Below, in pieces: positions 1 to 64,000 of a stretch of 64,000 nt of DNA. The DNA comes from Chiloscyllium plagiosum (taxonomy: Eukaryota), in the NCBI RefSeq assembly GCF_004010195.1, contig NC_057756.1, positions 5,860,257-5,924,256 on the forward strand. Direction: 5' to 3'. Both the position numbers and the translations under genes were made by a program. The notes under the pieces were generated by a model. It was given only the letters and a program-made list of their open reading frames with translations, searched no databases and was not told where the DNA came from. Every line of letters starts with the position of its first letter. Position 1 is the stretch's first letter.

Positions 1-404
1 CCCCACGTAATATTACGACATTTCAAACGCTCGCCCAAGCATCTTTTTAAAGGTTTCCTGTCTGAACTGCCCACCCAGCCTGTAGATTCAGACCCCTGTC
101 ACCCCTGGTGAAAATATCCTCAACTCCCCCTCTGAGCCCCTGCCTTTCACTTAAAAATGACCCTCCACCCCTCTTATTATTGACAGTTTGACTGAGGGCA
201 GCAGCTGCTTCCCATTTTCCCCACCCCGCCCATGCCCCTCATAATCTTATGCCCCTCAACCTTCTCGGCTCCCACGTTTATCCAGCCTCGCTACATCACC
301 GATCTGCTCAGTCCCAGGCAGCATCCGGGTAAATCCCCCCCCTGCCGCACCCCCACCCAGTCCAATCACATCCTTCCCACAGTGCTCCAACGGTGTCCTC
401 GTCA

Positions 405-885
405 AAGGCAGACACCATGCAAACAGACCCTTCGGTCCATCCAGCCCGTACTCGCCCTAATCCCAAACTAACCCAGTCCCACCTGCCTGCTCCTGGCCCA
501 TGTCTCTCCAAACCTTTCCTATTCACGTCCTTATCTAAATGTCTTTTAAACATAATAACTGTCCCCACATCCACCACTTCCTCAGCAAGTTCAGTCTACA
601 CATGGAAAAACAAAGTTTTAAAAAAAAGAAATTCCCTCATGTCTTTTTAAAATCTTTCCCCTCTCACCTTCAACCTCTGCCCTTCTCGTTCCCTCTCCTC
701 TCCTGGGAAAAGACCCTGTCCATGCCCCTCGTGATTTTCTAAACCTCGAGAAGGTCACCCCTCAGCCTCTGATGCTGCAGGGGAAAAAGTCCCAACCTGT
801 TCAGCCTCTCCCCATAGCTGAAACCCTCGATTCCCAGCAACATCCTGGTCAATCTGCTCTGAAGCCTCTCCATCTTAATAACAGC
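405..885 (-). mobile_element. CR1-type LINE 3' fragment
   Basis: Minus-strand translations RLTRMLLGIEGFSYGERLNRLGLFPLQHQRLRGDL and FKRHLDK match the CR1 RT C-terminus; CR1-type 3' tail follows. Confidence 0.85.
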
Positions 886-1547
886 TCCACCATAACCTCC
901 CACTCTTCTCATCCATTTTTCCCAAAGACAAGAGTCCAAAATTACTTCGTGTAACTGCTGCCAACAGTTGGTTAAGGACGCAGGCTACCATGGCCGGGGG
1001 GAGGGGGGGGGGAAGGTTTCACCAAACCCTTGGGGAAGAGCACGTGGACATCTTCCGGACAGAGGATCAAGCTCTGTGTGACACAGCTGGATCCCAAGAG
1101 TAACATTCTCTGGCTCAGTGCAGGTTGAAGAATGATGGGGCTTAGTGGGCAGTGGAGAGAGTGATCTGCTTCCTGTTACTCTCCCCTGGGACACGGGGGG
1201 AATCGGGAGGTGGCAACAGCAGCTGGAGATGGGCAGAGAGAAACCAGCAAGCAATACAAGCTGCTGAAATGGCATCAGGGCAGCGTGAGAGGGAGGAGGG
1301 AGCGTTACAGTCAGGTGGATGTGGAGGGTCAGGGAATAAATAGGTTATTGGCACAGACCTCTTGAGAAGGTAGTGAACTAACCACAGAGGGTGCCTGGAG
1401 AGCAGTGCATGGAGGGTCTGCCCTCAAACCAGGAACTGGATGTAAGGGTCAGTGGCAGGTCGGCTGGACAGTAATGGCGGCCATTCAGCCTGCTTCCCCA
1501 TTCTAGCTCCTGGCTGAGGATGTACCTGAATGCTGTGTCCCAGGCTA

Positions 1548-1602
1548 TTGTCAATGCTAACAGTCCCTTGTCAATGCTAACAGTCCCTTGTCAATGCTAA
1601 CA
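1548..1602. repeat. 20-bp tandem repeat (~2.7 copies)
   Basis: ttgtcaatgctaacagtccc starts at 1548, 1568 and 1588. Confidence 0.95.
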
Positions 1603-2066
1603 AGCCATCAATCTCTTACCGTTGAACCTGCCCTCTGGGGTCAAGAAATCCAGACTCCCCAGCGTCTGCATGAACAAATCCCTGCTTGTCTCAGTTCTGC
1701 TTTTACACGAGTGGTGCCTCAAACAGGAAGTTGTGATGAGATTACCTACAACCTGTTCAGCAACTTCCTTTCATCCTAATATGATCTTACCTTGCCTGTT
1801 TAGCCACAGCGCGCTCGCTTCCTACTGAGAGATTTTTGCCTTCAAAGAATGTGTTTCTGAAAACCAAAATGAACTCTTGAACCATCAGCCACCTTCCACG
1901 TGCTGTCCCCTGCTGCCAAAAACCTGCTCATACCTTCTTCATTGTCAGAGAGGTTTACAGCATGGAAACAGGCCCTTCGGCCCAACTGGGCCATGCCGCC
2001 CAGTTTTCACAATGAAATCTAGTCCCGTTTGCCTGTGTTTGGTCCATACCATACTGTCCACGTGGT

Positions 2067-2175
2067 AAAAGTGAGGACTGCAGGTGCTGGTGATCAGAGT
2101 TGAGATTGTGGTGCTGGAAACGCACGGCAGGTCAGGCAGCATCCGAGGAGCAGGAGAATCGACGTTTTGGGCATC
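2067..2175 (-). mobile_element. Penelope pLTR fragment (family A)
   Basis: Same sequence (gcaggtcaggcagcatccgaggagcaggagaatcgacgttt) as the terminus of the PLE at 26465-26600. Confidence 0.8.
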
Positions 2176-3054
2176 ATACTGGCACTAGAAGTCCAGCATT
2201 CCCGAGAGTCTATAAGTCTCCTCTTAACGTGAAAAAGAAAAGGTTTATTGAACAAGGAAGAAAAACCTAGACAAGTTGGACGGATTTTAATAAAACGCTA
2301 GCAAAAAAGATTCAAACACTCACTATTCCCTGTGATGTGCTCCCAAACATCTCAACCCCAGTGTGCAGTCACCATTGTCTCCACACCTAGACTTGTTGCT
2401 GCAACTTGCATGGCCAAACGTCGTTTCCTTCCAGCGCATTTTGCAGCATTCGCTCAAGATTTCTTCAGATGGTCCCTCTCACTGAAATACCTCGAACAAA
2501 CTGCAAATTAAACTGGGTGAAATGCGCTGAAGCTGAAGTCCCACGCCTCCACTGCTTGTGCTGTTATTTGTCAAGAACCAATTACTTCTGTTTTGTACTA
2601 TGGTCAAATTAAAGGTCTCGAGGCTTCTTTCAACTCAAAGTCATTCCTTTATCGTTTTCAAAGTGTATTCGTAAAGCAGGAGGTAATCTCTGGTTAACAC
2701 CTCAGCGGTGATAAGCAAGCGCTATTCTCGGAGAGAGAATGTCACTTCTCGCATTTGCTCTGATTGCTGGTTGTGCAAAACAGATATCTTTGCTTAGCTC
2801 TTTGCCAATTCCACTGACTTCCAGTCTTAAACCACACACTCAACTGTTGACTGCAGTTTTCAAGAAATCACAGGGCACAATTATTCCCCCTCAAGAACGT
2901 GCAAATTGTCCAACATCTTTCATGGCTTGTCCTTGGTTAATAGATATCTGTTCCCAACATCACCATTAATTTAACTTCAGAGGAAACACAAGTTTCTTCA
3001 ACTGGCTTTTTTGTAGCATCTTAGAGGTGAGTTTAACTTTCATGTTTCTATCCT

Positions 3055-4115
3055 CTGATACCAAAATTGGAGGTGTAGTGGACAGCGAAGAAGGTCACCT
3101 CAGATTACAACAGGATCTGGACCAGATGGGCCAATGGGCTGAGAAGTGGCAGATGGAGTTTAATTCAGATAAATGAGAGGTGCTGCACTTTGGGAAAGCA
3201 AATCTTAGCAGGACTTATACACTTAATGGTAAGGTCCTAGGGAGTGTTGCTGAATAAAGAGACCTTGGAGTGCAGGTTCATAGCTCCTTGAAAGTGGAGT
3301 CACAGGTAGATAGGATAGTGAAGAAGACTTTCCTTTATTGGTCAGAGTATTGAGTACAGGAGTTGGGAGGTCATGTTGCAGCTGTACAGGACATTAGGGC
3401 ACTTTCAGAATACTGAATGAAATTCCTGTCTCCCTGCTATAGGAAGGATGTTGTGAAACTTGAAAAGGTTCAGAAAAGATTTGCAAGGATGTTGCCAGAG
3501 TTGGAGGGTTTGAGATACAGGGAGAGGCTGAATAGGCTGAGGGGTGACCTTATAATGGTTTATAAAATCTTAAGGGGCATGGATAGCCAAGGTCTTTACC
3601 CTGGGGTAGGGGGAGTCCAAAACTCGAGGGCAAATGGTTTAAGGTGAGAGGGGAAAGATTTAAAAGGGAGCGAAGGGGTAACTTTTTCACACAGAGGGTG
3701 CTGCGGTTATGGAGTGAGCTGTCAGAGGAAGTTGTGGAGGCTGGTACAATTACAGCATTTCGAAGGCATCTGGATGAGTATATGAATAGCAAAGGTTTAG
3801 AGGGATATGGGGAGAAAGTGAGGTCTGGAGATCAGAGCTGAAAATGTGTTGCTGGAAAAGCGCAGCAGGTCAGGCAGCATCCAAGGAACAGGAGAATCGA
3901 CGTTTCGGGCATAAGCCCTTCCTGAAGAAGAAACGTCGATTCTCCTGTTCCCTGGATGCTGCCTGATCTGCTGCGCTTTTCCAGCAACACATTTTCAGCT
4001 TAGAGGGATATGGGCCAAGTGCTGGCAAATGGGACTAGATTAATTTAGGATATCAGGTTGGTGTGAATGAGTTGGACTGAAGCGTCTGTTTCTGTGCTGT
4101 ACATCTGTATGACTG
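3055..4115 (+). mobile_element. CR1 LINE 3' ~1 kb, interrupted by an HHR element
   Basis: DTKIGGVVDSEEG, KWQMEFN, VQKRFARMLPELEGL and GNFFTQRV motifs; short-repeat tail. Confidence 0.9.
3811..3999. mobile_element. Fold-back Penelope pLTR/HHR insertion
   Basis: Inverted arms; 14-bp direct repeat ttagagggatatgg at 3797-3810 and 4000-4013. Confidence 0.85.
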
Positions 4116-4464
4116 TGTAAGACCCACTGATGTCAGGGTTTCTGTGTGGCCCTGGGCCATTGTCAGTGGTCACAGTTTTATTTTAGAAACCTTCAGTCAC
4201 TAAACCCCATCTCTTCAATTCCAGCGTTATAAAACCTCTTTAAAAATACACAGAAGCAAACAGGGCATCCTGTCCCTAAGCTCTACACAGTTTGAAACTA
4301 AAATTGTGTTTCCTTTACACAGAAAGTACAAAATGAAAATCCAACAAAATGACGTGCCATTCTTAACGAGTGGAGTGGGGCAAATATTATCTCAGTGGAG
4401 GCAAACGTTTCTGGGAGGGGGGGTGTTGACTGTGATGGACTACTGAGAGAACTGAGTCAATATC

Positions 4465-5105
4465 GAATTTGAATTTATTAAAGTTATTGTCACGTGTACT
4501 GAGGCACATTGAAAAGCTTTGTCTTGCGAGTAATACAGGCAGATCATATAGTTCAATAGCATAGACAAGTCAATAATAGATAAACAGCAGCAAAAACCAA
4601 AACACTGTTACAGGTGAATGTTAAGTGTTTGTGAGGCCGATCAGTGTTCTAACAGCAGGAGGGTAGAAGCTGTTACGAAACCGGCTGGTGCGTGTGTTCA
4701 GGTTTCTGTACCTTCTCCCCGATGGTAGAGGTTGTAGAGAAACATTGCCAGGGTGGGTTGGAGCTTTGAGAACGCTGGCGGCCTTTCCTTGACAACGGGC
4801 CTGGGAGATGGATTCTGTAGATGGGAGGTTGGCCTTTGTGATCGTCCGGGCCGAGTTCCCCACTCTCTGTAACCGTCTCCGATCTTGAATGGTACAGTTG
4901 CCATACCAGGTACTGACACATCCAGGGGCCGAGTTCCCCACTCTCTGTAACCGTCTCCGATCTTGAATGGTACAGTTGCCGTACCAGGTACTGACACATC
5001 CAGACAGGATGCTCTCGATGGGGCACCTATAAAAGCTGGCATGGGTATTGGCCATCATACCAAATTTCCTCAGCTGCGTGAGGGAGAAGAGACATCGCTG
5101 GGCCT
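4465..5105 (-). mobile_element. Rex1/Babar-type LINE 3' fragment
   Basis: FYRCPIESILSGCVSTWYGNC...LPSGRRYR...TSRFRNSFYP is typical of the Rex1/Babar RT C-terminus. Confidence 0.8.
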
Positions 5106-5724
5106 TTGTCTGCAGTTCAGGAGAATGGGTGGGGATTTCATTGAGAGAAGGTTCTGTCGGGGCTTGATGGGGGAAACATGCAAAGCAATTGTCTTACTCC
5201 CCCACCCCAATTAGACAATCTGGAACATGAGGAATCGGGACAGGGAATATCATAGTCTCAGGAGGACTTTGGACTGAGATGAGGAAACGTTCCTTCCCTC
5301 AGACATTGAGAGCCTTCAGAAACCTCAGTCCCATCATTGAGTATTTTTAGTGCTGGGATCTGACAGACCAAGATTCGAGGAGCTGGTGGGAAAACCAGAG
5401 TTGAAGCCGAAGGTCAGCCAGTAATTCAATGGGCCAAATGGCCTGTTGTGCTGCTGCTAGGATTGATGGAGTTGATACGAGACTAGGGACAGGATTGGGT
5501 CTCTCCTCCTCCATCAACAAATGTCAGACAGCCGCAGAGTTTGACTCAGGAATGGTTTTCACCCAGACCTGCGTGAGGAATCCTGGCCGGCCAGGAAAAT
5601 CCAGGCTGATTCCAACCCTCAGGACCAGATGAACGTGTCCCTGTTATCTATCTGTGGAACTGGGCACAGGATGGGATGGGAAGACAGTCACTAAGAAATC
5701 CAGTTGAGGAATAGTGATGATTAG

Positions 5725-5925
5725 TCTAAAGATGTGCAGGTTGGGGTGTGTTGGCCATGCTAAATTGCCCATAGTGTCCAGGGATGTGCTTGCTAGATAG
5801 GTTAGCCATGCAGGGTTACAGGGATAGGGTCAGCGATGGATCTGGCTCAGATGCTCTTCGGAGGGTGAGTCCAGTCTCAGTGGGTCGAATGGCTTGCTTC
5901 CACACTTGTGGGGATTCTATGATTC
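5725..5925 (+). mobile_element. HE1/V-SINE-like fragment (old)
   Basis: aaagatgtgcagg...ggccatgctaaattgccc core plus CR1-like tail. Confidence 0.7.
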
Positions 5926-6889
5926 AGGAGTGATAGAGAAAGGGGAGAACACAGTGTCAACTGCTAAAATTCTCATGGTACATGGACATTCTCTCAGCTT
6001 TGTCACCTCTCCCCTGTGAATTGGTGTGGGAAAAGATCTGCTCCCCCCCCACAACATGGCCACACAGAAAACCAAGCCTGTCCAAACCAGACAAGAAACA
6101 CCCAGAATACCTCAGCATTGACCAAACCAGACACGACCACAGTCACTCGCAGACCAGGGACAGCCTGACAATCAGCTTCCTGGACCCGATACACACAGCT
6201 GTCCCAATGCCCTGAGGGCAGTCTCGGACCCCAGTGACACCAAAACCACACAAAGGACAGCTCAGACAGAGAGCTACCAGAATACCTCGCTCCCAGGAGA
6301 GCAACAATGGAAGCACCTTACTGCCGAGAGCAGGGACACCCTCACCTCCCCTCGAAGAGAGCTGGAATCTCCTGATCCCATTAAGAGCTGATGGATGCTG
6401 CCAGACACTTCATTGGATTGACCTTCAGCACATCCTTCTGATAACTGCTCTGCGGTTCTCACCACCGGAACTGGATTACTTGACTATCAAGATCATTGTA
6501 TTTTCCTATTTTCAATTAGCAATGTTGTACAGCATTCCGATAAAAACTGACTTGTTTCGCTGCCCAGGGAAGGGAATCCTTAATCTACCTGTGCGGACCG
6601 TCAGTTCTGGGCCAGCCTCATCAATTTCTCTTCCAGCCATATCGTTTGTAATAAACAGCTTGTCAATTTCACCCGATCTGCGCTGGTGTGGGCTTTGATT
6701 TATTGGGCTAATTTCTCTGACCATTGGATAAATGAAGATTAACAGTATGTAAGAGGATGGAGGAGTCACTCATACCGATTTGCAATCGATGATTGTCATC
6801 TACGCAAAAGATGACGCACAAAAGCTATTTTTGCTTTATCTTTTTTTACAACGCACAATGTGGCTGCTGTTGAGCACGGAATTTCCAGG

Positions 6890-7188
6890 GATTAGACTAG
6901 ATTACTTACAGTGTGGAAACAGGCCCTTCGGCCCAACAAGTCCAGACCGACCCGCCGAAGCGCAACCCACCCATACCCCTACATTTACCCCTTACCTAAC
7001 ACTACGGGCAATTTAGCATGGCCAATTCACCCGACCCTGCACATCTTTGGACTGTGGGAGGAAACCGGAGCACCCGGGGACACGGGGAGAACGTGCAAAC
7101 TCCACACAGTCAGTCGCCTGAGGCGGGAATTGAACCTGGGTCTCTGGCGCTGTGAGGCAGCAGTGCTAACCACTGTGCCACCTTGCCG
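6890..7188 (-). mobile_element. HE1-type V-SINE
   Basis: tRNA-like head (tggttagcactgctgcctcacagc, ggttcaattcc B box), V core, CR1-derived tail ending in (aatct)n. Confidence 0.9.
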
Positions 7189-7269
7189 CTTTTCTCCTGG
7201 ATGACCAGAAGAAAAGCGGACCCATAGCCTCTCAGAACGCCACACCTCCCATTTGTATAAACATTACAG

Positions 7270-7790
7270 TGACATAGGTCTGGAAACCATTGAAACTCTT
7301 TATGGGCTAATGAGGTGAAATGAGCAGTAGGACCCTGGGAAACATTGAGGATCAGAGGAACATTGGTGTTCATGTCCACCAGTCCCTTAAGGTGTCAGGG
7401 CAGGTGGATGAAGACATCTAGGATATTTGCCTTTATTAACTGAGGCACAGAGTTGAAAAGCAGGGAGGTGATGCTGGAACAGTGTAAAACATTAGTTAGG
7501 CAAGTATTGTGGTATCCACGTTGTGGGAGGGTTGGGATAACACTGGGAGAGGGTGTACAGGGAGATTTACCAGGATGTTGCCTTGGGGGGGGGGCGGAGA
7601 GTTTCAGGGATGGGGAGAGATTGGACAGACAGGGTTGTTACCCTCAGAGGGGAGAGAGAGGTGGACGTGATTGAGATGTATAAAATGATGAGGGGCAGTG
7701 GTGGGTAGACAGAAGGAAACCTTTCACCTTTGATGGAGGGATAGGTGACCCAGGGAGGATGTCAACGAGACAAGGTTCAGTAGGGGTTTG
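7270..7790 (+). mobile_element. Degraded CR1 3' fragment
   Basis: KSREVMLEQCKTLVR and RFTRMLP-like remnants. Confidence 0.7.
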
Positions 7791-7845
7791 ATGAGGGACA
7801 CGCAAAGCAATCATCTCACTTCCCCCAGGAGAAAGGGAGGACGGA

Positions 7846-8030
7846 TTAGAGCCAAGAGTGTGGTGCTGGAAAAGCCCAGCAGGTCAGGCAGCATCCGAGG
7901 AGCAGGAGAATCGATGTTTCAGGCATAAGTTCTTCTTCAGGAATTCCTGATGAAGGGCTTATGCCCGAAACGTTGATTCTCCTGCTCCTCGGATGCTGCC
8001 TGACCTGCTGGACTTTTCCAGCACCACACT
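7846..8030. mobile_element. Palindromic Penelope pLTR/HHR element
   Basis: Arms of ~85 bp are inverted about ggaattcc (7940-7947); HHR core on the + arm. Confidence 0.9.
7947..7974 (+). ncRNA. Minimal hammerhead ribozyme motif, family A
   Basis: CTGATGA-a-GGGC-ttat-GCCC-GAAA-CGTT. Confidence 0.75.
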
Positions 8031-8059
8031 CCCGTCTCGCTTCCCCCACCCAATACGGA

Positions 8060-9115
8060 GTTTTGGGATTGAAGTGATTTAGCGGTTCGGATCAGGAATT
8101 GGCTAGCTGAAAGAAGACAGAGGGTGGTGGTTGATGGGAAATGTTCATCCTGGAGCTCAGTTACCAGTGGTGTGCCGCAAGGATCTGTTTTGAGGCCACT
8201 GCTGTTTGTCATTTTTATAAATGATCTGGATGTGGACGTAGAAGGATAGGTTAGTCAATTTGCGGATGAGACTAAGATAGTCAGAGTTGTGAATAGTGCC
8301 AAAGGATGTTGCCAAAGGATGTTGTGGTTACGAGGGTCATAGATAAGATGCAAAGCTGGGCTGAGATGTGGCAAATGGAGTTTAATGTGGGAAAGTGTGA
8401 GGTAGTTCACTTCGGAAGAAATAACAGGAATGCAGAGTGCTGGGCTAATGGTAAAATTCTTGGCAGTGTAGATGAACAGAGAGATCACGGTGTCCAGGTG
8501 CATAAATCCCTGAAAATTGCCAACCAGGTTGATAGGGTTGTTAAGAAGGCATATGATGTGTTGACGTTTATTAGTTGGGGGATTGAGTTTTGGAGCCATG
8601 GGGTCATGCTTCAGCTATACACGACACGGGTAATGCCACACCTGGAGTATTGCATGCAGTTCTGGTCACTGCATTATAGGAAGGATGAGGATGCTTTGGA
8701 AAGGGTTCAGAGAAGATTTACTAGGATGTTGCCTGGTATGGATGGGAGGTCTAATAAGGAAAGGCTGAGGGAACTGAAGCTGTTTTCATTGGAGAGAAGA
8801 AGGTTGAGAGGTGACTTAATCGAGGCAAATAAGATAATCAAAGGGTTAGATAGGGTGGACAGTGAGAGCCTTTTTCCTCGGATGGTGAAGGCTAACATGA
8901 GGGGACATAACTTTAAATTGAGGGAAGGTAGATTTAGGACATATATCAGGGGTAGTCTCTTCACTTGGAGAGTTGTAGGGGCATGGAACGGTCTTCCTGG
9001 GCATAGGACATACATATGGAATGGTGCAGGTTAGATGGGCATCAGATTAATTTCACAGGTCAACGCAACATTGAGGGCCAAGGGGCCTGTACTGCACTGT
9101 AATGTTTTATGATCT
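8060..9115 (+). mobile_element. CR1 LINE 3' fragment
   Basis: ORF 8306-9034 encodes CR1 RT C-terminus (WQMEFNVGKCEVVHFG, PHLEYC, RRRLRGDLI). Confidence 0.92.
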
Positions 9116-9724
9116 ATCACAATCAGAGAATCTGGAACACTAGGGAGGGGGACTATCACAGCCTCAGGAGAAGGATCAATCACTTCAGACCGAGATGAGG
9201 CATTCCTTCCCTCAGAAGTTTGACAGCCTTTCGAAACCTCAGTCCGAGAGGGTTGCTGATGCTCTGTCATTGAATATATTTAAGGCTGGTATCCACCTGA
9301 CCGAGATTTGAGGAACGGGCAGGAAAATGGAGGATGACAGAGGGAGGTGAGGAAAACCGTTTTCACCCAGAGGCTGGTGGGGAATCTGGAACTGGCTGCC
9401 CGTCAGGGTGGGAGAGGCAGAAACTCTTCATCACATCGAAGGAGGGTTTCGATGTGATGCTATGGGCCAAGTGCTTGGAAAAGGGGATTCAAATAGTTAG
9501 ATGGTTGAACCTGTCTTGGGCTGAGGGCCTGTTTCTGTCCTGTAGATAAATCTGACTTCATGGTTCCCACGGTTACCTGAAACATAAACCAAACAGCGCC
9601 CACATCAGTTTCAGTGAGAGGCATTAGATGCCACATGACTGAAAATTGTGGTTTCTCTGTAGATTTAATTGTATGCTCTGCTCAAACTGAGTTTTAAACA
9701 TCCAACTCCATGTTCAGATAAAGC

Positions 9725-10040
9725 CTTTTTTTATTAATTCATTCACAGGATGAGGGTATTGCTAGCTCAGGCAGCCTTTATTACTCCAGTTGTTGGGGGT
9801 CTGGAGTCACATGTAGGCCGCACCCAGTAAAGATGGCAGATTTCCTTCCCGGAAGGGCTTTAGTGAACCAGATGGAGTTATCCCAATAACTGGCAGTAGA
9901 TCCATGACCATTAGACACTTAACCCCAAGTTTTCATGGAATTCAAGTTCCACTATGTACTGGTGGCAAGATTCAAAGCCGGGTCCCCAGAGCATTACCTG
10001 GATTATAGTCCAGTGATGATACCATGAGAGCATTGGTTGC
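9725..10040 (-). mobile_element. Deu-domain SINE (SacSINE1/AmnSINE-like)
   Basis: Minus strand carries ggaaatctgccatctttactggg...ggcctacatgtgactccagacc; paralogous to 51367 and 59655 copies. Confidence 0.7.
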
Positions 10041-10739
10041 TTTTGAGACCGGATTTCCAACTAGAATCCTGCATTTTCCTGACAAATGAAGAAATTCCCA
10101 GTCTGTAGGATAATCTCACGCTGCCTTTAACTGCGTCCATTTTCAAATGAATTCTGATGATAAGAAAGTCCCAGCAGCTGTGAAACCTTCACTCCCAGCG
10201 AAGGATTTGATTTACCAGCCTCTCATTCACACAAACTAATAGCCATTTTGGCTTTTATGATAATCATAACTTGTGACACCTTTACTTGTGCACTTCTGTG
10301 TGATGTGAAAATTATCCCAGGCCCCCTCCCCCACTTCCCAGTTTTCAGTTCTTAGAGCAGCCACTCTTTGTGTGTTTAACCCTGAAGAGATTTTGTTGTT
10401 GAAGAAAAAAAAAGGGATTGTACCAAAAACAGGGATGGTTTTGACGGAATATTACATGACAGGGGAAAGACGTAAATGGCGAAGAGAAATATAGAACAGT
10501 AAAAGGATTCAGTACATCTCTGCCTCTTGTCCCTGATGCTGATATACAGTGTGGGTGCTTGTATATGTCAGCTCTCACACCGGGTATAAATCCTAATTTG
10601 AGTAAAACTCATATCCAACTGACAGTCTGAAGTTTAACATTCTCAGCTTGGCTATTGCTGAGATCTCACTGCTTCTCAACTTCTAGCTGCCTGGCTCCTA
10701 AATTCTCAAACCCTGTGGCAAAAACCCCATCTGTCACTA

Positions 10740-10832
10740 TTTCTCTCTCTCTCTCTCTTTTCTCTGTTTCTCTCCTGGTCTCCCACTCTCTCTCTCTTTC
10801 TTTCTCTCTCTGTCTCCCTGTCTCTCTCTCTC
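10740..10832. repeat. (CT)n-rich microsatellite
   Basis: Imperfect CT run adjoining the gap. Confidence 0.9.
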
Positions 10833-10848
10833 TTCCCCCCCCACCGTC

Positions 10849-11348
10849 NNNNNNNNNNNNNNNNNNNNNNNNNNNNNNNNNNNNNNNNNNNNNNNNNNNN
10901 NNNNNNNNNNNNNNNNNNNNNNNNNNNNNNNNNNNNNNNNNNNNNNNNNNNNNNNNNNNNNNNNNNNNNNNNNNNNNNNNNNNNNNNNNNNNNNNNNNNN
11001 NNNNNNNNNNNNNNNNNNNNNNNNNNNNNNNNNNNNNNNNNNNNNNNNNNNNNNNNNNNNNNNNNNNNNNNNNNNNNNNNNNNNNNNNNNNNNNNNNNNN
11101 NNNNNNNNNNNNNNNNNNNNNNNNNNNNNNNNNNNNNNNNNNNNNNNNNNNNNNNNNNNNNNNNNNNNNNNNNNNNNNNNNNNNNNNNNNNNNNNNNNNN
11201 NNNNNNNNNNNNNNNNNNNNNNNNNNNNNNNNNNNNNNNNNNNNNNNNNNNNNNNNNNNNNNNNNNNNNNNNNNNNNNNNNNNNNNNNNNNNNNNNNNNN
11301 NNNNNNNNNNNNNNNNNNNNNNNNNNNNNNNNNNNNNNNNNNNNNNNN
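10849..11348. other. Assembly gap (500 N)
   Basis: N run. Confidence 1.
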
Positions 11349-11838
11349 CTCACTACTTCAGGAAGTAAACTTCTCTCAAAGAACATCATATGTTTGATTC
11401 AGTTTCAATCCACTTCTCCACTTATCAAAATTACTTGGTTTGATCCTTTTAAAATCAATGTACATTAGACCAGTTTCCCTCCTTCAATTCTTGAAACATT
11501 GTGTGAGGCTTCTGGTACTAGCTCATACACACTTAAGATGGCATTTTCCTTCTCAGTATACTCCCTGGGTCTTTCTCAGCAATACCTCAATAGCTCAACC
11601 TATCAATTTTATTTGGATTAACAATATCCACCTGGTCACCAGCTATTTCATTTGTTTAACCTGTTTCTCAAATGCAATGAAAAAAGCTTCTACGTTGTTC
11701 TTGTCAAACTTAGGCAATGTTTGAATACAGTTAAGCAGATCCCCACCAGGCATTTGGCTACAAGGTATTTTCTCATCATCACAAAGCCTACTTTCTGCCT
11801 TCACCTTTGCTTGTTTAAGTCAATGTCCCTCTCTAATT

Positions 11839-12153
11839 TGCGGAACGTTTCAGAGAACACCTCTGGGACACCCGCACAAACCAACCCAACCACCCCGTGG
11901 CTCAACACTTCAACTCCCCCTCCCACTCCACCAAGGACATGAAGGTCCTTGGACTCCTCCATCACCAGACCATAAGTCACTCCTCCCTACCTTTTATCTT
12001 AGCCTGCTGGACACACTTTCCTCATTCCTGAAGAAGGGCTCATGCCCGAAACGTCGATTCTCCTGTTCCTTGGATGCTGCCTGACCTGCTGCCCTTTCCA
12101 GCAACAAATTTTCAGCTCTGATCTCCAGCATCTGCAGCCCTCACTTTCTCCTC
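11839..12153 (+). mobile_element. Truncated Penelope (GIY-YIG end plus pLTR)
   Basis: RFREHLWD...HFNSPSHS remnant, pLTR, and 14-bp TSD gtccctctctaatt (11825-11838 and 12154-12167). Confidence 0.85.
12028..12055 (+). ncRNA. Minimal hammerhead ribozyme motif, family A
   Basis: CTGAAGA-a-GGGC-tcat-GCCC-GAAA-CGTC. Confidence 0.8.
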
Positions 12154-13796
12154 GTCCCTCTCTAATTGCCAACTTCTGAAATTCAAATTCTCTCTCTCTC
12201 TGCTTTTCTTCCGTGAGGGCTATTCTTACCTCTTGTTTGCCTCTAACTCAAGCTGATTGATTTGCTATTGAATTATAACCATTCCCAAACGGCATATCCA
12301 GCAACTGTAAATGTTGAGCTATTGCTGCAGTTACCTCCCCTATTCACACAGACAATGGTAACCCCAGCTCCAGATGGTCTGCCATTTCCAAAAGCTCAGC
12401 TTTGCTCACATTCTGTAAAATTCCTGAAGTGAATTCTTCCTTCCCCCAGGAAACACTTAGTGACCGAAAGGGCCATTACTAAATGAGGCTCACCTTGTTT
12501 AAGCCAACCGAGTACAATATCTGAAACAAAAGACATTAACACCTAACACTGGTTGCCTTTTCAGCCAACAATCCTAAACCCAACTGAGAATTAGAGATTT
12601 TGATCCCAACAAGAGACCCAATTTGTTATGGACCAAACCAAACACCCTCAAAATATTTTTAAGCAGGTCACCTAGACCCTACCGTTTTCTTATGTTAAAA
12701 GCAATGGTAAAGTGCTGTGTTCCAGATGCAATTCGATTGGTCAAACCACTTGACATTAAGCAAACCACAGTTTATCCAAACACTTTAGTTAAAAAACAAC
12801 AAAAGAAAGAAGAACTTAGAATAATTTAATTATATTGGAAAACTTAGGATAATAGATGAGGTAATAAATACTAATTAACTGTTCCAATATAGTCACATCC
12901 CTTGGCAAAAAGGCAAATTTAGGAGTCAGATCTTTTCATATCAGCACCAACCATAAGGAGAGAAACTCCAGCTTCCAGCTGTAACTGAGAGAGGCAAAAA
13001 AAAGCTTCAACTTCTTCAAAACTCCAGCAGCTTCTGCTGAATCTAAAAGCGAAAAAAAGGCAAGACATCCTGCTCTGTGAAAGCTGACCACACCCAGCCA
13101 GGCCTGCTTCTATTGTTCCAACTTTAAAATAGAACCCAAGGCCTCACAAGCAATTTCTGCTATCACAGGCTGACGGATACCTCTCGTTAAGTCTTTATCT
13201 TAAAAGAAGCCAAGACAAAATACACCTCTTAAAGTCACACTGCAGAATCCCATACAGATTCTAAAGATCACTGCCATCAATCTGGCTGTCAAAAATTTAA
13301 ACAAGTTAAAATGAAAGGGAGCCAAGTGACCCAGGGACTATAAAATCAAAGGCACTCTACACATGCAGATGAAAAAAGGGAGACCTTCACTTGACCAGGA
13401 GCCCCCTTTGCACCTTGTTGATTATTTGCTGAGCTTCATATTTAAACAAAACTGCTATTTCCTTTGGCAATGTCAGGAGTGAGGAGGCCCTCCTTCAACA
13501 ATTGGTTGCAGTTCTTCTGCTTTAAACATCTGACAGCAAATCATCACAAATGGTCACATGGGAAGGAGGCATTGCATCCAACAGTCAAATCAAGAGTGAC
13601 ATCACTCAACTATATAAGGAACCTGGACCCAGGAGGCTCACAAAAGAACGAAATGGAAAATGAAATGAAAGTATCATTCAGTATCACACCGATGGAAATG
13701 ACTAGAAGATCCAATGTTTCCATGGACATCATGTAAACTGTCTCATAAACAGAAACAGATGGAAAGGCAATGGATTCCCTGATAGGGAATCACGAG

Positions 13797-14125
13797 GATT
13801 AGATTAGATTAGGTTACTTACAGTGTGGAAACAGGCCCTTCAGCCCAACAAGTCCACACCGACCCGCCGAAGCGCAACCCATCCAGACCCAGTCCCCTAC
13901 ATTTACCCCTTCACCTAACACTGCGGGCAATTTCCCATGGCTAATTCACCCTGACCTGCACATTTTTGGACTGTGGGAGGAAACCGGAGCGCCCGGAGGA
14001 AACCCACGCAGACATGGGGAGAATGTACAAACTCTACACAGACAGTCACCCGAGGCGGGAATCGAACCTGGGACCCCTGGTGCTGTGAGGCAGCAGTGCT
14101 AACCACTGAGCCATTGTGTCGCCCC
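13797..14125 (-). mobile_element. HE1-type V-SINE
   Basis: Full head, core and tail as in the 6890 copy. Confidence 0.9.
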
Positions 14126-14137
14126 ATTTGCCCAATA

Positions 14138-14918
14138 CGTTAGAGATCAGAAAACACAGTTTGAAGTGACATTGACAAACAGTTTATTACAAGCGATATC
14201 GCTGGAAGAGAAACTGACGAGGCTGACACAGAACTGGCAGTCTGTACAGGCAGATCAGAATTTCTCTTCCCCGAGCTGAGGATGAGACCAGTTTTTTATA
14301 ATAATGCTGCACAATTAGGCTGATTAAGAAATGGGGAAAATACAATGTATCTGGAAACAGAGTAATCTAGTTACAAGGATGCTAATTGGGAAACAGTTAT
14401 CAGATGAATGTCCTGTTCCTTCACACAATGCAACATCCTGACAGTATCGATGGTTCCATTCCTCTTCACAGGTAGGTGTTAATGTCTCCTCTGAAGTGGT
14501 GAGGTGCTTCCGTTGTCTTGCCCTGGGAGCAATGCTCTCGCTGATACCTCTCGGTCTGACCAGTTCTTTGTGTGGCTTTGGTATTGCTGGGTTGTGAAAC
14601 TGCCCTCGGGGCTTTGGGATAGCTGTGTTGCTCTGGCATTGTTAATGGGAGCTTGAAGTGGATTCCCTTGTCTGCGAGTGCTGCTTAGTTTGGCTTGTCA
14701 GTCTGCTTGGCTCCTATTGAGGCATTCTGGGTGCGAGTTGGTAACTTTGGCCAATCTTGCTTTTGTGGACCTATCATGGGTTGGCAGGGTGGCAGATCGT
14801 TTCCCACAAGGATGATCAATTATGTTATGAAGTTGTGGGTGTACTTTAAGAGAGTTAAAAGCAGCAGATCTATCGGACACAGCACCAAGTGTTCTCAATA
14901 AGCCAACAATGTATGTAA
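14138..14918 (-). mobile_element. Possible solo LTR
   Basis: Ends gttag...taaca; minus-strand TATA (~14295) upstream of AATAAA (~14185); no TSD found. Confidence 0.35.
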
Positions 14919-15509
14919 CACTTGGTCAAACATCTTGGTTAGCTTGTTGCCTGGAGACAAAAACTAATTCAAATTCGACGCCCACCCCCCACCCCCCAAA
15001 AAATCACAATTTCCAATCAGGTTTGCATTGAGTATATTGACAAAATTAAAAGCCAATGACACAATCCGATGCACTGGGGGAGAAGACCGGGGGAAAATTG
15101 AACTGTTGGGAGGAGAACTGCCAGGTCCTAGCATGTAACAGACTGCCTGTGAATACGGCCCACCGGAAAATGCAGGCTAGCCTGGGATGACTGAGACTTC
15201 GCTTGCAATCCGCCCTTTCCTTTTCCAGACATAGCCCCCACCCCCATCCCCACCCAATCTCAGAAACACTGTCACCGAGAATACTCCAATCTGCCCACAT
15301 TGCGCCCTTTGGGAGGAATGGTGGAACTGCTTTCTTCCCAATTTGGAAACCTGCCAATGTGTACAAAAAAGGGAAAGTTTTACAAAGAAGAATCCATCAG
15401 TACTTTTTAAATTTGCTTTTAGATTACAAATGTCATCTTCATAAAACGTCTGTCTGCTTGCATCTGTCTTTTTGTAATTTAGCATTTTTTTTTCGAAACT
15501 TGAGAACTA

Positions 15510-16300
15510 GCCATAAAACGTAGGAGCAGAAATTAGGCTGTTCAGCCCATCGGTCTGCACTGCCATTTAATCGTGGCTGATAGGTTTTTCAACCCCACTT
15601 TCTTGCTTTCTCGCTCTGACCTTTGATCTCTTTGGCAATCAAGACCCTATGTGTCCCTGTTTTAAATATACTCAGTTAAAAATCACACAACACCAGGTTA
15701 TAATCCAACACATTTATTTGGAAGCACTAGCTTTTGGAGCGCTGCTCCTTCATCAGGTGGTCGTGATGGAGCAGTGTTCTGATAGCTAGTGCTTCCAAAT
15801 AAACGGTTGGGCTATAACCTGTGTTGTGTGATTTTTAGTTTTGTCCACTCCAGTCCAACACTGGCTCCTCCACATCTTAAATATATCACAGCCTTCTGTG
15901 ATAATGAATTTCATAGATTCACCACTCTCTAGCTGAAGAAGTTTCCCCTTATCTCCATTCTAAAAGGTTTTCCCTTTAGTCTAAGTCTGTGCCCTCGGTT
16001 CTTCATCTCTCCTGTGAATGAAAATATCTTCCCAAAATCTACTCTGTCCAGGCCATTCAGTATTCTGTAAGTTCCTATCAAATCCCCCCTCATCCTTCTA
16101 ACCTGCATCTAGTATAAACCCAGGCGTTCTTCATATGTTCAGCGTTTCATTCCACTGACCATTTTCGTGAACATCCTCTGGGCCTGCTCCATGGATATGG
16201 GGCCCAAAATTGCTCTGAATGCTCCAAATGTGGTCTGACCAGAGCCTTATAAAGCCTTAGAAGTACATCCTGCTTTTATCTTGTAGTCCTCTTGACATTA
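15510..16300 (-). mobile_element. CR1 3' fragment hosting a family-B HHR insertion
   Basis: CR1 tail and YKALVRPHLE-like remnant on the minus strand. Confidence 0.8.
15673..15876. mobile_element. Palindromic pLTR/HHR element, family B
   Basis: Inverted arms (aaaatcacacaacaccaggttata / tataacctgtgttgtgtgatttt); minus-strand CTGATGA-a-GGAGC-agc-GCTCC-aAAA-GCTA; flanking ttaaatata repeat. Confidence 0.8.
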
Positions 16301-16429
16301 ATGTGATTCACAATGAAACGTTGACCAGGCAGAGCTGTGTTTCCTGAAAGAAATTGTCAGTGGGTTTACAGGGATATGGGCCAAGTGCTGGCACATGGAA
16401 TTAGATTAGTTTAGGATATCTGGTCGGCA

Positions 16430-18935
16430 AGGCACTCAGTTGTATCAATCACTAGAAAGTCACAACAAAGAAATGAAACTGGACGGACCACCTGGCATCA
16501 ACGTTGGAACAGGAAAAGACAACAGCAAAAGCACAAACAGCCCTATCGACCATGCGATGTCCTCCTTACCAACATCTGGGGGCTAGTGCTGAAATTGGGA
16601 GAGCTGTCTCTCACAGACTAGTCAAGCAACAGCCTTACACAGTCATTCTTATGGAATCATACCTGACAGATAACACCCCAGACACCACCATTACCATCCC
16701 TGGATATGTCCTGTCCCACCGGTATAGACCCAGCAGAGCTGGCGTTACAGCTGGCGGGAGGGAGTTACCCTGGGAGTCCTTGACATTGACGCCGGACCCC
16801 ATGAGGTCTCATGGCATCAGGTTAAACATGGGCAAGGAAATCTCTTACTGGTTACCACGTACCCTCCTCCTTCGGCTGATGAATCAGTACTCCTCCATGT
16901 TACACAATGTTTGCAGGAAGTACTGAGGACCACTGCACTGACCTTGTGGAGATGGAGTCCCCCCCTTCACATTGAGAATGACCTTCATTCTGTTATGTGG
17001 CACTATCACCGCGCTAAATGGGACAGACTTAGAACCAATCTAGCAGCTCAAGCCCGGGCATCCATGAGGCACTGTGGGCCATCAACAGCAGCAGGCCTGT
17101 ACTCCAGCACAATCTGTAACCTCACGGCCTGGCATATCCTCCACTCAACCATTACCATCAAGCCAGGGGATCAACCCTGGTTTAATGGAGAGTGCAGGAG
17201 GGCATGCCAGGAGCAGCATCTAGCATTACTAAAAATGAGGTATCAACTGATGAAGCTACCAAACAGGATTACTTCTGTGGTAAACAGCATAACAGCAAGT
17301 GATAAACAGAGCTAAGTGATCCCATAACCAACAGATCAGATTTAAGCTCTGCAGTCCTTCCACATCCAGTGGTGAATGTTGGTGGATAATTAAACAACTC
17401 ACTGGAGGAGGAGGCTCCACAAATACCCCCATCCTCAATGATGGAGGAGCCCAGCACATCAGCGCAAAAGATAAGGCTGATACATTCGCAGCAATCTTCA
17501 GTTGGATACGCCGAGTGGATGGTCCATCTCGGGCTCCTCCAGTGTTCCTCAGCATCACTGATACCAGTCTCCAGCCAATTCGATTCCCTCCATGTGATAT
17601 CAAGAAAAGGCTGGAGGCACTGGACACTGCAAAGGCAATGGGCCTTGATCAAATTCCAGCGATAGTATTGAAGACGTGTGCTCCAGAAGTTGCTGCTCTC
17701 TTGGTCAAGCTCTTCCAGTGCAGTTCCAACACTGGCATCTACCCGACAATGTGGAAAATGGCCCAGGCATGTCCTGTAAACAACAAGCAGGACAAATCCC
17801 ACCCGTCCAATTACCATCCAATCAGTCTACTCTCCATTATCAGTAAAGTGATGGAAGGGGTCACCAACAGGGCTACAGCAGCACCTGCTCAGTGACACCC
17901 AGTTTGGGTTTCACCAGGGTCACTCATCTCCTGATCTCATCACAGCCTTGGTTCAAACATGGGCAAAAGAGCTGAATTCCAGAGGGGAGGTCAGAGTGAT
18001 AGCCCTTGACATCAAGGCCGCATTTGACCAAATATGGCATCAAGAAACCCTGGCAAAACTGGAATCAATGGGTATCGGGGAGGGTGGGGGGTAACACTCC
18101 GCTGGTTCGAGTCAGACCTGGCACAAAGGAAAATGATCATGGTTGTGGAGGATCAGTCATCTCAGCTCCAGGACATCTCTTCAGGAGTCCTTCACGATAG
18201 TGTCCTCAGCCCAACAATCTTCAACTGCTTCAACGATTACCTTCCATCTGTCAGAAGGTCAGAACTGGGGATGCTCACTGTTGATTGTGTTCAGCCTCAT
18301 TCACGACTCCTCAGATACTGAAGCAGTCCATGCTCAAATGCAACAAGATCTGGACATTGTCCAGGCTTGAGCCGACAAGTGGCAAGTAACATTTGTGCTA
18401 TACAAATGCCAGACAATGACCATCACCAATAAGAGACACTCTAACCACCACTCCTTGACATTCAACGGTATTACCATCACTGAAACCAGGACCATCCAGG
18501 ACAAAGCAACCTGCTTGACTGGCACCACATCTACAAACATTCAATCCCTCCACCACTGGGACTCAGTAGCAGCAGTTTGTACTATATACAAGATGATTGC
18601 AAAAATTCACTAAAGATCCTTTGACAACACCTTGCAAACCCATAACCACTTCCACCTAGAAGGGCAAGGGCAGCCTGTACTTGGGAACACCATCAGCTAC
18701 AAGTTCCCCTCCAAGCCACTCGCCATCCTGACTTGGAAATATACCACCGTTTCTTCACAGTTGTTGGGTCAAAATCCTGGAATTCCCTCCCTAATGCATT
18801 CTGGGTCAACGCACAGCAAGGGGACTGCAGTGATTCAAGAAGGCAGCTCACCACCACCTTCTCAAGGGCAAATAGAGATGGGATATCAATGCTGGCCAGC
18901 CAGCGATGCCCACATCCCACAAATGAATATAAAAA
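16430..18935 (+). mobile_element. Degenerate CR1-superfamily LINE (APE plus RT), distinct family
   Basis: VILMESYL (endonuclease), PWFNGEC, KAMGLDQIPAIVLKTCAPE, NYHPISLLSIISKVMEG; 3' tail shared with the Deu-SINEs. Confidence 0.88.
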
Positions 18936-19379
18936 GAAGCTGTTTTTTTCCTCGATTGGCAGCATCAGCAATGCTGATGAGGATGGGAGAAAGCCTTATT
19001 TGTGACTTAATATCTGTTTCAATACCCATTCGACAGTTTCAATACCCATTCCCATTGGATCCCTCTCACAGCCACAGACTCTTTTTGAGTTCACTTCCCC
19101 CTTTCCCGTCTCGAGACAGGGGATTTCCCTCACTCTGTGACTGTGTCTGATCCTCTAACCCTGCTGAGCGGTTTCCATCACATCCCTGTCCTGTTCTTTG
19201 CTACCATCTCTGATTTACAGCTCTATTAGAATGACTGTGCAGCAGAGACTTTCGAGCTTTAAGTTTGATAATCATAACATCTTGCAATCGTTGTAACCTT
19301 TCAGCACCATGCCAATGTTATCATTCCCTCATTACTCCCCCACCCCACACCTTTAACTGCAGCTCCCATCATCTCCACC

Positions 19380-19500
19380 CCTCCTCCTGAAGAAGGGTTC
19401 TACCTAAACCGTTGTTCACCTCCTGATGTTGCCTGGCTTGCTGCGTTCCTCCAACCTCCTGCTTGTCTACTTTGGATTCCCAGCATCTGCAGTTTTTTTT
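19380..19500 (+). mobile_element. Diverged Penelope pLTR remnant
   Basis: ctgaagaagggt...gcctggcttgctg...ccagcatctgcagt. Confidence 0.55.
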
Positions 19501-21632
19501 TGTCTAACTGAAGTTATTCACTGCAGTTTAAAATCAAGCTGAACAACAATTCCTGCCTTGCACTGCTCCCATTCAGCCAGCAGATGGCAGAAGGCAACAA
19601 TTGTTATTGGAAGTTGTTCTTTGTGTGAATATATTGGGGGGCCAACAGGAAGGTGAGTCACCACTTTAAAGTTTCAAAAAAACTTAGCTCGACGAGCAGA
19701 GCCCTCCATTTCTGTTCCAGAGGCAGCTCTAACCAACAAGGACTCTCGTGTGTTGTTAAGGTAAGGCTTTTCAATTTATATTTCTTGTGTATCGTGTGAT
19801 TGATTAAAAGGTTAATTGAATAAGACCGTAGCAGAGAAGTACTAGAAATTATTTAATTCATAAATTTGTACAAATTAATTAAATAAGTAGAGATGGATGG
19901 ACAGGTGATGTGCTGTAGCTGTATGATGTGGGAGCTGGCTGATCCCATTGTGAATGGCAGTGACCACATCTGCAGCAAGTGTTGGTTCTGGATCAGAGTT
20001 GATGATCTGGAATCTGAGCTTCAAACACTGCGACACATCCAGGAGGGGGAGAGGTACCTGGGTGCTTTGTTTCAGGAGGCAGTCACACCCAATAGATTAA
20101 GTAATTCAAATTCACTTAGTGATCAGGGACAAACAGGGTGTGACTGTATGTGAGGCATGTAGGGGGATCCTGAGTTCAGAAGTGGAGGAGCCTCAGTCGT
20201 TGACCTTGTCCAGCAGTTATGAGATTCTTGTACCCTGTACAGATGAGGGAAAGGGCTATGGACACGATGACCCAGCTGACCATGGTGCAGAAGGCCATTC
20301 AAGGGGGGGGAAGCAAAAAGACAAGTAGTTATTATAGGGGATTCTATAACTAGGGGGACAGAGTGCAAGCCGTATCAGGAGTCCTATATGGTGTGTTGCC
20401 TGCCTGGTGCAGGGCATTTCCGACCAGCTTGAAAGGATATTGGAGCGGGAGGGGAAAGGATCCAATTGTTGTGGTCCACGTTGGGACTAACAACATAGGC
20501 AAAGCTAGGGTGGGAGGACCTGTTTGGGGATTATCAAGCGCTAGGAAAGAAATAGAAGTACAGGTCCTCAAGGGTCATAATCACCCAATTACTGCCCGAG
20601 CTACGTGCCAATTGGCACAGGGATAAGGAAGTTAGGGAAGTATACACATGGCTAAGGGATTGGTGTGGGAAAGAGGGATTTCATTTCATGGGGCATTGGC
20701 ATCAGTTTTGGAACCTGATCTGTACGGATGGGACCGATCTGGAACCAGTGTTCTAGTGAAAAGGATAACTAGGATGGTCAGGAGAACTTTTATCTTCTGA
20801 GTTGGGGGAAAGGGAAAGTGAGAGGGAGTGTGGAGTTAAATGGAAATTTAAACAGCAGAATAGCTTGTGTGCAGGTGGGTTTCAGCTCCAGGCAGACCAG
20901 CAATGCAGCAAAAAGGAGCAATAACTTAGGACATCTTATGATTTCCAATATCTCTAATAATGATAAGAAAGTTAGCATTTAGGCACTTTGCCTGAATGTT
21001 TGTAGCATTTGTAACAAAGTAGATGAATTAACAGCACAAATCAATGCGAATGATTATGATGTGGTAGGCATCACAGAGACGTGGTTGCAGGGGCTTCAGG
21101 ATGGGCAGTTAAACATCCAAGGATTTATAACATCAAAAAGACAGGGTGGTGGGCAGAGGGGGCGGGGTTGCCTTGAGTTAAGATTGAAATTAAATCTACG
21201 GCACTGAATGACATTGGGTCAGAGGATGTGGAGTCTGTGTGGGTGGAGTCGAGGAACCACAAAAGGCAAAAAAAAACTATAATGGGAGTTATGTACAGAC
21301 CTCCTAACAGTGGTCAGAATCACGAGCGCAAGATGTACCGGGAAATAGATAGGGCATGTCAGAAAGGCAAGGTCATGGAGATCATGGGGGACTTCAATAC
21401 ACAGGTGGACTAGTGGATTCAATGTTGCTGGTGGATTCAAAGAAAGGGAATTCATGGAATGCTTGCAGGATAGCTTTTTGGAACAGCATGTGATGGAGCC
21501 CACAAGGGAGCAGGCTATTCTGAACTTAGTGCTATGTAATGAGCCAGACTTTAGAAAAGATCTTAAAGTAAGGGAAGCCATGATAATATGGTCGAGTTCG
21601 GTCTGCAGTTTGAAAGATAGAAGGCAAAATCA

Positions 21633-22512
21633 GAAAATGCACAGCAGGTCAGGCAGCATCCGAGGAGGAGGAGAATCGATGTTTCAAGCATAAGCTCTTC
21701 ATCAGGAATGAGGTTTGTGGGCCTTAGGGGGGAGCTGAGATATAAATGGGAAGGGGTGGAGTTGGGGGTAAGGTAGCTGAGAAAGCGATAGGTCGATGAC
21801 GGTGAGGGAGAAGGTGCTAGGTCGTGGAGGGGTGGAGAGGTTGGATGAGAAAGGTGATGGACAGGTCAAGAGGGCAGTGCCAAGTTGGAGGCTTGGACTG
21901 GGATAATGTGGGGGTGAGGGGAAATGAGGAAATTGTTGAAATCCACATTCATGCCGTGTGGTTGCAGGGTCCCAAGGTGGAATATGAGGCGTTCTTCCTC
22001 CAGGCATCAGGTGGTAATGGTTTGGCAGTGGAAGAGGCTCTTGCTGGAGTGGGAGTGGGAGTTGAAGTGTTCAGCCATGGGCAGTGGGGTTGGTGGGTGC
22101 AGGTGTCCCAGAGATGTTCTCTGAAACGATCCGCAAGAAGAAGTCCTGTCTCCCTGATGTAGAGGAGACCACACCGGGTGCAATGGGAACAGGAGATGAC
22201 ATTGGTAGAGGTACAGGTAAATTTCTGTCGAATGTAGAAGGATCCTTTTGGGGGTCCCATCTATCCTCTTCACCCCCAAGCCCAACCGATCACCTTCTCC
22301 CTCACCATCATCTACCTATGGCTTTCTCAGCTACCTCCTCCCAGCCTCACCCCTTCCCATTTATCTCTCAATCCCCACCCTGCAGCCCACAAGCATCATT
22401 CCTGATAAAGGGCTTACGCCCAAAACTCCTGGTCTCCGGATGCTGCCTGATCTGCTGTGCATTTTCAGCACCACACTCTCGACTCTGATCTACAGTCCTC
22501 ACTTTTCCCTCT
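21633..22512 (-). mobile_element. Penelope fragment with inverted second pLTR
   Basis: GIY-YIG remnant FTCTSTNVISCSHCTRCGLLYIRETG on the minus strand; pLTR at the left (-) and at the right (+). Confidence 0.88.
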
Positions 22513-22539
22513 CAAATGTGAAGGTAGGCTAGCCAGTAA

Positions 22540-22848
22540 TTAGATTACATTACAGTGTGGAAACAGGCCCTTCGGCCCAACAAGGCCACACCGACCCGCC
22601 GAAGCGCAACCCACCCATACCCCTACATTTACCCCTTACCTAACACTACGGGCAATTTAGCATGGCCAATTCACCCGACCTGCACATCTTTGGACTGTGG
22701 GAGGAAACCGGAGCACCCGGAGGAAACCCACGCAGACACAGGGAGAATGTGCAAACTCCACACAGTCAGTCGCCTGAGGCGGGAGTTGAACCCGGATCTC
22801 TGGCGCTGTGAGGCAGCAGTGCTAACCACTGTGCCACCGTGCCGCCCA
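22540..22848 (-). mobile_element. HE1-type V-SINE
   Basis: Full-length copy, close to the 6890 and 32423 copies. Confidence 0.92.
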
Positions 22849-24194
22849 CGAGCTATTATTAGAAATAATAGTAAAAGTTTCTTTCAATGCATAGGAAACA
22901 AACGAGAGGCAAAAGTAGACATTGGGTCGCTCCAAATTGATGCAGGAAGGCTAGTGCTGGGAGATAAGGAAATAGCTGAAGAACTTAATAAGTACTTTGC
23001 ATCAGTCTTCACAGTGGAAGACATGAGTAATATCCCAACAATTAAGGAGAGTCGGGGGCAGAGTTGAGTATGGTAACCGTTACAAAAGAGAAAGTGCTAG
23101 AAAAGCTAAATGGTCTAAAAATTGATAAATCTCCTGGCCCCGATGGACTACATTCTCAGGTTCTGAGGGAGGTGGCTGAGGAAATTACGGAGAAGTTGGT
23201 TGTGATCTTTCGAAAGTCACTGGAGTCAGGGAAAGTCCCAGATGATTGGAAAATCACAGTTGTAATCCCCTTATTAAAGAAAGGATCAAGACAAAAAATG
23301 GAAAATTATAGGCCGATTAGCCTAACCTCCGGTGTTGGTAAAATTCCAGAATCCATCTTTAATGATGAGATTTCTAAATTCTTGGAAGTGCAGGGTTGGA
23401 TTAGAACAGGTCAGCATGGATTTAATAAGGGGAGGTTGTGCCTGACAAATCTTTTAGAGTTCTTTGAAGAGTTAATAAGTAGGTAAGACCAGGGGGTAAA
23501 CCCACTGGATGTTATCTATCTAGACTTCCAAAAGGCCATTGGTAAGGTGCCTCAGGGGAGGCTGCTGAGTAAGCTGAGGGCCCATGGTGTTCGAGGTGAG
23601 CTACTGGCATGGATTGAGGATTGGCTGTCTGATAGAAGGCAAAGAGTTAGGATAAAAGGTTCTTTTTCAGAATGGCAGCTGGAGATAAGTGGTGTCCCAC
23701 AGGGTTTATTGTTGGGGCCGTACTGTTCACTTTATATATTAATGATCTGGATGAAGGGACTGGGGGCATTCCGTCGAAGTACATCAATGATACAACATTA
23801 GGTGGACAGGCAGATAGTACTGAGGAGGTGGGGAGGCTGCAGAAAAATTTAGACAATTTTAGGAGAGTCGTCCAGTAAAATGCCTGGTGAAATTCAACAT
23901 GAGCAAATATGAGGTCTTGCACTTTGGAAAAAAGAATACAGGCATGGACTATTTTCTAAATGATGAGAAAATTCATAAAGCCAAAGTACAAAGGGATCTG
24001 GGAGTGCTAGTCCAGGATTCTCTAAAGGTTAACTTGCAGGTTGAGTCCGTGATTAAGAAAGCGAACGCAATGTTGTCATTTAACTCAAGAGGGTTGGAGT
24101 ATACAAGCAGCAATTTGCTACTGAGACTTTATAATACTCTAGTTAGGCCCCATTTGGAATACTGTGTCCAGTTTTGGGCCCCACACCTCCAGAA

Positions 24195-24810
24195 TCAACC
24201 TTATGACAATCCTCTTTACCCTCTCTAGTCCAGTCTATCTTCTCTGAAGTAAGGAGAGCAAAACTGCACACAGTACTCCAAGTGTGGCCTCAACACTACC
24301 CTATACAGCTGTGACATAACCTCCCTGCTTTTAAACTCAGACCCTTCATCAATGAAGGACACAATTCCATTTGCCTTCCTAAATTACTTGTTGTACCTGC
24401 AGATCAATCTTCTGTGATTTATGCATAAGGACACCCAGGCCCCTCTGCCCAGCAGCATGCTGCAATTTTTTAACATTCAATAGTCTTTTTTACTGTTATT
24501 CCTACCAAAATGAATGACCTTTGCCCACTCACTGAAGCAATGTCCCTTTCCAAAGTTTCACAGTCCTCTGCACACTTTGCTCTACCACTCATCTTAGTGT
24601 CATCTGCAAACTTTGACATACTACACCTGGTCCCCAACTCCAAATGATCTATGGAAATGCTGAATAAATTTGGTCCCAACACTGATCCCTGAGGCACATC
24701 ACTAGCCACAGACTGCTAACCAGAAAAGCACTCATTTATTCCCACTCATTGCTTCCTGCTAGTTAAACATTCCTCTATCTATACTAATACATTACCTGTA
24801 ACGCTATGCA
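24195..24810 (-). mobile_element. CR1 RT fragment
   Basis: VPQGSVLGP and SKFADDTK motifs. Confidence 0.88.
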
Positions 24811-25139
24811 TCTTGGGGGTGGGGGGGTGCAGGGGGCCGGGGGCCAGAACAGGGTCATGCATGTGCTCCTCTAGACAGGAACACCCATATCTGGGGCAGG
24901 GGAAAGCCTCACATGTGCGCTCTTCTGGGCAGGAACACCCGTCTCGGGGTTGTGGGCAGGGGGGAGCGGCGCATAGTCGCGCATGCTCTGCTTAAGGAAG
25001 CAGCTTGATATCATTGACATTGAACAGAGAGTGACAGCAGCAATGTTAAACCCACTCTGAGTATTGGGTGATTGGGATCTGAGCACAAAAAAGAAATGTT
25101 TGAAGTGAGGAGAGCTCCCCCATTGCTGTCTTCATAATG

Positions 25140-25748
25140 CCATAAGATATAGGAGTGGAAGTAAGGCCATTTGGCCCATCGTGTCCACTCCGCCATTTAA
25201 TCATGGCTGATGGACTTTTCAACTCGGCGAAAGTGAGGACTGCAGATGCTGAAGATCAGAGTCAAGATTAGCACGGTGCTGGGAAAGCACAGCAGGTCAG
25301 GCAGCATCTGAGGAGCAGGAAAATTTGACATTTCAGTCAAAAGCCCTTCTCCCCGTATCCCTTAATTCCTTGTGAGATGAAGAATTTATCAATCTCTGCC
25401 TTGAAGACATTTAACGTCCCGGCCTCCACTGCGCTCCGTGGCAATGAATTCCACAGGCCTACCACTCTCTGGCTGAAGAGATGTCTCCTCATTTCCGTTC
25501 TAAATTGACCCCCTCTAATTCTAAGGCTGTGCCCACGGGTCCTAGTCTCCCCACCTGATGGAAACAACTTCCCAGCATCCACTCTTTCTAAGCCCTGCGT
25601 TATCTTGTAAGTTTCTATTAGATCTCCACTTAACCTTCTAAACCCTAATGAATACGATCCCAGGATCCTGAGCTGTTCATCGTATATTAGGCCTCCCATT
25701 CCAGGGATCATCCGTGTGAATCTCCATTGGACATGCTCCACTGCCAGT
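25140..25748 (-). mobile_element. CR1 3' fragment with pLTR insertion (25228-25348)
   Basis: RFTRMIPGMGGL...FSQRVVGLWNSLP; CR1 tail. Confidence 0.88.
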
Positions 25749-25749
25749 G

Positions 25750-26168
25750 TGGGATTATATTCATTGGAATTTAGAAGAATGAGGGGGAATCTTATAGAAG
25801 CATGTTAAATTATGAATGGAATAGATATGATAGGAGGAGAGGGGATAATTCCACTGGCTGGTGAAACTAGGATAAGAGGGCATAGCCTCAAAATTAAGGG
25901 GAGCAGATTTAGCACTGGATTAAGAAGGAACTTCTTCACCCAGAGGGTTGTGAATCTGTGGAATTCCCTGCCCAGGGAAGTAGTTGAGGCTTCCACAGTA
26001 AATGTTTTTAAAACAAAGATAGATCATTTTTTGAACAGTAAAGGAATGAAGGATTATGGTGGGAGGATGGGTAAGTGGAGTTGAAGACACGAAGAGATCA
26101 GCCCTGATCTTATTGAAGGGCAGAACAGGTTCGAAGGGCTGGATGGTCTACTCCTCCTTGTTCTTATG
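25750..26168 (+). mobile_element. CR1 3' fragment
   Basis: RGHSLKIKGSRF...NFFTQRVVNLWNSLP; tail ending ttcttatg. Confidence 0.88.
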
Positions 26169-26461
26169 TGACGCAAATAGATATAATAATCAAGTGACTT
26201 CCAAGCACACATTATGTGCCAATGTCTGATTTTAAAAAAAAGAGAGAAAATGCATACATACTCACGGACTCATTTAGAATATGTCCAAAGTACACACACT
26301 GTCCCTGAGACACATTACAAAATCACACAGCAACATTGCATCGACTGACAGCTACAGTTTGTTAACTACACTCTCATATTCACTGAGCAGAAGCTGACAG
26401 GCATAGATAGATAACCACACTCATGTATTAACATAGCCAAATCTGACAGGTATAAATTGAT

Positions 26462-28323
26462 TAGGGGAAAGTGAGGATTGCAGATGCTGGAGATTAGAGT
26501 CGAGAGTGTGGTGCTGGAAAAGCACAGCAGATCAGGCAACATCCGAGGAGCAGGGGAATCAAAGTTTCGGGAAAAAGCCCTTCATCAGGAATGAGGCTGT
26601 TAGTTGAGGGAGTGGTGAGGTAAATGGGAGGGGGGTGAGGCTGGAGGGAAGGCAGCTAAGAGTGCAATAGGCAGATGAAAGTGGGGGTAATGGTGGTAGG
26701 TCAGAGAGGAGGGTAGAACGGATAGTAGGAAGGAAGATGGACAGGTAGGACAGGTCATGAGGACAGTGCCAAGTTGGAGGGTTGGAACTGGGATAAGGTG
26801 GGGGGAGGGGAAATGAGGAAACTGGTGAAATCCATATTGATGCTGTGGGGTTGATGGGTCCTGATGCGGAAGATGAAATACTCTTCTTCCAAGCTTTGGG
26901 TAGTGAGGGAGTGGCGATGGAGGAGGTCCAGGACCTGCATGTCCTCCGCGGAATGGGAGGGGGAGTTTAAGTGTTCGGCCACAGGGCGGTGGGGTTGGTG
27001 GGTGCGGCTGTCCCAGAGCTGTTCTCCAAAGTGCTTTGTGAGTAGGCGTCCAGTCTCCCCACTGTAGAGGAGACCACATCGGGAGCAACGGATACAATAA
27101 ATGACATTAATGGATGTGCAGGTGAAACTTTGATGGATGTGGAGGGCTCCTTTGGGGTCTTGGATGGAGGTGAGGGAGGAGGTGTGGGCACAGGGGTGGG
27201 ATTCAACGGTGGAGGTGCAGGATGTGGATGAGATGCGCTGGAAAACATATTCAACCGTGTGGGAGGGGGAATTGCAGTCTTTAAAGAAGGAGGCCATCTG
27301 GTGTGTTTTGTGGTGGAATTGGTCCTCCTGGCAGCAGATACAGCAGATACGGCAGAGGCGGAGGAATTGGGAATACAGGAGATAGGGTGGAAGGAGGTGT
27401 AGTCCCGGTAGCTGTGGGAGTCAGTGGGTTTGTAGAAGATGTCAGTGTTGAATTGGTCACTGTTGATGGAGATGGAGAGGTCCAGGAAAGGGAGGGAGGT
27501 GTCTGAAATGGTCTAGGTGAACTTAAGGTCGGGGTGGAAGTTGATGAACTGTTCAACCTCCTCATGGGAGCACAAGCTGGTGCAGAATCAGTCATCAATG
27601 TAGCAGAGGAAAAAGTGGGGATTGATGCCGTCATAACTATGAAAGATGGACGGTTCCTGGTAACCAACAAAGAGACAGGTATATCTGGGGCCCATGCGGG
27701 TGCTCATGATCACTCCTTTCAGCTGGAAGAAGTAGGAGGATTCAAAGGAGAAATTATTGAGGGTGAGGACCAGTTCAGCCAAACAAATTAGTGTCAGTGG
27801 AAGGATACTGGTGGGGACGTCGGGTGAGGAAGAAACGGAGGATTTAGAGGCCTTGGACATAGCAGATGGAGGTGTACAGGGACTGGATGTCCATGGTGAA
27901 GATGAGGCGTTGGGGACTATGGAAATAAAAGTCTTGGAGGAGGTGGAGGGCGTGGGTGGTGTCCCAAACATATGTGGAGAATGTCTGGACTGGGGGTATA
28001 GGAATGTATCAAGGTATGTGTAGGTAAGTTCTATGGAACAGGAGCAGGCCAAGACGATGGGTTGGCTGGGGTAGTCAGGCTTGTGGATCTTGGGTAGGAA
28101 GTAGAAAATGGCGGTGGGGCGTTTCCAGACCATGAGGTTGGAAGCTGTGGGTGGGAGATTCACTGAGTTGATGAGGTTGTGCATGGTCTGGGAGATGATG
28201 GTTTGGTGATGGGGAAATGAGGTCGTGGTCGAGGAGGCAGTAGGAGGAGGTGTCTTCTGGCTTTAGTGGTATAGTGGTCAGTGCACCAAACTACCAATCC
28301 TCCCCCAACCCCACTCCCCCCTT
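26462..28323 (-). mobile_element. Penelope-like element (RT, GIY-YIG, pLTR), decayed
   Basis: YFLPKIHKP, LNNFSF, MSTRMGP, YIDD; VIYCIRCSRCGLLYSGETG; 13-bp TSD ggtataaattgat (26449-26461 and 28324-28336). Confidence 0.92.
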
Positions 28324-29112
28324 GGTATAAATTGATAACTAGCCTGACACGTTCACTTTGGAGAAACTGACAGGTATAGATTGTTAACTCATTTACGCAA
28401 TTCATGCAGCAAACTCTGACAGAGACAGATTTATAACTAAACTCACATGTTCAAATAGAAGAAACTGTCAGGTAGATACGAATAATGACTCTTGCATTCC
28501 CAGACCAAAAATAATTACAGGTAGCATACAATAAATGCATTTACACATTCACAAATCCAGAAATGGATTGATGCATTAATCACATGCACATAGCAGAATC
28601 TGAAAGGAAGACATGAGGAATAACATTCATTCTTTCAGACAGTATAAACTGACATGTACAATTTGATAACTATGGTCACATATTGACAGAATCTGACAGG
28701 TAAAAAAATGATAACTGTGCTGATATTGACAAAGCAGAAACTGACAGGCATCGATAGACAGCCACAATCACATATTCACAGTCAAATCTGATAGGGAGAG
28801 ATTGACTGCAACATTCACATATCCACTTAAAACAAATTGACGAGAACAGATTGATAACTATATTGACGTATTCACACAGCAGAGTCCAAACAATACAGGT
28901 TGAGAACTCTATTCTCTCATTCACATTGCTGAAACTTATAGGGAAGAATAATAAATGCATTTACACATTCACAAACCTGAAACTGACAGGTACAAATTAG
29001 TAACTACATTCTCAGATACACAGAACAGAAACTGACAGGTGCAGGTTAGTAACAACACTCTCACCTGTAAAGCAGAAACTGACAGGTAGAGATTGATACC
29101 TGCGCTCTCAGA

Positions 29113-29782
29113 CATAGAGTCATAGAGATGTAAAGCATGGAAAAAGACCCTTCGGTCCAACCCGTCCATGCCGACCAGATATCCCAACCCAATCTAGTCC
29201 CACCTGCCAGCACCCAGCCCATACCCTCCAAACCCTTCCTACTCATATACCCATCCAAATGCCTCTTAAATGTTGCAATTCTACCAGCCTCCACAACATC
29301 CTCTGGCAGCTCATTCCATACACGTACCACCCTCTGTGTGAAAAGGTTGCCCCTTAGGTCTCTTTTATATCTTTCCCCTCTCACCCTAAACCTATGCCCT
29401 CTCGTTCTGGATTCCCCAACCCCAAGGAAAATACTTTGTCTATTTATCCTATCCATGCCCCTCATAATTTTGTAAACCTCTATAAGGTCACCNNNNNNNN
29501 NNNNNNNNNNNNNNNNNNNNNNNNNNNTTTCAAGGAGCCATGAACCTGCACTCCAAGGTCTCTTTGTTCAGCAACACTTCCTAGGACCTTACCATGAAGT
29601 ACATAAGTCCTGCTAAGATTTGGTTTCCCAAAATGCAGCACCTCGCATTTGTCTGAATTAAACTCCATCTGCCACTTCTCAGCCCATTGGCCCATCTGGT
29701 CCAGATCCTGTTGTAATCTGAGGTAACCCTCTTCGCTGTCCACTACACCTCCAATTTTGGTGTCATCTGTAAACTTACCAAC
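29113..29782 (-). mobile_element. CR1 3' fragment (contains a 35-N gap at 29493-29527)
   Basis: KFTDDTKIGGVVDSEEG and FTQRVVRVWNELPE; (ctatgact) tail. Confidence 0.92.
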
Positions 29783-31124
29783 TGTTTTGCACATCAGAAA
29801 CTGACAGGGACAGATTGATAAATAGAACCACTCATTCATATATCAGAAACTGACAGGTACAAATTTACCGTTTCACATAGCAGAAACTGACAGGTTCAGA
29901 TTGATAACTACACTCTCATATTCACAGAGCAGAAATTGACAGGGACATATTGATGATTGCACATGGTAAAAACTAACATAAGTAGATTGGTAACTAAACT
30001 CACATACCTACATCCCAGAAACAGTCAAGGCGTGATCATTGTGTGAATATGTAAATATACTTCTCAATCAGTCTCTATTAGTTTCTAATATGTGGACACA
30101 TGAGTGTTGTTATGAATGTGCACCTGTCAGTCTTTGCTATGTGAATATGCCACCAGAGAGGACAGATTGATCATTAACACATGCACAATGTATATACTGA
30201 CAGGCACAACTGGATATGCAGACTCGCATATTCACCAAATGGGAACTGACTGGTGTGTATCAATGCCGAAACTTATTTCCACGTAGCCACTTAACATCGG
30301 GTAATCACAATCATGGAGCAGTACAGGTGTTGGTGTGTTTCTGGATCTTCCTTAATTGGATGGAATAATTATTTTTAAATCTCCAGACAAAAAGCAGTTC
30401 AGGGCAAGGGTGGAATCTGTTCAAATTGCTGCCTTTAAACAAACAATCCTAATGATTATTAACTGAATACTACATTGATCAGTTAGATATTGTCAGACTT
30501 AGGTAATGTTGATAACTCTCTGTCTTCCTCCAGGCAAATATTTGAAGGATGAAGACAATCTCGTGTTTCTTTGATACACAGCCAAGTGTGACCAACACCT
30601 TCTAACAAACAGCAGTATGTTACCACTACCAGAGTGGAGAATGTCCTTCCCATTGATACTGCACAGATTGAATCAGACTCACATTGAGCTCAATCTCCAG
30701 GTTCAAACCAGGAGCCAAACACCATGAAGGGAAATGCAAGTTTATTGTTTGATTTCCTTCCATTCATAATGTAGACCAATCCATTTCCAATAAGTTTAGG
30801 CATTTATAGCCCATTGATACTTTGAAGGGGGAAGACTGAATCCTCATCCATGATATATACTCAGCAAATGAATCAAATCTACATTTATTAAGAGCATTTT
30901 TAAAGTAACAAACAAGGTTTAAAACAGCAATTCTGCTATGACATGGATTCAACAAACTTACGTGAGATAGTTGTTAAATACAGACATAGAACGAAACTGC
31001 ACTCACAGAAATGAAGAGATTTAACAAAAATAAAGAACGAAACACACTTTCATTTTGTTAACTAATAACTGCAAAGGACAGAATTACTCCATTATCCCAT
31101 ACATAGACACAATAAATCAATTGT

Positions 31125-31417
31125 GGCGGTACGGTGCCTCACAGCACCAGGGTCCTGGGTTCAATTCCTGGTTCTGTGTGTTTGCACATTCTCCCCGTGT
31201 CTGCGTGGGTTTCCTCCGGGTGCTCCAATTTCCTCCCACAATCCAAAGATGTGCAGGTTAGGTGAATTGACCATGCTAAATTGCCCGTAGTGTTAGGTGT
31301 GTTAGTCAGGGGTAAATACAGGGTAGGGGAATGGGTCTGGGTGGGTTTCTCTTTGGAGGGTCGTGTGGGCTTGTTGGGCCGAAGGGCCTGTTTCCACACT
31401 GTAGAGAATCTAATCTA
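31125..31417 (+). mobile_element. HE1-type V-SINE
   Basis: V core and aatctaatct tail. Confidence 0.88.
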
Positions 31418-32284
31418 ATAAATGACTTCCATACACAAAAACAGAAATAGCTGGAAAAATGCAGCAGGTCTAGCAGTGTGTGTGAAGAGAAAGCAGAGTT
31501 AATATTGTGGGTCTTTCAGCCCATTGAGTCTGCACAGGTCAGAAACAACCAGCGAACAATTCTATTTTTATTCCATTTCCATAAATATATCACAGTGGCA
31601 GAAGCAATGACATTTTTTCTTTATCCCAACATTATCCCAACTTTATCCCTCAGTTTCTTCACCTTGCAGGAATCAATTTTTCTTTTGTTCTCTCTTCAAC
31701 ATAAAGACATATTTTAATAAATGTATACCTTTATTTTCAAATTTGCTTAATTGTTCTTCGAAGGGCCTTGTTTTCCTCTTGATCCTCCCTATGAAGTATT
31801 GCACAAAACACACAAAAACCTGATGTCATGTTATCAAATAATCAGTATAATCAAACACTCGTCTTTCAAAACAGTGGAGAAAGACAGATTTAGACAAATC
31901 AAGAAGATTTGTCAAGCTACTTATTTTGTTTTTTACAAGAAGATTCTTACAGTATTGTTTCTTCAATAAGTTTAGTTTCACTGTTCCAAATTTCTCTGCT
32001 GCATGGCTGAGAATAAAGGTCTTCCTGCCATTCTCCTCCCCACCATAAAACAACACAAGCATACCACGAAAGGAAAGTAACAACACTGTACATGGCAGGA
32101 TAATGTCCCAGCTACAAAAGAAAGGAGAAGTGAATGAGCCAAATCTCTTTCCTTTATTGGGATCACTGTGGTCAGTCAGCCACAATGCATTTATTCATTG
32201 CACTTTCCCTTTCATACTCACATAAAAAATTAACACCTGCCTTTACTTCAGCAGTATTCAAAAAATGTGTCACTATGCATAGTT

Positions 32285-33257
<973 letters not shown>

Positions 33258-33287
33258 AGAGGCTGATCTTGACTCTGACAACCCAAA

Positions 33288-33328
33288 GGCTCTTTTCAGA
33301 GCCGCTCACAATATCCGAGAAAGAAACT
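33288..33328 (+). terminator. Histone 3' stem-loop plus putative histone downstream element (HDE)
   Basis: GGCTCT-TTTC-AGAGCC at 33288-33303 preceded by ccaaa; purine-rich gagaaaga ~14 nt downstream. Confidence 0.93.
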
Positions 33329-33349
33329 AGACCCCCACCTCTTATTTTT

Positions 33350-34010
33350 GCCTTAAACCAACTATACATTTCCATAATCTGCATCCCCTGCATTTTGCTA
33401 CCCCATTCTATGCATCCTAATTCTTGCTGAATCGTATTATAATTGCCCTTGCCCCATTGGTAACACTTGACCTGTGGCATGTACCTATCCCTTTCCATCG
33501 CTAAACTAAACGTAACTGAATTATGGTCACTCTCTCCAAAGTGCTCACCTACAACTAAATCAAACACCTGGCCTGGGTCATTACCAAGCACCAGATCCAG
33601 TGTGGCCTCCCCTCTTGTCGACCCTTCGACATCCTGTGTCAGGAAACCCTCCTGTACACATTGGACAAATACTGATCCATCCGACGTACTAGAGTTATAG
33701 CATTTCCAGTCAATGTTGGGAAGTTAAAGTCACCGATAATGACCACCCTGTTCCTTTCACTCCTACCCAGAATAATGTTGCTAATCCTCTCTTCCACCTC
33801 CCTGGAACTCTGCGGAGGTCTATAAAGATCTCCAAGCAGTGTGACCTCTCCTCTCCTTTTCTAACCTCAGCCCACACTACCTCAGTAGACGAGTCCTCAT
33901 CAAATATTCTCTCAGTCACCGTTATACTATCTTTGACTAATAAGGCCATGCCTGTTTTTAATGAAAGATCTAAACCCTGGAACCTGCAACATCCATTCCT
34001 CATCCTGCTC
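33350..34010 (-). mobile_element. CR1 endonuclease-region fragment
   Basis: EHFGESDHNSVTF, WGKGNY, ALLVKDSI, EVVWAEVR. Confidence 0.85.
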
Positions 34011-34319
34011 TATCCGCCGCCGAATCCATAGAGAGTGTGGCCCTGGCGTTTCAGAGCGTACACCACATCCATGGGGGGGAACTGTCTTGCATTCAGCGTG
34101 CTCAGTGTAGGCGACTACATCCCTGATCACATTCTCCAGGAAAACCCTTTAATACCCCGCGGCTCTCCTCATCGATCAAGTCCGAGATGCGCTTGACCCC
34201 GCCACGGCGAGCCAGGCGCCGGGTGGCTGCTTTCGTGAATGCCCTGGATGTTATCCCGGAGCACTTTGCGGTGCCGCTTCGCTCCACCTTCCCCAGGCCC
34301 TTCCACCTCCCCCAGACAT
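34010..34319 (-). pseudogene. H4: Histone H4 pseudogene
   Basis: atgtctgg start; [15 protein letters not shown] / [18 protein letters not shown] / FLENVIRD / MDVVYALKRQGHTLYGFGG spread over several frames; no 3' stem-loop. Confidence 0.93.
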
Positions 34320-34984
34320 CACGCTTCTTCACTCAAACCCCTGCTGAATGAGAGCGGAGCTGCCTCCCCTTCCCTGATGATACAGCCCGGCCTGGCCCTG
34401 ACTGAGAAAGGGACAGAGAGTGAGAGACAGTCCCGGCCGGAAAGTGAGGGACAGACAGAGCCCAGAAATGGCTGTGACCATCCAGCTCCTCCTCCAGCTC
34501 ACTCCAGCCCCGAACTGTGTCTGTAACTGAACTTTTCCGCACAGTGGCCGAGAACTCAGTGCTCAGCGGGAAACCTACAGACTTCTGCCTCATGTTCATG
34601 GAGAGGAAAAACAGGAGCTTCATAAACACAGTTTGTTCCAATTAACCGCCATGTTCCAGCCTCTCTCTAACAAGACAACACCACTATTTCCATTTCAATA
34701 TCAGCTTCCAATCCTGCCGCTGAATTCAACCAAGTCATTTCTTGGGGATTCTGTGTGAAGCCAGTGTTCCTCTCTTAAGACAGTTTCTCTGAATGTGGGA
34801 AAAGGAAACGGACATGAACTGAAAGTGTCCCTGAGCCGGTGGTCAGTGACAGTGAGAACGGGACCTCACGCTGAATCATTGTGGAGTGTGGGAGAGAGGT
34901 TGGATGTAAAAAAAATTGCAAGGAAGTGCACATTCGATCTTTTCAAATACACCCAGAGGATTTCATCGAGCCCTCTGAAGAAGG

Positions 34985-35288
34985 CTCAGAGGTTAGCACT
35001 GCTGCCTCACAGCGCCAGGGTCCCAGGTTCGATTCCAGCCTCAGGCGACTGACTGTGTGGAGTTTGCACATTCTCCCCGTATCTGCGTGGGTTTCCTCCG
35101 GGTGCTCCGGTTTCCTCCCACAGTCCAAAGATGTGCAGGTCAGGGTGAATTGGCCATGCTAAATTGCCCACAGTGTTAGGTGCATTAGTCAGAGGGGAAA
35201 TGGGTTTGGATGGGCTACTGTTCAGAAGGTTGGTGTGGACTTGTTGGGCCGAAGGGCCTGTTTCCACACTGTAGGGAATCTAATCTAA
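34985..35288 (+). mobile_element. HE1-type V-SINE
   Basis: Head, V core and tail. Confidence 0.9.
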
Positions 35289-36052
35289 ACTTCGGACGTG
35301 AAATCAAACATCGGGACACCTCACCTGTCCCACCAGAGCCCCAGTTTGTTTTTGACACAGTCCACTCGATCAGCAGGGCTCGGGACCGACAGTCTGGTCC
35401 CCGGGCTCTGTCTGTTAAATAGAGTCGGCTATGAAAGCCAACCGTCAACTTTTAGTTTATATTGAGCTCAGAAATCAATCATTATTGTCGAGCATAAAAA
35501 AAGACATTAAATGTCCATTCTTGGGGCAGGGTGGTGTTTACCTCGGGAAGGACTGACCTGTCCTGGGGGGAGTATTCGAAATGTTCTCTACACAGGATCC
35601 TGGGATGAGGGGAATTATCCAGCCAGGAGAAACTGAGCAAACTGGGCCTATAATCCAGAGAGTTTAAAGCCATGGGAGTTTATCACAGTGAGATGTCATT
35701 TTATCGAGGGGGCCGATTCCCTTCTTAGAATCTCCAGAGTGTGGAAACAGGCCCTTTGGCCCAACTGGTCCACACCAACCCTCCGAAGAGTATCCCACCC
35801 AAACACATTCCCTTATCCTATTATTTTAAACCTCCTTGGTCTACTGCATCTCACAAAGGGGTTCCAGTCTCAGGATATGGGCTGACCATTTTGCATAGAG
35901 AGTCCTTCAATCAGGTGGTTGTCAATCTATGCGATTGCCTCCGAAGGGAGCTATTCTGTTGTTGATTAGATTTAAGACAGAGGTCAATAGAAATTTGGGT
36001 ATGAAGAGAATTAAGGGATGTGGGGGTATGGAACTGACCGAGACGATCTGCT

Positions 36053-36318
36053 AGCGGGTGACACAATGGCTCAGTGGTTAGCACTGCTGCCTCACAGCAC
36101 CAGGGTCCCAGGTTCGATTCCAGCCTCGGGTGACTGTCTGCGTGGGTTTCCTCCCACAGTCACAAAGATGTGCAGCTCAGGTGAATTGGCCATGCTGAAT
36201 TGCCCCATAGTGTTAGGTGCATTAGTCAGAGGGAGATCGGTCTGGGTGGGGTATCCTTTGGAGGATTGGTTGGGTCGAAGGGCTTATTTCCACACTGTCG
36301 GGAATCTAATCTAATCTA
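36053..36318 (+). mobile_element. HE1-type V-SINE (internal deletions)
   Basis: Head, partial core and tail. Confidence 0.88.
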
Positions 36319-36349
36319 AACTGAATGGCACAGCAGCTTGAAGGGCAGT

Positions 36350-37183
36350 ACAGATAATGGAGGGGGCTTCCCAATAAGAAGCTAGGCCTGTCCTTGTGAC
36401 TACCCCAAACACACGGGTAGTCCATGGCGACACAGTATGATCACCCTGGGCGCTTAGGATGAAAGCTGCTCAACACAAAGAGGTGGGTCTTTTGGCAAGA
36501 GATGCAATTATTGTTCCAGATTGGCTACTTCCATCCCACAACTGGCAAGATGGAGGTGCCGTTAGGGGTCTCATACCACAAAGAGCCTGAACAACAGTAA
36601 TAACAGGGATACATTCCTCCTGTAAGCATACACATGAGATGCGAGGATCCATAAGGGAGCAATGGCGGTTGGTAAGTGCACCCCCATCCTAATATTAGAG
36701 TAAGTCTACAAGCAACTAGCAACTAAGTAATAGTCAAAAGAAACGTTATGTCCGGTAAACGCCATAGAAGTATTCCATACTCCTTTGTTGGGATTTGGAA
36801 GGGGAAAGGGGTAAAAGAGTAAAGTTTCTCCCTTTTCTCTTTTGCGATGTGCAGATTTATACCTCTTTGAATAGAGGCAAGGCTTACCTGAACACAACTG
36901 AAATCAAACCAGCATAAAACACCTTGACAGGGTAAAGGCCATTGAGAATTGTCCTGTAAACGAACTGTCCGATCTTCTTAATGCAGTTGACAATTGTGAC
37001 AGTCACTCTTGGTAACGTTACATGCATTGAAGGAATCAGTCTCTCAGCACACAAGAACATCTTTTTGGCATAAATGATGGACAGTGTCTGGTCGCTCAGG
37101 ATCACATGGGTAACAGTCCCTTCTTCAGCACCAATGCCAGCGATGACGAGTCCACAGAGCAGGGTAAGTTCGATCTTCATCAT
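36350..37183 (-). pseudogene. env: ERV env-like 5' remnant
   Basis: MMKIELTLLCGLVIAGIGA hydrophobic leader just after the integrase C-terminus; Cys-rich broken frames follow. Confidence 0.55.
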
Positions 37184-37214
37184 CTCCCCCTTGCAAGGGG
37201 CTCATCTGATGACC

Positions 37215-37850
37215 TTGTAATGATGGAGGTGTCCGGCGACCTTATCAGCAGTAGGGGTGATGAGGAGAACTTGGAAGGACCCCTTCCATCAAGGTTGGAC
37301 ACTGGGATGTATCCATTGTAATAAAGTCTAAGCCATTCCCTCCTTGCCCAAGTGTGTACAAAATACAGAATCAACTAAAATAGAAACGCAAACTTGTCCA
37401 GCAGGAGTGACCCACATTTTGGTTTGCGTATCGAGGGAGTACCCTATTTGAGGCCAGAGATTGTGCTCTTCAGTAGGGGGCTTTCCCTGTGATTTTGTAC
37501 CTTTCCCAGGTCTGGCATACCTACCCCCATATTGTCTCAATCCGGGCTTTGCTGGGGATCCAATGGGACCAAAAGTTTGGGTGTAAGGCTGGCTGCTTGG
37601 CAGCAGCATCCATCTACTCATTACTTTGGAAACTGTATCAGTTGCCTCAGCATGAGGCGAACATCTTAATAACTGCAAGATTGATTGGACAAAAAGCATT
37701 CCTTTAAACCTGCCCCATGGAGGTTAAAAATCCTTGATGTTTCCACAAGGCTCCATAATCGTGGGTCACACCAAAAGCACAACGAAGAGTCAGTGTACAT
37801 TTGCAGATTTTCCTTTTGCTAGGACGCAAGCATGTCGATTCCCCATGTTA
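37215..37850 (-). pseudogene. pol: ERV pol remnant (RNase H, integrase ends)
   Basis: ACVLAKGKSAN/YTDS/RCAFGVTHDYGALWKHQGFLTS; WVTPAGQVC..THLGKEGM; QP*WKGSFQVLLITPTADKVAG. Confidence 0.88.
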
Positions 37851-37864
37851 GCTCCAAGGTAACA

Positions 37865-39105
37865 TTAAAGACACATCACTCCCCAGTGGCCACATTCCCA
37901 CAGTTAAAGCAAGGGCTAGCCATTTGTCCCTGGAGCATTTTGCTGTCTTGTTCCTAATCCCAAAGATGTAATATTAAACCTGCCTGTCCCCATTTCCAGG
38001 GTCCCCCCGGGAAAAGGTTGCTCAGCAGTGGTCGGTGAGTGGGCATCTGAGGTAGGTTACACCCCCAGTGGGTATCCTGGACTGAATCAACCCTCTCAGG
38101 GCTGGCACACGGCATTTGGGTTGGCAAGGGCACTGGATATAATTGGTTTTACCTGTAACTTGCGTCGTGGTTCAGTCTGGTTCTGGCAATCCCAATAGAA
38201 AACTACCGCTAACCTCATTTGTGACTGGAAATTCCTGGACTAGTTCATATTGTTTGTCTGGTTCATGTCAGTGACACCAGGAGGAAAACACTGCAAAAGC
38301 ATAGGGTTAAACAAAGGCATAAGCCCTTCCTGAAGAAGGGTTTATGCCCGAAACGTCGATTTTCTGTTCCTTGGATGCTGCCTGACCTGCTGCGCTTTTC
38401 CAGCAACACATTTTCAGCTCTGATCTCCAGCATCTGCAGTCCTCACTTTCTCCTTAAACAAAGGTGATCAAGCTTCTTGATTATTTTTCAATTGTATACC
38501 ACTTCTGTTAGACAGATAGCCACATATTTCAGTATTATAACACAAGCCATTCATATTCAGGCTAATCCCAGAATTTTGCTGCATTTACATCAGTATCACC
38601 CTTGGACATACTGAGCAAATTGGGCCGGTTTATTCTTGCAGTCAGGGGCATGCTTCATTCACATTACTCTAATTGTCAGGATGGGTCCTGGTTTAGGATG
38701 GCACAGGCCACTCATCCCCATGATATCAGCTATGAAAACCGGATAGTTTCAAAAGGAGGAAAAGTTTGTAATGGTGGGGAAGGGGGGGCGGGGGCAGTGT
38801 GCTGGGGACAATCAGGAGATGCTAGGGGCTCAGCAGGTATCCAGGAATAAAATCCCCATCCTCAAATCAAGTCGGTATGCCAGACATATATTCTACTTGG
38901 ACTCAGTGGCCTTACACTGTTTCTCCTGTCCCTTTTATTTTTTCATATACCCGTTCAGTCAGCTATGAACAGCTCCCAGCTTTTGGGAGTTCCATCTGCA
39001 ATACATACCTCTATTCCCCAATCACATGGAGAATTCCTTCAACTGCCCAGTAAGGTATCTTTCCATTCTTTAGTTAGCAAAGAATTAATGCGGCCATGTT
39101 TCAAA
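37865..39105 (-). pseudogene. gag: ERV gag remnant
   Basis: Frameshifted CCHC knuckle CFNCGN/GHWGVMC at ~37871-37911; Pro-rich tract ~38770-38830; 5' limit uncertain. Confidence 0.6.
38318..38453 (+). mobile_element. Solo pLTR/HHR insertion (core 38330-38357)
   Basis: CTGAAGA-a-GGGT-ttat-GCCC-GAAA-CGTC; 11-bp TSD ttaaacaaagg (38307-38317 and 38454-38464). Confidence 0.88.
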
Positions 39106-40426
39106 TTACCCATGAGGCAATGAGAAAGGTCACTGACAATCTGTAAAGGAATAAAACCAAGCAATCCTGCCAATTCATTCTGATTTTGTGATTCAGGGCT
39201 AATACAATTGATTAAATTTAAAAAATCACTATCTGTAATTCAGAGGTGGAAACTGAACAAGTGACTAAGACATTTTAAATGTCATCAATATAAATTGGAA
39301 ATTCATTTATTCAGTATTCACTATTTAAAATGTGTACAGTTTTCCAACTCTGAAATCCACTGTAATTACCCAGTTCGAGTTTCTTAGTTTAAATCCCAGA
39401 TTAGGTTCTATGAGTGGTGCTGACCGGTCATTGCTCATTTACAATGCTATAGGGCGTGAAATGACTGCAGTTGCCTTATAAGGTCTTGTCTACTCACATG
39501 GTAACAAAATACTTCTCATGTGCAAATAATGGCCGACTCCAAAGACACAGATTAACCATAGGATGTTAATTTTGTTCCATGATTTATCACAACCTAATGT
39601 TGAACTGAAACTTCAACTGTCATTGATATAAAACAGAGGTACGACTTGCACACCATGGTCGCCAATGAAACACAGCAGTCTTAAAAGTAAGTGGAAACAA
39701 ACGAATCTGAAACAAATATTCGTGTATAATTTTCTGAAAACAATGCTGTTGGTTTGGGATATTTTGGATCTGTCTTGATGCTTCCAGTTTTACAAAATTT
39801 AACTAAATTAAACAGAGTTCATGCAATTCCTCCACTCAATGAGCAAACGTTAAAGTCTGAAGTGATTTTCCTCAATGTTAGGTTTAGATTATAAGTAAAA
39901 TTGAGCAGAGACCTGCTCTCATCCTGGAAGAGAATGATTCTGCACCTGAGGCCCAGGTTTAGTGCTACTGCTTTAATTCCTTGAGTCAATTCTTTCATTA
40001 GTCCAACACATCGGGGTGAGAGGGGTGAAATTGTGGGGAATCCGAGAGCAAGTTTATACTGATATCAGATGGTGCAGAATCAAAGGAGAAGATTTTTTTT
40101 AAAGACTATAATGTCATCTTCCTCCATATTAAACTGATTTGAAATTGAATAAGATTAGCTTTCATGTAAGCATAAAAGTGATTAGTTAGAAATTGACAGT
40201 AGGGCAGTCATGGCCTGTACAAAGAACAAGGGTTAACATTTCATTTCATAATCACTGATGGATCCTTAACCTTAAAAGAAATCTTGTTAAATTCTCAAAA
40301 TGCAAATCAAATTCGAAAGTCCCCGATCTCGAGCTCTAGGGTAAAAAACACAAACAAGCAAATGTGCATCCAAACCGAATGTGAAAGAGTTAAACTTTCT
40401 GCAAGCTGTAGGGAATCAGCGCTGAT

Positions 40427-40459
<33 letters not shown>

Positions 40460-40792
40460 CACGAACATTTTAAGGTAATGAAGCACTCACATTCCAGGAG
40501 TCAAAGTTAGGGAGTTTTAGCCTCATAAATCTTGGCTGTGGCACATAGCTGCTGAACCAAATGTACGAGAATTGTATCATTGGCCAGCTTTCTTTTTTTT
40601 TAAAAACACGACAAAAGCAACCACCCTCTATATTTCATAAACAAAGAACAAACGCCAAAACAAACAGACAAACGAGACAAGCCAAGCCAAACAGATACAG
40701 AGAGGATAATCTCAACCTAAAACTTTCACTAGTCAACAACCTGACAACGAACAACAAGACTAGTGATTTCTCCAAAACATTCAACATTTGTG

Positions 40793-41087
40793 CGGTAGCA
40801 CTGTTGCCTCACAGCACCAGAGACCCGGGTTCAATTCCTGCCTCAGGCTTCTCTCTGTGTGGAGTTTGCACGTTCTCCCCGTGTCTGCGTGGATTTCCTC
40901 CAGGTGCTCCGGTTTCCTCCCACAGTCCAAACAAAAAAATGTGCAGGTTAGGTGAATTGGCCAGGCTAAATTGCCCGTAGTGTTAGGTGAAGGGGTAAAT
41001 GTAGGGGAATGGGTCTGGGTGGGTCGGTGTGGACTTGTTGGGCTGAAGGGCCTGTTTCCAACTGTAAGTAATCTAATCTAATCTAAA
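40793..41087 (+). mobile_element. HE1-type V-SINE in the ERV leader
   Basis: V core and (aatct)n tail. Confidence 0.9.
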
Positions 41088-41520
41088 ATTCTTAAACCTA
41101 GACAGTTGCGTTATAATATATCATGATACTTCGTTGATTCATCTATCACAGAACAATTTGAGAATCAATTTAAACAACACCAATCCAATCAAATCTGAGG
41201 CCCTGACTTCTCTCTCTTATTTTAAAAAAAGAGTCCCTGACTCTATTTCGGATCCGCAGGTCCCCGACCTGTCAGTGGGAGTCCCTGACTCCCTGAGGTC
41301 CCCGACTCCTCTTTAATCCTTTCTGAAAGAATTCTTACCAAGGCCGATGCTCCTCAGGCTGGCCTGAGATGATGAGCAGCGAGGGGTCGAGTCAACCGCG
41401 ACCTGAATGAGAGGAAAGTCAAACGGATAAAATACATGTGCCTGGTTAGCCGATTCCTCTAAACTCAATAGTGGAGGACTCAAGACTCTTTCACCGCTGC
41501 CTACAATCCGTTCCTGCCAA

Positions 41521-41538
41521 GTCGAAGTCACAACACCA
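41521..41538 (-). promoter_or_regulatory. Retroviral primer binding site, tRNA-His-like
   Basis: TGGTGTTGTGACTTCGAC versus His PBS TGGTGCCGTGACTCGGAT; lies 2 nt after the LTR-terminal CA. Confidence 0.65.
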
Positions 41539-41540
41539 GA

Positions 41541-42248
41541 TGAAGATCTGGACCCCCGGAGGGCGGTGGGTCCATAAATAGTCTGTTCCATAAACAGGTT
41601 CCTGAAGAAGGGCCTGTGCCCGAAACGTCGAATCTCCTGTTCCCTGGATGCTGCCTGACCTGCTGTGCTGTTCCAGCAATAAAGTTTCAACTGTTCCATA
41701 AACAGTCACAACTTAGGTCTGATCCTTTAACACTTTATCACAAATCATCCAGAAACACAGAGGTTAAACACTCCAGTGTTCCTCAGAGGAGCTGCGTACA
41801 TGGCTTAAAACAAAGACATTTTTATACTTTTCTTAAAGAAAGGTACAGGCCATAATTGTATAGTACGTTCAGACAGTTACCAATAAACTTACAAAATAAT
41901 CTTAACTGACAGCTACACGACCCAATGATGTTTCCTAGGAACCAACTTTGTTTTCTAACACTTAAGCCACCCTTATCTCACAAACCGAGTCTTTGCACCA
42001 TCACTTGAAGGTCAGTTAGGATGGCCTGTAATGTCTTATCTAATCTAGTTATTTCTACGCTGTAAAGTATTGTCTGCTAATCTTTGTTGAGGCAGACTGT
42101 GGTTAGTCAATTATGCAGCTATAGCACGATTAAAAGCAATTTTATGCAGCTTTTAGCAAAATTGTCAATTGGCAGCCTAGAAGCCATTTTGTCATATTAT
42201 TTGCATTGTATTTCCACCTAACTTAGTAAGAGCATGTTGTTCCTGACA
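41541..42248 (-). repeat. Putative ERV 5' LTR
   Basis: TG...CA ends, minus-strand gtataaaaa at 41819-41827, adjacent PBS; outer boundary inferred. Confidence 0.6.
41598..41690 (+). mobile_element. Minimal HHR cassette (core 41602-41629)
   Basis: CTGAAGA-a-GGGC-ctgt-GCCC-GAAA-CGTC; 15-bp TSD ctgttccataaacag (41583-41597 and 41691-41705). Confidence 0.9.
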
Positions 42249-42664
42249 ACAACTGGTTATCTCAGCCTGTATTCAAGATTTCACACATACACACAAACCC
42301 TCTCTCATACACATGCTCTCTCTCAGGCATGCATACCCCTGCCCCCCCATCACACCCATGCACACACACACTCTCCCACACATACACACACTTTCTCACT
42401 CCCTGTCATGCATGCACACACACACATACATATATCTATGGGTAAATTTGCATTTGGAGAATTGTATTTGCAGATATTCCATTTTGTTCAAAAAGCACAC
42501 AATCAATAGGCATTTAATATTTTTTATAATCCATGTGACATTTTATAAGTTACTCCTCTGGAAACAGAACCAGTGATTCAAGGTTGGAATAAATACAGAC
42601 TCTAACCGCACACCTTTAATGCATCGTCTGAGCTGAGTTGTCACTTTTTTTTGTAAAGCCATAA

Positions 42665-43260
42665 ATTGTGGATAAATGTATGGTTATCCACTTTGGTGGC
42701 AATAACAGGAAGGCAGACTACTACCTCAATGGAATCAATTTATGTAAAGAGGCAGTACAGAGGGATCTGGGTGTTCTTGTACACCAGTCAATGAAGGCAA
42801 GCATGCAGGTACAGCAGGTAGTGAAGAAGGCTAATAGCATGCTGGCCTTCATAACAAGAGGAATTGAGTATAGAAGCAAAGAGGTGCTTCTGCAGCTGTA
42901 CAGGGCCCTGGTGAGACCACACCTGGAGTACTGTGTGCAGTTCTGGTCTCCAAATTTGAGGAAAGACATTCTGGCTATTGAAGGAGTGCAGCGTAGATTT
43001 AGGACAGAGCTCAGAAGAAACTTCTTCACCCAGAGAGTGGTGGCTGTGTGGAATGCTCTGCCCCAGAGGGCAGTGGAGGCCCACTCTCTGGATTCATTTA
43101 AGAAAGAGATGGATAGAGCTCTCAAAGATAGTGGAATCAAGGGTTATGGAGATAAGGCAGGAACAGGATACTGATTAGGAATGATCAGCCATGATTATAT
43201 TGAACGGCAGTGCAAGCTCGAAGGGCTGAATGGCCTACTCCTGCACCTATTGTCTATTGT
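42665..43260 (+). mobile_element. CR1 3' fragment with internal deletion
   Basis: ORF 42668-43174 jumps from VQRRF directly to RTELRRNFFTQRV. Confidence 0.9.
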
Positions 43261-43281
43261 CTTATCTCGGGAATTTAACTT

Positions 43282-43974
43282 TGTGAGAAGCGAAGCTCAC
43301 TCACTCAATAATTTCAGTCCGAGACAAGATCTGAATCAGTAGTGTCATTTATTTTGCTCCTGCAAGAGAGGTGTTGTGTCCACTGTCCACAAGGCAGGGA
43401 CACATACACTGAATTCAACTAGTACACAATATTTATGTAATTTTGTTCCTATTCTTTCATCCCATTGCTCCTCCCCTGTTTGCATCTCCCACTTCTCTTA
43501 GACCGGCGCCCATTACTCTTGTTTATTTCTTGCCTTGTCTGTGACAAAATGCTTATTTCTGACCTCACAAGGCCTTTTGACCACATCCTGCCGTGGTCCA
43601 TTGTTTGGTATATCCTCCTTCACTACCATCTATTCCCCTTACTTGTTATGATCTCATGACCTCTTGATTGTGGTTTGTTCTTGTTTTTGCAGAAGCGGGA
43701 AACAGATGCTTATAACTACTGTTTGTACAGGCGTATCTAGCTTAACCCCCTCCACTCACAGCACCTTATCTATTTGTGTGTAACATCTACCATTGTTTGC
43801 AGGCACGTTTCACTCTTGTATGCTAATACAAAAACTATGTGTATTTCCTTCACATAGTTTTCATTCTTGTTGACTCAGCTCTTGGCTGAAACAGTTATAC
43901 AATGGTGTGAGTTCATTTAGCTTGCACAAGTAATTATGATTGCAGAAGTAACACTACTTTACCTATATCCCACA
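43282..43974 (-). mobile_element. Solo LTR
   Basis: tgtgag...cccaca ends, 4-bp TSD actt (43278-43281 and 43975-43978), minus-strand AATAAA near 43350. Confidence 0.75.
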
Positions 43975-44133
43975 ACTTGAAAGAAGTTCTGGGACTGACA
44001 TATTAATAAACCGAAACCTGCAACCCATGCTGAAAGATGAAAGACTTAACAGCAATCTAGATGTGTTCAATACATCACATCATTTGTACGACACTATGAT
44101 CTTTTGCTATAAATTCTGTGTCCTATGATCCTG

Positions 44134-44162
44134 CTGATGAAGGAACAGCGCTCCGAAAGCTT
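44134..44162 (+). ncRNA. Minimal hammerhead motif, family B, in a pLTR extending to ~44225
   Basis: CTGATGA-a-GGAaC-agc-GCTCC-GAAA-GCTT, followed by the same tail as the 15673 element. Confidence 0.7.
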
Positions 44163-44249
44163 GCAATTCCAAACAAACCTGTTGGACTGTTACCTGGTGT
44201 TGGGTGATTTTTTTTTGTTAAACTTAAATCTTATTCACAGAATAGCAAA

Positions 44250-44745
44250 ACCTGCGCATGCGCAGTACCATGTGTGAGTGGAGCATGCGCGACGTCACTC
44301 ATGGCGACGGGGGAGTAATTTCCCCCGCGGGTCCGGGGCTGATAATGGGCGCCGGGTCTGACAGGACGAGGGGGCCGCCGGATGGACAGAAAAGTGTCGT
44401 ATTGAGTAAGCCGCGTGGCCGAGCGCGACTTTCCGGTGTCGAAATCGCCGTCGCCATCTTAATTGGTAACGACGGGCGATAGGGCGCAGGCGCGGGGAAC
44501 CTAACGTGTGTTAGGTGAGGCGCATGCGCAGCGGCTGTGTCCGCGGGCCGGAGATCACATGACACCGGCTGAGACGCTGATAGGTTTGTTTAAAATCACG
44601 AGCTTGCCAACGGCCGGCCCTTCGTCACGTGACAAGTGACCCCCGACCAGAATTAATGGACAGAGAGACATCGAGCAAATAGTGTGAGTGCGGCGCGCTG
44701 AACATTTGTTGTTGTTCGGATTCGGTAGCAGGCCAGCCCCGACGT
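44250..44745. promoter_or_regulatory. CpG island / housekeeping-type promoter
   Basis: Dense CpG; NRF1 (44253-44264, 44520-44530), CRE-like (44291-44297), ETS (44431-44436), YY1 (44452-44460), E-boxes (44555-44563, GTCACGTGAC 44624-44633). Confidence 0.85.
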
Positions 44746-44869
44746 TAACTGGGGCTAGTCATTAGTGTGAAAGGTTGAGAGGGAGCGGGGTTCTTTAACA
44801 AGCCAGTCTGGTGAAGGCCTGAGCAGGACTGGACTGGACTGGATTCCAGTTCAGGGGAAACTGAGGACG

Positions 44870-45705
44870 GCAGCTGCTGCTGGAAAAGCACAGCATCCGG
44901 GGGGGGGGCAGGAAAATCGGCGTTCCCGGCAAAAACCCTGNNNNNNNNNNNNNNNNNNNNNNNNNNNNNNNNNNNNNNNNNNNNNNNNNNNNNNNNNNNN
45001 NNNNNNNNNNNNNNNNNNNNNNNNNNNNNNNNNNNNNNNNNNNNNNNNNNNNNNNNNNNNNNNNNNNNNNNNNNNNNNNNNNNNNNNNNNNNNNNNNNNN
45101 NNNNNNNNNNNNNNNNNNNNNNNNNNNNNNNNNNNNNNNNNNNNNNNNNNNNNNNNNNNNNNNNNNNNNNNNNNNNNNNNNNNNNNNNNNNNNNNNNNNN
45201 NNNNNNNNNNNNNNNNNNNNNNNNNNNNNNNNNNNNNNNNNNNNNNNNNNNNNNNNNNNNNNNNNNNNNNNNNNNNNNNNNNNNNNNNNNNNNNNNNNNN
45301 NNNNNNNNNNNNNNNNNNNNNNNNNNNNNNNNNNNGTCATGAGGACAGTGCTGAGCTGGAAGGTTGGAACTGGGGTGAGGTGGGGGAAGGGGAAATGAGG
45401 AAACTGGTGAAGTCCACATTGATGCCCTGGGATTGAAGTGTTCTGAGGCAGAAGATGAGGCGTTCTTCCTCCAGGCGTCTGGTGGTGAGGGAGCGGTGGT
45501 GGAGGAGGCCCAGGACCTGGATAGGTGGAAAGGAAGATAGGCAGGTAGGACCTGGGGGTTGCAGTGAGAGAGAGAGAGAGACTTAGAGATTCTTGTAGAG
45601 GGAGGAGGAAAACTTCTTCAAGGCAGGCATCCTTGCAAGAGGATTCGCAGTAGGTCAGGCAGCACCCGAGGAGCAGGGCAGTCGAGTATAAGCCCTTCAT
45701 CAGAA
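44870..45705 (-). mobile_element. Internally deleted Penelope with two same-orientation pLTR remnants (spans a 395-N gap, 44941-45335)
   Basis: pLTR pieces at ~44875-44940 and ~45650-45705; GIY-YIG tail between them. Confidence 0.75.
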
Positions 45706-45799
45706 ATGTGGGGCTATCCCAGCACTGCACGCTTTGACCTTAATTTCAATTAATGAAGCTGAACAAGTAGTTGCAATGTCAGTGGGGGAATAATTTCCA

Positions 45800-48180
45800 G
45801 ACTGAAATTGTAACTGTTACGAAATGGTAGAGAACAAGAATTGACATGGAATCAAAGTTCTAAACAGGCAAAAGATGGGTTTGAAGAAGATTAGATGTTA
45901 TTTGGCCAGAGCAGGCTGGGAGCAGATTCCTTTAATGTGAATGTGTATCAGATCAGTGGGATATATTTAAGAAGGAAATTGGGAGAGTTCCAATAAAGTC
46001 ACAGGGTGGTAAGAATAAATCTTGTGAACCCTGGTTACACAGGATTGAATAAAGAGAAAAGTGGAAGTATTTGGCAAGTACCAAAAGTTCAAAATAACAG
46101 CAGCCCTAAGAGAAGTAAAGAATGTGTCGAGCAAAAAGGTAGTGTGAAAGGATAATGGCAGGCAAAATGAAGGAAAGTGCTAAGTTATTTTACAATAAAA
46201 GCCAACCTTTTATGGTCCACAGTAGTAAACTGAGCATGAAGCCAGATGACGTAGGTTGGAATCAAAACGGATACTTTGTCAGTGTTCACCAGTGAAATGG
46301 ATAGCATGGGTATATAAATTAGGAAGAAGGCCCATGATATACATAAAACAAATTAGCATAGAAAGAGTGATCTGATTTGTCTTGCAGATGATGTAAAAGC
46401 AGAAATCTCCAGGCCCAGATGCAATCCACCTCAGGCTATTGAGTGAGGCAAAAGCAAAAATAGCAGTGACACTAACAATTTTTAATTGTTTTATGACCTC
46501 AGGAGAGATGCCAAAAGACTGGCAATCAGCTAATGTGATATCTTTATTCAGGTCCAGGCCAGTCAGCCCCACCTCAGTGGTGGGGTAACTATTATCAGCA
46601 ATTTTGAGGGACAGAATTAATCTGCCCTTGGAGAGGAAGGAATTAGTCAAGAACGGGGGCACGGTGGCTCAGTGTAAGTACTGCTGCCTCACAGCTCCAG
46701 GGACTCGTTTTCGATTCCATCCTCGGGCGACTGTGTGTGTAGTTTGCATGTTCTCCCTGTGTCTGCATGGGTTTCCTCCCACTGTCCAAAGATGTGCAAG
46801 TTAGGTGAATTGGCCATGCTAATTTGCCCATAGTGTTCAGGGATGTGTCGGTTCGGTGCATTATTCAGGGGTAAATGTAGAGTAATAGGGAATGTGTTTG
46901 GATGGGTGATTTGTTGGGCTGAAAGGCCTGTTTCCACACTGTAGGGATTTGACAATTCTATAATTTTAGGGATGGTTTTGTTAATGTGAGGTCATGTCTG
47001 ACCAGCTTGATTTTTATTTTGAAGAGGTAATCAGGTGTGTTGATGTGGGCAATGCATTCAATATAATCTACTTGAACTTTACCAAGACCTTTGATAAAAT
47101 CCCACGTAGAAGACTGATTGCAGAAGGAAGAGTCCATAATAACCAAGGAAATTTGTCTGATTGGATCCAAAACTGGCTGACTGGTAGGAAGCAAACTGTG
47201 GCATGTTTTTGTGACTAGGAGCCCGTGTTTTGAGGGACCTTTCCTGTTTTTGGTATAAATAAACCCATCTGAATGAATGTTGGAGGGTTAATCAGTAAGT
47301 TTGCAGGTGGTAAATAGTGTGGAGGACAGCCTTCTCTGGCGCAGAGCGATTGTGCAATTTAGGCCAATACTGTCTGAAATGTGAAAGAATGAGAAATATC
47401 TAGTATGCTGAAGAGAATTGACAAAGTAGAATGGATATTTCATCATGTGGAAGAGTTCACAATGAAAGGTTATAATTTACGATAAGGTTTGGTATATTTA
47501 ACAGACAAGGAGAAATTACTTAGAAGGTTGTGAACCTGTGGAATTCACTATACCGGAATAATGTGAATGGTGCAACATTGAGTAAATTTAAGGAGGTAAT
47601 TTTAAAAAAAAATAATAATGGGTTGAAGGTTTATGGGCAGCAGGCAGAAGAGTGAAGTTAAGGTGAGATGAGATCAGCCATATTTTATGAATTTTATGAT
47701 TGAATTGCTAGTCCTCCTCCCAGTTCTTATGTTCTTAGATTACAGGAGGATATAGACAGGCTGATCAGTAGCAATTGGAATTCAATCCAGATAAGTGTGA
47801 GGTGATGCACTTGGGCAGAGCAAACGAGTCAATGGAATTCATGACAAATAGCTTTGATCCTCAGTCCTGCAGGATTCTGAGAGGCCTTGGTGTGCATGTC
47901 CACCCATTCCTTAAGGTAAGAGGACAGATAGATAAAGGGCTTAAAAGGCACTTGAGACAATTGGTTAGGTCACAGCTAAACTGTTGTGTGCAGTTCTGGA
48001 TTCCACATGATAGGAGGGATGTGATTGCACTGTAGAGTGCACAGAGGAGCTTTACCAGAATGCTATCTGGGCTGGCGAGTTTTAGTTATGAAGAAAAGTT
48101 GGATAGACTGGGATTGTTCTCTTTGGGGCAGAGAAGATTGAGAGGGATGTGGTCGCAATGTACAAATTACGAAAGGCGTA
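45800..48180 (+). mobile_element. Old decayed CR1 ORF2 with nested insertions
   Basis: KSPGPD, IYLNFTKTFDKIPRRRL, EFNPDKCEVMHLG, CVQFW remnants. Confidence 0.78.
46654..46950 (+). mobile_element. HE1-type V-SINE
   Basis: Head, core and tail. Confidence 0.85.
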
Positions 48181-48744
48181 ACAGAATTTGAATCTGGATT
48201 CCCAAAACACTCCCTGAATCTCTGAATTAATAGTCCCACATTGATGCCATTAAACTAGCACATTCTCCAGACGATTGACCAACCAACAATATAGGAACTG
48301 TGACATTGTTCTTTGTTTTCGGTAAGGAGACCTTTTATTAGACAGATGAGGGTAGGTGTGCCATTGTTGCTGCTTCTGCCTATGTTGATGCTTGGTGCTG
48401 TGTCCAGTTTCATTCCTATGGACTTTCTTGTCGTGGTTTGATATTTTATAAAATACTTTAATAACAGAGCACTTGGCAAACAGTGGCTGGGCTGGATAGT
48501 CAGCATGGATTTATAAAAGGGAAATCATGCTTGGCAAAGGATGAGGTAGAGTTGATTTTGGGGGAGGTGTGGTTGGAGTGTTTCTTTGACAAGGTTTTTG
48601 ACAAATTCCAACAGAAATATAATAAGTGATTGGACGTTGGATAGTTGTATTGAAATCTATTGAAGACCATTTACAGGTAGAAAGAAAGAGTAGGAATACA
48701 TGGTCTTCATCTGAATGGCAGTGGGGTGCCATCAGACAATAAAA

Positions 48745-50700
48745 TGTACGAGTAGAATTAGGCTATTCATGCCACTGAGTCTGATCTGCCATTTAATTGT
48801 GGCCTATATTTCTTAATTCCATTCTTCTGCCATATCCCCATAACTTTTGATCCCCTTACTAAGCAAGAACCTATCTGTCTTAAATACAGTCACTGATTTG
48901 GCCTCCACGGAGTCAGCATCCTCTGGCTGAAGAAATTCCTCCTCATCTCAGTTCTAAAGGGTTGTCCAGTCACCCTGTGGCGGTGCCCTTAGGTTCTAGT
49001 CTCCTGCTTGTGGAATCCTCATCTCCAGGTACGCTGTATCCAGGCCTCTGAGTAGTCTGTAAGTTTCAGTCAGATCGTCATTCATTCTTCTGAACTCCAA
49101 GTACAAACCCAGAGTCCTCAACTGCTCCTCATATGTCAGGCCCTTCATCCCCGGGGCCTGTGGACCCCCTCCAGTACCAGCAATTCTTTTCTTAGAAAAA
49201 TAGGTCTTAAGACTGCTCACAATATCCAAATGTGGTCTGTCCAGGGCTTTACACAGCTTCAGCAGTTCTTTGTTGTATTCTAGCCCTCTTGAAATGGAAC
49301 GGTGGCACAGTGGTTAGCACTGCTGCTTCAGAGCACCAGGTACAAGGGTTCAAGTCCCGCCTTGGGTGACACTGTGGACTTTGCACATTCTCCCCAAGTC
49401 TGCGTGGGTTTCCTCAGAGTGCTCTGGTTTCCTCCCACAATGCAAAGATGTGCAGGTCAGGTGAATTGGCCATGCTAAATTGCCCGTAGTGACAGGTCAT
49501 TTGTTAGGGGTAATGAATCTGTGGGTTACTCTTCGGAGGATTGGTGTGGACTTGTTGTGCCGAAGGGCCTGTTCGCATACTTTGCTTTTGCCTTATTAAC
49601 TGCTATCTGAACCCACATGTTAACATTAAGAAAATGCTCAACAGGGCCCCCAGGGTATCTTGCAATACAGATTTTCAAAGTCATTTCTCACTTGGAAAAT
49701 ATTCAAGGTCTCTGATATTCATACCAATGTGTATAACCTTACACTTTGCCACATTTATATTTCAAATGCCACTACTTTACCCATTCTGCCAGCCTGTCCA
49801 GGTCCTTCTGCAGCTTGCCTGCTTCCTCAATACCACCATTAGAGGTCTTTATGTCACCTCTAATCTTAGCAGCAATGTCCTGAGTTCTTTCTTCCAGACC
49901 ATTGTGTGACCTGAGTCATTGTGGTCCCAATACAGACCCCGTGGAACACTACTGGTCACTAGCTGCTAACCTGAAAGAGAACCTACTCTCTACCTTCTGC
50001 CAGTCAGCCAATCCTTCTCTCCATGCTCGTACCTTGCCCCTAACAGAGTTTTTATCTAGTTTAGCAGCCTCCTATGCAGCCCCTTATCAAAGCCTTTTGG
50101 AAATCCGAATGGGTCTCGACCACTGGCTGTCCTTCGTCTAGATCAGAGTGGTGCTGGAAAAGCACAGCAGGTCAGACAGCATCTGAGGAGCAGGAAAATC
50201 GACGTTTCGAGCAAAAGATTCCTGATGAAGGGCTTTTGCCCGAAACGTCGACTTTCCTGATCCTTGGATGCTGTCTGACCTGCTGTGCCTTTCCAACACA
50301 GCTCTGACCAAACTCTGGTTTCCAGCATCTGCAGTCCTCACTTTTGCCTGTCCTTTGAGGAGGTAATGACCAAGGTAGACAAAGAATTCTAACATCTGTC
50401 AAGGATGGCCTGCAGTGATTCCTTGACAATTCTCTCCATTATTTCATGTAGAAATCTGGGTGTAGTCCGTCTGATCTGTGTAATTTATCCGCCTTCTGAC
50501 TTTTCAACTTCCCCAGCGCTTTCTCCTTATTAATGGCCATTAGACTCATCTGACTCTCCAAGTTGTGGTATGTTGGTGGTGGTATTCCACTGTGAAAACT
50601 GAAGAGTATGTATTCAGTTTGTCAATCGTTTCTTTGTCCCCCATGACTAATTCTGCAGCCTCATTTTCCAGTGCCCACTGTTGCCTCTCCCTTAACTCTT
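48745..50700 (-). mobile_element. Decayed CR1 with nested SINE (49300-49575) and HHR element
   Basis: PGMKGLTYEEQLRTLGLY and CR1 tail on the minus strand. Confidence 0.78.
50140..50347. mobile_element. Palindromic pLTR/HHR element (core 50222-50249, +)
   Basis: Inverted arms; CTGATGA-a-GGGC-tttt-GCCC-GAAA-CGTC. Confidence 0.85.
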
Positions 50701-50889
50701 GCAGCCATCTTTTATATTACTAGCGAGCTTACTGTCACATTTTGCCATCTCTTATTGCTCTTTTTGTGTTCCTCTGCTGTTTTTTAAAGGCTTCCCCATC
50801 CTGTCCTTGTTGATAGGTTGTGTAACCTCTGAGATTTGGTTCTCAGCCCTGATCCCCTTGCAGCTAGGGATAAGTGCTAGAACCCAAGC

Positions 50890-52530
50890 TATTTACTGAA
50901 TATATTAACGATTTAGATAAGGGGAATTAAGTGTAATATCTTCACCTTAGCAGATGGCACAAAGCTGTGCGGGAGGGCAAGCTGTGAGGAGGATGCAAAG
51001 ATGCTTCAGTGTAATTTGGACAAGCTGAATGAGTGGGAAAGTGCCTGGCACATGCAGTGTAATGTTGATAAATGTGAGTTTTAGTATCCTTGTTTTGAGG
51101 AAGGATATTCTTGCAATAGAAGGAATGTAGCCAAGCTTTACTGGGCTGATTGCTGGATGACACAGTTGACCTCTGAGAGGTGGTGGGTGAGGGTTGGGGG
51201 ATCTCATTTGAAACATAAAATCGTAACAGGATTAGGAAGGTCGATGCAGGAAGGTTATCCCTGATGCCAGGGGAGTCCAGAACAGGGATTACAGACTAAG
51301 TTTACAGGGTAAACCATTTAGGTCTAAGGTAAGGAGAAATTTCTTCTGTGATAAGCCTGTGGGATGTGTTTTTTACTCATTTCACAGGATGAGGGCATCG
51401 CTGGGTAACCAGCATTTATTGTCCACCCCATCAGGCAGTTAAGATTTAGCCACATTGCTGTGGGTCTGGGAGTCACATGTAGACCACACCAGGTAAGGAC
51501 AACCGTTTCCTTTCCTAAAGGACATTAATGAACCAGGTTGGTTTTTACAACGATTGACAATGGATTCCTGGTCATCACAGGCTCTTGATTTCAGATTTTT
51601 ATTGAATTCCAATTCCCATCCTCTGCTGTGGCAGAGTCGAACCCCGGTCCCCAGAACATTACCTGGGTCTCTGGGTTAAGAGTCCAGCGATAATACCACT
51701 AGGTCATTGCCTCCCCATTTACTCCCACAGAATCAGTCAATTTCAAGTAGGAGTTAGATATAGCATTTGGATGAAGGAATCAAAGTATATGGGCAGGTAA
51801 ACAAGAACATGCTCTTTGAGTCGGATGGTCAGCCATGATCATAGTGATTGGCAAAGCAGGGCCGAAAGGCCCCCTCTTGCTGTGATTTTCTATATTTCCT
51901 GACAGGGAGCCAGGAAGAAACTTCTCCCCTTATTGGAGGGGTGGACTCATTCCTGATAAAGGACTAATGCCCGAAACATCGACTCTCCTGCTTTTCCAGC
52001 ACCACACTGTTCAACTCTGATCTTCAGCATCTGCAGTCCTCCCTTTCTCCTCGCTAAAGATTTAAAGTCAGGGAAAGCAGTTTTAGAAGGGATGTGAGGC
52101 ACATGTTGTTGAAGGATGTTGTGAAACTTGAAAGGGTTCAGGATAGATTTACAAGGATGTTGCCAGGGTTGGAAGATTTGAACTATAGTGAGGCTGAATA
52201 AACTGGGGCTGTGTTTGCTGGTGCGTTGGAGGCTGAGGGATGACCTGATAGATGTTTACAAAATCATGAGGGGCGTCAAAAGGATAAATGGACAGCCTTT
52301 TCCCTGGGGTCGTGGAGTCCAGAACTAGAGGACAAAAGTTTAGGGTGAGGGAAAAAATATCAAAGGGACAACCTTTTCATGCAGAGGGTGGAATGAGCTG
52401 CCAGAGGAAGTTGTGGAAGGTGGTGTAATTTCAGCATTTAAAAGGCATCTAGATGAGTATGTGAATAGGAAGGGTTTAGAGGGATATGGGCCAAATGTTG
52501 GCAGATGCAACTAGATCTGTTTGGCATGGA
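50890..52530 (+). mobile_element. Several decayed CR1 3' fragments
   Basis: ADGTKL, FTRMLPGLEDL and WNELPEEVVE remnants; pLTR remnant at ~51945-52052. Confidence 0.75.
51367..51717 (-). mobile_element. Deu-domain SINE
   Basis: tRNA-like head, ccttacctggtgtggtctacatgtgactc core, and tail matching the 18870-18935 LINE end. Confidence 0.75.
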
Positions 52531-52861
52531 CGAGGTTGGTGGGAATATGGAACTCCCTGTCTGTGAAGGTAGTTGGTTCAGAAACAGTCATAACATTGAA
52601 GAAGTATCCCAAAGAGTCTAGGCCAGTGCTGGAAAATGGGAGAATAGTTAAGTGGCTGTTTCTGATTGGTACGGCCTTCGTGTACTGAAGACCCTCTCTG
52701 TGTTTGTCGACCTCTATGACTGTCGGAACTTGTACAGCTCTATTTACCCTATATGTCCTTTGTCCTCCTTGGAGGGTGAATGTAATGTTGCAACTAAAAT
52801 CCGCGATCCCTCAAACCATTTTGATAAAAGCCCCACACCATCCACTCAGGGACCCTCGCAT

Positions 52862-54085
52862 TGTTAAAGTAGATATTTGAGACGGCCCAGGGAATCCCTT
52901 GTGGACTCAGACCTGTATGCCTCTCATGGTTCGTCCCAGAGATCGTACTCTTTGGAAGTCTGGAATGAATAAAAACCTCTCCCAGACAGTTTAATTTTAG
53001 TTATCTCCTTTGCTTGCTAATAGCATCACTGTTACAATGTAACACTGATGCCTATACGCTAAACTAACTAGGTTCTAGTACCAACTCAAGTGCCTGAGCA
53101 GGCTACTCATGTTCTGATATAAAGTGGCTTCCTTTATACAAAAGTTTACAAAAACACTGCATGTTCTTAATTAGACAGGTAACAGTGAAACAATAACTTG
53201 TAAGAAAGGTTAATAGACAGGTCTGTGTAAGCTTGACTAATCACTCCTACAGGCCCTAAGCCATTCATTAGATGGGGGAAAGTTGAAACTTTATTGCTGG
53301 AACAGCACAGCAGGTCAGGCAGCATCCAGGGAACAGGAGATTCGACGTTTCGGGCACAGGCCCTTCTTCAGGAATTAGATGGGGGAAAGCATACCCAGCC
53401 AAGTTAGGCGCCTGTTAGCGAGATAAACTCCTATCATAAAGAGGTACCAGTCTGAGCTAAATGGAGCGTTCATAAGGTAACCTTGCACAGCTCACATGTC
53501 AGATAGAATTGTTTTACAAAATGGCTTCTTAGCAAGGAGGGCAAACCTTTGACCATAAAACGGCTTCCTGACACATTGTGCCAGAATTGCTTCAATGTTA
53601 GGCCGAGAATAATTTCTAAGCTTGGAGCAGACTCCTGCTTTTTAAACACTGAATCATTCTGTACCTGCGGTTGAGATGTTACCATAAGATTGCATTTAAA
53701 ACTGATTCATTAGTCTTTGAATTGAACATGCTTTCTTTTCAGGGTTGTGATTTAAATTCAAATAAGGCATAAGATCTGATTAGTTAGAATTGACGGTGGG
53801 GAAGTCTGTAAGGTCTGTAGAGTGGTCTGCAAGAACAGCAAGTAAGTTCAAGCTTCATTAATATGATCTTTTACAGAGTTTGTATTTAATAACTGGTATT
53901 GGCTACTCTATCATGCAAAAAGCAATTAAGTTCAGCTGTGAATGCTATCACTTGGTGTCCTGTTTACAGATTCAGTGATTTTCAAGCAAATTTCTTAATT
54001 GCTTTAGAGCATCCTGTTCTAGAATTCAGCATTACATTTTAGTCTAAATGTTTAAAGACCAATTTTAAGGCTGTAGACTTTCTCA
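52862..54085 (-). mobile_element. Probable solo LTR (~1.2 kb)
   Basis: Imperfect inverted ends tgttaaagt / actttctca, near-TSD gcat/ccat, minus-strand tgtataaagg at 53131-53140. Confidence 0.5.
53283..53373 (-). mobile_element. Minimal HHR cassette (core 53344-53371)
   Basis: Exact reverse complement of 41600-41690; 16-bp TSD attagatgggggaaag (53267-53282 and 53374-53389). Confidence 0.9.
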
Positions 54086-54671
54086 CCATCCTTCAGATGC
54101 TTTGTGCTTGTGGGTGTGATGTCATCACCCAACAGCAGTTGCACAATGACATCACCTGCTCCCCAGGGATTTCCTCAAATGTGGGATTTTTCTGACTCCA
54201 GTACTTCTGATATCTTGACAGATGCACGCTCCAGCGGGAGACTTTTACATTGTAGATTGAGTGGTGAGTAGTTTTGACTTTTTTTTTTCCAGAGTAGAGA
54301 AGGTTGAGGGATGATGTATAAGGTTATGAGTGGAATGGACAGGATGGATGGAAAGCAGATGTTCCAGTTAGTTCAAGGGTTAATAATAAAAGAATGGCAG
54401 GCGATTTGAGGAAAACCTTTTACACCCACAGGGTGACGGGGAGGCCTAGAATGCACTGCCTGGGCAGGAAATTAAGGTGTGGAACCTCCAACTATTTTTT
54501 CGAAAAAATTACCTGAATGAGTGCTTGAAATGTCATGACGTTTAAAGCTGAGTCCAGTATTGGATTAGTGTCAGTAGCAGGCTATTGTTCGTGTACAGAC
54601 TTGATGGGCCAAAGTATTGTATGATTCTATGACCATCCCCACCACCTAAGTCAAGACAGATGTGAAGTACT

Positions 54672-56520
54672 CAGAGTCATAGAGATGTACAGCATGGAAA
54701 CTGACCCTTTGGTCCAACCTGTCCATGCCGACTAGATATCCCAACCCAATCTAGTCCCACCTGCCAGCACCCGGCCCATATCCCTCTAAACCCTTCCTAT
54801 TCATATACCCATCCAAATGCCTCTTAAATGTTGCAATTGTACCAGCCTCCACAACATCCTCCTGGCAGCTCATTCCATACATGTACCACCCTTTGCGTGA
54901 AAAAGTTGCCCCTTAGGTCTCTTTTTTTATTATATATCTTTTTCCCCTCTCTCACCCTAAACCTAACCTATGCTCTCCAGTTCTGGACTCCCCGATCCCA
55001 GGGAAACTACTTTGCCTATTTACCCGATTCATGCCCCTCATAATTTTGTAAACCTCTACAAGGTCACCCTTCAGCCTCCGATGCTCCAGGGAAAACAGCC
55101 CCAGCCTGTTCAGCGTCTCCCTATAGCTCAAATCCTCCAACCCTGGCAACATCCTTGTAAATCGCTTCTGAGCCCTTTAAAGTTTCACAACATCCTTACG
55201 ATAGGAAGGAGACCAGAATTGCAGGCAATATTCCAACAGTGGCCTAACCAATGTCCTGTACAGCCGCAACATGACCTCCCAACTCCTGTACTCAATACTC
55301 TGACCAATAAAGGAAAGCATACTAAACGCCGCCTTCACTATCCTATCTACCTGCGACTCCACTTTCAAGGAACTATTAACCATTCACAACCAAACCATTT
55401 ATATAAATGACAAAAAGAAGTGGACCCAGCACCGATCCTTGTGGCACACCACTGGCCAAAGCCTGAAAGGCAATCCTCCACCACCACCCTCTGTCTTCTA
55501 CCTTTGAGTCAGTTCTGTACCCAAATGGCTCGTTCTCCCTGTATTCCATGAGACGTAAGCTTGCTAATCAGTCTCCCATGGGGAACCGTGTCGAATGCCT
55601 TACTGAATTCCATATAGATCACATCCACCGCTCTGCCCTCATCAATCCTCTGTTACTTCCTCAAAAATCTCAATCAAGTTTTAGAGACATGATTTCCCAC
55701 ACACACAACCATGTTGACTATCCCTAATCAGTCCTTGCCTTTCCAAATACATGTACATCCTGTCCCTCAGGATTCCCTCCAACAACTTGCCCACCACCGA
55801 CATCAGGCTCACTGGTCTATAGTTCCCTGGCTTGTCCTTACCATCCTTCTTAAACAGTGATACCATGTTAGCCAACCTCCAGTTGTCCGGCACCTCACCT
55901 GTGTCTATCGATGATACAAATATCTCAGTAAGAGGCCCAGCAATCACTTCTCTAGCTTCCCACAGAGTTCTCGGGTATACCTGATCAGGTCCTACGTTTC
56001 AAGACATCCAGCATTTCCTCCTCTAATGTGGACATTTTGCAAAATGTCACCATCTATTTCCTTACATTCTATATCTTTCATATCCTTTTCCACAGTAAAT
56101 ACTGATGCAAAATACTCATTTAGTCTCTTGCCCCATTTTCTGCGGCTCAACACAAAAGTCGCCTTACTGATCTTTGAGGGGCCTATTCTCTCCCTAGTTA
56201 CCCTTTTGTCCTTAATGTATTTGTAAAAACCCTTTGGATTCTCCTTAATTCTATTTGCCAAAGCATTTAAGCACAGACTATCCCCTTTGTCCCTAACAGG
56301 CATGGCACTTTCCCTGGTTATTCCCTTCCCCTTGATTACCTTGTGGAATGTTTTGGGGTTCTCCCTAATCTCCCTGGCCAACTGTTTTATCATACCCCTG
56401 TTTAGTCATCTCATTTCTTTTTTGTGTTCCTCCTTGCGCGTTCTATTCTCCACTCTGGCCTCCATCGCTGTGCTCCTTTTGTACCTCTTAAAAGCTTTTC
56501 TTTTTCTTCTTATTCAGTCT
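54672..56520 (-). mobile_element. CR1 ORF2 3' ~1.8 kb
   Basis: LNEYFASVFTVE, NYRPVSLMSVVGKLLE, LYRTLVRPLLEYC; CR1 tail. Confidence 0.92.
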
Positions 56521-56544
56521 TGAGTATTTCTAGATATCCAGCGT

Positions 56545-58205
56545 TAACCAAACTCATCTCTGCAAACCTTGACACTGTCCTGTCCTCCAGAAACTCTCCA
56601 CCCACATTCAGGACACCACCCATGCTCTCCACCACCTGCATGACTTTTGTTTCCCCAGCCCCCAACGCCTTATCTTCACAATGGACATCCAGTCCTTGGA
56701 CACATCGATCCACCATGACGAAGACCTCCAAGCCCTCTCTTCCTCTCCTGCTGACCCAACAAATTCCCTTCCACCGACACTCCCATTCAACTAGCTAAAC
56801 TGATCTTCCCCCTCAACTTCTCCTTGCAATCCTTCCACAGCCTCCAGACCAAAGGTGTAGGTGTAGGCAGCAGCATGGGCCCCAGCTCTGCAGGTATGTG
56901 AAGCAGTCCATCTTTTTGCAGTTGCACCAGCACCATTCCCCACCTTTTTCTCCACTACATCAATGACTGTATCCCTCATGCTCCTACCAGGAGGTTGAAC
57001 AGTTCATCAACTACATAAACTTTTTCTACCCAACCTCAAGTTCACCTGGACCATGTCAGAACCTCCCTCCCATTTCTGGTGACCAACAAACCCACAGACT
57101 CCCACAGCTACCTGGACTACGCCTCCTCCCACCCTTCCTCCTGTAAAAATACTATCCCTTATTCCCATTCCTCCACCACATATGCTTCCAGGAGAACCAA
57201 TTCCACCGTACAACATCCAAAGATTGCAATTTCCCCTCCCATGTCATTGACGGTGCCCTCTACTTCCTGCACCTCTGCTCTCAAACCCTACCCTTCCAAC
57301 TACAACAAGGACAGTACCCCCATGGTCCTCATTTTCCACCCCTCCAACCTTTGGATACATCGCATCATCCTCTGCCATTTCCTCCAGCCACAAACAAACC
57401 CCACCACCAGATATATTTCTCTCCCTACCCTATCTGAGTTTCAGAGAGACCATTCCCTCTGCAACTCACTTGTCTGGTCCACCCTCCCCTCCAGGCACCT
57501 TGCCCTGCTGTCGCAAGAAGTGCAAAACCTCTGCCCACACCTCCTGCCTCACCTCCGTCCAAGGCCCCAAAGGATCTTTCCACATCCATCCGAAATTTAC
57601 CTGTACTTCCACACACGTCATCCACTGCATCCATTGCACCCAATGTGGCCCTCTCTACACTGAGGAGACAGGACGCCAACTTGCAGATCATTTCAAAGAA
57701 CATTTCTGGGACACCTGCACTAACCAACCCCACTGCCCTGTGGCTGAACACTTTAACTCCCCCTCCCACTCTGCCAAGGACGTGCAGGACCTAGGCCACC
57801 TCCATTGCCAAACCCTAACTACCCATCACCTGGAGGAAGAACACCTCCTCTTCTGCCTTGGGACCCTCCAGCCACATGGGATCAATGTGGATTTCACCAG
57901 TTTCCTCATTTATGCTCCTCCCCATCTTTTTCCATTCCTAAATTTCCAACTTAGCACTGCCCTCTTGAATGGTCCTACCTGTCCATCTTCCTTACCACCT
58001 ATCTGCTTCACCCTCCACTCTGACCTATCATTTTCAGTCACATCTTCATCACTTTCCCAGCTACCCTCTCACCCTGCCCCCACACACACTTATCTGTCAG
58101 CAGCACCCCCCCCCACCAAGGTTATGCCCAAAATGTCGACTTGCCTGCTCCTGGGATGCTGCCTGACCGGCTGTGCTTCTCTAGCACCACACACTTTTGA
58201 CTCTA
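56545..58205 (+). mobile_element. Penelope-like element (RT, GIY-YIG, decayed pLTR)
   Basis: KPTDSHSYLDYASSHP; FTCTSTHVIHCIHCTQCGPLYTEETG; LGTLQPHGINVDF. Confidence 0.9.
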
Positions 58206-59654
58206 GACATCCAGGGTTCTCTGGGCTTGTTATAGAGTCACCGGTTTAGAGCCCTACAGCAAAAAGGCCCTTCGACCCATTTTAGTCTGTGCCAATCGAA
58301 AGCAACTACGTACCTATAATTTTCCAGCGCTTGGCCTATAGCCTAGTATGCCTTTGCATCTCAAGGGTACATCAAAATACTTCAAAGTTTCTACATTTCA
58401 CCGTAACGGGAACACATCAGGCCGTTCCCGCCTCTGGTGTCTGTCTGTCTGTGTTCTCCCTGTGTCTGCATTGGTTTTGTCCGGATGCTTGTTTCCCCTC
58501 CTCTCTGTCCAGGGATGTGCAGGCTAGATGGATTAACTATGGTGAAAGTGGGATTAGTGTGGGAGGCTGAGTTCTGGCAGGTTGGTGCAAACTAGTTGAA
58601 CCGAATCTCCTCTTCCTGGGATTCTGTGACTTTGATCCAGCACTACGTTGTCACTTGTTGGACCAACTACATGTTGATATAAAAACCTCTCCTGAATACA
58701 TTTCAAGAAATTTGCCCCGTCTAAACCCTTTAAACTATGACTACCCAGCTAATGCTGGGGAAATCCTGTAACCTAATCACCCTATTGTTCTTTTTGCACA
58801 CCTCAGTGAATTGTCTACAGTTGTTTTCCCTCTGCATTATTCATTCCATTTCTCTTTTGATTGTGACGTTATACTGACCAGTTCTGAACCATTTTTATTT
58901 GTTGTAATTTATTCTGTACAGCCCTAATATTAACTGATTCGGTCCCCTGAGCTACTGCCTGACTTGTTGACTTTCCAGCATTTTCTTTGTTTCAGATTTG
59001 CAGCAGCTGCAATATTTTACTGCTCTTTTTGTTCCAGGCGTTGCTCAGAGCCAACTGATGCCCAGTTGCATCAGCATGGGTGTTGGTCAGAGTTTGGTGT
59101 GTGGTCTCCACTGTAGGTTCATGTTAATTGCAGAATCAGAGTGATTACAATAGAGAAGGAGAATACTGTGCCTGTGCTGGTTTTCTCCAAAAGCAAATCA
59201 GCGATTCCTCTCACTTGCCTTTCAATTTTCTCTTCGGAGGTATCTCCAATTCCCTTTTGAAAGTCTTTGTTATCTCAGATTGAGCAGGAGTGGAGCTGGA
59301 GGAGAAGCTGCAGAGTTTACCCGGAGGTCTTTCAAACCCAGTTGGGCCCAGCAATTTCCAATGTGAAGTTCTCCAAGGAAGCTGGGCTCTAGGGAAGATC
59401 GGGTTGCTAAATAAACACTGTCCATACAGCGTATATTTAAAACAAAATATTGTTTGGGGAGTATGTATTTCTTCAGTTGCTGCAGAGGCAATGGTGCTAA
59501 TTCTCCAAAATTAATCAGATTCTGGAAAGCTTCCATCCCTTTGTAAAATAACAGATACAATTCCTCTATTAAAGGAGGGAGGAGGACAGACAACAGGAAA
59601 CTATAGGCTAGTTAGTTTGATCTGCTATGTCTGGGGTGAGAATCAAATCATTTG

Positions 59655-59875
59655 CTATTATCACTGGACCTGGTTTTAAATCCTGTGATGGCCGATGATG
59701 GAACTTGAATAAAAATCTGGAATTCAGAGTCTAATGATCATGAAACAATTGTTGAAGGTGAGGAGCAAAACTGTCCTTCACTAATATCTTTCAGTGAAGG
59801 AAACTGCCATCCTTACCTGATCTGGCCTACAGGTGACTCCAAACGCTGTGGTTGACTTTCAACTGCCCTCTGAAT
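59655..59875 (+). mobile_element. Deu-domain SINE fragment
   Basis: ggaaactgccatccttacctgatctggcctacaggtgactcca core. Confidence 0.7.
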
Positions 59876-60379
59876 TACAGATAACAGGAAGTGTCAGCAA
59901 TGGTTTTCATTCTCTCATACTGTAGAGAAGAAGCCCTTTGGCCCATTAAATCTGTCCCATCAATAACTACTCTGAATCTATGCTTGCCCTATTTTCTAGC
60001 ATTTGAATGTCATGACATTTTTGCATGCTCATCCAGACACGTTTTAAAGGTTGGGAGGTTTTCCACCTCAACTGCCCTCCCAGACAATGCATTGCAGATT
60101 CATACCATCTTTTGGGTGAAAAATGTTTCCTCCAATCCCCTCTAAATCCCTTGCCTTTCACTTTAAAATTGTGCTCCTTGTTATTGAACCTTCAACTCAG
60201 GGGAACAACTACTTGATCGCGTTTCTCCAATTTAGTGGAACTCTGAGGATTGAGATGTGCTGTGGATAATGGGGAGACGATGATATGTTATACTTGGATT
60301 TCAGGAAGGCATGTAAAAGGTGACTGTTTAGAGTAAGAGTTACTAGTTTAGTGATAGCACACTGGCCTACCAATTTGAA

Positions 60380-62670
60380 ACGAGGAATTAAGAGGGCTAA
60401 TGGGGTCATGAAATATCTTTAGCAAACAAGGTTGAGGAAAATCCTAAAGCCTTTTCTCGTATATAAGAAGGAAGAAGAAGGGTTTGTCTACTCAAGGACA
60501 AAGGAGGAAAGTTATGGGTGAGATTCTTAATGAGTACTTTGCATCAGTATTCACTGAGGAGAGGGGCAATAGCAGATGTTGAGGTCAAGGATAGATGTTT
60601 AATTACTCTAGGTCAAGTTGGTATTCTAAAAGGCATTAAGTGAACAAATCCCCAAGTCCAGATGGGTTCTATCCCAAGTTATTTAGGGAAGCAAGAGAAG
60701 AAATAGCTGGGGCCTTAACTGATATCTTTGCAACATCCTTCAACACGAATGAGGCCCCAGAGAACTCGAGAATTGTTAATGTTGTCCCCTTGTTTAAGAA
60801 GGGTAGTAGGGATAAGCCAGATAATGATAGACTGGTGAGCCTGATGTCAGTGATAGGGAAGTTGCTGGAGAAAATATTGAGGTATAGGATCTACTTACTT
60901 TTGGAACAAAATGGGCTTATCAGTGATAGGCAACATGGTTTTGTGCAGTGAGGGTCATATCTTACCAACTTAATAGAATTCTTTGAAGAAGTGACAAAGT
61001 TGATTGAGGGAAGGGCTCTAGATGTCATATACATGGACTTCAGTGAGGTGTTTGATAAGCGTCCCCACAGTAGGCTGACTGAGAAAGTGAAGTTGCATGG
61101 GGTCCAGAGTGTACTAGGTAAATGGATAGAGAACTGGCTGGGCAGCAGGAGATGGAGTAGCAGTGGAAGGGAGTTTCTCAAAATGGAGAATTGTGACCAG
61201 TAGTGTTCCACAGGAATCCATGTTGGGATCGTTTACTTGTAGTATGCATAATTGATCTGGAGGAAGGTATAGGTGGTCTGATTAGCAAGTTTGCTGATGA
61301 TACTAAGATTGGTGGAGTAGCAGATAGTGAAGGGGTCTATCAGAATGCAGCAGAATTTAGGTAGATTGGAGAGTTGTGCTGAGGAATGGCAGATGAAGTT
61401 CATCCGGGCAAATGCGAGGTGATGCATTTTTGGAAGATCCAGTTCAAGAGCAAACTATATAGTAAATGGAAAAGCCCTGGGGAAAATTGATATGCAGAGA
61501 AATCAGGTGCATTGTACCCTGAGGTGGCAACGCAGGTCAATAAGAGCGGTCAAGCAGGCCGACAGCATGTTTTCTTTCATTGGACAGGGTATTGAGTCCA
61601 ACAGTTGGCAGGTCAAGTTACAATTGTATAAGACTTTGGTTTGGCCACATTTGGAATACTATGTACAGTTCTGGTTGCCACATTACCAAAAGGATGTGGA
61701 TGCTTTGGAGAGGGTACAATGGAGGTTCACCAGGATGTTGCCCGATATGAAGGGCGCTAGCTATGAAGAAAGGTTGAGTAGATTAGGATTATTTTCATTA
61801 AAAACAGTTTAAGGTGGACCTGATTGAGATCAACTAGGGGTGATATGGTGGTTCAGTGGTTAGCACTGCTGCCTCACAGCACCAGTGATCCAGGTTCAAT
61901 TCCTGCCTCGGGCAACTGTCTGTGTGAAGTTTGCATGTTGTCCCCGTGTCTGGGTGGGTTTGCTCCGGTTTCCCCCCTCAGTCCAAAGGTGTGCAGGCTA
62001 GGTGAATTTGTCATGCTAAATTGCCCGTAGTGTTGGGTGTAGGGGAGTAGGTCTGGGTGGGTTGCTCTTTGGAGGGTGATTGTGGACTTTTTGGGCCGAA
62101 GGGCCTGTTTCCACACTGTAGGCAATCTAATCTTAAAAAAAATAGAAAGTGAGGACTGCAGACGCTGGAGCTCAGAGTCGAGTGTAGTGCTGGAAAATGA
62201 GGAAGGGCTTATGCCCAAAACGTCGATTCTCCTCCTCGAATGCTGCTTGACCCATGCTTTTCCGGCGCAAAAACTTTTGATTCGGGGAACCTGGTTGAAT
62301 TATACAAAATCATGAGGGGGCAGACAGGGTGGCTAGCAAGAAGCTTTTTCTCCAGAGTGGGGGACTCAATGACATGAGGTCATGAGTTCAAGGTGAGGGG
62401 GGGGAAGAGTTTAAAGGAGATAAGTGTGTGGGAGAGCCCTTTGCACAGACTGGTGGGTACCTGGAACGCATTGCCAGCTGAAGTGGGACAGTCAGGCACG
62501 ATAGCGTCATTTCAAATGTATCGAGACAGATACATGAATGGGCAGGAAGCAGAGGAAATAGACCCTTAGAAAATAAGTGACAGGTTTAGGTAGAGGAACT
62601 GGTTCGGCACAGGCTTGGAGGGCAAAAGGGGTCTGCTCCTGTGCTGTAATTTTCTTTACTCTGTTTTAGA
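60380..62670 (+). mobile_element. CR1 ORF2 3' part with nested HE1 SINE (61838-62131) and pLTR (62143-62282)
   Basis: KSPSPDG, VIYMDFSEVFDK, FADDTKIG and PHLEYYVQFW motifs. Confidence 0.9.
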
Positions 62671-63727
62671 ATCTGGATTGGCTCAAAGTTTCCGTAAAGA
62701 TTTTTAGCTCGGATGCTGGCTGTCGTACTTGAGCAGGGTCCTAATGCTGCAGCTTTTGTGCGTGTTCAGTTCAGGATCTGGTTAGTGGGTATGGTACACT
62801 TCTGTGGTGCGTTCACTGTTTTATGTTCTTTCGACCATCCCATCCAGGAATGGGAGTTGATTGTTGGTTTCCTCCTTTTCAAAGAATTCAATAAGGTTTG
62901 TGAGGCACGACCTGCCCTTCACAAAACCATGCTGACTATCCTTGATCACATTATTCCTATCCAGATGTGCATAAATCCTATGAACATCTTAAAAAAAAAA
63001 TAGAAAGTGAGGACTGCAGACGCTGGAGCTCAGAGTCAAGTGTAGTGCTGGAAAACGAGGAAGGGCTTATGCCCAAAACGTCGATTCTCCTCCTCGAATG
63101 CTGCTTGACCAATGCTTTTCCGGCGCAAAAACTCGATTCGGGGAACATGGTTCAATTATACAAAATCATGAGGGGGCAGACAGGGTGGCTAGCAAGAAGC
63201 TTTTTCTCCAGAGTGGGGGACTCAATGACATGAAGTCATGAGTTCAAGGTGAGGGGGGGAAGAGTTTAAAGGAGATACGTGTGTGGGAGAGCTCTTTACA
63301 CAGTGGTGGGTGCCTGGAACGCATTGCCAGCTGAAGTGGGACAGTCGGGCACGATAGCGTCATTTCAAAAGTATCGAGACAGATACATGAATGGGCAGGA
63401 AGCAGAGGAAATAGCTCCTTAGAAAATAAGTGACCGGTTTAGGTAGAGGATCTGGTTCGGCACAGGCTTGGAGGGCAAAAGGGGTCTGCTCCTGTGCTGT
63501 AATTTTCTTTACTCTGTTTTAGAATCTGGATTGGCTCAAAGTTTCCGTAAAGATTTTTAGCTCGGATGCTGGCTGTCGTACTTGAGCAGGGTCCTAATGC
63601 TGCAGCTTTTGTGCGTGTTCAGTGCAGGATCTGGTTAGTGGGTATGGTACACTTCTGTGGTGCGTTTACTGTTTTATGTTCTTTCGACCATCCCATCCAG
63701 GAATGGGAGTTGATTGTTGGTTTCCTC
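62130..63727 (+). repeat. ~745-bp direct duplication (62130-62874 and 62986-63727)
   Basis: Near-identical copies separated by a 111-bp spacer. Confidence 0.95.
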
Positions 63728-63860
63728 TTCTCTCATAAATCTGATCCCTGTGAGCATGTTGTTGATAATCTGGTGTGTGTTCTCGGTTTTCTGTTCTCTT
63801 AATCATAAACAAAAGGTTGGCAGAAACAGTGTGTTCATAAATGGGTCTCTTTTCGATTGT
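63520..63860 (-). mobile_element. Penelope RT C-terminal remnant (different family)
   Basis: HQIINNMLTGIRFMREEETNNQLPFLDGMVERT; partial duplicate at 62670-62874. Confidence 0.7.
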
Positions 63861-64000
63861 CAGAATGTGACAAGTCGGGACCCACAGGGTTTTGCTGAGC
63901 CACATCTTTATACAGTTTATACCAATGACTTCGATGAGGGAAATGAAGTCATGGTGGTTACATTTTGTGGTGATACAAAGCTAGGCAGGAAAGGTTGTTG

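What the first reader, a model, noticed from the sequence alone, without database searches (positions are those of the whole stretch)
41583..53389. Two identical ~91-nt hammerhead-only cassettes, each with its own long TSD
Seen: 41600-41690 (+) and 53283-53373 (-) are exact reverse complements. Each starts about 2-3 nt before a CUGAAGA core, contains stem II GGGC/GCCC and GAAACGUC, and ends at aataaagtttcaa. They have different TSDs (15 bp and 16 bp), and both TSDs begin with 'ct', which continues the element. Both sit in LTR-like sequence. Known: PLE pseudo-LTRs carry minimal hammerheads. Inference: this is a young, fixed-boundary, non-autonomous ribozyme mini-retroelement mobilised by PLE machinery, possibly primed by microhomology. 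It is much smaller than a typical retrozyme.
Basis: partly seen in the sequence, partly recalled or inferred. Interest (0 to 1): 0.75.

Follow-up and report, generated by a model that had tools for sequence, protein, structure and literature searches.

The report
Short stubs of young Penelope retrotransposon
The two identical 91-base inserts are real, recent insertions of the end piece of a very abundant Penelope-type jumping gene, likely dead-end copies of the first 95 bases of its RNA and not a self-spreading ribozyme, and their regular ends give testable clues to how these elements insert.

Summary
Observation confirmed: 94 identical bases, TSDs of 15 and 16 bp, a minimal hammerhead motif. 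But the cassette is the end of a young RT + GIY-YIG Penelope-like element: its 81-nt core occurs exactly 11,899 times in this genome, also right behind endonuclease ORFs (13 of 29 ORF loci). In 100 consecutive arms, 3' ends fall at two sites about 36 nt apart (39 at +93-97, 56 at +126-139: the known PLE 'tail'); 5' ends pile up at -2..+7 (55) beside an initiator-like TCATTC, none at the hammerhead cut. Head-to-head pairs join one end of each kind (77 of 77). Junction microhomology exceeds chance (89 of 209 have 2 nt or more; 16% expected). Best reading: target-primed copying that starts at the first internal site and runs off the RNA 5' end; the transcription start is inferred, the cap-G signal only suggestive. 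No separate lineage was found, but self-copying of stubs is not excluded. Cleavage and polymorphism are untested or inconclusive. The scan noted this pattern before in this and other genomes (535 notes, at least 45 genomes).

The parts
41583..41597 (+). Copy A, left target-site duplication (15 bp)
41598..41598 (+). One extra G between TSD and element, in the place of element position +1
   Evidence: row L091
41599..41692 (+). Copy A: PLE pseudo-LTR stub, element positions +2..+95, ending at 3' site 1 (no tail); last 2 nt shared with the TSD
41599..41633 (+). Minimal type I hammerhead motif: core 41602-41608, extra A 41609, stem II 41610-41621, GAAAC-GUC 41622-41629, predicted cut after 41629, stem I 3' arm 41630-41633
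   Evidence: sequence; fold of the twin copy; activity untested
41678..41683 (+). AATAAA of the young subfamily; older window copies lack it
   Evidence: T-run loose ends nearby in RNA reads
41691..41705 (+). Copy A, right target-site duplication
41088..42283 (.). Host repeat of copy A; other copies occur as same-strand pairs 3-9 kb apart (LTR-like)
53374..53389 (-). Copy B, TSD on the element's 5' side (16 bp); its last 2 nt equal element +1,+2
   Evidence: row L103
53279..53375 (-). Copy B: PLE pseudo-LTR stub, element positions +1..+97, ending at 3' site 1; last 4 nt shared with the TSD; predicted hammerhead cut after 53344
53267..53282 (-). Copy B, TSD on the element's 3' side
   Evidence: single target in 11 of 11 paralogues
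52858..54085 (.). Host dispersed repeat of copy B (LTR status not shown)

Best explanation
The two cassettes are independent recent insertions of the terminal (pseudo-LTR) piece of a high-copy Penelope-like retrotransposon with RT and GIY-YIG domains, likely made when the element's enzyme primes reverse transcription at the first of two internal start sites and runs off the RNA 5' end about 95 bases upstream. Shown: identity with the ends of ORF-bearing copies, two 3' end sites about 36 nt apart, a 5' end hot spot at -2..+7, TSDs mostly 10-17 bp, 1-4 nt junction microhomology, and head-to-head pairs that always join a site-1 arm to a site-2 arm. Inferred: (1) the endonuclease nicks both target strands about 15 bp apart; (2) a nicked end pairs over 1-4 nt with the RNA at site 1 (+93-97) or site 2 (+126-139); (3) position +1, the A of an initiator-like TCATTC and the first base of hammerhead stem I, is the transcription start inside the upstream pseudo-LTR, so initiation in the RNA's leader gives a short run-off cDNA, whereas initiation in the 3' pseudo-LTR gives the longer, randomly truncated copies; (4) if only one nick is extended a single stub results (the window pair); if both are, one at each site, a hairpin results. 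The hammerhead is a passenger in these copies: templates were uncleaved. Tail-less 91-mers are likely dead ends.
For: 11,899 exact cores, 20,214 exact 21-mers, 0 for reversed controls. Core directly behind a GIY-YIG ORF in 13 of 29 ORF loci; locus L189 holds RT-like and GIY-YIG-like frames upstream of the same end (RVT_1 E 5e-6, GIY-YIG E 2e-4). 100 consecutive arms chosen only by a 3' 21-mer: 3' ends 39 at +93-97, 3 at +100, 56 at +126-139, 2 longer; 5' ends 55 in the 10 positions -2..+7 (5.5 per nt) against 0.46 per nt inside and 0.12 per nt just upstream; 0 at +33, 3 within +31..+35. Inverted events: 77 of 77 classifiable ones are site 1 + site 2, none alike; TSD in 74 of 86 rows, 72 of them 13-17 bp. 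Overlap of 2 nt or more at 89 of 209 junctions against 16% in a simulated null. G before +1 in 23 of 42 simple copies (28% expected, p 2e-4) but 5 of 21 before +2. PMC11167929 (main text parts 1-2 of 4 read): two internal RT starts define the tail, both strands are cut and extended, hammerhead mutants insert normally. PMC2377424 (passages): Penelope starts inside the upstream pLTR from an internal promoter.
Against: No RNA 5' end was observed: the one raw RNA run (about 2% read, 182 reads) showed no pile-up of starts, and 60 reads ran on upstream of +1. The G signal drops to 13 of 32 (p 0.09) when junctions explicable as tiny fold-backs or duplications are removed; the +1 and +2 sets were picked by eye (44 and 24 loci fetched). 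+1 is also the edge of hammerhead stem I, so a structure-linked stop fits equally. Both Pfam scores lie just under the curated cut-offs and no intact full-length ORF was found. PMC11167929 found initiation without homology in vitro and no strand difference in start site; here 59 of 209 junctions have no overlap. Four of the 77 pairs belong to one passenger family and are not independent. Counts come from contigs C1-C2 only.
Confidence: 0.62

Rival explanations
1. Same element and priming, but the 5' hot spot is an RT stop or template switch at the outer edge of the folded hammerhead (or another RNA-processing end) on a longer RNA, not a transcription start.
For: +1 is the first base of stem I; 60 RNA reads continue upstream of +1; near-palindromic bases around +1..+12 give ready fold-back junctions; cap-G test inconclusive under strict filtering.
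Against: An RT pause would be expected on entering the structure from its 3' side (+36, +24), where no pile-up is seen (inference); the fold is weak (z -0.87); G excess is specific to +1; no AG acceptor precedes +1 (sequence).
Confidence: 0.2
2. One reading: stubs carry an internal promoter, are transcribed and are recopied in trans as a SINE-like mini-element.
For: Short copies outnumber long ones (85 of 100 arms start at -2 or inside); family RNA exists; a passenger RNA ending in the same pseudo-LTR has spread to 298 places, so trans-mobilisation works. A template copied from +1 to an internal site leaves no flank trace, so the lack of shared flanks (0 among 92) cannot exclude this.
Against: No diagnostic difference from ORF-bearing copies. 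A tail-less 91-mer cannot template site-2 ends (56 of 100 arms) or any hairpin (77 of 77 need site 2); it also loses the predicted partner strands around site 1 (fold not significant). In Anolis the RNA needed sequence well past the start sites (PMC11167929).
Confidence: 0.12
3. Ordinary random 5' truncation; the pair share ends by chance.
For: 45 of 100 arms end outside the hot spot.
Against: 12-fold higher end rate per base at -2..+7 than inside, 45-fold higher than just upstream.
Confidence: 0.04
4. A retrozyme: unit length set by hammerhead self-cleavage, spreading through circular RNA.
For: A type I minimal hammerhead motif is present; PLEs are proposed mobilisers of retrozymes (PMC7229834, passages).
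Against: The predicted cut lies inside the unit (+32/+33) with 0 of 100 5' ends at +33; only 7 of 281 arms sit in tandem context; helix III has no loop, the PLE minimal form reported inactive as monomer (PMC4209133).
Confidence: 0.02

Closest known systems
Short/5'-truncated insertions and solo pLTRs of EN+ Penelope-like elements with an optional 30-40-bp tail and inverted pLTR (PMC8557442 Fig. 2 text; PMC3846280)
   Same: RT + C-terminal GIY-YIG parent, pLTR with minimal hammerhead, tail at one end only, head-to-head inversions, TSDs.
   Different: Here a sharp 5' hot spot, about 20,000 near-identical young ends, TSDs of 13-17 bp (8-10 bp in the Adineta examples), and the one-tail rule counted at 77 of 77.
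Poseidon PAc of Anolis carolinensis, in vitro TPRT (PMC11167929)
   Same: Two internal RT start sites bounding the tail; both strands cut and extended; hammerhead cleavage not needed.
   Different: There the paper reports no homology at initiation and no strand preference for a site; here genomic junctions show 1-4 nt overlap above chance and strict pairing of unlike sites. Linker CxxxxCxxC suggests the Neptune clade (motif recalled; no tree built).
Minimal hammerheads of metazoan PLEs (PMC4209133)
   Same: Loopless palindromic helix III, extra base between 9 and 10.1, 4-bp helix I, thousands of single genomic motifs ascribed to truncated PLEs.
   Different: Helix II is 4 bp here; near-zero sequence variation in the young subfamily.
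Non-LTR retrozymes of animals (PMC7229834)
   Same: Small, non-coding, type I hammerhead, long TSDs.
   Different: Retrozymes are 150-450-bp tandem repeats with canonical ribozymes that set the unit and yield circular RNA; these stubs are single or inverted and their ends ignore the cut site.
Non-autonomous PLEs such as MRC1 (PMC8557442)
   Same: 3' similarity to an autonomous family, mobilised in trans.
   Different: MRC1-type elements have their own body and pLTR tandems; the 91-mer has no sequence of its own. The 298-copy passenger noted in passing fits this class better.

Membership tests
EN+ Penelope-like element (fragment) | [quoted passage not shown] | tested here: met
   L189 frames hit RVT_1 (E 5e-6) and GIY-YIG (E 2e-4), both just under Pfam cut-offs; core follows the EN ORF in 13 of 29 loci
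EN+ Penelope-like element (fragment) | Optional 30-40-bp tail at one end | tested here: met
   3' ends at +93-97 and +126-139
EN+ Penelope-like element (fragment) | Inverted and partial-tandem pLTR structures with TSD | tested here: met
   153 of 281 arms have an inverted partner, 7 tandem; TSD in 74 of 86 inverted rows
EN+ Penelope-like element (fragment) | Minimal hammerhead motif in the pLTR | tested here: met
   sequence and fold, compared with PMC4209133; no Rfam hit
EN+ Penelope-like element (fragment) | RT groups with PLE clades (Neptune) in a tree; intact single ORF | not tested
   no tree built; no intact full-length ORF among loci fetched
Non-LTR retrozyme | Unit boundaries at the hammerhead cleavage site | tested here: not met
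   0 of 100 5' ends at +33, 3 within +31..+35
Non-LTR retrozyme | Head-to-tail tandem repeats of 150-450 bp | tested here: not met
   7 of 281 arms in tandem context; unit 91-131 nt
Non-LTR retrozyme | Self-cleavage and abundant circular RNA | not testable with these tools
   needs in vitro assay and northern blot
Non-autonomous (SINE-like) PLE family | One fixed pair of ends shared by most copies | tested here: not met
   26 of 100 arms have window-like ends; 56 carry the tail
Non-autonomous (SINE-like) PLE family | Own sequence lineage distinct from the autonomous partner | tested here: not met
   core identical in short and ORF-bearing copies; very young family, so low power
Non-autonomous (SINE-like) PLE family | Stubs are themselves transcribed and used as templates | tested here: inconclusive
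   RNA reads cannot be assigned to loci; no shared flanks among 92 short copies, which does not discriminate

The most novel reading that the evidence does not exclude
Penelope-like elements make a 'strong-stop-like' run-off cDNA of their capped RNA leader as their main product, and insert as a two-site machine: each of the two staggered nicks is assigned a different RT start site 36 nt apart on the RNA. That single rule would explain the tail, the inverted pLTR and the thousands of solitary hammerheads in animal genomes; in its boldest form, tail-bearing 130-nt stubs with the internal promoter also recopy themselves, making them the smallest retroelements known.
Probability: 0.45. Interest if true: 0.65.

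Novelty: new member of a known kind. Interest (0 to 1): 0.36.

Why it matters
As an object the 91-mer is ordinary debris of an active Penelope-like family. Its value is as a record: PMC8557442 names the origin of PLE tandem/inverted structures and tails as unexplained, and the end map here (two 3' sites, one of each per hairpin, a 5' hot spot, short microhomology) makes sharp predictions for the existing in vitro system. It also warns that counts of 'solitary hammerhead ribozymes' in such genomes are largely insertion stubs. About 20,000 near-identical young insertions could serve as population markers if polymorphic.

Tried and rejected
Rfam scan: no hammerhead model hit. DNA search of the own genome with the 91-mer: nothing, because common words are skipped; pattern search used instead. 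Polymorphism: contigs of three other runs laid on site B only did not span the flanks; one joint skipping 130 bases in run X3 has other letters between and is likely a paralogue; inconclusive. No RNA holder was listed by the run index (no evidence either way); the raw single-cell poly(A) run cannot show starts. Poly(A) cleavage as the cause of site 1: rejected, since inserts carry no A-tail and an older window copy without AATAAA ends at the same place. Splice acceptor at +1: no AG there. Shared flanks among 92 short copies: none. Monomer and doubled 91-mer folds did not give the active hammerhead form; such folding is not a test of activity. Rows dropped: 4 arms with no partner end found, 9 of 86 inverted rows with one arm ending elsewhere (two of them second readings of loci L270 and L307), 60 of 121 simple arms without a TSD of 9 bp or more (many extend beyond the search range). 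Literature: searches for PLE + hammerhead + shark, non-autonomous + TSD, internal initiation/microhomology, pLTR/tail/inverted, Adineta, promoter, twin priming, shark burst showed no paper stating the one-of-each-site rule or the 5' hot spot; subscription papers and Repbase entries are not covered, figures were not seen, and the text supplements of PMC11167929 held none of four search terms (its Fig. S2 could bear on this).
Full report
Observation. The two stretches are identical over 91 nt and the match extends to 94. Copy A has a 15-bp TSD plus one extra G, copy B a 16-bp TSD. The right TSD overlaps the element's continuation by 2 nt (A) and 4 nt (B). The hammerhead motif has the core CUGAAGA, an extra A, a 4-bp stem II, a loopless palindromic helix III and a 4-bp stem I; this is the minimal PLE form of PMC4209133 (parts 1-2 of 4 read), reported there as inactive as a monomer and weak as a dimer. 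Rfam has no hit. Paralogues of the host repeats lack the insert: 11 of 11 at B with a clean single target, 9 of 9 aligned at A with a poor local alignment and one gap. The host of A behaves like an LTR (pairs 3-9 kb apart); that of B is a dispersed repeat. The genome is 3.56 Gb; that it is a shark rests on my recall of its SINEs, not on a call.

What it belongs to. The 81-nt core occurs exactly 11,899 times and a 21-nt 3' motif 20,214 times, with 0 for reversed controls, so two copies in a window are expected in about 2% of windows. Some copies extend upstream through a pyrimidine-rich pseudo-LTR into the end of an ORF with a GIY-YIG motif. Of 29 loci found with that ORF end, 13 carry the exact core right behind it. 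L189 holds an RT-like frame and a GIY-YIG-like frame, broken, ahead of the same end (both scores just below Pfam cut-offs). No intact full-length ORF was found. Older subfamilies with the same layout lie in the window.

End map. Numbering +1 at the A of TCATTC, I fetched all of the first 100 matches of the 3' 21-mer. 3' ends: 39 at +93-97 (site 1, as in the window), 3 at +100, 56 at +126-139 (site 2), 2 longer. 5' ends: 55 at -2..+7, 30 at +8..+72, 15 upstream; none at +33, the base after the predicted cut, and 3 within two bases of it. 26 arms have both ends like the window pair. The 36-nt difference between the sites is the PLE tail (PMC8557442, PMC3846280, passages), which PMC11167929 (parts 1-2 of 4 read) traced to two internal RT start sites.

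Inverted events. Among 281 distinct arms from all loci fetched, 153 have an inverted partner, 121 are simple, 7 tandem (this pool is enriched by my searches and is no frequency estimate). Of 86 inverted rows (84 loci), 77 have both arms at a known site and all 77 join site 1 to site 2; 74 rows have a TSD, 72 of 13-17 bp. Four of the 77 belong to one passenger family. Junction overlap is 2 nt or more at 89 of 209 primed junctions (null 16%; mean 1.48 against 0.67), and zero at 59. This supports short pairing, or a nicking preference that mimics it; the two were not separated.

The 5' hot spot. If +1 is a capped start, RT should often add a base opposite the cap, seen as G before +1. From the lists I fetched the rows that did not look like fold-backs (44 and 24 loci). 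G precedes +1 in 23 of 42 simple copies (28% expected, p 2e-4) and +2 in 5 of 21; after removing junctions explicable as tiny fold-backs or duplications, 13 of 32 (p 0.09). This is suggestive only. Drosophila Penelope starts inside its upstream pLTR from an internal promoter (PMC2377424, passages), and an Adineta pLTR has an Inr-like motif (PMC3846280). Against: +1 is also the edge of stem I, and RNA reads gave no start signal, 60 of them running on upstream (a poly(A) single-cell run, about 2% read, one sample).

Mechanism. Shown: parentage, two 3' sites, 5' hot spot, TSDs, microhomology excess, unlike-site pairing. Inferred: staggered double nick, priming at an internal site of the RNA leader, run-off at the transcription start, repair giving a single stub or a hairpin. 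The cut site lies inside every stub, so templates were uncleaved, in line with the hammerhead mutants of PMC11167929. A tail-less 91-mer cannot be the template of site-2 ends or hairpins; no shared flanks exist among 92 short simple copies (39 site 1, 52 site 2) and 69 of 83 scored have a perfect core. Recopying of stubs from an internal promoter would leave no trace and is not excluded; a 298-copy passenger RNA shows that trans-mobilisation occurs in this family.

Comparison and verdict. It is a fragment class of an EN+ PLE and fails the retrozyme tests (ends, tandem units; PMC7229834, passages). Tail, inversions and solitary minimal hammerheads are published; the strict one-of-each rule and the 5' hot spot were not found in eight library searches (PMC6155905 seen as passages, the rest as listings unless named above). 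The scan's own notes hold 535 findings with these words in at least 45 genomes, several with the same reading; none near this place. They are unchecked notes; I had the two-site and start-site reading before looking, and ran the cap and asymmetry counts afterwards. Verdict: real, young, ordinary as an object, moderately useful as mechanistic evidence. Interest 0.36.

Noticed in passing
L319-L338 (e.g. G000:C1:1861914-1864940); first seen in L008, L020, L082, L083: A true non-autonomous passenger of this family: older-subfamily pLTR, about 1.3 kb of captured AT-rich DNA, an inverted young pLTR, then a direct young pLTR. A 27-mer of the captured part occurs exactly 298 times. Of 20 copies, 6 end at site 1 and 14 at site 2; 4 share at least 1,500 nt upstream, the others are 5'-truncated, many joined to pieces of the PLE ORF; 13 have a candidate TSD of 9-15 bp.
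   Followed up: partly
window 53278-53295 (-), RNA run X22: The young subfamily has gained AATAAA just before site 1; 30 and 9 RNA reads have T-run loose ends at 53281 and 53284 (consensus agreement about 0.6), with a 2:1 strand bias, so stubs may act as poly(A) signals for host or element transcripts.
   Followed up: no
window 3795-4012: Older-subfamily head-to-head insertion with a 15-bp TSD, tail on one arm only; similar hairpins at about 7864-8023 and 50152-50298.
   Followed up: partly
window 57019-58249 (+): Decayed PLE RT/GIY-YIG ORF of an older family, 57% identical over 188 aa to the young family's C-terminal frame, followed by a pLTR at 58125-58186.
   Followed up: partly
window 33283-33328 (+): Histone 3' stem-loop match (31.8 bits, gathering 34; E 3e-5), suggesting a histone gene or pseudogene upstream.
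   Followed up: no
window 26316-30264: Degenerate ~49-nt repeat array, 60-79% identity, in two blocks.
   Followed up: no
window 62191-63578: Local direct duplication with 853-nt spacing, 95% identical over 300 nt, each unit with a decayed pLTR.
   Followed up: no
window 41583-41597: TSD A has inverted-repeat ends (first and last 5 nt complementary), so the target could form a small hairpin.
   Followed up: no
L133, L134, L137, L138, L144: ORF-bearing copies about 97% identical in the endonuclease region end in the older pLTR variant, so the AATAAA end is a recent change or a recombinant within one lineage.
   Followed up: no
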